From Nemertoderma westbladi (taxonomy: Eukaryota; Animalia; Xenacoelomorpha): a stretch of DNA of 64,000 bases. Shown piece by piece: positions 1 to 64,000 of the stretch. Within the stretch, counting starts at the first letter, position 1, and the number at the start of each line of letters is the position of its first letter. The position numbers and the translations under genes were made by a program. Location of the stretch: the NCBI GenBank assembly GCA_032718475.1, contig JAUCBJ010002985.1, positions 37,533 to 101,532 of the forward strand, read 5' to 3'. Below the pieces are notes generated by a model. It made no database searches, was not told the origin of the DNA, and saw nothing but the letters and a program-made list of their open reading frames with translations.

Positions 1-34
1 TCCACCACGTTCCAGCTACGCGTATACGAGCATT
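1..34 (+). repeat. Inner end of the left terminal inverted repeat of element 1
   Basis: ccacgttccagctacgcgtatacgagcatt is the reverse complement of 62751-62780 and resembles 44862-44892. Confidence 0.85.
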
Positions 35-87
35 AGTGATTATTATTATTACGCAATAATTTTTGTTTAAACTGCATTTCCCTACCG

Positions 88-172
88 GCTAATCAACCAA
101 TCAATAATCCGAATTTAGGCTATTTCTCAGTTTAAGACCTGTATTATTTTTGAAAATATCTTATATATATAA
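88..172 (+). promoter_or_regulatory. Putative Pol II promoter (CCAAT box + TATA box) for the first element 1 ORF
   Basis: aatcaaccaatc at ~91-102 and tatatatataa at ~162-172, upstream of ATG 266. Conserved in element 2 (~62600-62685, minus strand). Confidence 0.45.
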
Positions 173-265
173 TCTCTTGCTTTAATCACAATTTATCATT
201 TGTAATGGTTTTAGTTTAAAAGTTTTTACTTTGTTTGTTTGATTTACAATAAAATAAATTAAATA

Positions 266-709
266 ATGTCTTCTGATTCCGATATGGTTATGCCAATAGT
301 AAGGCATTCATTTTTTGCAGAAGATGGTGAAGCCTATATTGTTATTGATTATACAATTTACCGTTGGGGAGATGATAAATATAAAATTGAGTTTTCTGAA
401 AAAGCCAGGAAAGTTTTAAGCTCAATTGATATTGATGCTTCTGATAATAGTATTCATCTCTTAGATTACAACCTGAAAGTTGAGCATGAGGGAAAATTAA
501 GCAACATCTTACTATTATCCATGATAGAGGGGTTAATTGTTATTACACAATACAACGAAGCTGGTGAAAAGTTTGAAATACAGCTAAATCGCCATAATCC
601 CTACGAAATTATGTCTTTCTTTATTGTAATGATTTCAAAAGAATCCTTTGTCGAAACTGAAGAATCAACAGATAATGTTGAATATGTTGATAATATCATT
701 GATTCTTGA
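266..709 (+). CDS. Hypothetical 147-aa acidic, beta-rich protein (Polinton ORFan)
   Basis: Intact in both elements (4 aa differences versus 62065-62508). No motif recognised. Confidence 0.75.
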   Translation: MSSDSDMVMPIVRHSFFAEDGEAYIVIDYTIYRWGDDKYKIEFSEKARKVLSSIDIDASDNSIHLLDYNLKVEHEGKLSNILLLSMIEGLIVITQYNEAGEKFEIQLNRHNPYEIMSFFIVMISKESFVETEESTDNVEYVDNIIDS

Positions 710-871
710 CTTTTCCCCCTATATTATAAATATTTTATGATTATATATAAAATTTTGATGTTTTTAAATAATCGAAAATTGTAGTAGTATAACAGTATAC
801 CGTATAACAGATTTGTTTGTTGTTGTTGTGTATTGAGGTAATTATTTTCAATTTACTTTAAAATTTGGAAA

Positions 872-1325
872 ATGGATATTTTAAATGAAAAATGTCCAGT
901 TTGCTATTCTAAGTTATTGCAACAACATCAAGATTATTATAAATGTGAAAATAAACATGCAACTTGCGTACAATGTATTGTACAATATTCCGAAATGAAT
1001 AATTATTGTTCTAAAATTTGTCCTATTTGTCGCGCACCCATATCTAAGTTTAATATAAAGTTGGCAAGATACCAACCCTATTATTGGAAAGAGCTTCGCA
1101 ATATAACTTATATTTCTGCGGAAAGTAATGATCCAGGAGATTTATTTACAATATTGGAGAATATTTTTTATAGAAATGTAGTACGACGGTGTTGCTACTA
1201 TATTCCTTATTTTTTTTAGCAGCGAACATAAAAAAATCATTAGCGCGAAATTCTCGGGAAGTGATTTCCAAACCGCCGATGTTACCTATCATTATTTCGC
1301 GTATAAAGATGCTCACCATGCTTGA
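872..1325 (+). pseudogene. C3HC4 RING-finger protein (putative E3 ligase), frameshifted at the T-run ~1210-1217
   Basis: CPVC...CENKHATCVQC...CPICR. The intact 149-aa copy is at 61428-61877. Confidence 0.8.
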
Positions 1326-1541
1326 AATTACATCAGTCTATACTATAATTGGAAATAGCACCTTTTGTTGCAGCGAGCGTCACATACTGTAGCGGCGTCA
1401 TATGTTAATTAAATATACAGTACTCTAATATTGTAGTTACCTCAATTATTGTTATATACATAGTAATGGTGATGGTTTATTGATATTGATATTTATATTA
1501 TATTATATTGTATTGTTGATATATCTTAATAATAATAATAA

Positions 1542-2222
1542 ATGGCTGACTTTAATTCAGGTCCATATAATTTAAACTTTCAAATGGGAACGAGTATGAT
1601 AATTTCTGGGCCATCTGGTTCTGGAAAGTCAACCTTTGTAAGCAATTTAATTAAACACAAGAATGGTTGTTTCAACGAAGCCCCCTTGCGAGTATTGTAT
1701 TGTTACAGGAGCAATCCCCCAACTATTCCGGGTATTACTCACCTTTACAAAGGTTTGCCAGAAAATATAGATAGTTTAGTGAATAGTCGAGATTTATTAA
1801 TTATAGATGATTTATTAACAGAAACTGAGTCCAGTACAGCTTTAACTGTATTGTTTACTAAGGTAGCTCATCATTCCAATATATTTATTTGTTTTATAAC
1901 GCAAAACATGTTTTACGGTGGGAAGCATAACCGCACAAGATCAATTAATAGCCATACTTTAGTATTAATGAAAAATCCGCGAGACAGTTTATCGGTTTTA
2001 AATTTCGCGAAGCAGATGTTACCAGGGCAGACCAAATTTTTAGTTGATTCCTATCAAGATGCGACAATTGAACCATTTTCGCATTTCTTAATTGATTTAC
2101 GACAGGAAACACCCGAACATTTAAGATTTAGATCGGATATATTTCGTAATCATAATTGTTACATTAAAAATTACATTGACTATAAAAGTAGCGAAAATAA
2201 TAATAATAATAATGATAAATAA
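1542..2222 (+). CDS. A32/FtsK-HerA family DNA packaging ATPase
   Basis: Walker A GPSGSGKS, Walker B LLIIDD, then FITQN and HFLIDL motifs typical of Polinton ATPases. Confidence 0.93.
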   Translation: MADFNSGPYNLNFQMGTSMIISGPSGSGKSTFVSNLIKHKNGCFNEAPLRVLYCYRSNPPTIPGITHLYKGLPENIDSLVNSRDLLIIDDLLTETESSTALTVLFTKVAHHSNIFICFITQNMFYGGKHNRTRSINSHTLVLMKNPRDSLSVLNFAKQMLPGQTKFLVDSYQDATIEPFSHFLIDLRQETPEHLRFRSDIFRNHNCYIKNYIDYKSSENNNNNNDK

Positions 2223-2259
2223 TTAATATTTTGTAACAATTTTCAATAATGTTGCAACA

Positions 2260-2643
2260 ATGAATAGACTTGTGCAGAAATATCGTAACGAACTGGAATT
2301 TCTACGCAGCGCTACCCCTCAACAAAGAACTTATTTTATTAACCATACCGCGAGTAACGAATTAATACGGCTCATTGTAAATACTGCATTAAATGTTCTA
2401 AAAGGTAATGTACAATTGACCCCTCATTCATTTAGAAATATTCGCCGCTATAAGAAGGTATTGAAATCACTCAACCGTAAAACAAAAAATATATCAAGTT
2501 ACAGAAAAAAGTTAAGCAATCAATCTGGAGGCATACTACCGTTTCTAATACCCTTACTCGGCATTGGTGCGAAATTCGCCGCGAGTGCCGGTGCCGCCGC
2601 TGCTGGAGCAGCTATTGCGAAAAAAATTAACCGCGGACGGTAA
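2260..2643 (+). CDS. Adenovirus pX-like / adintovirus 'gasderminX' virion core protein
   Basis: Basic helix followed by QSGG|ILPFLIPLL, matching adenovirus pX MRGG|ILPLLIPLI. Sits after the ATPase. Confidence 0.8.
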   Translation: MNRLVQKYRNELEFLRSATPQQRTYFINHTASNELIRLIVNTALNVLKGNVQLTPHSFRNIRRYKKVLKSLNRKTKNISSYRKKLSNQSGGILPFLIPLLGIGAKFAASAGAAAAGAAIAKKINRGR

Positions 2644-2645
2644 TA

Positions 2646-2816
2646 ATGGTTAAAACAGGAGTAACATTTAGAAAATTATATTTAGTATCGAGTAAACCGT
2701 TAGCTACTGATTTAAAACCTCAAGATATACCTAGAGTAAATACTACAAAAAGAAAACCCTTTAAAACATCAACTTCAAAGAAAATAATTAAAAAATTTCA
2801 GTTGTTCTTACGGTGA
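2646..2816 (+). CDS. Small basic 56-aa ORF (MVKTGVTFRKLYLVS...KKFQLFLR), absent from the ORF track
   Basis: Starts 2 nt after the upstream stop. Open in both elements; the three differences seen at its 3' end are synonymous (AAG/AAA, ATT/ATA, TTC/TTT). Confidence 0.6.
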   Translation: MVKTGVTFRKLYLVSSKPLATDLKPQDIPRVNTTKRKPFKTSTSKKIIKKFQLFLR

Positions 2817-2867
2817 TGCCCTTTATAAGAGATTTGAATATACATATTACTTGTGGTTGTCGAAAAG

Positions 2868-3956
2868 ATGCCACGCAAGATGAAACCGATTTTAAGCCGA
2901 AGCTTAGACAAAAAACTGTTAAGAATTTATTTAGATCCTTCATCCCCCGCGGGACTTGCAAGTGTTGCAAAATTAGCAAAAGCTGCAAACATCAAACCAG
3001 CACAAGCCCAGAAATGGCTGAGCGGGCAAAAGACATACACCCTTCACGCTCCACGTAGACATCATTATCCAACATCTAAAATATTTACGGGAGGCTTAAA
3101 AGATATATATATGATAGATCTGGTGGATATGCAGCAATATAAATCGCAAAATAATAATTATAACTATATATTAACATGTATTGATGCCTTTAGCAGGCTT
3201 GCTTTTGCCTATGGTATGAAAACAAAAAAGGGTATTGAAATTATTAGTATATTGCAAAAAATATTTCAGAAAGGAAAACCAAACAGAATCGCGACTGATC
3301 AAGGTTCTGAGTTTCTAAATAAATCTGTAAGGAAATATTTAGATACGTTAGGTATACAGTATTACGTAATGTACTCTGTGAATAAGGCGGCTATTGTCGA
3401 GAGATTCAATAGAACATTAAAAACAAAGATGTTCAAAATTTTTACGCAACGGGGAAATAATATTTGGATAAAAATTTTACCGAAGCTCATTTATGCTTAT
3501 AATAGGTCATATCATAGGACAATACAAATGACTCCCATTGAAGTTAATAAATTTAATGAAACTGAATTAATGAATAGATTATATGGGAAATATAGACAGA
3601 TTAATCATAAGAAAATAAAATTTAAAGTTGGAGATACAGTACGATTATCTATCGCTCGTACTGCTTTTGCTAAAGGCTATCGAGAACAATGGACACGTGA
3701 ATTATTTATTATTCATCGTGTCAGGTTGGATAGAGTACCAACGGTAATGTTCGATATTAAGGACAGCGCTAGAGCTATAATAAATGGCTCATTTTATTCT
3801 CACGAACTCCAAAAGGTCCACCCGAATAGTAATATTTATCTACCAATTGACAAAAATATTGGCAAACTTAAAGAACGTGTACGCAATGGGAAGAAAGAAT
3901 ATTTAGTCCGATTCATCGGATCCAAGAAACAGTCGTGGGTACAGCATATTCAATAA
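2868..3956 (+). CDS. Retroviral-like (rve) integrase with C-terminal chromodomain-like region
   Basis: DDE triad in YMIDLVD, ATDQGSEF and VERFNRTLK; YN...HRTIQMTP; FKVGDTVR; C-terminal KERVRNGKKEYLVRFIG..SWV. Confidence 0.95.
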   Translation: MPRKMKPILSRSLDKKLLRIYLDPSSPAGLASVAKLAKAANIKPAQAQKWLSGQKTYTLHAPRRHHYPTSKIFTGGLKDIYMIDLVDMQQYKSQNNNYNYILTCIDAFSRLAFAYGMKTKKGIEIISILQKIFQKGKPNRIATDQGSEFLNKSVRKYLDTLGIQYYVMYSVNKAAIVERFNRTLKTKMFKIFTQRGNNIWIKILPKLIYAYNRSYHRTIQMTPIEVNKFNETELMNRLYGKYRQINHKKIKFKVGDTVRLSIARTAFAKGYREQWTRELFIIHRVRLDRVPTVMFDIKDSARAIINGSFYSHELQKVHPNSNIYLPIDKNIGKLKERVRNGKKEYLVRFIGSKKQSWVQHIQ

Positions 3957-4202
3957 GCTTAGGTTTATACTGTATATTAATTCATTTTGGTCGCATATGA
4001 CCGTAATTAATCAATATTAACTCGAATGATATTACTATATCTATAGTTCATCCGCTTTAAATAAAGCCAGTAAAATATTGATCCCTCGCATATACTGTAG
4101 AAGATGCGACAATGAATGTGGTCACAGATGTCTATAATTTAACATTATACTGTACTGTATGTACAATGGAGTCAAGTAGAGAGAGCTTAAATAATAATAA
4201 TA

Positions 4203-5075
4203 ATGGCCACAGATACATATATCACTCTACTTTCAGATAGCTCATTAAACACTTACCCCAATAATAATCCTAGTGAGTTTACTGTTGATTTAGCCAAAGA
4301 ATTATATATTGGTCCAAACGCTAAAATTGGGCTTGCCGAGCTACAATACCAAGCAACATACAGTAATATTACGCTGCAAACTCAAATCTCGCTGTCAATC
4401 GGGGTAGATGCAAAAGATGCCAAATTATATAGTTTATTTCCTGGTATGCATAGCTCTATTCAAGTGATTATTGATGATATAAATAAACTGTTTAATTCTG
4501 AAGCGAAATATAGAGATTTCGAATTCATTTTTAATACAAATAATTCTAGAATTAAATTTAAATTTCCTAAAAAGTTGAAAAAAATACAATTAAGTCTACG
4601 TGGTGATTTAATACAAATTCTAGGCTTAAAACCGTTATTGGATCAGAATCATCCGGATATTCCGAATTGGGATATATACAGTACCACTACAGTAGATGAA
4701 TTAAGCAATATAGAACAGCCGATATTAATTTTAAATTATAGCGGACCAAAAATTTCGGAAATTGGCATTTTAGATTTTCCAGCTCCCACGAATATAACAC
4801 GTAATAAAGACACTATCTTTATATATACAGATATTATTAAGAGCTCATTTGTTGGTGACGCTTTAGCTCCGCTCTTAAGAACCTGCCCTTTAACGCAATT
4901 AAATCGAAAATATATTAATCACGAATACGAGAGCATTTGCTATTACCCATTGTTGAATAAAAAACTAAAAACAATCTTAATTACTTTACGTGACGGACAA
5001 GGTGAATTAATTAATTTTAGCGGAGGTCGCACTGTTATAACACTTAAGTTAATACGCGGTGGGGATGATGGATGA
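4203..5075 (+). CDS. Minor capsid protein (penton, single jelly-roll) 1
   Basis: YITLLSDSS..YPNN.PSEFTV.L, IGLAEL, IFIYTDII....VGD..APLLR, YYPL, DGQGELINF are Polinton penton motifs. Confidence 0.88.
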   Translation: MATDTYITLLSDSSLNTYPNNNPSEFTVDLAKELYIGPNAKIGLAELQYQATYSNITLQTQISLSIGVDAKDAKLYSLFPGMHSSIQVIIDDINKLFNSEAKYRDFEFIFNTNNSRIKFKFPKKLKKIQLSLRGDLIQILGLKPLLDQNHPDIPNWDIYSTTTVDELSNIEQPILILNYSGPKISEIGILDFPAPTNITRNKDTIFIYTDIIKSSFVGDALAPLLRTCPLTQLNRKYINHEYESICYYPLLNKKLKTILITLRDGQGELINFSGGRTVITLKLIRGGDDG

Positions 5076-5915
5076 ATTCTACGTTAGACTACTGAGTAAC
5101 TCCTGTCCAATTGATTTTCCCCGCAATAGCGCTAGTAATTATCAGATCAATTTCCATGGCGCCTTACCTATAAACCCAAACGAAAACTGGGTGGTAGGTA
5201 TAAAAAGTATATTTTACTTAGCAACGTTGCATGTATAACCATGTAACAATGTAGAGAATGTTATTTTATTAAAAAAGGGAAAAAAAATTTTGAGGATACA
5301 CTTCCATCCGGTTTGTTCTACAGTATCAATGACATTATAGAGTATTTTAACACTGGGGCGTTGAAAGATAAATTACAAATAGTTGAAAATACTCAGCAAA
5401 ATAGATTGCAATTTATTTTAGGGAAAACTGTGCGAGAGTTATTTATAGGTCAACAATTAGCCTATTATTTTGGAATTACTGAAAATAATCTCGGCGCGAA
5501 TTTAAATCCAAATTTTAAAATTATTTTGAAAACGAAAAATAATATAAAGGGTTATTTAATAAAGGTTATCGGAAATGGAGAAAAAGCTTACCAGATGGTA
5601 TTTTTATGCCCTCAACCACCCAATTCTATTCCAGAACCTAAGTCGAACATGTACGTGACTACTAATATAATTGAAAATCAATATATTAATGACTTTGGTT
5701 TAGCTTTACTTCGTCGTGTTGCGATACCTGATGACGTGAAATATGGTAGCGTAATAAATAAAGAATTTGTCAAGGATACAATTCATTATATCCCTGTAAA
5801 AAAATCATATAAGATAACATACATTTATATTGAAATAACAGACAAAGAAGGAAAAGACTTGAATTTTGAATACGGGACAACATCTATTACATTACACTTT
5901 AAACGAATAAATTAA
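5068..5915 (+). pseudogene. Minor capsid protein (penton) 2, disrupted by a stop (~5236) and a frameshift (~5271-5290)
   Basis: FYVRL.SNS...FP.N..SNY, WVVGIKSI, MYVTTNII, LLRRV, HYIPV, DKEGKDLNF, TLHFK form a second penton paralogue. Confidence 0.8.
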
Positions 5916-5916
5916 A

Positions 5917-6477
5917 ATGGATTCTGATTTATTTCAAAGATACAGTAAACCTCAATATGGTGGTGCAGACTCTAATCTTGCTATTTTTAAAGGTGGTAGA
6001 AGTACGAGAGGCTCGACGCAAGTTCCTGTTTTTCGAGGTGGTTCATATATTGACCCTTACGGTCAACAAATTGGCGCATTTGGTCCAAACTTAAAACAAC
6101 GTCGTTTTCAATGTTATCCTAGAGGTATGAGGACAAATCAACACGGAGAAGGTATATTTACAGACGCTTTATCGACATTGAAAAAATTTGGTAAGCCATT
6201 AGCTAAAAAAGTTTTACAAAAAGCTTTACCATTTACCACAAAATTTATGAGACAACACGTAATACCAAAAGGTAAGCGGGTCTTACATCAGCAGGCTAAT
6301 ACGGTTATTAATAAAGCATTAAATAAAATGAAACCGTCAACAAGGTCAGTTGTAGAAAAAGTTTATAGAGATTTAAAGCGACCCGCTAGACCAATGTCTA
6401 TGAACATACATCATCGACGTAGTAAAAAGAGAAATATAAAAGGCAAACTGAAACACTGCGAAAAAAGTATTTTTTAA
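5917..6477 (+). CDS. Basic virion core / membrane-lytic protein ('cupiennin'-like, pVI/pVII analogue)
   Basis: Several xGG/GxG adenain-type sites (QYGG, FKGG, FRGG, QHGEG) followed by the amphipathic helix IFTDALSTLKKFGKPLAKKVLQKALPF. Located just before the MCP. Confidence 0.72.
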   Translation: MDSDLFQRYSKPQYGGADSNLAIFKGGRSTRGSTQVPVFRGGSYIDPYGQQIGAFGPNLKQRRFQCYPRGMRTNQHGEGIFTDALSTLKKFGKPLAKKVLQKALPFTTKFMRQHVIPKGKRVLHQQANTVINKALNKMKPSTRSVVEKVYRDLKRPARPMSMNIHHRRSKKRNIKGKLKHCEKSIF

Positions 6478-6479
6478 TA

Positions 6480-7730
6480 ATGTCAATTATTAAGGAATTA
6501 GATTTATTTTCTACATAGACTGAATTTAAAGCAAAGCATTATGAAACAATTTACCCTGTATCTAATCTCAGAAGTGAGTCTAGGGAAGTCATGTTCCTTG
6601 TACCGAGATCCAATGAATTCTATACAAAACTGCAAGATGCGTTATTAATTATAAAATGTACTGTACGGTGGGATAGACGACTTGAAAATTCCCATATATA
6701 TATGCTGAATTACCCCGCTGAAACTATGTGGAGTGATATTAAAATAGACCTTAATGAGAAGCAGGTTGAAAATAGCAATAACCATTATTTCTACAAGTCG
6801 TACTTATCCAATTTATTATTTACAACTTACGAGGATAAAAATGGGCTACTGGGTGCGGGTGGCTTTCATCAGCCTTTATCTGAACACGGAAATGAAATTG
6901 ATCCCGACGCGCATCCTATTGGCGATGCCTTTAGTAAACAAATGCAATTTGTAAGTGGATTGACGATTGATTTTGATACTGAAAGCAAAATAATACAACC
7001 CAGGTATGATTTAAGAATGCATTTTAGAAAAGTATCAAATTCGTTTATTTTTAAAATCACTCCAAACGCAAACGCGGTGAGAAATCTTCGGCTAGAATTA
7101 GATGAAATAAAGATCCTAATCCCTAGAATGGAGGTTAATCCGGTAATAGAAAGCAGTCACCTAAAAGGTTTAGAGAGTTACGATATTGAATATCAATTCC
7201 AAAAAAAGGAGGTTACAACATTTACTATTCCCCCTCAAACCACAAATTACACCCAAACAAGCATATTTGATGGTAAAAAACCCAAATTAGTTATTATCGG
7301 CTTCATAACAAATAACGCTTATTCGGGAGAATTAATTAGCAATCCCTTGAAATTTGAACATTTTAACCTTAGACGCGCGGAACTGATTGTAGACGGTCTT
7401 CCAGTAGGTAGTGTAATATACGAGCCTAATTTTACAGATGGAACATATATTTTTGAGTATACTCAATTAATGAAGAACATTAATACATATATTAACGGTT
7501 ATGGAGGTAATAATATAGACCATGAAACCTACTTAGGTAATTGCCCCCTCCTATCCTGGGACTTAACCGCCGACGGCTATGTTAGAGATCCGCAACCGTC
7601 GATATATACTAACGGCCAATTAAAATTAAGATTTGCCGAACCGTTGGTTGAAACCATAAATGTAATTGTTTTTAATATTTATGATCAATCATTAAGTTTA
7701 AATAGCAGGAAAGAAATACATATCGATTAA
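6480..7730 (+). pseudogene. Major capsid protein (double jelly-roll, Polinton PY/hexon) with a nonsense codon at codon 13; open from ATG 6591
   Basis: ELDLF, IYPVS, PKLVIIGF, AYSG....NPLKFEHFNL, WDLTADG, G.LKLRFAEPL...INVIVF. Versus element 2 it has a 9-nt deletion plus TAG. Confidence 0.88.
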
Positions 7731-7732
7731 GT

Positions 7733-8185
7733 ATGTTATCTACAGAGGACCTTGATATGTTTCCAGTGGGTGGTCACTATTTGGGCGCGTTTCCAGCTAA
7801 TAAATTACCTAAATTTGATAATAATAAGCGGAGAGATTATGGGTTAATAGTAAATACCGATAAAGAGCATCTACCCGGGATTCATTGGATTGCAATATAT
7901 ATACGAGATAATGAGGCTGAATTATTTGATTCATTCGGATCAAAATATCCAAACAGATGCATCGAAAAATGGCTTGAGAAAAATTCCGCAAGATGGCGTA
8001 CTACTCGCAAACAATTTCAAGACCCAAGGAGGACCACATGCGGTCTATACTGTCTTTATTACTTGGTAAATCGAATTCACACAAACTATCCAATGAGTGC
8101 GTTTACAAATAATGTGGAAATAAATGAAATAATATTATATAAATGGCTTGTTAATTATTATAAAATAAACCAACAAGCGTTGTAA
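7733..8185 (+). CDS. Adenain-like cysteine protease (capsid maturation)
   Basis: NTD....PGIHW (His), FDSFG (Asp), QFQ.....CGLYC (Gln/Cys). Confidence 0.93.
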   Translation: MLSTEDLDMFPVGGHYLGAFPANKLPKFDNNKRRDYGLIVNTDKEHLPGIHWIAIYIRDNEAELFDSFGSKYPNRCIEKWLEKNSARWRTTRKQFQDPRRTTCGLYCLYYLVNRIHTNYPMSAFTNNVEINEIILYKWLVNYYKINQQAL

Positions 8186-8216
8186 TTAATCATTTAGCTT
8201 TTGTTTATCAGTTAAA

Positions 8217-8819
8217 ATGGATAATATTATTTTTGTTGATTTTCAATATTATAAGATAGACAATAAAGAGTATCCGGTAGTATTTAAAGAATTTGCTATA
8301 TTCGATTCTAATTACACCAAAACTAATGTAAAGACGTTTTTAATTAAAGGCCCACCTAATATTAAGTTATCAGCTTTAGATGTAGCTCACGTAAACAATT
8401 TACGAGATATGACTTCTCATTTGCCCTGGGACTACGGTGACATTTCGCAAGATGACTTTAAAAAATACATGAAGAGACATTTAAAATATAAAAAAAATAT
8501 ACATGTATTTGGGTTGATGAAGCAGGCAATATTAGTTTCCCAACTCGATGTTCTCGCGCCAAATTCGGTGGAGAAATTGGGAATATATAAGCAATATCAT
8601 GATTATTTAACCCCTTGTCGCTTCCACGATCAATTTACTACAGTAGAAAATAAATGTGCGTTCCACTTAAACATAAGGGATAACTGTCTGCGATACTGCT
8701 CAGCAAAACGCGTTGGGGGGTATGAGATGCTACACTTTTTCATGAGAAAGCGTTTAACTGCGACTGATGATGATAAACAGAAAGAAATAACTGCAGTGGA
8801 AGATGTACTCATACAGTAG
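8217..8819 (+). CDS. DEDD/DnaQ-like exonuclease-fold protein with C-terminal Cys/His cluster
   Basis: IFVDFQ...VFKEFAI...LPWDYG...HVFG..K...C..H...CA...C...CS pattern of a recurrent Maverick accessory ORF. Intact in both elements. Confidence 0.6.
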   Translation: MDNIIFVDFQYYKIDNKEYPVVFKEFAIFDSNYTKTNVKTFLIKGPPNIKLSALDVAHVNNLRDMTSHLPWDYGDISQDDFKKYMKRHLKYKKNIHVFGLMKQAILVSQLDVLAPNSVEKLGIYKQYHDYLTPCRFHDQFTTVENKCAFHLNIRDNCLRYCSAKRVGGYEMLHFFMRKRLTATDDDKQKEITAVEDVLIQ

Positions 8820-9224
8820 GTTTAACTGCGATGGAAGATGTACTCTTACAGTAGGTTTACTCTAAGCTTGTAATGTGATGGGATATAATATAATTTTATT
8901 TTGGTGATGATCTTGATGTTAATATAAAAATATAATAAAATATAATTTTTTTACAACAAGTTCTCTAAAAAAGAGTCAATTGCGCTAGGTTAACCATACA
9001 CATTTAACAATATGACGTAGACGTAACATGTACAGTAAGTATTCTCGATATCATTCTAATATAGATGTACTGGTATTGCGAAACATCCTATACATCGCAA
9101 ACTAATAACACATACAGTAGTTGACTAGTAATATTAGTCAGAAATGCAACATAAACTGTATAGGATGTAGTGTTAACCTGTTGGTACTGGTACTGATAAA
9201 TTCAATAATTTATTATAGGCCTAA

Positions 9225-9995
9225 CCACAACTGTCATCCGCTTTATCAGTACCGGTAGTGTTTTACTCTTCCAACACTGTAGTCACAGTCTACTGGTATC
9301 AGTACAGCAGTAATCTGAAGCAATAGCATACTGCTGTCATGATCCGGATTACACGCAGGGGTCTCACATATAGGGATTAGATCACCTACCCAAACAATAC
9401 AGTACTGCTGTACTGTCGCTGTTGTTGTAACAGCATAGTCAGATAGAGCATACTGATTTCCTTTGATTAGCATTGTACTGCAGTACCAGTACCGCAGTAT
9501 TAATGTAACAGTACCTGTAGTAACAAACTAATCCATTGTATACAATATCGTGAGCCAGTTACAATCAGATGTGTACGCAGTCAGCCACACTGCGGAGATG
9601 CTGTCAACCTCGCAGCTCCTATCCACAACTGTCATCCACTTTATCAGTACAGCAGTAATCTGATGCAATAGCATTTGTTTTTTTTCACCTATAAGGATAC
9701 TGCTGTCTACCCGAACCTTGATTAGCATACTGCTGTCATAACCTAGAAGGCACGCGTGGCTCTCACATATAGGGATTAGATCCCCTACCCAAACAATACA
9801 GTACTGCAGTACTGTCACTGTTGTTGTTGTAACAGTATAGTCAGATACAACATGTTGATTTCCTTTTATTAGCATTGTACCGCAGTACCGGTACCACAGT
9901 ATTAATGTAATAGTACCCGCAGTAACAAACTAAACCACTGTATACAATATCGTGAGCCAGTTACAATCAGATGTGCGCGCGGTCAACCTCGCAGC
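9225..9995. repeat. Imperfect tandem duplication of a ~390-bp unit
   Basis: ccacaactgtcatcc at ~9225 and ~9623; ctcacatatagggattagatc.cctacccaaacaatacagtactgc and tacaatatcgtgagccagttacaatcagatgtg each occur twice. Confidence 0.85.
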
Positions 9996-10209
9996 CACCC
10001 TTGCGAGCAGCATCGCTGCCAGCCTCGCAGCCAGCCAGCCTCGCGGCACGCAGTTAGCCTCGCAGCCAACCAGTCAGCCAGCCAGCCACACAGCTACTGC
10101 CGGCTAGGCACGCAGTCAGCCTGTGAGAGTCATACTTATTCAAACGAGGTTAGTTTTCCCTAACTACCGATAGATTGATTGAAAAATAATAATGTTTAAT
10201 TTTCACCTT

Positions 10210-10769
10210 CTAATCACCAATATATTCTACACCTAAAGTCACAACACTAAACATTAAGAAATAATTAACCAGTTTACTAAATATAGGGTAATAAATGTGA
10301 AATTTGCTAGGTGAACACATTAAAGTACATTTACCGGTATGAAAGCAGCAAATGACTACGGTATTATTTATTCTTATTTTGCAATTATTAAAAATTTCAG
10401 GTTCATATATAACTTGAAGTTATTAGCACATTATCAAAGACAACATAAAACCCGGTATTGTTTATCAATAACCTATAGACTACAGACTTAATACTAAAAA
10501 TATAAGTACATAAATTAACAGATTTTAAAATCAAATTAATACTAGTTTTATCAAATATATGCTTTTTTACTTTTTGGAAATTATACTTACTACCTAATAA
10601 TGTAATACGACCATTTTTAAATATTAATAATGTGGCACCAAATATTTTATATATAAACTGATTTGGTTTGAGTATGTGTTTACCAGATAATTGATTTTTT
10701 TAATTCTTTCAAATTAATCGCTGACACTTGCTGGCAACTTACATTCTTATTAACTATCTGATAGTTCAT
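10210..10769 (-). pseudogene. TBP-like gene of element 1 (several frameshifts)
   Basis: Manual translation gives MNYQIVNKNVSC..INLKELK, ATLLIFKNGRITLLG, YEPEIFNNCKIR and VICCFHTGKCTLMCSP, homologous to 50895-51446. Confidence 0.8.
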
Positions 10770-13700
10770 TGTTTGGTTCCCGATAAATAGGTATATTGTT
10801 TTTCTTTATCGGTTTTTCAACCTTTGTTTGATAGTGACCCCAGGGAAGCGAATGATTTTTATTAACCCAATAAAGTTTATCGTCAAATGCGCTGAGAGCA
10901 AACGTATCTCATGCTACAGTGTACACTTTGTGTAATTGACTCTGAAATTGATGCGTTTCCTTGGAAATTTCTTCGTTATGTTTATATGCTCTTAAATAAT
11001 CTTTGTGGCAAATATTTTTATCCACAACAGCTCTTGTTATTCCTTTCGCCCGTCGTATGTTAGATTCATTCCATTCCAAAATTGAATATAATTTTGGTCT
11101 TAAAAATACTGCTTCCTTAATCTCTCGTGAGCACAACTCGTCTTTACAGTAATAGAGTCTGGATTTATTTTTATCGCTGTAGAGAGGGTGATCCTTGGGG
11201 TAATTGGATGTATCTAGAATATTATTTTTAATTAAGGCTTTTAAAAAATTATTCTGCGATGTATTATAGTAACAACCTATTAAAGAGTCCGTATCTGATG
11301 CTACAATTTCAATTCGACAGTTTAATTCTTTCTCAATAGGTAGCAATTTATTGTAGTACAACTCATACATATCCAATTTAGCCAAGTCCAAGACAGTACT
11401 ACCTACATAGACCGGCTTATCTAGTGTTACAGAGTCTTTCACTAATAAGTGACCCGATAAGGAATCATTATAAATCATGAAATTTTCGTGATTTATACGT
11501 TTGACTAATAAATCGCATTTCTCTTTGCTATTAGCGATACGAAAGTTACATCGATCTCTTATCTTCTCTATCGTTTTTCCAAATAACGAATTATTCAGAA
11601 GCTTTGCAACAGCTGTTTCAATGGAACTTTTTGCTATTCGCCTTTGATTAATATTAAAATCTATATAGGGTTTAAATACAAAGTCTTGATGGAAAGAATA
11701 CAATTTATGGAGCTTAGTAACAATTAAACCTTGTTTTATATAAAATTTTAACAGTTTCAAATTTACATGATAGAATTCCTTATCGAATTGTGTCAACATA
11801 AGTTTTGGTGCACACATCTTATACTTGCTATTAGTAGATCTTTGTTTACATACATGATTATATTGTTCCCTCATATATGGTGAAAGCATTGTCTCATTTA
11901 TACTTAAATGTTCTGGGGCTAAGGGTAGTTCTAATGTACGATCATGAATATCTTTGGGATATTTCAAATCGCAAATTAAGAAAAACCCAATATCCCCTTC
12001 AGTATCAAGATTTGTTAAATAGTTTATTAGTTCTTCTGGAGCGGCATTCTCTAAATATGTAACGTTGACTTGTTCAAAACCTGAAACAGGTAGCTTTTTA
12101 CTTAAATTACCAGAATACAAGGAATTAAAATCTATATTGAAAATATGACACTCTTCCTTGCTTGGATCATAATTATCAGTATCTGGTATATTTGATTCTA
12201 TGTAATGCTTTCGACAGAATGAAACCCCTCCTCTAATAGATGCTTCAAAATCTCTATATGTTTGGTAATCTTTTATTAATGCTAACTTACATTTATTGTA
12301 TTTCAGAGCGCAATCATAAGTGAAAGCTGCGATACTACAATAATAAACTACTTCTAATTCGTAGTTTTGTCTACATACTCTCCTAAAGTTCTCAAATATA
12401 TCAGCGAGGAGACAAACATCGAGTTTTAAGTATGCTAAAAGATAATCTTTGAGATTCGAGCAGTCAAACTGACTCCATGATGTGTTGGCAAAACTATATT
12501 CCTCGGGTGTACAGGTATTTTGTGTTAATTTACTATAAAATTTGTCTATTGATGGTAATTTCGAATCATTGAATTTATTTAAATCTGTCAGATACTCGTA
12601 GGGAAATATACCTTTTTGTTTAATTGTTGCATTATTTAAATTTGGATAAAAATATTTCATTTGCTGTTCAGTAATTGGTAGTACTGATGTTATATCCTCG
12701 CTGTCTATATCCTTTGTTGAACAATCAACTAAAGTACTTAGGGAAAAGGATAAAAATTGATATGTGTCTAAGACACGTAGCTCGATCTTAGTTTTTTCAT
12801 CTTTCACTGGTATATGCATGCTTAGTGAAATATACCTTTCAGAATTTTTAGGGATCACCTTTATATCCCAATCGGAATATTTATTGTTAGTAAAACCAAC
12901 TTGTAAAAGAAAATGCAAATCATAGTGATTGCAGTTGTGTGCAGCGAGTATATACATGTGTCGTTTCAACGATAAAGAGCGGTTACATGCGTTACAAGCG
13001 GCCGCTATATAGTTACCAGTAATATGTGAGTGATGTTTGTTTTTCTCAGATTTATCCTTAAATAAAACATTGCAATAAAAGCAAGTTTTAGCTTTCCAAA
13101 AACTTAACTTATCTACATCATTAAGTATCATCTTTTCGTGTGTATGATCTTCCGACCACTTATATAATTGGGTGATGTCATTATATACAGAGTCTAAAAA
13201 GTCTTGAATACAGTTGTTGTCGATTGTTTTTGTAAAGGTCTTCAAATAAAATTTTGGTGGATTGATTAATTCGGCACTAGGGACAATTAAATAACTTACA
13301 GCGCATGGAATATGATTCTGAATAAATTTACTGTTGCTGGATGGCTCCAAAATAGATTCTATGTCAAAATATATTACAAACAATGCTGGTAATGTTCTGT
13401 CTAAATTTCTAAAGCTAATGTGAGTTCTTTTTTCAGATGGTAGCTTCTCAACTTGACTTTTTCCTCGATAACAAGCAAGACGGTGACGTTCTAGAACATC
13501 CTTGCTGTAGGACTGAGACAAACACCGTTCACAATATTTCCTACATCCAATATGCTTACCTCTTGTATTCAACATGCGATTCAAGTTAGTTATGCAAACA
13601 TAATGTGATTGTTTACTCGTATTCTTATTTTTTACAAGTAATATATTCAATAACTCTTTATCTGGAGTGATTTTACTAAATGGTGCCTGTCTTAATATAG

Positions 13701-14616
13701 ATACTCAATTGTTGTCGTAGAGTAATAAATTAATTATATATGCTGAATTCTGTTTTTCAAAAAGTTTAATTGTAAGCGGCCATTCTGTTGGATAATCTTT
13801 GTTCCCGTTGTCAAAAATAAAATGACTCATATAATTTTTGTACTGCGAAGTACGATGTTTGTTGTTTTTCACTTTGCTGCTAAACTTTGTGGCTATAATA
13901 GCCCATTTGAAACAGTCATTATCAGCCGTTTGTATATTTATAACACATTTTTTAACTGATAGAGCCTTAGGTAACTCCATATAACCGTGACCTTTATATT
14001 CCAGTGACCTACACTTAGATTCAGCTACTTTAATTTCCACTCTTAATAAAGATTTAACGCGCCATCCTGAGCCACGAGTGTTAAATATGGCTATTTTTTG
14101 CATTAATTTTTCTAGTACATACTCAAACCATGTGTCAAAACTTTCATGTGAATCTACGGTATTAACTGCACCACCTGAAGAACTAAAATAGAAAGTTTCT
14201 TCTTGGTCTCCCTCTGAAAAATGTGATCGATACATGAGTATATTCACACCTAACCAGGGTCTAAGTACATTCATTTCGCTAAGTTTTCCTAATAATAACG
14301 TTTTGATGTGAGGTAGAATATGAACTATCGATGAATGAATATCAGGAAAATCTTCATCATTCGGAAGATTGTAAACATTTCTTTCAACATCTTCTAAACA
14401 CTCTTTATTACAAGTAGGACAAGTTTTTTCATACACGCAAAACTTCATTTCTTTACATCCCGTAGTTGATTCATGTCGTTTGCATATTTCTTCACGTGAA
14501 CATTTCACTCGACAATTAAAACAATTGTATTCTTGAAAATGTGATTTCAAGTGAGTTAAATAATTTCGTTTAGAAATTTGAAGAGGACAAAATGGACATT
14601 TCAATTGTTTATCCAT
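10750..14616 (-). pseudogene. polB: Protein-primed DNA polymerase B of element 1 (Zn fingers, terminal protein, vOTU, exonuclease, polymerase) with an in-frame deletion, a frameshift at ~13705 and a premature TGA at 10909
   Basis: RGSGW, DNDCFKWA, HYV, YFDIES, KGIFPYEY, YLKLDVCLLADIFE, DFNSLY, KLLNNSLFGK, SDTDS, LRPKLYS, RAKGI. The frame continues past the TGA as DTFALSAFDDK...LPWGHY. Confidence 0.93.
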
Positions 14617-15160
14617 CTCTTTATTATCCTAAAAACAATTTAAAATTAATATGAATATTGTTATATATATAATCAAAAAAAATTCATAAGCTACTCAACA
14701 TAAATAAAATATAATATCTAAACTTTAATTAATTTAATATTTTCAGAATGAGCTCGATTGAATCAGTTGAGCTCTTTATATATATTTCAAGTTTCTACTT
14801 ATACCAACCAATCATAAATAACAGTTACATTGGAAACTAATATCATAAATAAAGTTGCTTTTACAACTGAATTCTTTTTAATAAAATCAAGTCTAAACCA
14901 AGATGTGCATAATACGTTTTTAATTTTCATTAATAAAGTAGGTTTTACATGCTAATGTTTTATTATGGTGGTGTAATCTCACGCATTTACATGGGAATGT
15001 TTTTATACCTAATCCTGTGCTCACATTAAACTATCACCAATATTTACTCAATAAAGTCACCTTTACATGCAAATACTTTATAATAATCATGCTTTGTGTT
15101 AAAAAGTTACCTTTACTAGTTAGTGTGAAACTGAAAAAAAAGTCTCTAGTTAATAATAAA

Positions 15161-16204
15161 TCAATCTGATACTGCTTTTATATGTTCCTTATTGTAATCT
15201 GCTACCTCTTCACTTGCTTTTGTAACTTTTATTTTCTTTGTAGGTATAGAATCATTGTTGGGAATGGAAGATGTTTGAGATGTAGATCTGCGCTTTCTAT
15301 CACTCGATGTCTCTTCGATGTATGTCTTTGGATTAAATGTAGATGAAACTACTTCTGGAAATGACTTATTAACCTTAAACTTCCAAGTTGGTTGATATAG
15401 AATCGCGAAACCGTCTGCTATATCAGTTGATGAAACCTTTAACATCATATCGTAGAGAAACTCTATATGAGGTATGTCTTTATCGTAATGTAACTGTAAA
15501 TATTTGCTTTCCTTGTCTGTAATAATTACTTTTTTTTCTTGTACATTTATTTTTACTTTAAGTCGGTTAGATAAAGCTTTATCGCCCGTATCTAGCTCTG
15601 AAAAGACACCTTCGTTACTAATTTCATAATTCCATTCATACCACAATGAATTTACTTCCGATGCTGTTAAGTTAAACCCATTATAATACCTAAGACCAAT
15701 AGCATCAGAATATCTAGCTGAAATCTCCCATAGTCCCATATAAGTCGTTCCTTTATATTTGCTTACAAATCCAACAAAAGATGGGTTGGTTAAATTAACA
15801 ACAGAACACTGATTTATTATTTCGAGTGGTGGTGATAACAATTCTAATATTTCTGTCTTACTCTGAAGCAATAAATTAATGAGTGATTTGTTTAGAATTT
15901 GACATTTGCCTTGCATCTGAATATATACGTTTTCAGTAATAACACAGGTGGAAATATTTAACTTTCCTCTTGTAAATTCTATATTAGGATAAATATTACC
16001 TCTTGAAACTGGTGATTCCTTTTGTCGGTTGATTAATATTTCTAAGACGTCTAGAAGGTAGAGTGTATCCTGGTAAGAGAAGCACGTTGTTACATTGCTA
16101 TCGCTTGAGTGTAATATAAAGTACTTGCCATAAACAATACTACAGGTATATTTATTACATATAAATTTCCAAGTATTGCTTGAAGTTTTTTTAAATAAAT
16201 CCAT
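15161..16204 (-). CDS. Putative PC4-like repeat protein (ssDNA-binding/coactivator fold) with basic C-terminal NLS-like tail
   Basis: FVSKYKGTTYMGLWEI...GFNLTASEV resembles the PC4 V..FKG...IDIR....GISL..EQW pattern. Homologue at 45598-46662 aligns from the Met at 16204. Tail PTKKIKV. Confidence 0.6.
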   Translation of the reverse strand: MDLFKKTSSNTWKFICNKYTCSIVYGKYFILHSSDSNVTTCFSYQDTLYLLDVLEILINRQKESPVSRGNIYPNIEFTRGKLNISTCVITENVYIQMQGKCQILNKSLINLLLQSKTEILELLSPPLEIINQCSVVNLTNPSFVGFVSKYKGTTYMGLWEISARYSDAIGLRYYNGFNLTASEVNSLWYEWNYEISNEGVFSELDTGDKALSNRLKVKINVQEKKVIITDKESKYLQLHYDKDIPHIEFLYDMMLKVSSTDIADGFAILYQPTWKFKVNKSFPEVVSSTFNPKTYIEETSSDRKRRSTSQTSSIPNNDSIPTKKIKVTKASEEVADYNKEHIKAVSD

Positions 16205-16610
16205 AATTAGAATGAAAACTATTTTGAAAAATAAAAAAACTAAATAAATGATTATTAGATTGTAAAACTTCTGTTTATATGGTTGCTTTAATACAACAGA
16301 GTGACTTACAGTGAGGAATATAGTAGCTTCGTGTAACATATGCAACGTGTACAGCTAAATTTATTACATTAGCGTGAGTTAGAGAGTGAAATAGCAGTAA
16401 CATGTAACAGATGCAACGTGATCAATGCTAGCCCTGTCATTCTAACTTATTCAACTTAGTTGTTCGAGCAGTCACATCGATAAAAGAAATCGATTATTAT
16501 TAATAGTCGAATTACTGTATTCTATGCTATAGTAATTATGTTAAGGAACTAGAAGCTATTTGTAAACATCTGCTACCAGTGATGAAGATGAAGAATTCAA
16601 TGACTATGGT

Positions 16611-17200
16611 ATAACTCAGATATTTATTGCCTTTTTCTCTCGAGGTCCGATGGAAGAGTGTGTGGAGAATTGCGGTAAAACACTAGGGTACAGCAACGTA
16701 GCCAAGTAGCGAGTGGGTGGATAGGAAATCATTGAGTTGACAACAATCAATCAATAACAAACAACACTAAAGAGAGGGAGAGAAAAAAGTGAAAGGAAGA
16801 GTAACCATCATAGCTACGGTAGGTATACGAATAGATGGTTAGGCTACGTACTGTACAGTACAATATCATATCATATCATCGATTGAATATTTTGTTATAA
16901 CTCGGATATTTATCGCCTTTTTCTCTCGAGGTTGGGTGGAAGAGTGAGTGGTGAATTGTGAGGAGTTATAACGGTCCCGAGTTCGAACCCAGTTGAATAT
17001 TTTGTTATCTGAAAAATTGCAAAATTAATTTAGTTACTGGTGAAAAATAGTAGAAGTTACCTGTAGACACCTCTAGCATCTGTAAAATAAAGGTTGGTGA
17101 AGGTGAAAATACTGGTTGCTGAAAAATAGCGATTTGAAAAATAGTAGAAGTTACCTGTAGACACCCCTAGCATCTATAAAATAAAGGTTGGTGATTGGAT
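16611..17200. repeat. Two pairs of local ~60-bp direct repeats
   Basis: ataactc.gatatttat.gcctttttctctcgagg at ~16611 and ~16898; gaaaaatagtagaagttacctgtagacacc at ~17042 and ~17136. Confidence 0.7.
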
Positions 17201-17299
17201 GCAGTACTAGCGTTGGGTGACTAATAACGCCTCTAGCGGAATAAGCGGGAACTTGAGAAGTTACCATGGTTACGGATGAAATGCTGTCATCTGATTGGT

Positions 17300-18230
17300 T
17301 GAAATAATAACGACCACTGGTAAAGGATGAAATGGTGGCTTCTGATTGGATGCAGTACTAAAAATGGATGGTAATGATGGACTATAGGTGACCTTGGTGC
17401 AGTGTCATACAAACATATACTACTTACCTTCTGTTCCAGGATTGAACGGCAGTGCCTCTCGTGCTGTAATTCATCTTCGAGATTCGTTGATCTTTGTAGC
17501 ATTTGTTCATGATTAGATTCATATTTACTGAGTCTGGATTGCATGGCTGTAATAATGCTGAGTAGTTCATTTCTCAGGGAGTCTGTTGATGAGTTCGATG
17601 GGCTGTCATTTACTTCTTCATTTACTTCTTAGTTTCTTGCAAGATGTTGTGTACACTTTGTCAAAGTTCCATGTATATAGTTTAAAGATATCCACAGCCA
17701 GTTCGTTGGTGGTTGTACGGGATCTCAGGTGCATAGCTGTTGAGTCAACAGCGGACATGAGAAGTTTGACCTTCATGAACAGATCATCTCGTATGGCAAG
17801 AATCTTAGAGACATTAATGCTTCTCCTGTTGTAATGCTTCTCTTTTTGGCCGCTGCATTATGCTATCCAGGTCATAGTAGTAATGTTCCAAGGGGTCGTC
17901 AGTATCTTTGGTGTATGTTTCGTTGCGAATTCCGGTTGACAGGCGCGGACCTAAGTATGTAATGGTCTCTAGGGTGGAGTCTACTTTCAGCTTTGCTATT
18001 GCTCGTTCTGCTTCTAGTCCTGATCCAGAAGTGAGGTCCACAGATTCTTATCTTAGTGCGTGTTTGGATACAGTTTGGTTACGTGTGGTTGGGTATAACC
18101 CATCTGCTGTGAATTTAACAGACTCTATTACATTGTGCATCCATTTTCTTGATGCCAGACTGTCAGAGTGTATTGGTGGCACAAGGTCACTGAGGACTAC
18201 ATGTTGAGAGTGGATAATTATTTTGTAAGG
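17300..18230 (-). pseudogene. Degraded coding sequence with a coiled coil (possibly LINE ORF1-like or a host exon)
   Basis: Higher GC, broken frames (LRSRTTTNELAVDIFKLY; MQSRLSKYESNHEQMLQRSTNLEDELQHER) and a perfect AG/GTAAGT donor near 17428. Confidence 0.3.
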
Positions 18231-18599
18231 AATGATCGTTTGAGAGCATAGACAACATTGTACTTATACAAAGATCAATAATATATATTACAATGAGATG
18301 CCTTCATACCATACATCATACCATGGTGCCTTCATACCATCTTTCATATAGGGCATATACAATATATCCAACACATTCATTACAGTACAACATATTGTGT
18401 AATACAACTGTATTTAACCAGTATATTTAATTGCGTGTACAGTACACGCTAAATAAGATATATCTCTACAGTAGGCAGTGGATGTAATCATAAATAAGAC
18501 ATTGAGAGGGCCCAGGCTCACATACTGTACCACCTTCAGTGTAACCTGTCGTGAACTACTGTACAAACACTAGCTGTTTTTTAGTGTAAATATAAAGTT

Positions 18600-18784
18600 T
18601 ATTAGTAAGAAAGTAAGGTAAAGATGTTAAATCGGGGAAATTAATTATTAAAGATGTTGAAGGCCGACACCCGCTGGCAAAGTTCAAATAGAACCATATT
18701 GAAAGATATGGACCTGTTGAAAAATTCACGTTGGGACCGCGATTCGAACCAGGGACCTCTCACAAACCGTGTAGCTCTTCCTCC
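18600..18784 (-). mobile_element. tRNA-derived SINE fragment whose head is interrupted by the TTAA MITE
   Basis: Minus strand gtgagaggtccctGGTTCGAATCgc (B box) and a ttacc/ttact-like tail near 18600-18625. Confidence 0.4.
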
Positions 18785-18788
18785 TTAA

Positions 18789-20345
18789 CCCTATTAGTAC
18801 CGGGCTATAAAATGTTGTACAAATACCGGGGGGGGGGGGGTCATATTGACCCCCCCCTCTAAAATCTTCAAATTTTTCCGAAAACGTCTGATTTTTTGTT
18901 TGTACGTAGGTATCACTAGTCAAGATCCGACCGAAAAAAAAAATTTTCGAAAAAATGTACTGGGGTGGTTATATTGCAGCACCAAAATTACAAGTAGTGC
19001 ACAATTTTCAGAAAATTTGAAACTTACATTTTTCGTCTAATTGTTTTTCAATACAGGTTTTCTGGGGCGCAAAATACATTGGAAAATATTTAAAAATGAT
19101 TTGATTACTATAAATGGCTGTTTAGTCCTCTCTGCGTCGGAAAAAAATGAAAAAAACAAGTAACCAGCACTTTTCTGTTAGAACACAAAATTTTTAATTC
19201 ACTTATACGATGCTATAAATTCACATTTTCAGGTTTTCTAGGGCGCTGATTCTAATGGAATACATTTCTAAAATGCCCCATCATTGCTACTTGTATTTTT
19301 CGACGTAATTTGGCAAATTTTGGTGCTAGGACCAAATTTCGTACCCATCACCAAAAAGTACAAGTTTGCGATGTCAAGTGCTGTTTTTATTGATTCCATC
19401 GGATTCAGGACCCTCATAAACCCGTATAACGCAATAAACAAGATGATACTATCTACTGATCAATTTGCTTATTTTCCAAAATTTGGTGCTGGCACAACAA
19501 TTTTCACCCACCGGCGAAAAATACAAGTTTGAAAACTCTCATGAAATTTTTACTGATTCCATTGAATTCAGAACCCTCACAAACCCGTATAACGCAAGAA
19601 ACAAGGTGACACAATCAATTTATATATTTGATGGTTTTCAAAATTTGGTGCTAGCACCACATTTTGCACCCACTTCCGAAAAATACAAGTTTGAGATGCC
19701 TAGATCGAAAAATATATATTCCATTCAATTCAGAATAGCCATAAACCTCTAAAACGCAAGAATTAAATTGTCACAAACAATTTTATCAATTGAATGGATT
19801 TTCAAAATTTTGTGCTAGCACCAAAATTTGCACCCACCACCGAAAAATACAAGTTTGATACGCTTGGTGCAACTCGTATATATTTCATCGAAACCAGAAC
19901 CCCAAAAAACCCCAATTGCGTAAAAAACAAGTTTCACACAATCAATTTAAAAAATTGACATATTTCAAAATTTGGTGCTGGCACCAAAAATTGGCACCCG
20001 CCGAAAAAAACAAGTTTGAAATTTCTAAATCAATTTATATGAATTCCATCCAATTTCTAACACAAAAAACCGGTGTAAATCAATAATAGAGATGTTACAA
20101 TTCATATTTAATGAAATGTACTTTTCAAAAAACGTCTCAAAAAAAGTGCCAAAAGTAGGGTTAAAAAATGGTGCTATAACTCGAAAACTACCCAATATTT
20201 TTAAAAACGGTTTTCACTACTAGGAAGACAATAGATTTTTAGGAAAAGTCATAAAATTTCAGATTCCCAACTGCGTTTGTTTCAGAATTATAATAAAAAA
20301 ACCACGGGAGGGGTCATATTGACCCCCCCCCCGGGTTTAATAGGG
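18789..20345. mobile_element. Non-autonomous piggyBac-type DNA transposon (MITE, 1557 bp)
   Basis: TTAA TSDs at 18785-18788 and 20346-20349; ends CCCTATTA...TAATAGGG; subterminal palindromes ggggtcatattgacccc at both ends; no transposase. Confidence 0.88.
19310..20110. repeat. About five diverged ~162-bp tandem repeats inside the MITE
   Basis: aaatttggtgct(a/g)gcacca...aaatacaagtttg recurs at ~19316, 19478, 19640, 19803 and 19967. Confidence 0.8.
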
Positions 20346-20514
20346 TTAACCTTTACTTTACTTCCCCTTTTATATCTACCTTATAATCCCTTCGGTTAAT
20401 ACTAGACTGTCAATGCAATAGCCGCGAGCATCGGCATGTTCACAACCTCGTACTATGGTAACTCAGTATTTGCATGACAGAAAGTAACATAGTTTGAACT
20501 CACTTGGTGTCTAA

Positions 20515-23451
20515 AACCGAACTTCACTTACTATACATCACCAAACTTTACGAACTATATATAATAGACCTACATCACGGAACTTCACGAACTATACATC
20601 ACCGAACTTCACTACTGTAATTTTACATCACCGAACTTCACGAACTATAACATCCCCGAACTTCACTAAGTATACATTACCACACTTCACGAACTATACA
20701 TCACATAACTTCACGAAGTATACATCACAGAACGTCACGATATACATCACAGAACTTCACGAAGTATACATCAAAGAACTTCCCGAAGTATATATACATC
20801 ACAGAACTTCACGAAGTATATATACATCACAGAACTTCACGAAGTATATATACATCACAGAACTTTACGAAGTATAGATCACAGAACTTCACGAAGTATA
20901 CATCACAGATCTTCACGAAGTATACATCACATAACTTCACGAAGTATAACATCACAGAACTTCACGAAGTATATATACATCACAGAACTTCACGAAGTAT
21001 GCATCACAGAACTTCACGAAGTATAACATCACAGAACTTCACGAAGTATATACATCACAGAACGTCACGAAGTATATACATCACAGAACTTCACGAAGTA
21101 TACATCAAAGAACTTCACGAAGTATATATACATCACAGAACTTCACGAAGTACACATCAAAGAAATTCACGAAGTATATATACATCACAGAACTTCACGA
21201 AGTATACATCACAGAACTTCATGAAGTATACATCAAAGAAGTTCACGAAGTATATATACATCACAGAACTTCACGAAGTACACATCAAAGAAATTCACGA
21301 AGTATATATACATCACAGAACTTCACGAAGTATACATCACAGAACTTCATGACGTATACATCAAAGAACTTCACGAAGTATATATACATCACAGAACTTC
21401 ACGAAGTACACATCAAAGAAATTCACGAAGTATATATACATCACAGAACTTCACGAAGTATACATCACAGAACTTCATGAAGTATACATCACAGAACTTC
21501 ACGAAGTATACATCAAAGAACTTCACGAAGTATATATACATCACAGAACTTCACGAAGTATAACATCACAGAACTTCACGAAGTATATACATCACAGAAC
21601 GTCACGAAGTATATACATCACAGAACTTCACGAAGTATACATCACAGAACGTCACGAAGTATATACATCACAGAACTTGACGAAGTATACATCAAAGAAC
21701 TTCACGAAGTATATATACATCACAGAACTTCACGAAGTACACATCAAAGAACTTCACGAAGTATATATACATCACAGAACTTCACGAAGTATATATACAT
21801 CACAGAACTTCACGAAGTCGGCCTATACATCACAGAATTTCACGAAGTATACATCACAGAACTTCACGAAGTATAACATCACAGAACTTCACGAAGTATA
21901 TATACATCACAGAACTTCACGAAGTATACATCACAGAACTTCACGAAGTATACATCACAGAACTTCACGAAGTATGCATCACAGAACTTCACGAAGTATA
22001 ACATCACAGAACTTCTCGAAGTATAACATCACAGAACTTCACGAAGTATATATACATCACAGAACTTCACGAAGTATACATCACAGAACTTCACGAAGTA
22101 TATATACATCACAGAACTTCACGAAGTATATATACATCACAGAACTTCACGAAGTATACATCACAGAACTTCATGAAGTATGCATCACAGAACCTCACGA
22201 AGTATAACATTACAGAACTTCACGAAGTATAACATCACAGAACTTCACGAAGTATAACATCACAGAACTTCACGAAGTATAACATCACAGAACTTCACGA
22301 AGTATAACATCACAGAACTTCACGAAGTATATATACATCACAGAACTTCACGAAGTATATATACAATACAGAACTTCACGAAGTATATATACATCACAGA
22401 ACTTCACGAAGTGTATATACTTCACATAACTTCACGAAGTATACATCAAAGAACTTCACGAAGTATATATACATCACAGAACTTCACGAAGTACACATCA
22501 AAAGAACTTCACGAAGTATATATACATCACAGAACTTCACGAAGTATATATACATCACAGAACTTCACGAAGTCGGCCTATACATCACAGAATTTCACGA
22601 AGTATACATCACAGAACTTCACGAAGTATAACATCACAGAACTTCACGAAGTATATATACATCACAGAACTTCACGAAGTATACATCACAGAACTTCACG
22701 AAATAATATACATCACAGAACTTCACGAAGTATAGCATCACAGAACTTAACGAAGTATATATACATCACAGAACTTCACGAAGTATATATACATCACAGA
22801 ACTTCACGAAGTATATATACATCACAGAACTTCACGAAGTATAACAGCACAGAACTTCACGAAGTATAACATCACAGAACTTCACGAAGTATAACATCAC
22901 AGAACTTCACGAAGTATAACATCACAGAACTTCACGAAGTATATATACATTACAGAACTTCACGAAGTATGCATCACAGAACTTCACGAAGTATAATATC
23001 ACAGAACTTCACGAAGTATAACATCACAGAACTTCACGAAGTATATATACATCACAGAACTTCACGAAGTATATATACATCACAGAACTTCACGAAGTAT
23101 ATATACATCACAGAACTTCACGAAGTATATATACATCACAGAACTTCACGAAGTATATATACATCACAGAACTTCACGAAGTATACATCACAGAACTTCA
23201 CGAAGTATGCATCACAGAACCTCACGAAGTATAACATCACAGAACTTCACGAAGTATAACATCACAGAACTTCATGAAGTATAACATCACAGAACTTCAC
23301 GAAGTATAACATCCCAGAACTTCACGAAGTATATAATATACATCCCAGAACTTCACGAAGTATATAATATACATCACAGAACTTCACGAAGTATAACATC
23401 ACAGAACTTTACGATGTATGCATCACAGAACTTCACGAAGTATAACATCAC
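20515..23451. repeat. Minisatellite with 23-27-bp unit acatcacagaacttcacgaagt(at)n, left part
   Basis: Directly visible. Unit length varies with the number of AT dinucleotides; degenerate at the left edge. Confidence 0.97.
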
Positions 23452-23956
23452 GAATGATGATGAGTCAGGTCAGGTCAGGTCCCCAGATCCTGCTACCACT
23501 ATGGCAGTAATGTGGTACTACCTGTACCTGTCAGCCCAGTAGGTAGGCCCGATAAGCATAGCCTATTCATTATTTAGTTGATCAAGAGTGGGTTGGTTTA
23601 GCCCCGTCAACTAAATAAGTCATCGAGGGCTATAGCGACTAGGGCACCATTGAAGGCAAAGGCTTGATACGCATCTGCATTAGAGATGATACACGCCCCG
23701 CCCTGTCTATACTGGATGCTCTTCTCTCTACCAGTGTTGGGTAACCTAACCCAGGAGGCACACTTGGTTCAGGGTGTAACAAATGGACCCCTGCAGTCGG
23801 CAGCAGGGCTGTAGGCCATGGATAGGCGGAAGGTAATCAACCAACGGCTATACATGCTAACACGGTCGGCGGAAGGTAATCAACCAACGGCGACCTACTG
23901 CGAAGACGCTTGTAGGAGTTGCGACCACAAGCGGTTTACTCCCGCAACAGAAAGAT

Positions 23957-24439
23957 ATGAGTATGAGAACCCTCCAGGAGAAATACCGGCTCGTTCGTCG
24001 CCCGGGTCAAGAAGGACCGCGTCCCTCAGTGGTACACCAGGCTGGGGTCGATAAATTGGCTACTGGAACAGAAGACAGCGAAGAAAGAAGAACCAGCCTG
24101 TTGAAATGTAAAAAGACACTAAAGATTGCTACAATAAACGCACGCACGCTGAAAGCACATACCAAACAGGGTGACATGGTCGCTCTGGCAATGGAATATA
24201 ACATCGACATCATCTGCATCCAAGAACATCGGATTTGTCATGAAGACACTGCGATGAAGTACAATGGCATTGGAAATGGATGGACGTTAGTAACAAGCTC
24301 AGCAGTAAGAAACTCGGCCAATGCATCAATTGGTGGAGAAGGAATTCTGCTAAGCCCATTTGCACTTAAGACCCTAAACAACATCGAATCTATAAATTCT
24401 AGGGTTATGATCGCAACATTTGATGGGAGTCCACATTAG
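23957..24439 (+). pseudogene. AP-endonuclease N-terminal fragment of the RTE ORF
   Basis: LKIATINARTL, IDIICIQEHR, GGEGILLS, INSRVMIATF. Confidence 0.88.
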
Positions 24440-25311
24440 CACCATTGCTATTTGTAATTGTGCTGGATTACGCAATGAGGACGGCCACAAAGGGTGAAGA
24501 TCTGGGATTCACACTTCAAGAACGCAGAAGTAGTAGATATCCGGCAACTACAGTCACAGACACAGACTTTGCGGATGACATCGCCCTGCTCTCTAATACG
24601 CTAGCAGATGCACAGCTTCTACTAAATAAAGTGGAGAGGGCTGCTAAGGAGGTTGGATTGCATATAAATGCTACAAAGACCGAATTCATGACCTTTAATG
24701 TTGATGGAAACTTGACAACCATTGATAATAATCAACTAAGGAAGGTCGATGACTTCCAGTACCTTGGATCATGGATAGAGAGTAGCAAAAAGGACATAGA
24801 AGTTAGGAAAACAAAGGCTTCGGTAGCTCTATCAAAAATGGATACCATCTGGAAATCAGATCTCTCCAGGCACCTGAAGACTAAGTTCTTTCGAGCCACA
24901 GTGGAAAGTGTATTTTTATACGGGGGTGAGACCTGGACACTGACTAAATCACTTGAACAACAAATTGATGGTTGCTACACAAGACTACTAAGGGCAGCCC
25001 TAAACATCAGCTGGAAACAACACATGACAAATGCCGAGCTTTATGGTACAATACCACATGTATCAACAACCCTCCGTGAACGCAGATTAAGATTCAGTGG
25101 GCACTGCTGGCGAAGTAAAGACGAGGTCATACCAGATCTACTTCTCTGGCAACCAACTCATGGAAAGCGTAGTCGTGGACGACCGGCCATAACATATATA
25201 GATCAACTTGAAAGGGATACTGAACTTGGGAGAAACGAAATTGCGACAACTATGGAAAATCGGGAAGGCTGGAAGGATCTCATTTCCACTGTCCGAGTTA
25301 GCTCAACCTAG
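24433..25311 (+). pseudogene. Reverse transcriptase C-terminal part of the RTE ORF
   Basis: TLAPLLFVIVLDY, FADDIALL, GLHINATKTE, FQYLGS, LYGGETWTL, RRLRFSGHC, GRP. Confidence 0.92.
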
Positions 25312-25320
25312 TAGTAGTAG

Positions 25321-25665
25321 TATAACATCACAGAACTTCACGAAGTATATACATCACAGAACTTCGCGAAGTATATATACATCACAGAACTTTACGAAGT
25401 ATAGATCACAGAACTTCACGAAGTATACATCACAGAACTTCACGAAGTATACATCACAGAACTTCACGAAGTATAACATCACAGAACTTCACGAAATAAT
25501 ATACATCACAGAACTTCACGAAGTATACATCAAAGAACTTCACGAAGTATATATACATCACAGAACTTCACGAAGTATACATCAAAGAAGTTCACGAAGT
25601 ATATATACATCACAGAACTTCACGAAGTAGGCCTATGCATCACAGAATTTCACGGAGTATACATC
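25321..25665. repeat. Minisatellite with 23-27-bp unit, right part
   Basis: The same unit resumes directly after the RTE tail. Confidence 0.97.
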
Positions 25666-26449
25666 GCTGAAAAGTTTATAATTGTTGCGGGGGTGGTGAG
25701 GAGATTTATCGCCCAGTTTAAAAAAGGTTGGTGTATAATTATGGGTCAATATTTGGGGTATCGTCAGGACCAAAATATAAACTCAAATACATAAAGACCA
25801 GTACTACTAACACTACTAACAAGTATAGTTAAAAACTGCAACGCCCTCAAGTCGGCTTGTCGCCACCTTACCACTTTTTTATGGCTGATCGAGTAATTTG
25901 GGACGGCGTGTCATATGTACAGTAGACCAATTCATTGGGCTTTAAATTCTTTGCATGGAGCTTCGGATGCTAAATACTACTAACTAATTTATTTTTAATA
26001 TTATTATTTGTATCACAAGCCATTTTTACAATTTTTTTGTAGGTGAACTACATATTAAGTGGTTTCTTCTTATAAAATTGAACCGTTGTGAAATCCACAG
26101 CAAGCTAGAGGGGCGTCTAGACGCAAACACGATCTCGGTGAATTAATTTATCGCCTCTATGATAAACTATAAACTAAGGGAGAGGAACAAGTTACAGTAG
26201 CACGTTATTGTATGCAAAACAATAAATAATATCAATATCACAGGTTACATCGTATTTTTTGTTATGGTAATCAGCTGTTATTTACGTCGATTTTCTCCTG
26301 GAAAGGGATGAATTTTGATTTCGCCGGAAGTCCCCCCCACTCCTATATAGGATCAGCGTCTGTATACCACTACCGTCTTTATACACAATCAATCATATAA
26401 AGATAGCAGATCTTGCGAGTATAATTAATTAGTTATCTATTGTAGTTGT

Positions 26450-29400
26450 AGACCTACACGGAGACCTACCTACAATACTTATTGGAGATCCGATACTGTT
26501 GGTGTCACTGCGACCTACAATACTTACTGGAGATCCTTTACTGTGGGTGTCACTGAGACCTACAATACTTACTAGAGATCCGTTACTGTGGGTGGCACGG
26601 AGACCTACAATACTTACAGGAGATCCGTTACTGTGGGTGTCACAGAGACCTACAATACTTACTAGAGATCCGTTACTGTGGGTGGCACGGAGACCTACAA
26701 TACTTACTGGAGATCCGTTATTGTGGGTGTCACAGAGACCTACAATACTTACTGGAGATCCGTTACTGTGGGTGGCACGGAGACCTACAATACTTACTGG
26801 AGATCCTTTACTGTGGGTGGCACGGAGACCTACAATACTTCCTGGAGATCCGTTACTGTGGGTGGCTCGGAGACCTACAATACTTACTGGAGATCCGTTA
26901 CTGTGGGTGGCTCGGAGACCTACAATACTTACTGGAGATCCGTTACTGTGGGTGGCACGGAGACCTACAATACTTACTGGAGATCCGTTACTGTGGGTGG
27001 CACGGAGACCTTCAATACTTACTGGAGATCCTTTACTGTGGGTGGCACGGAGACCTACAATACTTACTGGAGATCCGTTACTGTGGGTGGCACGAAGACC
27101 TACAATACTTACTGGATATCCGTTACTGTGGGTGGCACGGATACCTACAATACTTACTGGATATCCGTTACTGTGGGTGGCACGGATACCTACAATACTT
27201 ACTGGATATCCGTTACTGTGGGTGGCACGGAGACCTACAATACTTACTGGAGATCCGTTACTGTGGGTGGCACGGAGACCTACAATACTTACTGGAGATC
27301 CGTTACTGTGGGTGTCACAGAGACCTACAATACTTACTGGAGATCCGTTACTGAGGGTGACACGGAGACCTACAATACTTACTGGAGATCCGTTACTGTG
27401 GGTGTCACAGAGACCTACAATACTTACTAGAGATCCGTTACTGTGGGTGGCACGGAGACCTACAATACTTACTGGATATCCGTTACTGTGGGTGGCACGG
27501 ATACCTACAATACTTACTGGATATCCGTTACTGTGGGTGTCACAGAGACCTACAATACTTACTGGAGATCCTTTACTGTGGGTGTCACAGAGACCTACAA
27601 TACTTACTGGAGATCCGTTACTGTGGGTGGCACGGAGACCTACAATACTTACTGGAGATCCGTTACTGTGGGTGGCACGGATACCTACAATACTTACTGG
27701 ATATCCGTTACTGTGGGTGGCACGGAGACCTACAATACTTACTGGAGATCCTTTACTGTGGGTGGCACGGAGACCTACAATACTTACTGTGGGTGGCACG
27801 GAGACCTACAATACTTACTGGAGATCCGTTACTGTGGGTGGCACGGAGACCTACAATACTTACTGGAGATCCGTTACTGTGGGTGTCGCGGAGACCTACA
27901 ATACTTACTGGAGATCCGTTACTGTGGGTGGCACGGAGACCTACAATACTTACTGGAGATAAGTTACTGTGGGTGGCACGGAGACCTACAATACTTACTA
28001 GAGATCCGTTACTGTGGGTGGCACGGAGACCTACAATACTTACTAGAGATCCGTTACTGTGGGTGGCACGGAGACCTACAATACTTACTGGATATCCGTT
28101 ACTGTGGGTGGCACGGATACCTACAATACTTACTGGATATCCGTTACTGTGGGTGGCACGGATACCTACAATACTTACTGGATATCCGTTACTGTGGGTG
28201 GCACGGAGACCTTCAATACTTACTGGAGATCCTTTACTGTGGGTGGCACGGAGACCTACAATACTTACTGTGGGTGTCACAGAGACCTACAATACTTACT
28301 GGAGATCCGTTACTGTGGGTGTCACAGAGACCTACAATACTTACTAGAGATCCGTTACTGTGGGTGGCACGGAGACCTACAATACTTACTGGAGATCCGT
28401 TATTGTGGGTGTCACAGAGACCTACAATACTTACTGGAGATCCGTTACTGTGGGTGGCACGGAGACCTACAATACTTACTGGAGATCCTTTACTGTGGGT
28501 GGCACGGAGACCTACAATACTTACTGGAGATCCGTTACTGTGGGTGGCTCGGAGACCTACAATACTTACTGGAGATCCGTTACTGTGGGTGGCTCGGAGA
28601 CCTACAATACTTACTGGAGATCCGTTACTGTGGGTGGCACGGAGACCTACAATACTTACTGGAGATCCGTTACTGTGGGTGGCACGGAGACCTTCAATAC
28701 TTACTGGAGATCCTTTACTGTGGGTGGCACGGAGACCTACAATACTTACTGGAGATCCGTTACTGTGGGTGGCACGGAGACCTACAATACTTACTGGATA
28801 TCCGTTACTGTGGGTGGCACGGATACCTACAATACTTACTGGATATCCGTTACTGTGGGTGGCACGGATACCTACAATACTTACTGGATATCCGTTACTG
28901 TGGGTGGCACGGAGACCTACAATACTTACTGGAGATCCGTTACTGTGGGTGTCACGGAGACCTACAATACTTACTGGAGATCCGTTACTGAGGGTGACAC
29001 GGAGACCTACAATACTTACTGGAGATCCGTTGCTGTGGGTGTCACAGAGACCTACAATACTTACTAGAGATCCGTTACTGTGGGTGGCACGGAGACCTAC
29101 AATACTTACTGGAGATCCGTTACTGTGGGTGTCACAGAGACCTACAATACTTACTGGAGATCCGTTACTGTGGGTGGCACGGAGACCTACAATACTTACT
29201 GGAGATCCGTTACTGTGGGTGGCACGGAGACCTACAATACTTACTGGAGATCCGTTACTGTGGGTGGCACGGAGACCTTCAATACTTACTGGAGATCCTT
29301 TACTGTGGGTGGCACGGAGACCTACAATACTTACTGTGGGTGGCACGGAGACCTACAATACTTACTGGAGATCCGTTACTGTGGGTGGCACGGAGACCTA

Positions 29401-32400
29401 CAATACTTACTGGAGATACGTTACTGTGGGTGTCGCGGAGACCTACAATACTTACTGGAGATCCGTTACTGTGGGTGGCACGGAGACCTACAATACTTAC
29501 TGGAGATAAGTTACTGTGGGTGGCACGGAGACCTACAATACTTACTAGAGATCCGTTACTGTGGGTGGCACGGAGACCTACAATACTTACTGGATATCCG
29601 TTACTGTGGGTGGTACGGAGACCTACAATACTTACTGGAGATCCGCTACTGTGGGTGTCACTGAGACCTACAATACTTACTGGAGATCCGTTACTGTGGG
29701 TGGCACGGAGACCTACAATACTTACTAGAGATCCGTTACTGTGGGTGGCACGGAGACCTACAATACTTACTGTGGGTGGCACGGAGACCTACAATACTTA
29801 CTGTGGGTGGCACGGAGACCTACAATACTTACTGGAGATCCGTTACTGTGGGTGGCACGGAGACCTACAATACTTACTGGAGATAAGTTACTGTGGGTGG
29901 CACGGAGACCTACAATACTTACTAGAGATCCGTTACTGTGGGTGGCACGGAGACCTACAATACTTACTGGATATCCGTTACTGTGGGTGGTACGGAGACC
30001 TACAATACTTACTGGAGATCCGCTACTGTGGGTGTCACTGAGACCTACAATACTTACTGGAGATCCGTTACTGTGGGTGGCACGGAGACCTACAATACTT
30101 ACTAGAGATCCGTTACTGTGGGTGGCACGGAGACCTAAAATACTTACTGGAGATCCGTTACTGTGGGTGGCACGGAGACCTACATTACTTACTAGAGATC
30201 CGTTACTGTGGGTGGCACGGAGACCTACAATACTTACTGAAGATTCGTTACTGTGGGTGTCACAGAGACCTACAATACTTACTGGAGATCCGTTGCTGTG
30301 GGTGGCACGGAGACCTACAATACTTACTAGAGATCCGTTACTGTGGGTGGCACGGAGACCTACATTACTTACTAGAGATCCGTTACTGTGGGTGGCACGG
30401 AGACCTACAATACTTACTGAAGATTCGTTACTGTGGGTGTCACAGAGACCTACAATACTTACTGGAGATCCGTTACTGTGGGTGGCACGGAGACCTACAA
30501 TACTTACTAGAGATCCGTTACTGTGGGTGGCACGGAAACCTACAATACTTACTGGATATCCGTTACTGTGGGTGGCACGGAGACCTACAATACTTACTGG
30601 AGATCCGTTACTGTGGGTGGCACGGAGACCTACAATACTTACTGGAGATCCGTTACTGTGGGTGGCACGGAGACCTACAATACTTACTAGAGATCCGTTA
30701 CTGTGGGTGTCACGGATACCTACAATACTTACTGGATATCCGTTACTGTGGGTGGCACGGATACCTACAATACTTACTGGATATCCGTTACTGTGGGTGG
30801 CACGGAGACCTACAATACTTACTGGAGATCCGTTACTGTGGGTGTCACGGAGACCTACAATACTTACTGGAGATCCGTTACTGAGGGTGACACGGAGACC
30901 TACAATACTTACTGGAGATCCGTTGCTGTGGGTGTCACAGAGACCTACAATACTTACTAGAGATCCGTTACTGTGGGTGGCACGGAGACCTACAATACTT
31001 ACTGGAGATCCGTTACTGTGGGTGTCACAGAGACCTACAATACTTACTGGAGATCCGTTACTGTGGGTGGCACGGAGACCTACAATACTTACTGGAGATC
31101 CGTTACTGTGGGTGGCACGGAGACCTACAATACTTACTGGAGATCCGTTACTGTGGGTGGCACGGAGACCTTCAATACTTACTGGAGATCCTTTACTGTG
31201 GGTGGCACGGAGACCTACAATACTTACTGTGGGTGGCACGGAGACCTACAATACTTACTGGAGATCCGTTACTGTGGGTGGCACGGAGACCTACAATACT
31301 TACTGGAGATACGTTACTGTGGGTGTCGCGGAGACCTACAATACTTACTGGAGATCCGTTACTGTGGGTGGCACGGAGACCTACAATACTTACTGGAGAT
31401 AAGTTACTGTGGGTGGCACGGAGACCTACAATACTTACTAGAGATCCGTTACTGTGGGTGGCACGGAGACCTACAATACTTACTGGATATCCGTTACTGT
31501 GGGTGGTACGGAGACCTACAATACTTACTGGAGATCCGCTACTGTGGGTGTCACTGAGACCTACAATACTTACTGGAGATCCGTTACTGTGGGTGGCACG
31601 GAGACCTACAATACTTACTAGAGATCCGTTACTGTGGGTGGCACGGAGACCTACAATACTTACTGTGGGTGGCACGGAGACCTACAATACTTACTGTGGG
31701 TGGCACGGAGACCTACAATACTTACTGGAGATCCGTTACTGTGGGTGGCACGGAGACCTACAATACTTACTGGAGATAAGTTACTGTGGGTGGCACGGAG
31801 ACCTACAATACTTACTAGAGATCCGTTACTGTGGGTGGCACGGAGACCTACAATACTTACTGGATATCCGTTACTGTGGGTGGTACGGAGACCTACAATA
31901 CTTACTGGAGATCCGCTACTGTGGGTGTCACTGAGACCTACAATACTTACTGGAGATCCGTTACTGTGGGTGGCACGGAGACCTACAATACTTACTAGAG
32001 ATCCGTTACTGTGGGTGGCACGGAGACCTACAATACTTACTGGAGATCCGTTACTGTGGGTGGCACGGAGACCTACATTACTTACTAGAGATCCGTTACT
32101 GTGGGTGGCACGGAGACCTACAATACTTACTGAAGATTCGTTACTGTGGGTGTCACAGAGACCTACAATACTTACTGGAGATCCGTTGCTGTGGGTGGCA
32201 CGGAGACCTACAATACTTACTAGAGATCCGTTACTGTGGGTGGCACGGAGACCTACATTACTTACTAGAGATCCGTTACTGTGGGTGGCACGGAGACCTA
32301 CAATACTTACTGAAGATTCGTTACTGTGGGTGTCACAGAGACCTACAATACTTACTGGAGATCCGTTACTGTGGGTGGCACGGAGACCTACAATACTTAC

Positions 32401-35400
32401 TAGAGATCCGTTACTGTGGGTGGCACGGAAACCTACAATACTTACTGGATATCCGTTACTGTGGGTGGCACGGAGACCTACAATACTTACTGGAGATCCG
32501 TTACTGTGGGTGGCACGGAGACCTACAATACTTACTGGAGATCCGTTACTGTGGGTGGCACGGAGACCTACAATACTTACTAGAGATCCGTTACTGTGGG
32601 TGTCACGGAGACCTACAATACTTACTGGAGATCCGTTACTGAGGGTGACACGGAGACCTACAATACTTACTGGAGATCCGTTACTGTGGGTGGCACGGAG
32701 ACCTTCAATACTTACTGGAGATCCTTTACTGTGGGTGGCACGGAGACCTACAATACTTACTGGAGATCCGTTACTGTGGGTGGCACGAAGACCTACAATA
32801 CTTACTGGATATCCGTTACTGTGGGTGGCACGGATACCTACAATACTTACTGGATATCCGTTACTGTGGGTGGCACGGATACCTACAATACTTACTGGAT
32901 ATCCGTTACTGTGGGTGGCACGGAGACCTACAATACTTACTGGAGATCCGTTACTGTGGGTGTCACGGAGACCTACAATACTTACTGGAGATCCGTTACT
33001 GAGGGTGACACGGAGACCTACAATACTTACTGGAGATCCGTTACTGTGGGTGGCTCGGAGACCTACAATACTTACTGGAGATCCGTTACTGTGGGTGGCT
33101 CGGAGACCTACAATACTTACTGGAGATCCGTTACTGTGGGTGGCACGGAGACCTACAATACTTACTGGAGATCCGTTACTGTGGGTGGCACGGAGACCTT
33201 CAATACTTACTGGAGATCCTTTACTGTGGGTGGCACGGAGACCTACAATACTTACTGGAGATCCGTTACTGTGGGTGGCACGGAGACCTACAATACTTAC
33301 TGGATATCCGTTACTGTGGGTGGCACGGATACCTACAATACTTACTGGATATCCGTTACTGTGGGTGGCACGGATACCTACAATACTTACTGGATATCCG
33401 TTACTGTGGGTGGCACGGAGACCTACAATACTTACTGGAGATCCGTTACTGTGGGTGTCACGGAGACCTACAATACTTACTGGAGATCCGTTACTGAGGG
33501 TGACACGGAGACCTACAATACTTACTGGAGATCCGTTGCTGTGGGTGTCACAGAGACCTACAATACTTACTAGAGATCCGTTACTGTGGGTGGCACGGAG
33601 ACCTACAATACTTACTGGAGATCCGTTACTGTGGGTGTCACAGAGACCTACAATACTTGCTGGAGATCCGTTACTGTGGGTGGCACGGAGACCTACAATA
33701 CTTACTGGAGATCCGTTACTGTGGGTGGCACGGAGACCTACAATACTTACTGGAGATCCGTTACTGTGGGTGGCACGGAGACCTTCAATACTTACTGGAG
33801 ATCCTTTACTGTGGGTGGCACGGAGACCTACAATACTTACTGTGGGTGGCACGGAGACCTACAATACTTACTGGAGATCCGTTACTGTGGGTGGCACGGA
33901 GATCTACAATACTTACTGGAGATACGTTACTGTGGGTGTCGCGGAGACCTACAATACTTACTGGAGATCCGTTACTGTGGGTGGCACGGAGACCTACAAT
34001 ACTTACTGGAGATAAGTTACTGTGGGTGGCACGGAGACCTACAATACTTACTAGAGATCCGTTACTGTGGGTGGCACGGAGACCTACAATACTTACTGGA
34101 TATCCGTTACTGTGGGTGGTACGGAGACCTACAATACTTACTGGAGATCCGCTACTGTGGGTGTCACTGAGACCTACAATACTTACTGGAGATCCGTTAC
34201 TGTGGGTGGCACGGAGACCTACAATACTTACTAGAGATCCGTTACTGTGGGTGGCACGGAGACCTACAATACTTACTGTGGGTGGCACGGAGACCTACAA
34301 TACTTACTGTGGGTGGCACGGAGACCTACAATACTTACTGGAGATCCGTTACTGTGGGTGGCACGGAGACCTACAATACTTACTGGAGATAAGTTACTGT
34401 GGGTGGCACGGAGACCTACAATACTTACTAGAGATCCGTTACTGTGGGTGGCACGGAGACCTACAATACTTACTGGATATCCGTTACTGTGGGTGGTACG
34501 GAGACCTACAATACTTACTGGAGATCCGCTACTGTGGGTGTCACTGAGACCTACAATACTTACTGGAGATCCGTTACTGTGGGTGGCACGGAGACCTACA
34601 ATACTTACTAGAGATCCGTTACTGTGGGTGGCACGGAGACCTACAATACTTACTGGAGATCCGTTACTGTGGGTGGCACGGAGACCTACATTACTTACTA
34701 GAGATCCGTTACTGTGGGTGGCACGGAGACCTACAATACTTACTGAAGATTCGTTACTGTGGGTGTCACAGAGACCTACAATACTTACTGGAGATCCGTT
34801 ACTGTGGGTGGCACGGAGACCTACAATACTTACTAGAGATCCGTTACTGTGGGTGGCACGGAGACCTACATTACTTACTAGAGATCCGTTACTGTGGGTG
34901 GCACGGAGACCTACAATACTTACTGAAGATTCGTTACTGTGGGTGTCACAGAGACCTACAATACTTACTGGAGATCCGTTACTGTGGGTGGCACGGAGAC
35001 CTACAATACTTACTAGAGATCCGTTACTGTGGGTGGCACGGAAACCTACAATACTTACTGGATATCCGTTACTGTGGGTGGCACGGAGACCTACAATACT
35101 TACTGGAGATCCGTTACTGTGGGTGGCACGGAGACCTACAATACTTACTGGAGATCCGTTACTGTGGGTGGCACGGAGACCTACAATACTTACTAGAGAT
35201 CCGTTACTGTGGGTGGCACGGAGACCTACAATACTTACTAAAGATCCGTTACTGTGGGTGGCACTGAGACCTACAATACTTACTGGAGATCCGTTACTGT
35301 GGGTGGCACGGAGACCTACAATACTTACTAGAGATCCTTTACTGTGGGTGGCACGGAGACCAGCAATACTTACTGGAGATCCTTTACTGTGGGTGGCACG

Positions 35401-38400
35401 GAGACCTACAATACTTACTGGAGATCCGTTACTGTGGGTGGCACGGAGACCTACAATACTTACTGGATATCCGTTACTGTGGGTGGCACGGAAACCTACA
35501 ATACTTACTGGAGATCCGTTACTGTGGGTGTCACTGAGACCTACAATACTTACTAGAGATCCGTTACTGTGGGTGGCACGGAGACCTTCAATACTTACTG
35601 GAGATCCTTTACTGTGGGTGGCACGGAGACCAGCAATACTTACTGGATATCCGTTACTGTGGGTGGCACGGAGACCTACAATACTTACTGGAGATCCGTT
35701 ACTGTGGGTGGCACGGAGACCTACAATACTTACTGGATATCCGTTACTGTGGGTGTCACGGATACCTACAATACTTACTAGAGATCCGTTACTGTGGGTG
35801 GCACGGAGACCTACAATACTTACTGGAGATCCTTTACTGTGGGTGGCACGGATACCTACAATACTTACTAGAGATCCGTTACTGTGGGTGGCACGGAGAC
35901 CTTCAATACTTACTGGAGATCCTTTACTGTGGGTGGCACGGAGACCAGCAATACTTACTGGATATCCGTTACTGTGGGTGGCACGGAGACCTACAATACT
36001 TACTGGAGATCCGTTACTGTGGGTGGCACGGAGACCTACAATACTTACTGGATATCCGTTACTGTGGGTGTCACGGATACCTACAATACTTACTAGAGAT
36101 CCGTTACTGTGGGTGGCACGGAGACCTACAATACTTACTGGAGATCCGTTACTGTGGGTGGCACGGAGACCTACAATACTTACTGGATATCCGTTACTGT
36201 GGGTGTCACGGATACCTACAATACTTACTAGAGATCCGTTACTGTGGGTGGCACGGAGACCTACAATACTTACTAGAGATCCGTTACTGTGGGTGGCACG
36301 GAGACCTACAATACTTACTGGATATCCGTTACTGTGGGTGGCACGGAGACCTACAATACTTACTGGAGATCCGTTACTGTGGGTGGCACGGAGACCTACA
36401 ATACTTACTGGAGATCCGTTACTGTGGGTGGCACGGAGACCTACAATACTTACTGGAGATCCGTTACTGAGGGTGACACGGAGACCTACAATACTTACTG
36501 GAGATCCGTTGCTGTGGGTGTCACAGAGACCTACAATACTTACTGGAGATCCGTTACTGTGGGTGGCACGGAAACTTACAATACTTACTGGAGATCCGTT
36601 ACTGTGGGTGTCACTGAGACCTACAATACTTACTAGAGATCCGTTACTGTGGGTAGGACGGAGACCTACAATACTTACTGGAGATCCGTTACTGTGGGTG
36701 GCACGGAGACCTACAATACTTACTAGAGATCCGTTACTGTGGGTGTCACAGAGACCTACAATACTTACTGGAGATCCGTCACTGTGGGTGGCACGGAGAC
36801 CTACAATACTTACTGGATATCCGTTACTGTGGGTGGCACGGAGACCTACAATACTTACTGGAGATCCGTTACTGTGGGTGGCACGGAGACCTACAATACT
36901 TACTGGAGATCCGTTACTGTGGGTGGCACGCAGACCTACAATACTTACTGGAGATCCGTTACTGTGGGTGGCACGGAGACCTACAATACTTACTGGAGAT
37001 CCGTTACTGTGGGTGGCACGGAGACCTACAATACTTACTGGAGATCCGTTACTGTGGGTAGCACGGAGACCTACAATACTTACTGGAGATCCGTTACTGT
37101 GGGTAGCACGGAGACCTACATTACTTACTAGAGATCCGTTACTGTGGGTAGGACGGAGACCTACAATACTTACTGGAGATCCGTTACTGTGGGTGGCACG
37201 GAGACCTACAATACTTACTGGAGATCCGTTACTGTGGGTGGCACGGAGACCTACAATACTTACTGGAGATCCGTTACTGTGGGTAGCACGGAGACCTACA
37301 ATACTTACTGGAGATCCGTTACTGTGGGTAGCACGGAGACCTACAATACTTACAGGAGATCCGTTACTGTGGGTGGCACGGAGACCTACAATACTTACAG
37401 GAGATCCGTTACTGTGGGTGGTACGGAGACCAACAATACTTACAGGAGATCCTTTACTGTGGGTGGTACGGAGACCTACAATACTTACAGGAGATCCTTT
37501 ACTGTGGGTGGCACGGAGACCTACAATACTTACAGGAGATCCGTTACTGTGGGTGGCACGGAGACCTACAATACTTACAGGAGATCCGTTACTGTGGGTG
37601 GTACGGAGACCTACAATACTTACTGGAGATCCTTTACTGTGGGTGGCACGGAGACCTACATTACTTACAGGAGATCCGTTACTGTGGGTGGCACGGAGAC
37701 CTACAATACTTACAGGAGATCCGTTACTGTGGGTGGTACGGAGACCAACAATACTTACAGGAGATCCTTTACTGTGGGTGGTACGGAGACCTACAATACT
37801 TACAGGAGATCCTTTACTGTGGGTGGCACGGAGACCTACAATACTTACTGGAGATCCGTTACTGTGGGTGGCACGGAGACCTACAATACTTACTGGATAT
37901 CCGTTACTGTGGGTGTCACAGAGACCTACAATACTTACTGGAGATCCGTTACTGTGGGTGGCACGGAGACCTACAATACTTACTGGAGATCCTTTACTGT
38001 GGGTGGCACGGAGACCTACAATACTTACAGGAGATCCGTTACTGTGGGTGGCACGGAGACCTACAATACTTACAGGAGATCCGTTACTGTGGGTGGTACG
38101 GAGACCTACAATACTTACAGGAGATCCTTTACTGTGGGTGGCATGGAGACCTACAATACTTACTGGAGATCCGTTACTGTGGGTGGCACGGAGACCTACC
38201 TACAATACTTACTGGAGATCCGTTACTGTGGGTGGTACGGAGACCTACAATACTTACAGGAGATCCTTTACTGTGGGTGGCACGGAGACCTACAATACTT
38301 ACTGGAGATCCGTTACTGTGGGTGGCACGGAGACCTACCTACAATACTTACAGGAGATCCATTATTGTGGGTAGCACGGAGACCTACAATACTTACAGGA

Positions 38401-40877
38401 GATCCGTTACTGTGGGTGGCACGGAGACCTACCTACAATACTTACTGGAGATCCTTTACTGTGGGTAGCACGGAGACCTACCTACAATACTTACTGGAGA
38501 TCCGTTACTGTGGGTGGCACGGAGACCTACAATACTTACAGGAGATCCGTTACTGTGGGTGGCACGGAGACCTACAATACTTACAGGAGATCCGTTACTG
38601 TGGGTGGCACGGAGACCTACAATACTTACAGGAGATCCGTTACTGTGGGTGGCACGGAGACCTACCTACAATACTTACTGGAGATCCTTTACTGTGGGTA
38701 GCACGGAGACCTACCTACAATACTTACTGGAGATCCGTTACTGTGGGTGGCACGGAGACCTACCTACAATACTTACTGGAGATCCTTTACTGTGGGTAGC
38801 ACGGAGACCTACCTACAATACTTACTGGAGATCCGTTACTGTGGGTAGCACGGAGACCTACAATACTTACTGGAGATCCGTTACTGTGGGTGGCACGGAG
38901 ACCTACAATACTTACTGGAGATCCGTTACTGTGGGTGGCACGGAGACCTACCTACAATACTTACAGGAGATCCATTATTGTGGGTAGCACGGAGATCTAC
39001 AATACTTACAGGAGATCCGTTACTGTGGGTGGCACGGAGACCTACCTACAATACTTACTGGAGATCCTTTACTGTGGGTAGCACGGAGACCTACCTACAA
39101 TACTTACTGGAGATCCGTTACTGTGGGTGGCACGGAGACCTACAATACTTACAGGAGATCCGTTACTGTGGGTGGCACGGAGACCTACAATACTTACAGG
39201 AGATCCGTTACTGTGGGTGGCACGGAGACCTACAATACTTACAGGAGATCCGTTACTGTGGGTGGCACGGAGACCTACCTACAATACTTACTGGAGATCC
39301 GTTACTGTGGGTGGCACGGAGACCTACAATACTTACAGGAGATCCGTTACTGTGGGTAGCACGGAGACCTACCTACAATACTTACTGGAGATCCTTTACT
39401 GTGGGTAGCACGGAGACCTACCTACAATACTTACTGGAGATCCGTTACTGTGGGTGGCACGGAGACCTACAATACTTACAGGAGATCCGTTACTGTGGGT
39501 GGCACGGAGACCTACAATACTTACAGGAGATCCGTTACTGTGGGTGGCACGGAGACCTACAATACTTACTGGAGATCCTTTACTGTGGGTGGCACGGAGA
39601 CCTACAATACTTACTGGAGATCCTTTACTGTGGGTGGCACGGAGACCTACAATACTTACTGGAGATCCGTTACTGTGGGTGGAACGGAGACCTACAATAC
39701 TTACTGGAGATCCGTTACTGTGGGTAGCACGGAGACCTAAAATACTTACTGGGGATCCGTTACTGTGGGTGTCGCGGAGACCTACAATACTTACTGGAGA
39801 TCCGTTACTGTGGGTAGCACGGAGACCTACAATACTTACTGGAGATCCGTTACTGTGGGTAGCACGGAGACCTACAATACTTACTGGAGATCTTTTACTG
39901 TGGGTGTCACTGAGACCTACAATACTTACTGGAGATCCGTTACTGTGGGTAGCACGGAGACCTACAATACTTACAGGAGATCCGTTACTGTGGGTGGCAC
40001 GGAGACCTACAATACTTACTGGAGATCCGTTACTGTGGGTGTCACTGAGACCTACAATACTTACTGGAGATCCGTTACTGTGGGTGGCACGGAGACCTAC
40101 AATACTTACTGGAGATCCGTTACTGTGGGTGGCACGGAGACCTACAATACTTACTGGAGATCCGTTACTGTGGGTGGAACGGAGACCTACAATACTTACT
40201 GGAGATCCGTTACTGTGGGTAGCACGGAGACCTACAATACTTACTGGGGATCCGTTACTGTGGGTGTCGCGGAGACCTACAATACTTACTGGAGATCCGT
40301 TACTGTGGGTGGCACGGAGACCTACAATACTTACTGGAGATCCGTTACTGTGGGTAGCACGGAGACCTACAATACTTACTGGAGATCTTTTACTGTGGGT
40401 GTCACTGAGACCTACAATACTTACTGGAGATCCGTTACTGTGGGTAGCACGGAGACCTACAATACTTACAGGAGATCCGTTACTGTGGGTGGCACGGAGA
40501 CCTACAATACTTACTGGAGATCCGTTACTGTGGGTGTCACTGAGACCTACAATACTTACTGGAGATCCGTTACTGTGGGTGGCACGGAGACCTACAATAC
40601 TTACTGGAGATCCGTTACTGTGGGTGGCACGGAGACCTACAATACTTACTGGAGATCCGTTACTGTGGGTGGCACGGAGACCTACAATACTTACTGGAGA
40701 TCCGTTACTGTGGGTGTCACTGAGACCTACAATACTTACTGGAGATCCGTTACTGTGGGTGGCACGGAGACCTACAATACTTACTGGAGATCCGTTACTG
40801 TGGGTGGCACGGAGACCTACAATACTTACTGGAGATCCGTTACTGTGGGTGGCACGGAGACCTACAATACTTACTGG
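26450..40877. repeat. 45-bp tandem satellite (~320 units; gagacctacaatacttactggagatccgttactgtgggtggcacg) with 31-bp and 49-bp variants
   Basis: Directly visible. The 45-bp unit is a multiple of 3, which explains the long repetitive ORFs in the track. Confidence 0.98.
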
Positions 40878-41081
40878 TTGTTGAATAAAAAAGTTGGGAA
40901 CGATTCGATGTGCGATATTCGAAATATTAGTACATTATCAATATTATGGAACGCGAAATTAAATACCGACCGAGCTACTCTTATATCTGGGACGTTTACA
41001 ACAGCTGTCGATTAAACTAACAAAACCAGAAAACTGAACCAGGGTGCAAGCCGGTTACCAACGGCTGTTGGGTAGACTTAA

Positions 41082-41562
41082 CCCTATCCATACCGGGGTA
41101 TTTTAGACGCTCAAACTACCGGGGGGGGGGGGACTTTTGGGGACGTAAAGTTTGGAAGCATATAACTTTGTGTGGTGTGATGATATTACTTTAAAGTAAA
41201 AAATTTTACATACAAAATTTATTCCTCTATCCAAATATGCCACACACTAATGCTCAAATATAATATTTATATACTATAATTATGTTTAAATTGATTTTAA
41301 ATTGATATTAAATTGATTGAATTTTAAATATCCCTCCTACAATAGTTCAGCAATAATATGATAGTTTCAGAGACAGGTCAGTTTACGAGTCATTTTCATG
41401 GTCATAAATAATAATATGAAAATAAATTTTTGTTTTAAGATAAAGAATAATAAATTTTAGGAAAAGTAACGGAATTTCACTTGCAATAAATGTGGTTTGG
41501 CTTTGAACCAAGCAATCAAATAAAGTGCGTCTCCAAAAGTCCCCCCCCCGGTATGGATAGGG
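41082..41562. mobile_element. Non-autonomous piggyBac-type MITE (481 bp)
   Basis: TTAA TSDs at 41078-41081 and 41563-41566; perfect TIR ccctatccataccgggg; asymmetric internal IR ccgg(g)nacttttgg / ccaaaagt(c)ngg. Confidence 0.92.
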
Positions 41563-42017
41563 TTAATGGAAGATTTCACAAATTTTCATGTACATGTACA
41601 TTATATTGGTTGCTCCGATGTTTTTATTAGGCTAACTGAGAATGTATGTAATTAGTGTTCTTTATTTTATTTATCTAATACAGAAAGACCCCTCCGCAGA
41701 ATAAACTGCTCTTTTGGGCCGTTTCTCAGGTTGCGGATATGGATACCATTTCACACATCATCGTAGTAATTGTGATTATGATTTGTTTGCCTAGGCGAAT
41801 GTGTATTTCATTAGATGGGAGGTAGTTTTTTGGTTGATGTAAGTCATTATTGGTTTGCATCTTCCAATCCCATCTGTTTCATGGAGTCCGTGTAAGACAG
41901 GTTCGTTTAAAGCCATCTTGATGGCGTTCTAGTATTAGTATCATATATTATTATTCTAATATTCTTATATTCTTATTTTCTCATATTCTTATATTCTCAT
42001 ATTATTCTACAAGAAGA

Positions 42018-42773
42018 ATGGCCGTATATCACCTCTTAATATCACAATTACAATGGGCTTTTATGAGTTCTTTACTTTATGCTCTTTACATGATAGCAAA
42101 CATTACCGTATGTAACGGAATCGTCACGTGTTATGACGAATTTGCAATATTCTTTAATTCAACGAGTGAGGAATTACAAAGCGAGGTATCTGAAAGACTC
42201 GCTAACTTACGAAATAGCAATGAAGCATGGTTTCAACATAGGGAATTCTCAACATACCGCCATAATATCGAATACATTGAGCACAATTGCACTGAATGTG
42301 CCCAATATTTCTATCGAAATATCGGTGTCAGTGATGATACTGGTGATGAGTTTCAGCTCCAGGCTGTGTTGGAGATATGCATCAATCCGGACAATGCGGA
42401 ATGGGGCGCCTGGCAGAAATATTGCCTGGCTCTGGATGAAGACAGATGCCCAAAGTTTATGCAACAGCTAGAAGATGGGTTTCATATCGAGTACCAAAGT
42501 TACGAGGATGTGAAAACACGGCAGGATGATTTTATGCGGATTTGGATCGCGGTTCGGACCTCTTTGCTACACGGGATTACTGTCACGTACAATTCGTGCC
42601 AGATATTCTGTTGTCCTGGTGAATGTCCTACTCCAATATGGGAGGTGAATCTAGCAACAACAACTACCAGGGAGGTTGAAGAAACAACAGCTGAGACGAC
42701 AGCAAGCAGTTCAGATGTGCCTACTCTGGTAATTCCGTTGGTTTTGGTGCTGGTTACATTCAATGGTTTTTAG
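42018..42773 (+). CDS. Probable host secreted, GPI-anchored Cys-rich protein (Ly6/uPAR-like architecture)
   Basis: Hydrophobic N-terminus (alternative start 42063); mature part starts VTCY and ends CQIFCCPGEC with 10 Cys; Thr/Ser-rich stalk; hydrophobic C-terminal tail. Confidence 0.65.
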   Translation: MAVYHLLISQLQWAFMSSLLYALYMIANITVCNGIVTCYDEFAIFFNSTSEELQSEVSERLANLRNSNEAWFQHREFSTYRHNIEYIEHNCTECAQYFYRNIGVSDDTGDEFQLQAVLEICINPDNAEWGAWQKYCLALDEDRCPKFMQQLEDGFHIEYQSYEDVKTRQDDFMRIWIAVRTSLLHGITVTYNSCQIFCCPGECPTPIWEVNLATTTTREVEETTAETTASSSDVPTLVIPLVLVLVTFNGF

Positions 42774-44434
42774 TAACTAAACTATAAATTGCGCTATAAA
42801 CTGTATTATTGTTTCGTTAGATAAAATAGTCTGTTAATATATTTACTATAACTATCAGTTAACCTGCTGCAAAACAAACTACATCTTACCAGATATTAGG
42901 TTATACTGTATTATTACAATATTATTAATTCTTATCATTCCAATGTGGATCTACTATAGTGTATCTCGAATTAATTAAAAACATTTTTCAAACATTCTGT
43001 AACATTTATTTTTTTAACATTTTAAACAATTTACAGTTGAATTCTCAGGTAACAAAAAAACAATCCGCCAAAAAATTTAAAGTTTTGAAGTAAATAGGGC
43101 TTACATAGTAAAATATGTATTTTTTTATTTTAAAATCAATCCAACTTTCCAATACGCGGCCCTAATAGCAGGGTCAGTGGATGGACTGCGTTGCGTACAC
43201 CGTGGGCGTGTGATTTCTAATGGGAGCTATTTTGGTCCCTAATACTGCAACTGTAGACCAAGTAGACCTACACTAAGTGAAAGGAATAGGTTTCAATGAA
43301 CGTCACCGGCCTTGCCTTTTTAAACAAAACAACAAACTAAATTTAATTTGCCATTGATACAACTTTAGGTTGAAATTGTAATGCACGACATTTCAGGCGG
43401 AGCACAAGCCTTCTTTGTTTTTTGGGCTATTTATAAATTTACTTTTTGTTTGTGAGATTAAACCTTTAATGAGCAATCTGAGCTCTTTTTATTATCGAGT
43501 CGACTGGGACAATGACAATAACATTGGCAGTATCATTCAAACTGTAGCAGCCTACTGTAGTATTAAGGCGAGGCAGATTGGCAGCAGTGATGGAGTTCAT
43601 AAATGGTGACGTGGTTATCTCGAATAATAGGTATTTGTTTTCAACGAATTAATGAGGATAATATTTTTTGATAATCGCAATTCCTTAAAATTTCAATTCC
43701 CATAAAGAATAGCAATTCACATAAAATGTGTTAATTCCCATTATCACATTTTATTGTAATTTGCAATTTAATTTGCAACTCGGTAGATGTACCACTGGAT
43801 TCATTACACTTTGTAAAAGGGGCGAAAAAGCAAATATATTTAATAATAAAATTGAACCAATTAATTTAATTCTCAAAGATTAACTGCACAGTCAGGACGA
43901 GTATCTGTAGTTGAGTGTACATACAAGGGCCTTGATTAAAGTGCTAATATTGGAGCGACCAGATGTTGGTATTGGTAATTATTTGGTGTATTTAACATGT
44001 CGATATTGGATGCGGAGTTTCATACTTGAGGGTGATTCTGCATCAAATATCACCTTACCTTGCTCTTCTCCTCTCTACTTTCCCTTTATTGATATTTGTT
44101 TATTGGTGTATACATTATCCGCGATAACATTATTTGTGAGCACAGTAGGACTAGTGAATATCAGAACAATATACACTGTAAGTCAAAACAATCATTCATA
44201 TTCATGACACTACCTTTGGGGTCTACTACATATCGCTGGACCGGTTTATCCGAGAGCAGGTTCCCTGAACGAAACCAGACGTCTAGTGGGAAGGGAGGTC
44301 GACATTCAGCTAGCGGAACACTCCGGAATCTGATAAGGAACTTTCGATCTGCTCACCACACACGACGAAAGTCCCTTACTTTATTGGACTTCAAACTTAC
44401 CGTCAAACCTACCGACCTACAGACAGTCAACGGT

Positions 44435-44892
44435 AGTAGTAGGAGAAGCAGTGTCCCCCTCATAGTCCTCCCTAGCTTGGGCTATGGGCATTCCATTCGG
44501 AGGCAATTAAAAAATTCCAAATTCCGGTGCTAAATTGCGGTGCGCGCCATATGTCACCATCGGCAGTTGCCATCAACCAATCGTAGCGTAGCCTAACCTC
44601 GCGATGCCCGCCTTACTAGACTACTGACTAACTACTAACCCTAATGTTATTCACCTTTTCGCCACGTTACCACCACCACCACCACGCTACCACCACTGTA
44701 TACTGTATATAGTGACGACAACGACGACGTGGCCATCTACACGCATCATGCATATACCCTCCCTCGATATTATATATTATATTATATCGATTGCCAACTC
44801 AACGACTGCTGTCGCCAAACCAACAAACCAACCAACCAGCCAGTATGATACATGAAATTCCGCCACACGTCAACTACGAGTATACAAGCATT
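44435..44892 (+). repeat. Left terminal inverted repeat of element 2 (~450 bp)
   Basis: Reverse complement of 62751-63193 with scattered mismatches and a small indel; (AGT)n terminus. Confidence 0.95.
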
Positions 44893-45597
44893 TCCATAGT
44901 AGTTACTCATCCTAACCGATCCCTCAGCATCTGTGTCATATTGAAAGGCTACTACTAACATTATACTGTGCGTTTTTATTATAATTATTGATTATTATTA
45001 CGCACGCACAACCCAATGATTCATATTCTTTCACATATTTCCTATCCACGCAACCATTCATCCACATTGCAACCCATCTCTTTTCTTATTCGTCGATGAT
45101 TATGCCACATCCCATCTCTTCTACGTTGATTATGCCACATCCACACGTATTCAGAAATTTATATATAACTGAATGTTTTTGTTAAAATTCATCACTTGTA
45201 ATCTTCATGGTAATATATTGATACCATATCTAATTTTTTGTTCTCACTCTGAAATTGTGTTATTTCCTTAATAATTTCTACATTATCTTACTCGTTGTAT
45301 ATTCGTTGGTCGGAAACACTCGAATAAATGATACTGATTCCCACATTGGGTTTCTAAACGTAATTATGTAACTCAAAGGAAATCTCGTTTGGATGTGCGG
45401 GAGAATTTTTAGTATCGATGAATATATTAATCAAAGACGACTAGCAAAAACTTATATTGAAACTGTTTCAATATAAGTTTTTGCTAGTTGTCTTTGATTA
45501 ATACAATTTTAGAGTGAGAACTATGGTGTCAATTTATTACAGCGATACGGTTTAAAATTTATCACTTGTAATATTTTTCGTATTTATTATTATTATT

Positions 45598-46662
45598 ATG
45601 GCCTTAACGCAAAAAACCGGAGCAACAAATAGCTGGAAATTTACTTACAATAAATATACTTGTACCGCCGTTCACAGCAAGTATTTTATTGTGGAATCTC
45701 AGGAGGACAACGAATCAATTTGTTTTTCCCATCAAGATACCCGCTATTTGCTAGACATTCTAGAAACAACAACCAACAACCAACATCAATCCAGACCAGC
45801 AATTATACCAGGTAGGATATATGCCGCTCTTCGTTTTGCGCGAGGAAATTTGAATATTTCTATCAACCCCACATCGGGTGATGTTTACGTTCAGAAACAA
45901 GGCAAATGTAAAGTCCTCAACAAAGCTTTTACTGAAGTTCTAATTCAATACAGAGGGAAATTATTGCAATTTCTCTCTCCACCGCTAGAGATTATTAGCG
46001 ATCAATTCTACATTGAATTATCAAATCCAGAGTTTATTGGATTTGTAACAGCTTTTAAAGGAACCAACTATGTTGACTTATGGAAAATCAGCGTCAGATA
46101 CGCTGATAGTGTTGGTTTTAACTATTATACGGGTTTCAATTTGTCAAATCAGGAACTAACCGTTTTGTTGCGAGAGTGGGACACTCAAATTGATGAACCA
46201 GACAAGCATCTTTTTGATAAAAATATCATTCAATTATCAGACCGTCTCAAAATGATTAAAACCAATAATAAAAAAATTATTATCACCAACACCGATAATT
46301 CTACTGAAGTAGGAGCAGGTGGAAATTCTATTGAGTTGCATTACTTGAATGATAAAGCCCATATTAGTTTTCTCAAAGAGGCTATGGATGGCGTTTCTCT
46401 TATTGAAGCCAATGTAGATGGTTTTGTCCTTTTGGATAAACCTAAAGCATTCGTAGAGATCCCATCACCTAATCCGGATGTTGAAGAGAGTTGCTCTCAA
46501 CCGCAACAGGTCTTTCGTGAAATATTACCTCGGAAGCCAAGATCATCGAGTAAATTTACCAACGCATCACCTGCAAAGAAACAGAAAGTTGCTGTTAACC
46601 CAGCTCCAGTAGATCTAGTTACTAATTCTCCATGGAAACCAGATTATTATCCTAACATGTAA
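45598..46662 (+). CDS. Putative PC4-like repeat protein with NLS-like tail
   Basis: FYIELSN..FIGFVTAFKGTNYVDLWKI...GFNLSNQELTVL matches the PC4 signature. Tail PAKKQKV. Confidence 0.65.
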   Translation: MALTQKTGATNSWKFTYNKYTCTAVHSKYFIVESQEDNESICFSHQDTRYLLDILETTTNNQHQSRPAIIPGRIYAALRFARGNLNISINPTSGDVYVQKQGKCKVLNKAFTEVLIQYRGKLLQFLSPPLEIISDQFYIELSNPEFIGFVTAFKGTNYVDLWKISVRYADSVGFNYYTGFNLSNQELTVLLREWDTQIDEPDKHLFDKNIIQLSDRLKMIKTNNKKIIITNTDNSTEVGAGGNSIELHYLNDKAHISFLKEAMDGVSLIEANVDGFVLLDKPKAFVEIPSPNPDVEESCSQPQQVFREILPRKPRSSSKFTNASPAKKQKVAVNPAPVDLVTNSPWKPDYYPNM

Positions 46663-46705
46663 ACCTGATCATAAGTTAAACTCTTTGAGGTTTCCAATAC
46701 CCATA

Positions 46706-46760
46706 GGTGATTGGTGTTTGGTGATTGGTTTAAAATTATTTCACTCGCTAGCATATAAAT
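46706..46760 (+). promoter_or_regulatory. Putative polB promoter (two inverted CCAAT boxes + TATA-like box)
   Basis: gtgattggt twice, then catataaat ~100 bp before ATG 46859. Element 1 has the same arrangement at ~14775-14812 on the minus strand. Confidence 0.45.
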
Positions 46761-46858
46761 GTTTAGATATAGTCAATATCATTTCATTTCATTTTATTTT
46801 AATCTTTGGAGATATTTTATTATTATTATTATTATTATTTATCTAAACAAACTTCAGC

Positions 46859-49800
46859 ATGGATAAAATAACAATATGTTGTTCATTCTGTCATATGAAT
46901 GTAACTAGACATAATTATTTACGCCACCTACGGTCACATTTTGAAGGTTATTCTTGTTTTAAGTGTCACGTCGTGACTTCATGCAGCGAAATTTGTAAAC
47001 GACATGAATCAACTACTGGTTGTAAAGAAATGGAGTTCCGTACCTATCAATTGACTTGTTCTACCTGTAATAAAGAGTATACATATGAGAATTATTTACG
47101 ACACGATTGTCACTTGAAATGTTACTACACAAGAAAGCGTAAATTTTCGCAACATAAAAATATATTATCCAGAAAAAAATTAAGGGTGGCTCTTGGTACA
47201 TGCGCAACAATTTTTACGCGGGAACAAGAAGCTCACGATAATCGTCTTGAAATTTATGTCCACGACCTCCCAACTTCTAGAGATTATCCCGATGTAGAAA
47301 CAGCATTAACGCAAATTCGAGGTAATATTCTTCAGTTAATATTAGATAGATTGAAAGAAATGAATGTTCTTAGACTGTGGTTAGGTCTAAATGTATTAAT
47401 GTACAGATCACATTTTTCAGAAGGCGAGCAATTGGAAACTTTTTATTTTAATTCTTCCGGTGGTGCTATTAATACTGTAGATTCATCACAAAGTTTTGAC
47501 ACATGGTTTGAGTATGTGGTGGAAAATATATTACAAAAAATAGCCATCTTTAACACACGTGGTTCAGGGTGGCGTATTAAATCTTTATTAAGGGTTGAAA
47601 TTAAATTAGCTGAATCTAAGTGTAGGTCGTTACTATATAAGGGGCATGGATATATGGAATTACCTAAGGCTCTATCAGGTAAAAATTGTACAATAAATAT
47701 ACAAACGGCTGATAATGACTGTTTCAAATGGGCTATTATAACCGCAAAATTTGGTAGCAAAGTGAAAAACAACAAACAGCTTACTTCGTCGTACAAAAAT
47801 TATATGAGTCATTTCATTTTTGACAACGGGAAAAATGATTATCCAACAGAGTGGCAGTTAGCGATTAAACTTTTTGAAAAACAAAATTCAAAATATATAA
47901 TTAATTTACTATGTTGGAATAACGACAACAAACGCACCCCTGTATCTATATTAAGACAACCTCCGTTTAGTAAAATTACACCTGATAAACAGTTATTAAA
48001 TATATTACTTGTAGTAAAAAATAACAATGTACCTAAACTGAATCATTATGTTAGCATAACTAACTTGAATCGATTGCTGAATACGAGAGCTCTTCATATC
48101 GGGAATAGGAAATATTGTGAAAGGTGTTTGGCTCATTTTTTTCGAGCGGAAGTTCTTCATCGACACCGTCTCGCATGCTACCAAGGAAGAAGTCAACGAG
48201 AGAAACTACCTAATAAAAAAAGAACACACATTAGTTTTACAAATTTAGATAGAACCTTAGCCCCATTGTTTGTCACCTACTTTGATATAGAATGTATCTT
48301 ACAACCTTCAGTTAATAATCAAATTATACAGGAGCATATACCGTGTGCTGTGAGTTATTTAATTGTTCCCAATACTGAATTAATTGATGCTCCAAAATGT
48401 CATTTGAAAACATTCGTAAAGTCAAATAATAATAATTGTATTCAAGATTTCTTAGATTCATTATATACTGATTTAACTGAATTATGTTGTTGGTCAGAAA
48501 TATACACTCATAAAACTATGTCATTTACTAATATTGATTTTGTAAATTTTGAACAAGCAAAATTTTGTTTCTATTGTAATGTTACTTTAAATAATAATAT
48601 AGGGAAAAACAGACATCATTCACATATTACAGGTAAATATATTGCGGCAGCCTGTAATAGTTGTAACCGAAGTTTATCATTGAAACGATACCTGTATGTA
48701 CTTTGCGGGCATAATTCCAGTAATTATGATATACATTGTATATTACAAACCGGATTTAGAGATAAGAAATACACAGATTGGGATATAAAGGTTATACCGA
48801 GAAATACAGAACGATATATTTAACTGAGTGCATTTATCCCAATTAAAAACACTTCTAAGAAAATTGAGTTACGTTTCTTAGACACATATCAATTTTTAAG
48901 CTTTTCTTTAAGTAATTTAGTTGAGTGTTCAACAAAGGATGTGGCGAGTCATGATAAAAGCTCAATTTTACCTATTACTCTACAAGAAATGAAATATTTT
49001 TATCCAAACTTGAATAACTCAACAATTAAACGGAAAGGAGTATTTCCATACGAGTACTTGACAGATATAAATAAATTTAATGATACTGGTTTGCCGTCTA
49101 TAAATAATTTTTTTAGTAACTTGAGTCAAAAAACATGCACAATTGAAGATTATAGGTTTGCGGAATTATCATGGGTACAATTCGACTGTATGAATCTCAA
49201 AGATTATCTTTTAGCCTATTTAAAACTCGATGTTTGTTTGCTTGCTGATATATTTGAGAATTTTAGGAATGTTTGTAAACAAAATTACGATTTAGAAGCG
49301 GTTTTTTACTGTAGTATCGCGTCATTTACCTATGATTGCGCACTAAAATATAATAAATGTAAAATAGAATTAATAAAGGATTATCAGACATATAGAGATT
49401 TTGAAAAATCAATTAGGGGTGGTGTTTCATTTTGTCGAAAGCATTATATAGAATCAAATATACCAGGAACAAGTACATATGATTCTACTAAGGAAGAATG
49501 CCATATTTTTAATATTGATTTCAACTCTTTATATTCTGGGAATTTAAGTAAAAAACTACCCACCTCACAATTCAAAGAAGTAAGTATTAAACACTTAGAG
49601 AATGCAATTCCAGAAAAACTAATCGAGTACTTGGTAGATTTAGACATTGATGGATCTACTGGATATTTTTTAATATGTGATTTAAATTATCCCAAAGCTA
49701 TTCACGATCAAACATTACAATTACCGTTAGCTCCAGAGCATTTAAGTATAAATGAATCAATGCTTTCGCCTTATATGAGGGAACAATTTAATAACTTATC

Positions 49801-50917
49801 GATACAAAGAGGTACCTCCTGTAAATATAGGATGCCTATACCAAAACTCTTGCTGACGCAATTTGATAAAGAATTTTATCATTTACATTTGAAACTGTTA
49901 AAATTTTATATAAAACATGGATTAATTGTTACTAAACTACATAAATTATATTCTTTTCAACAAGAATTTGTATTTAAAAATTACATCGATTTTAATATTA
50001 ATCAAAGGCGATTAGCAAAAAGTTACATTGAAACAGCTGTTGCGAAATTGCTTAATAATTCGTTATTTGGTAAATCAATAGAAAAGATAAGAGATCGATG
50101 TAACTTTCGTATCGCAAATAGCAATGATAAATGCGACCAATTGGTGAATCGTATTAATCATGAACAATTTATAATATACAATAATACATTATCGGGACAT
50201 TTATTAGTGAAAGACTCTGTAACTCTCGATAAGCCTATATTTATTGGTAGCACTATGTTGGACTTGGCTAAATTGGATATGTATGAGCTGTTTTACAATA
50301 AACTGCTACCTATTGAGAAAGAATTAAACTGCCGTATTGAAATTGCTGCATCAGATACGGACTCTTTAATAGGATGTTACTATAATACATCGCAGAATAA
50401 TTTTTTAAAAGCATTAATTAAAAATAATATTTTAGATACATCCAATTACCCTAAGGATCACCCTCTCTACAGCGATAAAAATAAATCGAGACTTTATTAC
50501 TGTAAAGATGAACTAGCTTCATGTGAAATTAAACAAGCAGTATTTTTAAGACCAAAATTATATTCAATTTTGGAATGGAATAACAAAAATATTTGTAGAG
50601 CAAAAGGTATTACAAGAGCTGTTGTGGAAACGAATATTACACATGAAGAATATTTAAAAGCATATAACTCAAATGAAGAAATAAAAAAAAACATATACAG
50701 ATTTCAATCTAAATTACATCGTATTTATACCTTAAAGCAAAATAAATTTGCACTCAGTAGCTTTGATGATAAACTTTATTGGGTTAATAAAAATCAATCA
50801 CTTCCTTGGGGGCACTATAAAACAAACCTCAAAAAACCTATAAAAATATCAAATATACCAATTTATGAAGAACCAAAAGACGATGGTGTTGATGATGAAT
50901 TATCAAATAGTAAATAA
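46859..50917 (+). pseudogene. polB: Protein-primed DNA polymerase B of element 2 (1352 codons, single nonsense TAA at 48821)
   Basis: The two track ORFs are in the same frame: RYI*LSAFIP versus RYISLSMHIP in element 1. All pPolB motifs are present. Confidence 0.95.
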
Positions 50918-51446
50918 AAATATAAGTTGTAAGCAGATCATTTATGGACTTAATTTAAAAGAATTAAAAAATCAATTGAATGGTAAAATTGTACTCAAAC
51001 CTAATCAGTTTATATATAAGGTATTTGGTGCAACCATATTAATGTTTACAAATGGACGAATAACAATTCTCGGTAGAAAATATAATTTTAATAAAGTGAA
51101 AAAGCATATATTCGAAAAAACAAACATTAATTTGATTTTTAAATCAATCAATTTGTGTACTTATATTTTTAGTATCGATACCGTAATTTATAGGTTACTT
51201 ATAAACAATATCGGGTTTTATGTTATATTTGATAATGTTAAACTAGAAATTTCAAACGAGCCCGAAATATTCAATAACTGTAAAGTCAGAATAAATAATA
51301 TTGTTGTTGTTTGCTGCTTCTACACTGGTAAATGTACATTAATGTGTTCCCCGTTTAAATTTCATATATATTATCCTATATTCAACAAACTGGTTAATAA
51401 TTTATTATTGTTTGGTGCGAGGGTTTTTGATGTAAAATATAATTAG
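50895..51446 (+). CDS. TATA-box-binding protein (TBP)-like protein overlapping the polB stop
   Basis: Two TBP-type repeats: YQIVNKNISC..LNLKEL...ATILMFTNGRITILG and NEPEIFN...VVCCFYTGKCTL (TBP has LDLK.IA, TALIFSSGKMVCTG, YEPELFPGL, LLIFVSGKVVLTG). About 183 aa. Confidence 0.75.
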   Translation: MNYQIVNKNISCKQIIYGLNLKELKNQLNGKIVLKPNQFIYKVFGATILMFTNGRITILGRKYNFNKVKKHIFEKTNINLIFKSINLCTYIFSIDTVIYRLLINNIGFYVIFDNVKLEISNEPEIFNNCKVRINNIVVVCCFYTGKCTLMCSPFKFHIYYPIFNKLVNNLLLFGARVFDVKYN

Positions 51447-52207
51447 TGCGAGTGAAATTTATTGTTGTTGTTGTTGCTGTTTGGTGGTGGAGATTTTTAC
51501 TGTAAAATATATATTAAATTTGGCTGGAAAAAATTTATGAATATTTTTTTTTTTAAATCAACAACTAGTTGGGGGAAATTAACTAACTAACTAACTTCAG
51601 TAGAGCGATTGCTTGTAACACTCGAGTAGGCATAGTTTACTCAGCGGCCGTAGCTAGCTAGCTAGCTAACTAAGCATCGCAGCTCACGAGTGAGCTACAA
51701 TAGCGCATCTGTTACTTATGAGTGTGCGTGTGTGCGGCAGGCAACGCTAAGCTCGGTGAGAAAAGATTAGGGCTATGTGCTGGTATTCATAGTCAAAGAC
51801 GATGCCCTCCTATCTGTTACTAGTCTGTATACCGGTACATATTATTAAAACATCAGCTATGCATCTCCCTACATTCAGAATAGAACAACGAACAGAGCAT
51901 ATATCGCTAACTAATCTGCATGGGAAAGGTTTATGTTGTGCATTTTGTTAACTATGAGAATTTTGTAATCTAAACATCTGCGACCCTCTACAAAAATATA
52001 TATAAACTCAATTTTTCTAACAGTGAACTATAATTTTGTTTCCCTACCGTAAAATAAAAAAATAAATACCGGTATAGACTAGGCCTAACTTATCTTCATA
52101 TTTGAAAAAAAAAAAACTAACCTCAACAAACTTCAGTTCCAACAATCCTTCTCTATCAATCAACCAACATCCGTTCCGACATCCAACATCCAACACCAAC
52201 AATCAAG

Positions 52208-52561
52208 ATGGCATTTTCTTTCATTGAAAATAGCGGCGACTGTTTATTAAAATTTGATGTTGATGGAGACGACCTTTATTTCACATCATTAAATGTAACT
52301 GAATTACATTTAAAAAATAACAACGGTGAAATAACAATAATGATTAAAAATAAAACCAGCGGCAGCCAAGGTCACCAAACCATATTGACGACCAATAAAA
52401 ACTTCAATTTAAACGTTAGAGTTCAACCTGGAGAAGCGCATCAGATAAGTTTGGACAATTATAGTAGGGGAGAGAACTGGGATGAACATGAAGATATAGC
52501 AGCAGCTCCAGTTCCAACACCAACTCTACTACTTCCATCTGATCCGAGAATACGTCAGTAG
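52208..52561 (+). CDS. Hypothetical 117-aa protein unique to element 2
   Basis: ATG in good context (aagATGG) after CAA-rich leader and upstream TATA-like sequence at ~51997; beta-strand-like pattern; no counterpart seen in element 1. Confidence 0.5.
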   Translation: MAFSFIENSGDCLLKFDVDGDDLYFTSLNVTELHLKNNNGEITIMIKNKTSGSQGHQTILTTNKNFNLNVRVQPGEAHQISLDNYSRGENWDEHEDIAAAPVPTPTLLLPSDPRIRQ

Positions 52562-52886
52562 ACTCGTACAGCAAGTAGACTCATAGGCCTATATAATTAG
52601 TCATGTGTGTTACCGGTATCAGTAGGTTTTTGTATTGTATTGTATATTTTATATTTTATATCTAATTAAAAAAAAGCGAATACATAAATAAACTAACTAT
52701 GTTTTATAGGCCTATAGGCCTATAACATGAAGTGAATGAATGAACTTGGGCGCGGTGAATTTTATATATTGCTAGCCACACCTTGTATCAATGTGCTAGG
52801 CGGCTTTCAGTTGAGGAGTAGTGATTAGGCCTATATGCCTAACCGAATGAAGGTGCGCCTAGTGTGAGTTCTAAAGGTTAACCGTA

Positions 52887-53100
52887 AACCATATTGGGTC
52901 AACATTCGAAAAAGGGGGCCGCATAAAGTTAACTATAGCTGTATAGGCTTGCCTATGCAACAGTAGTAGCCCACAGTAATGTAGATTAGACCAACCATAT
53001 TGGGTCAACATTCGAAAAAGGGGGCCGCATAAAGTTAACTATAGCTGTATAGGCTTGCCTATGCAACAGTAGTAGCCCACAGTAATGTAGATTAGACCAA
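52887..53100. repeat. Perfect tandem duplication of 106 bp
   Basis: aaccatattgggtcaacattcg...gtagattagacc starts at 52887 and again at 52993. Confidence 0.95.
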
Positions 53101-53604
53101 TTAAAGTTGTAAACAGAAAATTGGAAGCATTCAAGTGTAATAGCCTAATCCTTAAATCGAAGAAACCTGCATGCCCTTGCTCTATCCAAGTATACAGTTA
53201 CAAGAGTGCTACAGTGCCGGTACCAGTAGGCCTATTGTTTGGTGGGCCCCTCTAATGCTGCATTCACGAACCCCCCATGTCGAGTTAATTTAATTTTATT
53301 ATTAGTAAGTAACGCTAAAGCGCTGTGGCTGCTGTCGGTGCACTCTAGAAGGGGGTGCCATTCTGCCGTTCTACAGTTTAGCGTTGTTGCTATATGTCTG
53401 TATGTGTGTAAAGTCAGCTACTGGTAGTTAAACTCTGATACAACAGCCGGCTACCGGTAGGTACGGTGTGTTTGTGAGTGTAAACTTAAGCCCTACACCT
53501 TCAGTCAAACTGAGATATAAAAAAATAGATTTTAATGTTTTTATTATTTTTATTGACATTAAAACAATTATATTATCCCATCACATTACATACTTAGAGT
53601 AAAC

Positions 53605-54210
53605 CTACTGTACGAGTACATCTTCCACCGCAGTTATTTCTTTCTGTTTATCATCAGTGTCAGTTAAACGCTTTCTCACGAAAAATCGTTTCAATTCAAA
53701 CCCACCGACACGTTTTGCAGAGCAGTACCGCAGACAGTTATCCCTTGTGTTTAAGTGGAAAGCACATTTATTTTCTAGTGTAATAAATTGATCGTGGAAG
53801 CGACAGGGGGTTAAATAATTGTAATATCGCTGATATTGATATATCCACAATTTCTCCATCGAATTTGGTGCGAGAACATCAAGTTGGGAAACTAATATTG
53901 CCCGCTTCATCAACCCAAATACATGTATATTTTTTTTATATTTTAAATGTCTCTTCATGTACTTTTTAAAGTCATCTTGCGAAATGTCACCGTAATCCCA
54001 AGGTAAATGCGAAGTCATGTCCCGTAAATTGTTTATATGAGCTTTATCTAATGCTGATAACTTAATATTAGGTGGACCTTTAATTAAAAACGTCTTTACA
54101 TTAGTTTTGGTGTAATTAGAATCGAATATAGCAAATTCTTTAAATACTACCGGATATTCCTTATTGTCTATCGTATAATATTGAAAATCAACAAAAATAA
54201 TATTATCCAT
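53605..54210 (-). CDS. DEDD/DnaQ-like protein (element 2 copy)
   Basis: Close homologue of 8217-8819. Confidence 0.6.
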   Translation of the reverse strand: MDNIIFVDFQYYTIDNKEYPVVFKEFAIFDSNYTKTNVKTFLIKGPPNIKLSALDKAHINNLRDMTSHLPWDYGDISQDDFKKYMKRHLKYKKNIHVFGLMKRAILVSQLDVLAPNSMEKLWIYQYQRYYNYLTPCRFHDQFITLENKCAFHLNTRDNCLRYCSAKRVGGFELKRFFVRKRLTDTDDKQKEITAVEDVLVQ

Positions 54211-54241
54211 TTTATCTGATAAACAAAAGTTAAATGATTAA

Positions 54242-54694
54242 TTACAACGCTTGTTGGTTTATTTTATAATAATTAACAAGCCATTTATATAATATTATTT
54301 CATTTATTTCCACATTATTTGTAAACGCTCTCATTGGATAGTTTATATGAATTCGATTTACCAAGTAATAAAGACAGTATAATCCACATGTGGTCCTCCT
54401 GGGGTCTTGAAATTGTTTCCGGGTAGTACGCCATCTTGCTGAATTTTTCTCAAGCCATTCTTCGATACATCTGTTTGGATATTTTGGTCCGAATGAATTA
54501 AATAATTCAGCCTCATTATCTCGTATATATATAGCAATCCAATGAACCCCGGGTAGATGCTGTTTATCGGTGTTTACCATTAACCCATAATCTCTCCGTT
54601 TATTATTATCTAATTTAGGTAATTTGTTAGATGGAAACGCTCCCAAATAGTGACCACCCACTGGAAACATATCAAGGTCCTCTGTAGATAACAT
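54242..54694 (-). CDS. Adenain-like protease (element 2; catalytic Asp changed to Asn)
   Basis: PGVHW, FNSFG (FDSFG in element 1), CGLYC. Confidence 0.9.
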   Translation of the reverse strand: MLSTEDLDMFPVGGHYLGAFPSNKLPKLDNNKRRDYGLMVNTDKQHLPGVHWIAIYIRDNEAELFNSFGPKYPNRCIEEWLEKNSARWRTTRKQFQDPRRTTCGLYCLYYLVNRIHINYPMRAFTNNVEINEIILYKWLVNYYKINQQAL

Positions 54695-54696
54695 AC

Positions 54697-55949
54697 TTAA
54701 TCGATATGTATTTCTTTCCTGCTATTTAAACTTAATGATTGATCATAAATATTAAAAACAATTACATTTATGGTCTCAACCAACGGTTCGGCAAATCTTA
54801 ATTTTAATTGGCCGTTAGTATATATCGATGGTTGCGGATCTCTAACATAGCCGTCGGCGGTTAGGTCCCAGGATATGAGTGGGCAATTACCTAAGTAGGT
54901 TTCATGGTGTATTTTATTACCTCCATAACCGTTAATATATGTATTAATGTTTTTCATTAATTGAGTATACTCAAAAATGTATGTTCCATCTGTAAAATTA
55001 GGCTCGTATATTACACCACCTACTGGAAGACCGTCTACAATCAGTTCCGCGCGTCTAAGGTTAAAATGTTCAAATTTCAAGGGGTTACTAATTCATTCTC
55101 CCGAATATTATGCATTATTTGTTATAAAACCGATAATAACTAATTTGGGTTTTTTACCATCAAATATGTTTGTTTGGATGTAATTTGTGGTTTGTGCGGG
55201 AATAGTAAATATTGTAACCTCCTTTTTTTGGAATTGATATTCAATATCGTAACTCTCTAAACCTTTTAGGTGACTGCTTTCTATTACGGGATTAACCTCC
55301 ATTCTAGGGATTAGGATCTTTACTTCATCTAATTCTAACCGAAGATTTGTCACAGCGTTTGTGTTTGGAGTGATTTTAAAAATAAACGAATTTGATACTT
55401 TTCTAAAATGCATTCTTAAATCATACCCGGGTTGTATTATTTTAGTTTCAGTATCAAAATCAATTGTCAATCCACTTACAAATTGCATTTGTTTACTAAA
55501 GGCATCGCCAATAGGATGCGCACCAGGATCAATTTCATTTCCGTGTTCGGATAAAGGCTGATGAAAGCCACCCGCCCCCAGTAGCCCATTTTTAGATTCG
55601 TATGTTGTAAATAGTAAATTGGATTGTAGAAATAATGGTTATTGCTATTTTCAACCTGCTTCTCATTAAGGTCTATTTTAATATCACTCCACATAGTTCC
55701 AGCGGGGTAATTCAACATATAAATATGGGAGTTTTCAAGTCGTCTATCCCACCGTACAGTACATTTTGTAATTAATAACGCATCTTGCAGTTTCGTATAG
55801 AATTCATTGGATCTTGGTACAAGGAACGTGACTTCCCTAGACTCACTTCTGAGATTGGATACCGGGTAAATTGTTTCATAATGCTTTGCTTTAAATTCAG
55901 TCTGTATTGGCTGTGTAGAAAATAAATCTAATTCCTTAATAATTGACAT
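54697..55949 (-). pseudogene. Major capsid protein (element 2), broken into three ORFs
   Basis: Fragments 55476-55949, 55108-55488 and 54697-55080 align with 6480-7730. Confidence 0.9.
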
Positions 55950-55951
55950 TA

Positions 55952-56804
55952 TTAAAAAATACTTTTTTCGCAGTGTTTCAGTTTGCCTTTTATTTTTCTC
56001 TTTTTACTACGTCGATGATGTATGTTCATAGACATTGGTCTAGTAGGTCGCTTTAAGTCTTTTTCTACAACCGATCTTGTGGATGGTTTCATTTTATTTA
56101 ATGCTTTATTAATAACCGTATTAGCCTGCTGATGTAAGACCCGCTTACCTTTTGGTATTACGTGTTGTCTCATAAATTTTGTGGTAAAAGGTAAAGGTTA
56201 GGTTCCACCTTGGTGTAGTGGTTGCATTGAATTCACATCTCCTGAAGGTCGTGGGTTCGATCCTCACATGGGCCAGGGCAGTTTTCGTTTCGGCACGAAT
56301 GCTTTAAAGGGACCAGCCAGGGCGCATCTCTGCCTTGCATCCTTAAGTGGTAGCTAAATGAGTACTGGAGTTTCCTCTGGGGAGTAAAGTTCTGGGGGGA
56401 CCGCACTGGAAATAAGTCGTCAGACTTTGTGCGTAATCCCTGGCCTAGTGGCCGAAGAAAATTTACTTTTTTACTTTTTTACTTTTTTAAAGCTTTTTGT
56501 AACACTTTTTTTTTGCTAATGGCTTACCAAATTTTTTCAATGTAGATAAAGCGTCTGTAAATATACCTTCCCCGTGTTGATTTGTTCGCAACATACCTCT
56601 ACGATAACGTTGAAAACGATGTTGTTTTAAGTTTGGACCAAATGCACCAATTTGTTGTCCGTAAGGGTCAATATATGAACCACCTCGAAAAACAGGAACT
56701 TGCGTCGAGCCTCTCATACTTCTACCACCTTTAAAAACAGCAAGATTAGAGTCTGCACCACCATATTGAGGTTCACTGTATCTTTGAAATAAATCGGAAT
56801 CCAT
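55952..56804 (-). pseudogene. Cupiennin-like core protein (element 2), disrupted by a SINE and an A-run frameshift
   Basis: The two halves match 5917-6477 on either side of the insertion. Confidence 0.88.
56197..56487 (+). mobile_element. tRNA-derived SINE with Nin/Deu-like central domain
   Basis: A box tggtgtagtgg, B box ggttcgatcc, core ctctgccttgcatcctt..gtggtagctaaatgagtac, (ttactttt)n tail, TSD taaag (56192-56196 and 56488-56492). The site is empty in element 1. Confidence 0.88.
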
Positions 56805-56805
56805 T

Positions 56806-57652
56806 TTAATTTATTTTTTTAAAGTTTAAGGTAATTGAAGTTGTGCCGTATTCAAAATTCAAATCTTTTCCTTCTTTGTCTGTTATTTCAATATGAATGT
56901 ATGTTATCTTATATGATTTTTTCACAGGGATATAATGAATTGTATCCTTGACAAATTCTTTATTTATTACACTACCATATTTCACGTCATCAGGTATTGC
57001 GACACGACGAAGTAAGGCTAAACCAAAGTCATTAATATATTCATTTTCAATTATATTAGTAGTCACGTACATGTTCGATTTAGGTTCTGGAATAGAATTG
57101 GGTGGTTGAGGGCATAAAAATACCATCTGGTAAGCTTTTTCTTCATTTCCGATAACCTTTATTAAATAACCCTTTATATTATTTTTTGTCTTCAAAATAA
57201 TTTTAAAATTTGGATTTAAATTCGCGCCGAGATTATTTTCAGTAATTCCAAAATAATAGGCTAATTGTTGACCTATAAATAACTCTCGTACAGTTTTCCC
57301 TAAAATAAATTGCAACCTATTTTGCTGAGTATTTTCAACTATTTGTAATTTATCTTTCAACGCCCCAGTGTTAAAATAATCTATAATGTCATTGATACTG
57401 TAGAACAAACCGGATGGAAGTGTATCCTCAAAATTTTTTTTCCCTTTTTTTTAATAAAATAACATTCTCTACATTGTTATACATGGACGGTAATGTGGCT
57501 AAGTAAAATATACTTTTTATACCTACCACCCAGTTTTCGTTTGGATTTATAGGTAAGGCGCCGTGGAAATTGATCTGATAATTACTACCAGTATTACGAG
57601 GAAAATCAATTGGACAGGAGTTACTTGGTAGTCTAACGTAGAACTCATCCAT
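56806..57652 (-). pseudogene. Minor capsid protein (penton) 2 of element 2, frameshifted in an A-run
   Basis: MDEFYVRLPSNS... (57428-57652) plus the 200-aa ORF 56806-57408. Confidence 0.82.
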
Positions 57653-58520
57653 CACCACCACCACTGCGTATTAACTTAAGTGTTATAACAGTGCGACCAC
57701 CGTTGAAATTAATTAATTCACCTTGGCCGTCACATAAAGTAATTAAGATTGTTTTTAGTTTTTTATTCAACAACGGGTAATAGCAAATGCTCTCATATTC
57801 GTGATTAATATATTTTCGATTTAATTGTGTTAAAGGACAGGTTCTTAAGAGCGGAGCTAAAGCGTCACCAACAAATGAGCTCTTAATAATATCTGTATAT
57901 ATGAAGATAGTATCTTTATTACGAGTAATATTTGTGGGAGCCGGAAAATCTAAAATCCCAATTTCCGAAATTTTTGGTCCACTATAATTTAAAATTAATA
58001 TCGGCTGTTCTATATTGCTTAATTCATCCACTGTAGTGGTACTGTATATATCCCAATTCGGAATACTCAGATGATTCTGATCCAATAACGGTTTTAAGCC
58101 TAGAATTTGAATTAAATCACCGCGTAGACTTAATTGTATTTTTTTCAACTTTTTAGGAAATTTAAATTTAATTCTAGAATTATTTGTATTAAAAATGAAT
58201 TCGAAATCTCTATATTTCGCTTCAGAATTAAACAGTTTATTTATATCATCAATAATGACTTGAATAGAGCTATGCATACCAGGAAATAAATTGTATAATT
58301 TGGCATCTTTTGCATCTACCCCGATTGACAGCGAGATTTGAGTTTGCAGAGTAATATTACTGTATGTTGCTTGATATTGTATCTCTGCGAGTCCAATTTT
58401 AGAGTTTGGACCAATATATAATTCTTCGGCTAAATCAACAGTAAACTCGCTAGGGTTATTATTGGGGTAAGTGTTTAATGAGCTATCTGAAAGTAGAGTG
58501 ATATATGTATCTACAGCCAT
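57645..58520 (-). CDS. Minor capsid protein (penton) 1 of element 2
   Basis: Near-identical to 4203-5075. Confidence 0.88.
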   Translation of the reverse strand: MAVDTYITLLSDSSLNTYPNNNPSEFTVDLAEELYIGPNSKIGLAEIQYQATYSNITLQTQISLSIGVDAKDAKLYNLFPGMHSSIQVIIDDINKLFNSEAKYRDFEFIFNTNNSRIKFKFPKKLKKIQLSLRGDLIQILGLKPLLDQNHLSIPNWDIYSTTTVDELSNIEQPILILNYSGPKISEIGILDFPAPTNITRNKDTIFIYTDIIKSSFVGDALAPLLRTCPLTQLNRKYINHEYESICYYPLLNKKLKTILITLCDGQGELINFNGGRTVITLKLIRSGGGDG

Positions 58521-58785
58521 TATTATTATTATTTAAGCTCTCTCTACTTGACTCCTTTGTACATACAGTACAGTACAGTACGGTATAATGTTAAATAATA
58601 GACATCTGTGACCACGTTCATTCCCGCTTCGCTTCTACAGTATATGTGAGGGATCAATATTTTACTGGCTTTATTTAAAGCGAATGAACTATAGTATAGT
58701 AATATCATTTGAGTTAATATTGATTGATTAATTAATTACGGACATATGTGACCAAAATGAATTAATATACAGTATAAACCTAAAC

Positions 58786-59875
58786 TTATTGAATATGCTG
58801 TACCCACGACTGTTTCTTGGATCCGATGAATCGGACTAAATATTCTTTTTTCCCATTGCGTACACGTTCTTTAAGTTTGCCAATATTTTTGTCAATCGGA
58901 AGATAAATATTACTATTCGGGTAGACCTTTTGGAGTTCATATGAATAAAATGAGCCGTTTATTATAGCTCCAGTGCTGTCCTTAATATCGAACATTACCG
59001 CTGGTACTCTATCCAATCTGACCCGATGAATAATAAATAATTCACGTGTCCATTGTTCTCGATAGCCTTTAGCAAAAGCAGTACGAGCGATAGATAATCG
59101 TACTGTATCTCCAACTTTAAATTTTATTTTCTTGTGATTAATCTGTCTATATTTCCCATATAATCTATTCATTAATTCAGTTTCATTAAATTTATTAACT
59201 TCAATGGGTGTCATTTGTATTGTCCTATGATATGACCTATTATAAGCATAAATGAGCTTCGGTAAAATTTTTATCCAAACATTATTTCCCCTTTGCGTGA
59301 AAATTTTGAACATCTTTGTTTTTAATGTTCTATTGAATCTCTCGACAATAGCCGCCTTATTCACAGAATACATTACATAATACTGTATACCAATAGTATC
59401 TAAATATTTCCTTACAGATTTATTTAGAAACTCAGACCCTTGATCAGTTGCGATTCTGTTTGGTTTTCCTTTCTGGAATATTTTTTGCAATATACTAATA
59501 ATTTCAATACCCTTTTTTGTTTTCATACCATAGGCAAAAGCAAGCCGGCTAAAGGCATCAATACATGTTAATATATAGTTATAATTATTATTTTGCGATT
59601 TATATTGCTGCATATCCACCAGATCTATCATATATATATCTTTTAAGCCTCCCGTAAATATTTTAGATGTTGGATAATGATGTCTACGTGGTGCGTGAAG
59701 GGAGTATGTCTTTTGCCCGCTCAACCATTTCTGGGCTTGAGCTGGTTTGATGTTTGCAGCTTTTGCTAATTTTGCGATACTTGCAAAACCCGCAGGGGAT
59801 GAAGGATCTAAATAAATTCTTAACAGTTTTTTTGTCTAAGGTTCGGCTTAAAATCGGTTTCATCTTGCGTGGCAT
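58786..59875 (-). pseudogene. rve integrase of element 2, frameshifted near the N-terminus (A-run at ~59830)
   Basis: MPRKMKPILSRTLDKK then shifts frame; the remainder is near-identical to 2868-3956. Confidence 0.92.
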
Positions 59876-59926
59876 CTTTTCGACAACCGCAAGTAATATG
59901 TATATTCAAATCTCTTATAAAGGGCA

Positions 59927-60097
59927 TCACCGTAAAAACAACTGAAATTTTTTTATTATTTTTTTTGAAGTTGATGTTTTAAAGGGTTTTCTTTTTGTAG
60001 TATTTACTCTAGGTATATCTTGAGGTTTTAAATCAGTAGCTAACGGTTTACTCGATACTAAATATAATTTTCTAAATGTTACTCCTGTTTTAACCAT
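59927..60097 (-). CDS. Small basic 56-aa ORF (element 2 copy)
   Basis: Same length and 3' translation as 2646-2816. Confidence 0.6.
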   Translation of the reverse strand: MVKTGVTFRKLYLVSSKPLATDLKPQDIPRVNTTKRKPFKTSTSKKIIKKFQLFLR

Positions 60098-60099
60098 TA

Positions 60100-60482
60100 T
60101 TACCGTCCACGGTTAATTTTTTTCGCAATAGCCGCTCCAGCGGTGGCGGCACCGGCACTCGCGGCGAGTTTCGCACCAATGCCGAGTAAGGGTATTAGAA
60201 ACGGTAGTATGCCTCCAGATTGATTGCTTAACTTTTTTCTATAACTTGATATATTTTTTGTTTTACGGTTGAGTGATTTCAATACCTTTTTATATCGGCG
60301 AATATTTCTAAATGAATGAGGTTCAATTGTACGTTACCTTTTAGAACATTTAATGCAGTATTTACAATGAGCCGTATTAATTCATTACTCGCGGTATGGT
60401 TAATAAAATAAGTTTTTTGTTGAGGGGTAGCGCTGCGTAGAAATTCCAGTTCGTTACGATATTTCTGCACAAGTCTATTCAT
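60100..60482 (-). pseudogene. pX/gasderminX-like protein (element 2), 1-nt deletion
   Basis: Split into 60279-60482 and 60100-60282. Confidence 0.82.
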
Positions 60483-60519
60483 TGTTGCAACATTATTGAA
60501 AATTGTTACAAAATATTAA

Positions 60520-61201
60520 TTATTTATTATTATTATTATTATTATTTTCGCTACGTTTATAGTCAATGTAATTTTTAATGTAACAATTATGATTACGAAA
60601 TATATCCGATCTAAATCTTAAATGTTCGGGTGTTTCCTGTCGTAAATCAATTAAGAAATGCGAAAATGGTTCAATAGTCGCATCTTGATAGGAATCTACT
60701 AAAAATTTGGTCTGCCCTGGTAACATCTGCTTCGCGAAATTTAAAACCGATAAACTGTCTTCGTGGATTTTTCATTAATACTAAAGTATGGCTATTAATT
60801 GATCTTGTGCGGTTATGCTGCCCACCGTAAAACATGTTTTGCGTTATAAAACAAATAAATATATTGGAATGATGAGCTACCTTAGTAAACAATACAGTTA
60901 AAGCTGTACTGGACTCAGTTTCTTTTAAAAAATCATCTATAATTAATAAATCTCGACTATTCACTAAACTATCTATATTTTCTGGCAAACCTTTGTAAAG
61001 GTGAGTAATACCAGGAATAGTTGGGGGATTGCTCCCGTAACAATACAATACTCGCAAGGGGGCTTCGTTGAAACAACCATTCTTGTGTTTAATTAAATTG
61101 CACACAAATGTTGACTTTCCAGAACCAGATGGGCCAGAAATTATCATACTCGTTCCCATTTGAAAGTTTAAATTATATGGACCTGAATTAAAGTCAGCCA
61201 T
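60520..61201 (-). pseudogene. Packaging ATPase (element 2), 1-nt insertion at ~60760
   Basis: Split into 60671-61201 and 60520-60726; Walker A/B retained. Confidence 0.9.
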
Positions 61202-61427
61202 TTATTATTATTATTAAGATATATCAACAATACAATATAATATAATATAAATATCAATATCAATAAACCATCACCATTACTATATTGTATATAACAATAA
61301 TTGAGGCAACTACAATATTAGAGTACTGTATATTTAATTAACATATGACACAACTACAGTATGTGACGCTCGCTGCAACAAAAGGTGCTATTTCCAATTA
61401 TAGTATAGACTCATTTTCAATGTAATT

Positions 61428-61877
61428 TCAAGCATGGTGAGCATCTTTATACGCGAAATAATGATAGGTAACATCGGCGGTTTGGAAATCACTTCCTGAG
61501 AATTTCGCGCTAATGATTTTTTTATGTTCGCTGCTAAAAAAATAAGGAATATAGTAGCAACACCGTCGTACTACATTTCTATAAAAAATATTCTCCAATA
61601 TTGTAAATAAATCTCCTGGATCATTACTTTCCGCAGAAATATAAGTTATATTGCGAAGCTCTTTCCAATAATAGGGTTGGTATCTTGCCAACTTTATATT
61701 AAACTTAGATATGGGTGCGCGACAAATAGGACAAATTTTAGAACAATAATTATTCATTTCGGAATATTGTACAATACATTGTACGCAAGTTGCATGTTTA
61801 TTTTCACATTTATAATAATCTCGATGTTGCAATAACTTAGAATAGCAAACTGGACATTTTTCATTTAAAATATCCAT
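61428..61877 (-). CDS. C3HC4 RING-finger protein (putative E3 ligase), intact
   Basis: CPVC-x11-CENKHATCVQC-x13-CPICR. Confidence 0.85.
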   Translation of the reverse strand: MDILNEKCPVCYSKLLQHRDYYKCENKHATCVQCIVQYSEMNNYCSKICPICRAPISKFNIKLARYQPYYWKELRNITYISAESNDPGDLFTILENIFYRNVVRRCCYYIPYFFSSEHKKIISAKFSGSDFQTADVTYHYFAYKDAHHA

Positions 61878-62064
61878 TTTCCAAATTTTAAAGTAAATTG
61901 AAAATAATTACCTCAATACACAACAACAAACAAATCTGTTATACTGTATATGCAATTACTACTACAATTTTCGATTATTTAAAATTTGATGTTTTTTTTT
62001 TCATAATTAAAAACATCAAAATTTTATAAATAATCATAAAATATTTGTAATATAGTGGGAAAAG

Positions 62065-62508
62065 TCAAGAATCAATGATATTATCAACATATTCAACATT
62101 ATCTGTTGATTCTTCAGTTTCGACAAAGGATTCTTTTGAAATCATTACAATAAAGAAAGACATAATTTCGTAGGGGCTATGCCGATTTAGCCGTATTTCA
62201 AACTTTTCACCAGCTTCGTTGTATTGTGTAATAACAATTAACCCCTCTATCATGGATAATAGTAAGATATTGATTAATTTTCCCTCATGCTCAACTTTCA
62301 GGTTGTAATCTAAGAGATGAATACTATTATCAGAAGCATCAATATCAATTGAGCTTAAAACTTTCCTGGCTTTTTCAGAAAACTCAATTTTATATTTATC
62401 ATCTCCCCGACGGTAAATTGTATAATCAATAACAATATAGGCTTCACCATCTTCTGCAAAAAATGAATGCCTTACTATTGGCATAACCATATCGGAATCA
62501 GAAGACAT
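62065..62508 (-). CDS. Hypothetical 147-aa protein (element 2 copy)
   Basis: 4 aa differences from 266-709. Confidence 0.75.
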   Translation of the reverse strand: MSSDSDMVMPIVRHSFFAEDGEAYIVIDYTIYRRGDDKYKIEFSEKARKVLSSIDIDASDNSIHLLDYNLKVEHEGKLINILLLSMIEGLIVITQYNEAGEKFEIRLNRHSPYEIMSFFIVMISKESFVETEESTDNVEYVDNIIDS

Positions 62509-62750
62509 TATTTAATTTATTTTATTGTAAATCAAACAAACAAAGTAAAAACTTTTAAACTAAAACCATTACAAATGATTAATTGTGATTAAAGCAAGAG
62601 ATTATATATAAGATATTTTCAAAAATAATACAGGTCTTAAACTGAGAAATAGCCTAAATTCGGTTTATTGATTGGTTGATTAGCCGGTAGGGAACTACTG
62701 TATAATCAAAAATTATTTGGTTCTGCGTAATAATAATAATAATAATCACT

Positions 62751-63193
62751 AATGCTCGTATACGCGTAGCTGGAACGTGGCGGAATTTCATGTATCATAC
62801 TGGCTGGTTGGTTGGTTTGTTGGTTTGGCGACAGCAGTCGAGGAGTTGGCAATCGATATAATATAATATATAATATGCGTGATGCGTGTAGATGGCCACG
62901 TCGTTGTTGTCGTCACCATATACAGTATACAGTGGTGGTAGCATGGTGGTGGTGGTGGTAACGTGGCGAAAAGGTGAATAACATTAGGGTTAGTAGTTAG
63001 TCAGTAGTCGAGTAAGCCGGGCATCGCGAGGTTAGGCTACGCTATGATTGGTTGATGGCAACTGCCAATGGTGACATATGGCGCGCACCGCAATTTAGCA
63101 CCGGAATTTGGCATTTTTTAATTGCCTCCGAATGGAATGCCCATAGCCCAAGCTAGGGAGGACTATGAGGGGGACACTGCTTCTCCTACTACT
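62751..63193 (-). repeat. Right terminal inverted repeat of element 2
   Basis: Reverse complement of 44435-44892; ends ...CCTACTACT followed by TSD AACGGT. Confidence 0.95.
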
Positions 63194-64000
63194 AACGGTT
63201 GAAACAGAGGCACCCGTACGCTGAGCTTGCTTACTTTGTCACTCGCCCCACAATAACATAACATTTAAATAAGCAAAATTACGTTAAATATAATCAAGAA
63301 GTATATATTGATTATAAGGAAAATAAATAGTGGTTTTTTTCCCGCTGACAAAAAGGTCGTAATGAAAAGTAACATATGTCTGATAGTACCAGTAAAAAAA
63401 TACATTATTTCATCAAATTTTATTGTTAAAATGAGCTATAAGCCCGAGTTCGTGGTCATTAGATATAACTTAACGGTAAGTGAGGCGATCCACATCGATA
63501 TACTTTACTGTGCGTGATATTACATAAATGAGTCACACTGTTACACCATCCAGTAGTAACGTATAGTGTCATAATGTAGTGTCTTATCTTAATTCAGTGA
63601 CATGGACAATGGTCACCACAGCCAAATTTTTTAACAACTCTTAATTAGATTGCATGGAATTTGAAACAGATAATTTCACACTCCTACTGGGGGTGAGTCA
63701 GAATTTTTATTTTTGCTTTCAATCTTTACTGTAGCTACAGTACACGCGTTTGAAATAAGTGTCTCCTACAATGTTTCACCAGTTACACTGCAGTTATTCT
63801 TCAATCCTAAAGTGATTATTGTTAGTATTGATGGAAAGTTAGCCGTGTACGGATTCCAAATATGTAACTCAATCTAAATTTCGTCCAGAAGCCGTCCAGT
63901 ATGGCCGTTCATAGGCCTACATTGCATGGTTTTGCATTTGCGTAAGGAAGTTCGTTTTGCATATATTCTTTAGTAGAGTGTAGAGATAGAGAAATTGTGA

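What the first reader, a model, noticed from the sequence alone, without database searches (positions are those of the whole stretch)
45598..51446. PC4-like / pPolB / TBP-like cassette: a Polinton carrying its own basal-transcription-factor homologues
Seen: in both elements the same three genes are co-oriented, in the same order, on the arm opposite the virion genes, and they are retained despite strong divergence between the copies. Established: TBP and PC4 are both Pol II pre-initiation components; the Polinton core set has no RNA polymerase; viral TBPs are best known from large nucleocytoviruses. Inference: this early arm may redirect host polymerase to the late (virion) genes and/or supply origin-binding and ssDNA-binding factors for protein-primed replication. 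I do not recall this cassette being characterised in Polintons, but novelty needs a literature and database check.
Basis: partly seen in the sequence, partly recalled or inferred. Interest (0 to 1): 0.85.

Follow-up and report, generated by a model that had tools for sequence, protein, structure and literature searches.

The report
Maverick's own TBP, separate DNA-binder
A virus-like Maverick/Polinton transposon in an animal genome carries a conserved, divergent TATA-binding-protein gene that likely steers the host's transcription machinery to the element's own genes, plus a gene with a predicted PC4/Pur-alpha-type fold that more likely helps copy its DNA, so the two are probably not one transcription cassette.

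Summary
The layout is real: two inverted Maverick copies carry the order PC4-fold gene, pPolB, TBP-like gene, opposite the virion arm. The TBP-like gene (50895-51446) is supported by Pfam (E 2.9e-4, below cut-off), ESM Atlas (0.95), HHalign (90.7%) and dN/dS 0.17 between copies. It keeps three of four DNA-wedging phenylalanines and both TFIIB-contact glutamates, while other DNA-reading positions differ; no TFIIB gene was found. The 45598 protein has no sequence link to PC4, but residues 7-127 are predicted to fold like Pur-alpha (Z 13.1). The cassette is not conserved: among 100 pPolB loci, TBP occurs once (L031, beside the ATPase, 5.5 kb from pPolB) and PC4 three times, never with TBP. L031 has a variant TATA word before 8 of 15 genes; no such word was found in this window's copies. 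Both labels already appear on adintovirus maps (Starrett 2021: 'TBP', 'MOSUB'), without characterisation in what I could read. This scan has reported Maverick TBPs in other genomes many times. Both copies here have broken pPolB genes. Verdict: new variant of a known kind; two likely separate functions.

The parts
44435..63193 (.). Maverick/Polinton element E2, 18.8 kb, TIRs about 44435-44892 and 62751-63193, 6-bp target duplication
45598..46662 (+). 354-aa protein; residues 7-127 predicted as a tandem (beta4-alpha)x2 PC4-like type I domain; rest not modelled
   Evidence: AF2 pLDDT about 70-80 in two blocks of the first 127 residues, under 50 from 128 on; Pur-alpha Z 13.1, rmsd 2.9, 120 aligned; adintovirus MOSUB E 6.8e-4; dN/dS 0.27 vs E1
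46859..50917 (+). protein-primed family B DNA polymerase, broken by an in-frame stop at 48821-48823
   Evidence: the E1 counterpart finds 2060 homologues at E<=1e-20, many carrying PF03175; dN/dS 0.17-0.26
50895..51446 (+). divergent two-lobed TBP-like protein, 183 aa, intact in E2
   Evidence: Pfam PF00352 E 2.9e-4 (ORF from 50865); Atlas 0.95, 29 of 30 hits TBP; HHalign 90.7%, E 1.3e-6; BLASTP to L031 TBP E 1e-7; dN/dS 0.17
53605..62508 (-). virion/integration arm: 201-aa ORF, protease, putative major and minor capsid genes (broken), integrase, packaging ATPase, RING protein
   Evidence: Peptidase_C5 E 4.9e-5, rve E 1.6e-10, Pox_A32 E 6e-4; matches to ORFs of other pPolB loci
15161..16204 (-). 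E1 copy of the PC4-fold gene, open frame, 41-44% aa identity to E2
10753..14616 (-). E1 pPolB, broken by in-frame stops
10222..10769 (-). E1 TBP-like gene, broken by two frameshifts; both large pieces hit PF00352 weakly

Best explanation
This Maverick carries a conserved divergent TBP gene that likely binds promoters of the element's own genes and likely recruits the host's TFIIB and RNA polymerase II, and a separate gene with a predicted PC4/Pur-alpha-type fold that likely binds the single strands displaced during protein-primed replication. Shown: gene layout, TBP homology, purifying selection, retained phenylalanines and glutamates, no conserved linkage. Predicted: the PC4-like fold. Inferred: DNA binding, altered specificity, TFIIB recruitment, the ssDNA-binding role, and that the two proteins do not act together.
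For: TBP; dN/dS 0.17 (bootstrap 0.10-0.28), equal to the polymerase core. With yeast numbering (offset 57), three alignment modes all place F116, F190, F207, E186 and E188 on F51, F126, F142, E122 and E124, and show changes at V122, T124, N159, P191 and V213. PMC7221094 section 11 names the two stirrup glutamates as the TFIIB contact and says most viral TBPs lose them and bring their own TFIIB; here they are kept and no TFIIB family hit was found in 30 ORFs or 66 short frames. The one TBP-bearing relative, L031, falls in the same pPolB clade (SH-aLRT 100, quick tree), has its TBP just before the ATPase, and has CATAAAC within 150 nt upstream of 8 of 15 genes (0.22 expected; 0 of 100 shuffles), 12 copies on the coding strand and 0 on the other. 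PC4 fold; recognisable PC4 genes sit in L017, L094 and L100, which show no TBP; a phage T5 PC4 homologue is cited as implicated in DNA replication (reference title in PMC7549692).
Against: No promoter word was found in this window's elements: exact 6-8-mers, one-mismatch 8-9-mers and canonical TATA boxes are all at chance level or borderline (P 0.05-0.64), and CATAAAC is absent from the stretches searched. The F99 position and the N69/V71 register are not kept in any alignment mode. The Pfam score is below the cut-off (21.1 vs 22.9) and the single-sequence model of the TBP was unusable (pLDDT 34). The TBP start overlaps the pPolB end, which fits a replication role. The promoter-word link rests on one relative; by raw density CATAAAC in L031 (0.63/kb) is close to L102 (0.60/kb), and 5 other loci of 36 also reached 0 of 100 shuffles, with pure A/T words. 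The window copies are a long, compositionally odd branch in an unfinished tree. Two thirds of the 45598 protein are unmodelled.
Confidence: 0.55

Rival explanations
1. The TBP-like protein is a replication factor: it would bend or open the AT-rich terminal origin for pPolB, with the PC4-fold protein as SSB, making the arm a pure replication module.
For: 23-nt overlap with the pPolB end, start kept in both copies; all three genes share one arm with its own divergence level; no promoter word in this element.
Against: In L031 the TBP is 5.5 kb from pPolB inside the virion block; the TFIIB-contact glutamates are kept in E2, E1 and L031; no TBP was found in the other 30 of 31 loci of 10 kb or more, so replication does not generally need it.
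Confidence: 0.2
2. One reading: the TBP and the PC4-like protein form one pre-initiation module that together would redirect Pol II to late genes.
For: Both folds are present and under purifying selection on the same arm in both copies.
Against: 0 of 100 other pPolB loci hold both; the 45598 protein has no sequence link to PF02229 or to a 43-sequence tandem-PC4 profile (HHalign 0.2%); its best folds are Pur-alpha, MRP and Whirly (Z 13.1-7.3) while MoSub1 scores 4.3.
Confidence: 0.13
3. The TBP-like protein is a decoy that would bind host TFIIB or host promoters and damp host transcription rather than activate element genes.
For: Glutamates kept while the DNA-reading face has drifted and one phenylalanine position is lost; no target word found here.
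Against: Three phenylalanines kept; strand-specific upstream word in the TBP-bearing relative.
Confidence: 0.1

Closest known systems
Mavericks/Polintons (adintoviruses, MELD viruses); PMC8502044 (passages, section 10, supplement part 1), PMC8097293 (passages)
   Same: TIRs, pPolB, integrase, packaging ATPase, protease; the Fig. 5 legend lists 'TBP' and Fig. S2 lists 'MOSUB' and 'MAEL' on the Bos-associated insect adintovirus map; that MOSUB protein is a fold match to the 45598 model.
   Different: TBP and PC4 are not among the eight core genes. In the text I could read the labels come with no analysis; which virus bears TBP is in a figure that is not held. Here both genes flank pPolB.
Cellular TBP (PF00352; PDB 1cdw, 1rm1)
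   Same: Two lobes, F116/F190/F207, stirrup E186/E188, both Gly-Lys/Arg turns.
   Different: About 25% identity to a canonical-type TBP; 3-4 residues shorter before F116, F99 and P191 not kept, several DNA-face changes; no N-terminal extension.
TBPs of large DNA viruses (PMC7221094, sections 7, 11, 12)
   Same: DNA-binding phenylalanine kept, rest divergent.
   Different: Those mostly lose the acidic stirrup pair and encode their own TFIIB; this 19-kb element keeps the pair and shows no TFIIB or RNA polymerase gene.
KSHV ORF24 late TBP mimic (PMC12529657, passages and section 15)
   Same: Works-like model: a viral TBP with an altered DNA face steering host Pol II to a variant TATA box.
   Different: ORF24 is a 752-aa multidomain protein that binds Pol II directly, lacks the TFIIB glutamates and needs five other viral factors; this is a bare 183-aa core.
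PC4-like superfamily, type I (Pur-alpha 3k44, MRP1/2 2gia, Whirly 3n1h; PMC7549692 passages)
   Same: Predicted beta4-alpha-linker-beta4-alpha domain in one chain.
   Different: 8-11% identity; 230 further residues unmodelled; nucleic-acid binding untested.

Membership tests
Maverick/Polinton | Terminal inverted repeats and 6-bp target duplication (the 6-bp length as a family trait is recalled) | tested here: met
   E2. E1: no matching repeat found at its in-window end.
Maverick/Polinton | Protein-primed PolB and retroviral-type integrase | tested here: met
   pPolB broken in both copies
Maverick/Polinton | Packaging ATPase and adenovirus-type protease | tested here: met
   Peptidase_C5 above cut-off; Pox_A32 below cut-off but E 1e-44 to ATPases of other pPolB loci
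Maverick/Polinton | Jelly-roll major and minor capsid proteins | tested here: inconclusive
   No Pfam hit; homologous ORFs in 10 and 7 other pPolB loci; fold not tested
TBP family (PF00352) | Two TBP lobes by profile | tested here: met
   Pfam below gathering score; no usable 3D model
TBP family (PF00352) | Four intercalating phenylalanines | tested here: inconclusive
   Three kept; F99 not in register, F39 lies two residues off in a shortened loop
TBP family (PF00352) | Acidic stirrup pair for TFIIB | tested here: met
   E122/E124 in E2; also in E1 and L031
TBP family (PF00352) | Binds a TATA-type box and nucleates initiation | not testable with these tools
   needs biochemistry
PC4-like superfamily (fold) | beta4-alpha repeats pairing into one domain | tested here: met
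   predicted, residues 7-127
PC4/Sub1 coactivator family (PF02229) | Sequence match to the PC4 C-terminal domain | tested here: not met
   no hit for the whole protein or four pieces; below shuffled controls with the tandem-PC4 profile; HHalign 0.2%
Conserved PC4-pPolB-TBP cassette | Same linkage in other Polintons | tested here: not met
   0 of 100 pPolB loci; many are short, and very divergent PC4 folds would be missed

The most novel reading that the evidence does not exclude
One clade of Mavericks runs the smallest known viral transcription switch: a bare TBP core with a rewired DNA-reading face and an intact TFIIB dock, which reads a clade- or element-specific TATA variant and borrows host TFIIB and Pol II to turn on virion genes, with no viral TFIIB or polymerase.
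Probability: 0.45. Interest if true: 0.72.

Novelty: new variant of a known kind. Interest (0 to 1): 0.45.

Why it matters
How Mavericks time their genes without an RNA polymerase or a helper virus is open. A 183-aa TBP that keeps the host-TFIIB dock but changes its DNA face gives a one-protein, directly testable answer and a natural orthogonal promoter-factor pair. The predicted PC4-type domain offers a candidate for the ssDNA-binding protein that strand-displacement replication is expected to need. This window adds one more divergent example, but it lacks the promoter evidence that its relative L031 shows.

Tried and rejected
Direct homologue searches: TBP-like protein, 0 hits among 103 candidates, only chance hits in PDB sequences, none in NCBIfam; 45598 protein, 0 hits in 1.84 billion representatives, Atlas at most 0.84 with unrelated families, no related viral loci. 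Single-sequence fold of the TBP unusable, so no fold search was run on it. pPolB single-sequence locus search empty; L031 TBP search gave no new locus. No whole genome held, so no genome-wide copy survey. TATACAGTA looked like a candidate promoter word (ATACAGTA 7 seen vs 0.53 expected in the virion arm) but was rejected: TACAGTA is as common in host flanks (11 in 9.8 kb vs 22 in 18.8 kb), several copies lie in coding sequence, and 2 of the 3 upstream copies are not kept in E1. Sequencing runs: no RNA holder listed; the contigs laid say nothing on expression. TBP with an archaeal TFIIB core: not folded, no verdict. Residues 138-200 of the 45598 protein resemble the PC4 chain printed by eye, but no statistic supports it and the model there is under pLDDT 50. 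Literature: ten searches found no paper analysing a Polinton TBP or PC4; term searches gave 0 for TBP/PC4 in PMC8097293, PMC11131425 and 10.64898/2026.06.19.733378. Subscription journals, figures, the slide-format supplements of PMC8502044, the cut part of its archive and bioRxiv supplements were not seen.

Full report
Observation. The window holds two inverted copies of one Maverick/Polinton family. E2 spans 44435-63193, with terminal inverted repeats 92.5% alike and an identical 6-bp target duplication. Its + strand carries 45598-46662, pPolB 46859-50917 and a TBP-like ORF at 50895-51446; integrase, ATPase, protease and putative capsid genes lie on the - strand. E1 has the same three genes in the same order. 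pPolB has an in-frame stop in E2 and stops in E1; E1's TBP-like gene has two frameshifts. The virion arms are 93-95% alike and this arm 63-78%, so these are relatives within one family and shared order alone says little. Thousands of varying contigs from runs of four studies lie on E2 (25,805 in X1), and a contig of run X4 bridges the pPolB-TBP junction, so the arrangement is not an assembly artefact.

The TBP-like gene. Pfam PF00352 matches at E 2.9e-4, just under the cut-off; both large E1 pieces also hit. The Atlas returns TBP clusters for 29 of 30 hits, best 0.95. HHalign against four TBPs gives 90.7%, and a three-sequence TBP profile ranks two window pieces directly after its own member among 12,407 six-frame pieces. 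Direct homologue searches were empty and a single-sequence model was unusable. Between E1 and E2 dN/dS is 0.17 over 157 codons (0.10-0.28), like the polymerase core. Using yeast numbering via and the DNA-contact table of PMC12529657 (section 15), three alignment modes agree that F116, F190, F207 and the stirrup glutamates E186/E188 are kept, that V122, T124, N159, P191 and V213 are changed, and that F99 and N69/V71 are not in register. That paper writes the glutamates as E184 and E188; by the offset they are 186 and 188. PMC7221094 (sections 7, 11, 12) reports that viral TBPs mostly lose this acidic pair and come with a viral TFIIB. Here the pair is kept, and no TFIIB family hit appeared in 30 ORFs or 66 short frames; a very divergent one could be missed. 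I infer a protein that still bends DNA, reads it differently and docks host TFIIB. A complex prediction gave no verdict.

The 45598 gene. It has no Pfam hit whole or in four pieces, no relative among 1.84 billion representatives, and does not match a 43-sequence tandem-PC4 profile better than shuffles, although a 37-sequence version of that profile finds human PC4 at E 1e-9. Folded from the two window copies, residues 7-127 reach pLDDT about 70-80 in two blocks, as two beta4-alpha repeats; the rest is under 50. Of 48,161 chains the best are Pur-alpha (Z 13.1, rmsd 2.9, 120 aligned), two cyanobacterial proteins (11.5, 11.2), MRP1/2 (8.4) and Whirly (7.5); MoSub1 scores 4.3. Foldseek agrees (PURA E 2.7e-4) and finds 'MOSUB' of Bos-associated insect adintovirus (E 6.8e-4). 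This is the type I PC4-like fold of ssDNA/RNA binders (PMC7549692, passages). dN/dS is 0.27 with near-saturated synonymous sites. That strand-displacement replication needs an ssDNA-binding protein is established knowledge, recalled; the role here is inferred.

Linkage elsewhere. Searches covered 1,095 ORFs by phmmer, 391 of them by Pfam and all six frames by profile. TBP occurs once, in L031 (PF00352 E 2e-15), directly before the ATPase and 5.5 kb from pPolB. PC4 occurs in L094 (E 1e-14), L100 and L017 (both below cut-off), never next to pPolB and never with TBP; L094 is only 7.6 kb. L031 shows no PC4, but a protein as divergent as the window's would escape. In a quick, unfinished tree of 41 of 77 pPolB rows the window copies group with L031, L027, L028, L030 and L036 (SH-aLRT 100); the other four are too short to show a TBP, and the window branch is long and compositionally flagged.

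Promoter words. Earlier scan notes suggested looking for a variant TATA box. L031 has CATAAAC upstream of 8 of 13 hand-picked genes and 8 of 15 automatically called genes, 0.22 expected, with 12 copies on the coding strand and none on the other. Of 36 loci tested, five others also beat all 100 shuffles, with pure A/T words enriched 4-8-fold rather than 36-fold; by raw density L031 is barely above L102. In the window's elements nothing passed: exact words, one-mismatch words and canonical TATA boxes were at chance or borderline, and TATACAGTA was rejected. The elements are about 68% A+T, which lowers power, but this is a result against my reading.

Prior knowledge. [quoted passage not shown] 5 legend (section 10 read; preprint passages) and 'MOSUB' and 'MAEL' on the Fig. 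S2 map; the figure itself and the slide supplements were not available. PMC8097293, PMC11131425 and the 2026 PLV preprint have no TBP or PC4 mention (term searches). 10.1101/2024.03.18.585575 (passages) covers pPolB domains and has no SSB mention. Ten library searches found no functional or comparative study of either gene. This scan has ten earlier notes on Maverick TBPs in other genomes, two with a TFIIB partner; they are unchecked leads, not support. One says its TBP lost partner surfaces, which differs from what I find for the TFIIB pair here.

Verdict. The genes are real and selected, the cassette is not a conserved unit. Most likely (0.55) the TBP is a promoter factor that borrows host TFIIB and Pol II and the PC4-fold protein is a replication ssDNA binder; rivals are a replication role for the TBP (0.2), a joint initiation module (0.13) and a decoy (0.1). 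New variant of a known kind, interest 0.45.

Noticed in passing
window 1-16300 versus 44435-63193: E1 looks mosaic: virion arm 93-95% alike to E2, replication arm 63-78%, switch near 8850/53570, and no match to E2's terminal repeat at its in-window end.
   Followed up: partly
window 45425-45503: 79-nt near-perfect palindrome just upstream of the 45598 gene; its arm is a 90% copy of pPolB 49995-50034. It could give a hairpin RNA against the polymerase gene; some other copies skip 45286-45982.
   Followed up: no
L031:14292-14597: 102-aa ORF directly upstream of the L031 TBP with a stretch that resembles a TFIIB zinc ribbon without its cysteines (recalled pattern); no Pfam hit at E<=1.
   Followed up: partly
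L031:13037-13486 and 17674-18138: Two paralogous 150-aa ORFs (E 3e-15) without a family; by eye possible OB-fold ssDNA-binding proteins, which would stand in for a PC4-type gene.
   Followed up: no
window 53605-54210 (-) and L031:11226-11687: 201-aa ORF after the protease, dN/dS 0.21; by eye an exonuclease-like protein matching the 'MAEL' label of PMC8502044 Fig. S2; weak match to L059.
   Followed up: no
window 26468-40877: 14.4-kb satellite of 318 copies of a 45-nt unit between the two elements; 24-28-nt arrays at 20571-23451 and 25319-25665 flank a reverse-transcriptase fragment at 24475-25311.
   Followed up: no
window 56196-56508: 311-nt insertion in E2's virion arm that contigs of runs X1 and X5 skip; SINE-like by eye, no tRNA called.
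   Followed up: no
window 52208-52561 and 52887-53100: 117-aa orphan ORF found in E2 but not E1, followed by an exact 106-nt tandem duplication.
   Followed up: no

What the first reader, a model, noticed from the sequence alone, without database searches (positions are those of the whole stretch)
50895..51446. Divergent TATA-binding-protein homologue overlapping the end of polB
Seen: a ~183-aa ORF (the size of the TBP core) with two repeats, LNLKEL..ATILMFTNGRITILG and EPEIF..VVCCFYTGKCTL. The element 1 copy (10210-10769, missed by the ORF track because of frameshifts) reads YEPEIF, closer still to TBP's YEPELF. The IFxxGK-type Phe is kept in both repeats, but other DNA-face residues differ and there is no N-terminal tail. 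The start codon lies inside the last polB codons in both elements. Inference: an altered-specificity viral TBP or a dominant-negative mimic of host TBP.
Basis: partly seen in the sequence, partly recalled or inferred. Interest (0 to 1): 0.82.

Follow-up and report, generated by a model that had tools for sequence, protein, structure and literature searches.

The report
Maverick element's rewired TATA-binding protein
A virus-like Maverick transposon carries a conserved, heavily altered relative of the cell's TATA-binding protein, which likely reads a non-standard promoter box and likely steers the host's transcription machinery to the element's own genes.

Summary
ORF 50895-51446 (183 aa) lies in an 18.8-kb Maverick/Polinton (inverted termini, 6-bp target duplication) and overlaps the pPolB stop by 23 nt. 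A frameshifted copy sits in a second element; dN/dS between them is 0.16, like pPolB (0.15). Alone it scores just under Pfam's TBP cut-off. A profile of clear TBP-fold relatives, seeded from another Polinton, matches both lobes (33 bits; best shuffle 6.4), and the predicted fold's best matches are all TBPs. It keeps three of four DNA-kinking phenylalanines and both TFIIB-binding glutamates. It has lost the fourth phenylalanine and has other residues on the base-reading face. No TFIIB or RNA polymerase gene was detected in the element. Best reading (0.55, inferred): an altered-specificity TBP that brings host TFIIB and Pol II to element promoters. Two relatives show an ATAAAC box before genes; here only a post-hoc lead, TATAA[CG]A, before 4 genes. 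A decoy role is not excluded. In print I found only a 'TBP' label in figure legends. This scan has reported Polinton TBPs before, on other DNA.

The parts
50895..51446 (+). TBP-like gene, open frame, 183 aa, two lobes
10210..10769 (-). Copy of the TBP-like gene in element 1, broken by two frame changes
44435..44892 (+). Left terminal inverted repeat of element 2, begins AGTAGTAG, preceded by target duplication AACGGT
   Evidence: 458 nt aligned, 92.8% to the right repeat
62751..63193 (-). Right terminal inverted repeat of element 2, followed by AACGGT
45598..46662 (+). 354-aa gene of unknown family, first gene of the polymerase arm; 41% identical to its element-1 counterpart
   Evidence: no family found
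46859..50917 (+). [quoted passage not shown]
   Evidence: (element-1 copy: 186 relatives, many with PF03175 or PF02945)
52208..52561 (+). 117-aa ORF of unknown family
53605..54210 (-). 201-aa ORF of unknown family, with a counterpart in L004
   Evidence: (likeness by eye)
54242..54694 (-). Adenain-type maturation protease
   Evidence: Pfam Peptidase_C5 above cut-off
54697..55949 (-). Putative major capsid gene, broken into three ORFs (capsid role inferred from size and position)
   Evidence: element-1 ORF against the L007 428-aa protein, E=2e-37
56487..58520 (-). Putative core protein gene and two putative minor capsid genes (labels inferred, not tested; core and second minor capsid broken)
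58786..59875 (-). Retroviral-type integrase
   Evidence: Pfam rve E=1.6e-10; start
60671..61201 (-). A32-like packaging ATPase (shorter than the element-1 copy)
61428..61877 (-). RING-finger gene
   Evidence: below cut-off
61937..61943 (-). Candidate box TATAACA, 66 nt before the RING start (lead only)
59913..59919 (-). Candidate box TATAAGA, 44 nt before the integrase start (lead only)
57681..57687 (-). Candidate box TATAACA, 38 nt before the second putative minor capsid start (lead only)
56907..56913 (-). Candidate box TATAAGA, 109 nt before the putative core gene start (lead only)

Best explanation
The gene is a conserved, tail-less TBP-fold gene of a Maverick/Polinton, and its product likely works as an altered-specificity promoter factor: it would bind a non-standard TATA-like box in the element and would recruit host TFIIB and RNA polymerase II through its intact acidic stirrup. 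Shown: the gene, its selection, its homology to TBP, the residue pattern, and related genes in three other Polintons. Inferred: DNA binding, the identity of the box, TFIIB contact, and any early-to-late timing (made with the polymerase, then switching on integrase, packaging and capsid genes).
For: Selection: dN/dS 0.16, equal to pPolB 0.15. Homology: Pfam TBP is the only family hit; 29 of 30 Atlas hits are TBP clusters, best 0.95; a profile of the window's own copies returns one PDB sequence of 177,635, a TBP (E=0.064); hhalign to the family 95.9%, E=5e-9. Fold: TBP chains fill the top Foldseek rows (E from 3e-5) and the top five VIA rows (Z 9.6, rmsd 5.9, 158 aligned; best unrelated 5.9). 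TFIIB contact: E122 and E124 match the two glutamates that bind TFIIB (PMC7221094 section 11) and are kept in 61 of 62 family rows each; most viral TBPs lose them and carry their own TFIIB, and KSHV ORF24 lacks them. No TFIIB or RNA polymerase family hit among the element's ORFs. Altered face: in the family the positions of yeast V71, V122, T124, N159, L205 and I194 are fixed as N (60/62), R (62/62), M (62/62), S (60/62), N (58/62), R (59/62); here N9, T57, L59, T89, C140, K130. Box in relatives: CATAAAC before 7 of 13 L004 starts (empirical p about 0.04), 11 copies on the coding strand and 0 on the other in the late arm, none in pPolB; L091, not used to find the word, ranks second of 40 loci, with 8 against 0 by strand and three sites 35-37 nt before a start.
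Against: Nothing here shows DNA or TFIIB binding. Unbiased word scans of this element found no significant shared box (empirical p 0.34 and 0.14; 0.39 and 0.66). TATAA[CG]A was picked by eye, lies before only 4 of 15 starts, and is missing before the ATPase, major capsid and protease genes. L007 has a TBP-like gene and no enriched word. In L004 and L091 the word often overlaps a TAA stop (7 of 18 stops have it nearby), so a polyadenylation role is possible, and the two elements are related. The C-lobe here is more degenerate than in the family: P191 and G216 equivalents lost, an insertion of about 10 aa, pLDDT under 50 at 92-124. The model was built on the family alignment and so leans to TBP; rmsd above 5 A means that the two-lobe saddle is not resolved. 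Only 2 of 89 pPolB loci held such a gene (24 of them 12 kb or longer), so it seems dispensable for many Polintons.
Confidence: 0.55

Rival explanations
1. Decoy or dominant-negative mimic: the protein would soak up host TBP partners (TFIIB, TFIIA, TAF1, BTAF1/Mot1, Brf1) or sit on host TATA boxes, damping host transcription or anti-element responses.
For: Helix H2 here stays basic (6 K/R, 1 D/E, like the eukaryotic TBP in L092 and unlike the acidic helix of the L004 family); that basic patch is where the host regulators dock (PMC7221094 section 12). Net charge +16. Partner-facing acids kept while the DNA face is altered.
Against: In the family the DNA-face positions are fixed on new residues rather than drifting, and three phenylalanines are kept, which fits selection for DNA reading. 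Relatives carry a strand-biased upstream box. A germline-resident, many-copy element would pay for poisoning host transcription (inference).
Confidence: 0.15
2. Repurposed DNA-binding or DNA-bending protein of replication or packaging: it would bind the A/T-rich terminal repeats or single-stranded DNA and help protein-primed replication, with no role in transcription.
For: It overlaps pPolB and shares the polymerase arm's history: elements 1 and 2 are 93-95% alike in the capsid arm but 72-78% in the pPolB-TBP arm. A phenylalanine-poor TBP can prefer ssDNA (Giardia, PMC12209930 passages).
Against: In L004 and L091 the gene precedes the packaging ATPase, and in L007 it lies between minor capsid-like genes and the protease, so the link to pPolB is not conserved. 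The TFIIB glutamates would have no reason to stay.
Confidence: 0.13
3. Private viral pair: it would work with an unrecognised element-encoded adaptor (a remote TFIIB-like or other protein), as in poxvirus VITF-3 or herpesvirus ORF24 complexes, not with host TFIIB directly.
For: Most viruses with a TBP have their own TFIIB; poxvirus VITF-3 is an atypical TBP/TFIIB pair (abstract). Several element ORFs have no known family.
Against: No TFIIB hit in the ORFs scanned. The acids are conserved across a family spanning 31-85% identity, which suggests a slowly changing partner such as host TFIIB (inference).
Confidence: 0.12
4. A decaying captured host gene with no present function.
For: End branch 4.49 changes per column; the second copy is frameshifted; other genes of both elements are broken too.
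Against: dN/dS 0.16 at dS 0.86. Among 40 listed differences in public runs, 27 are at third codon positions and none makes a stop; the only indel listed is in frame and upstream of the start.
Confidence: 0.05

Closest known systems
Cellular TBP (Pfam PF00352; yeast 1ytb/7o4i, human 1cdw, archaeal 1mp9)
   Same: Two-lobe core of about 180 aa; equivalents of F116, F190, F207, N69, T112, L114, K120, R196, K211, E186 and E188 kept; basic helix H2; predicted fold matches.
   Different: About 17-20% identity; under the Pfam cut-off; N-lobe stirrup shortened with F99 lost; V71, V122, T124, N159, L205, I194, P191, T215 and G216 replaced; insertion in the C-lobe; no N-terminal tail; on a mobile element.
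[quoted passage not shown]
   Same: A TBP-like gene in a midsize Polinton-related element.
   Different: Only a legend abbreviation in the section on non-animal datasets; no residue analysis, promoter or mechanism in the passages read. The figures are not held, so I could not see which genomes carry it; the one supplement held as text had no hit.
Beta/gamma-herpesvirus late TBP mimics (KSHV ORF24, EBV BcRF1, HCMV UL87)
   Same: A viral TBP fold with an altered, more polar face, used with host Pol II on a non-standard box (the working analogy).
   Different: ORF24 is a large multidomain protein in a six-protein complex, keeps all four phenylalanines, lacks the TFIIB acids and binds Pol II directly (PMC12529657). 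This protein is the bare core and keeps the acids.
Nucleocytovirus TBP-like proteins (ASFV B263R, phycodna- and mimivirus TBPs, poxvirus VITF-3)
   Same: Virus-encoded two-lobe TBP; best matches in the viral structure library.
   Different: Those viruses encode their own RNA polymerase and mostly their own TFIIB, and the acids are about 40% conserved (PMC7221094). Neither gene was detected in this 18.8-kb element.
Unnamed Polinton TBP-like family (L004, L091, L007; P0123-P0203)
   Same: Short N-stirrup of K-P-x-Q type, N-x-N in the first strand, no tail, EPE-x-F stirrup; Polinton context where context is known (3 loci).
   Different: Only 17-28% identical; other residues at the base-reading positions; basic instead of acidic helix H2; gene placed after pPolB; no ATAAAC enrichment.

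Membership tests
TBP family (PF00352) | Score above Pfam's gathering cut-off | tested here: not met
   21.3 bits against 22.9; relatives L004, L007 and L091 pass at 51-59 bits
TBP family (PF00352) | Two TBP lobes in one chain | tested here: met
   The family profile covers both lobes, and the two element-1 pieces score on their own (E 2e-5, 1e-4); hhalign 17-148
TBP family (PF00352) | Saddle-shaped fold | tested here: inconclusive
   Best matches all TBP; N-lobe pLDDT 82-94, C-lobe about 50-60, residues 92-124 under 50; rmsd 5-9 A; the model leans on the family alignment
Canonical TATA-binding TBP | Four intercalating phenylalanines | tested here: not met
   F51, F126 and F142 kept; the F99 position is lost with the short stirrup (yeast numbering read)
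Canonical TATA-binding TBP | Base-reading Asn, Thr and Val pairs on the concave face | tested here: not met
   N7 kept; N9, T57, L59, T89, C140, T148 and M150 differ; the roles of these positions are partly recalled
Canonical TATA-binding TBP | Two C-lobe glutamates that bind TFIIB | tested here: met
   E122 and E124; residues only, binding untested
Canonical TATA-binding TBP | Binds and bends a TATA box | not testable with these tools
   Needs EMSA, SELEX or a structure with DNA
Host TBP/TRF paralogue recently captured | Groups with eukaryotic TBP in a tree | tested here: inconclusive
   Sister position to the one eukaryotic TBP sampled is rejected (p-AU 0.0007); joining the cellular plus NCLDV group as a whole is not (p-AU 0.34). 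Long branch; no animal TBP or TRF2 in the tree
Herpesvirus late TBP mimic | Large multidomain protein with a Pol II-binding N-terminal domain, within a six-gene viral complex | tested here: not met
   183-aa bare core; no such genes detected
Nucleocytovirus TBP/TFIIB system | Own TFIIB and own RNA polymerase in the genome | tested here: inconclusive
   No Pfam hit among the ORFs scanned; a very remote TFIIB-like protein cannot be excluded by sequence; there is no room for a multisubunit polymerase
Maverick/Polinton | Terminal inverted repeats starting AG, 6-bp target duplication, 15-20 kb | tested here: met
   44435-63193, AGTAGTAG termini, AACGGT on both sides
Maverick/Polinton | pPolB, integrase, packaging ATPase, protease | tested here: met
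Maverick/Polinton | Double jelly-roll major capsid protein | tested here: inconclusive
   No Pfam hit; homologous to the same-position gene of L007; fold not predicted

The most novel reading that the evidence does not exclude
A lineage of Mavericks carries the smallest viral transcription switch known to me: one bare TBP core that plugs into host TFIIB and co-evolves with its own box. The L004/L091 type (Arg and Met on the N-lobe face) would read ATAAAC, and this far-diverged type (Thr, Leu, Cys) would read TATAA[CG]A, giving natural orthogonal TBP-promoter pairs that turn on integrase, packaging and capsid genes after the polymerase arm.
Probability: 0.3. Interest if true: 0.85.

Novelty: new variant of a known kind. 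Interest (0 to 1): 0.62.

Why it matters
How Mavericks time their capsid and integrase genes is open; they are generally taken to rely wholly on host transcription (my own knowledge). A self-encoded TBP that keeps the host TFIIB contact but changes the DNA-reading face would give a one-protein route to selective transcription, unlike both the six-protein herpesvirus complex and the own-polymerase system of giant viruses. It can be tested with one small protein and short promoter fragments. Families with different fixed faces would be a natural experiment on how TBP reads DNA, and possibly a source of orthogonal promoter-factor pairs.

Tried and rejected
Direct homologue searches with the protein found nothing: 0 of 103 candidates, 0 among 1.84 billion representatives, 0 in viral contigs; single-sequence phmmer on the PDB gave only chance myosin rows. 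Relatives came only by way of pPolB loci. No whole genome is held, so copies could not be counted and the host's own TBP could not be compared. The single-sequence model had pLDDT 34 and its fold search (best Z 4.7) is not used. No RNA holder was listed; run X5 is only guessed to be RNA, so nothing is said on expression. Summed contig depths are no copy number. ATAAAC is not enriched before this element's genes (2 of 16). AGATTTG and gapped words failed the empirical null; TATAASAGA was not above shuffles (19 of 100 reach 4). An intron as the cause of the C-lobe insertion was considered by eye and set aside: the stretch is conserved as protein between the copies. A PC4-like reading of the 354-aa gene (by eye, motif recalled) got no support. 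A Pfam TBP search by handles reached only 1 of 5 records and found nothing. No complex prediction was run: only an archaeal stand-in for TFIIB was on offer and the contact depends on DNA. Literature: searches found no paper on a Polinton TBP beyond the legend label; term searches in PMC10748475, PMC11161782, PMC12220804 and bioRxiv 10.64898/2026.10.13.758929 were blank or irrelevant. Subscription papers, Repbase records and bioRxiv supplements were not searched.

Full report
Setting. The window holds two Maverick/Polinton elements in opposite orientation, separated by satellites and a LINE fragment. Element 2 spans 44435-63193 (18,759 bp), with AGTAGTAG termini, inverted repeats of about 450 nt and the 6-bp duplication AACGGT. 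It encodes pPolB, an rve integrase, an A32-like ATPase and an adenain protease; the capsid labels are inferred. An animal host is inferred from the element type and from insect records among the named pPolB relatives at about 30% identity. No genome is held.

Observation. The 183-aa frame, its motifs, the 23-nt overlap with the pPolB stop and the twice-frameshifted copy at 10210-10769 are as described. Over 153 gap-free codons the two copies differ at 25, 12 and 58 first, second and third positions. dN/dS is 0.16 (pPolB 0.15; shifted frames 1.1 and 1.9). Contigs of four public runs, two organism labels, lie on the gene. Of the 40 differences listed (17 more not shown), 22 are silent and none makes a stop, and no frameshift is listed. 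The gene is real and was under purifying selection.

Homology. Alone, the protein hits only Pfam TBP (E=2.4e-4, 21.3 bits, under the cut-off). 29 of 30 Atlas hits are TBP clusters (the tool warns that recognition is low). A profile of the window's own copies returns one PDB sequence, archaeal TBP 1mp9 (E=0.064). Direct searches found no relative. I therefore fetched 89 loci by pPolB and searched their 2,748 frames. One stood out, L004:14633-15142 (E=5e-6), a clear two-lobe TBP (Pfam E=2e-15; 35 TBP sequences in the PDB) in a Polinton with PLA2-like, ATPase and integrase genes. It led to 81 database proteins; I aligned 61 and dropped 20 short or partial ones. Their profile scores the window protein 33-34 bits over both lobes (best of 1000 shuffles 6.4) and finds a second Polinton gene, in L007. 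L091 is a third, on a 3.8-kb contig with L004's gene order, filed in a bacterial bin. Genomic context is known only for these three; the 61 database proteins have none. 2 of 89 pPolB loci held such a gene, and most loci are short (24 reach 12 kb).

Fold. With the 63-row alignment AlphaFold2 gives mean pLDDT 63: residues 21-80 at 82-94, the second lobe about 50-60, residues 92-124 under 50. TBP chains fill the top Foldseek rows and the top five VIA rows (Z 9.6 to 7.2; best unrelated 5.9); nucleocytovirus proteins, some annotated as TBP, lead the viral library. The model leans on the family alignment and rmsd is 5-9 A, so the first lobe is solid and the full saddle is likely but not resolved.

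Residues. Yeast numbering is read from the alignments; the roles come from PMC7221094 (passages and sections 11 and 12), PMC12529657 (abstract and passages) and recall. Kept: F51, F126 and F142 (F116, F190, F207), N7 (N69), several phosphate contacts, and E122 and E124 (E186, E188), the acids that bind TFIIB. Lost: F99, through a shortened N-lobe stirrup (KPNQF), shared with the family (P in 62 of 62 rows). The family fixes new residues on the base-reading face (N, R, M, S, N, R at V71, V122, T124, N159, L205, I194; 58-62 of 62 rows) and keeps each acid in 61 of 62. The window protein shares N9 but has T57, L59, T89, C140 and K130, has lost the P191 and G216 equivalents, and has an insertion of about 10 aa. 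Its helix H2 is basic, unlike the family's.

Origin. In a 31-row tree the five cellular TBPs and one nucleocytovirus TBP are split from all the others (100/100), and the window protein falls on the Polinton side on a very long branch. A sister position to the single eukaryotic TBP is rejected (p-AU 0.0007); joining the cellular group as a whole is not (0.34). The short stirrup and the N-x-N strand favour common descent with the Polinton family, but the donor is not determined.

Promoters. In L004, CATAAAC precedes 7 of 13 starts (empirical p 0.04 with 12 starts and a narrower window), with 11 against 0 copies by strand in the late arm and none in pPolB. Among 40 loci tested for ATAAAC, L004 and L091 rank first and second. 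I found this before reading the scan's notes, one of which reports a TATAAAC box on other DNA. Against it: the word often overlaps a stop codon, the two elements are kin, and L007 shows nothing. In the window, unbiased scans found no significant word. By eye, TATAA[CG]A lies 38-109 nt before the RING, integrase, second minor capsid and core genes: 4 of 11 sites, 0.44 expected, first among 32 matched words. It was chosen after looking, element 1 is not independent, and ATPase, major capsid and protease lack it. It is a lead.

Mechanism. Most likely (0.55) the protein is made with the polymerase arm, binds a non-standard box in the minor groove, presents the acidic stirrup to host TFIIB, and so brings Pol II to the element's genes. 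Every step after the residue pattern is inferred. Rivals: decoy of host TBP partners (0.15), replication or packaging DNA-binder (0.13), private viral partner (0.12), decay (0.05).

Known and new. It is a remote TBP-fold member, not a canonical TATA-binding TBP (two defining features not met). It would work like a herpesvirus late TBP mimic but is not one. Starrett et al. label a TBP-like gene in MELD virus figures (legend passages and section 8 of the preprint; passages of the paper; its one supplement held as text had no hit); I could not see the figures. Nine searches found no analysis of a Polinton TBP. PMC12917281 was seen as abstract only, PMC12209930 and PMC10748475 as passages. This scan has at least eight unchecked notes on Polinton TBPs in other genomes and none matching this sequence or genome. 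Verdict: new variant of a known kind, interest 0.62.

Noticed in passing
window 1-8824 against 53600-62784; 10221-14573 against 46905-51441: The two elements are 93-95% alike in the integrase and capsid arm but 72-78% in the pPolB-TBP arm, and the 354-aa genes only 41% as protein: a swap of the whole polymerase arm between Maverick subfamilies, like the pPolB exchange reported for nematodes (PMC10748475).
   Followed up: partly
window 45598-46662 and 15161-16201: Conserved gene of unknown family before pPolB; one segment looks PC4-like by eye (recalled motif), with no support from Pfam, PDB or the Atlas.
   Followed up: partly
L007:8810-9568: A 252-aa frame overlaps the TBP-like gene of L007 in another frame for about 440 nt; no family found.
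   Followed up: partly
L091:1-3823: A Polinton fragment (PLA2-like, TBP-like, ATPase, zinc finger) filed in a Bacteroidota bin, probably mis-binned; L092 is likewise a eukaryote-type TBP in a Gammaproteobacteria bin.
   Followed up: no
L004:11783-13489: The KilA-N gene and the next gene share a longer upstream motif with canonical TATAAATAGG, unlike the CATAAAC genes: possibly two promoter classes.
   Followed up: no
L090:9956-12028: A near-canonical TBP directly before the major capsid gene in a nucleocytovirus contig.
   Followed up: no
window 26468-40877: 14.4-kb satellite of a 45-bp unit, 318 copies, with 135-bp higher order.
   Followed up: no
window 20571-25665: A 24-28-bp satellite interrupted by a non-LTR retrotransposon fragment with reverse transcriptase at 23957-25311.
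   Followed up: no
window 52887-53100 and 8900-10150: The gap between the two converging arms differs completely between the elements; element 2 has an exact 106-bp tandem duplication and a 117-aa ORF there.
   Followed up: no
window 45170-45575 and 46725-46750: A word like GTTTAAAATT..TCACT recurs before the 354-aa gene and before pPolB, possibly an early-gene signal.
   Followed up: no
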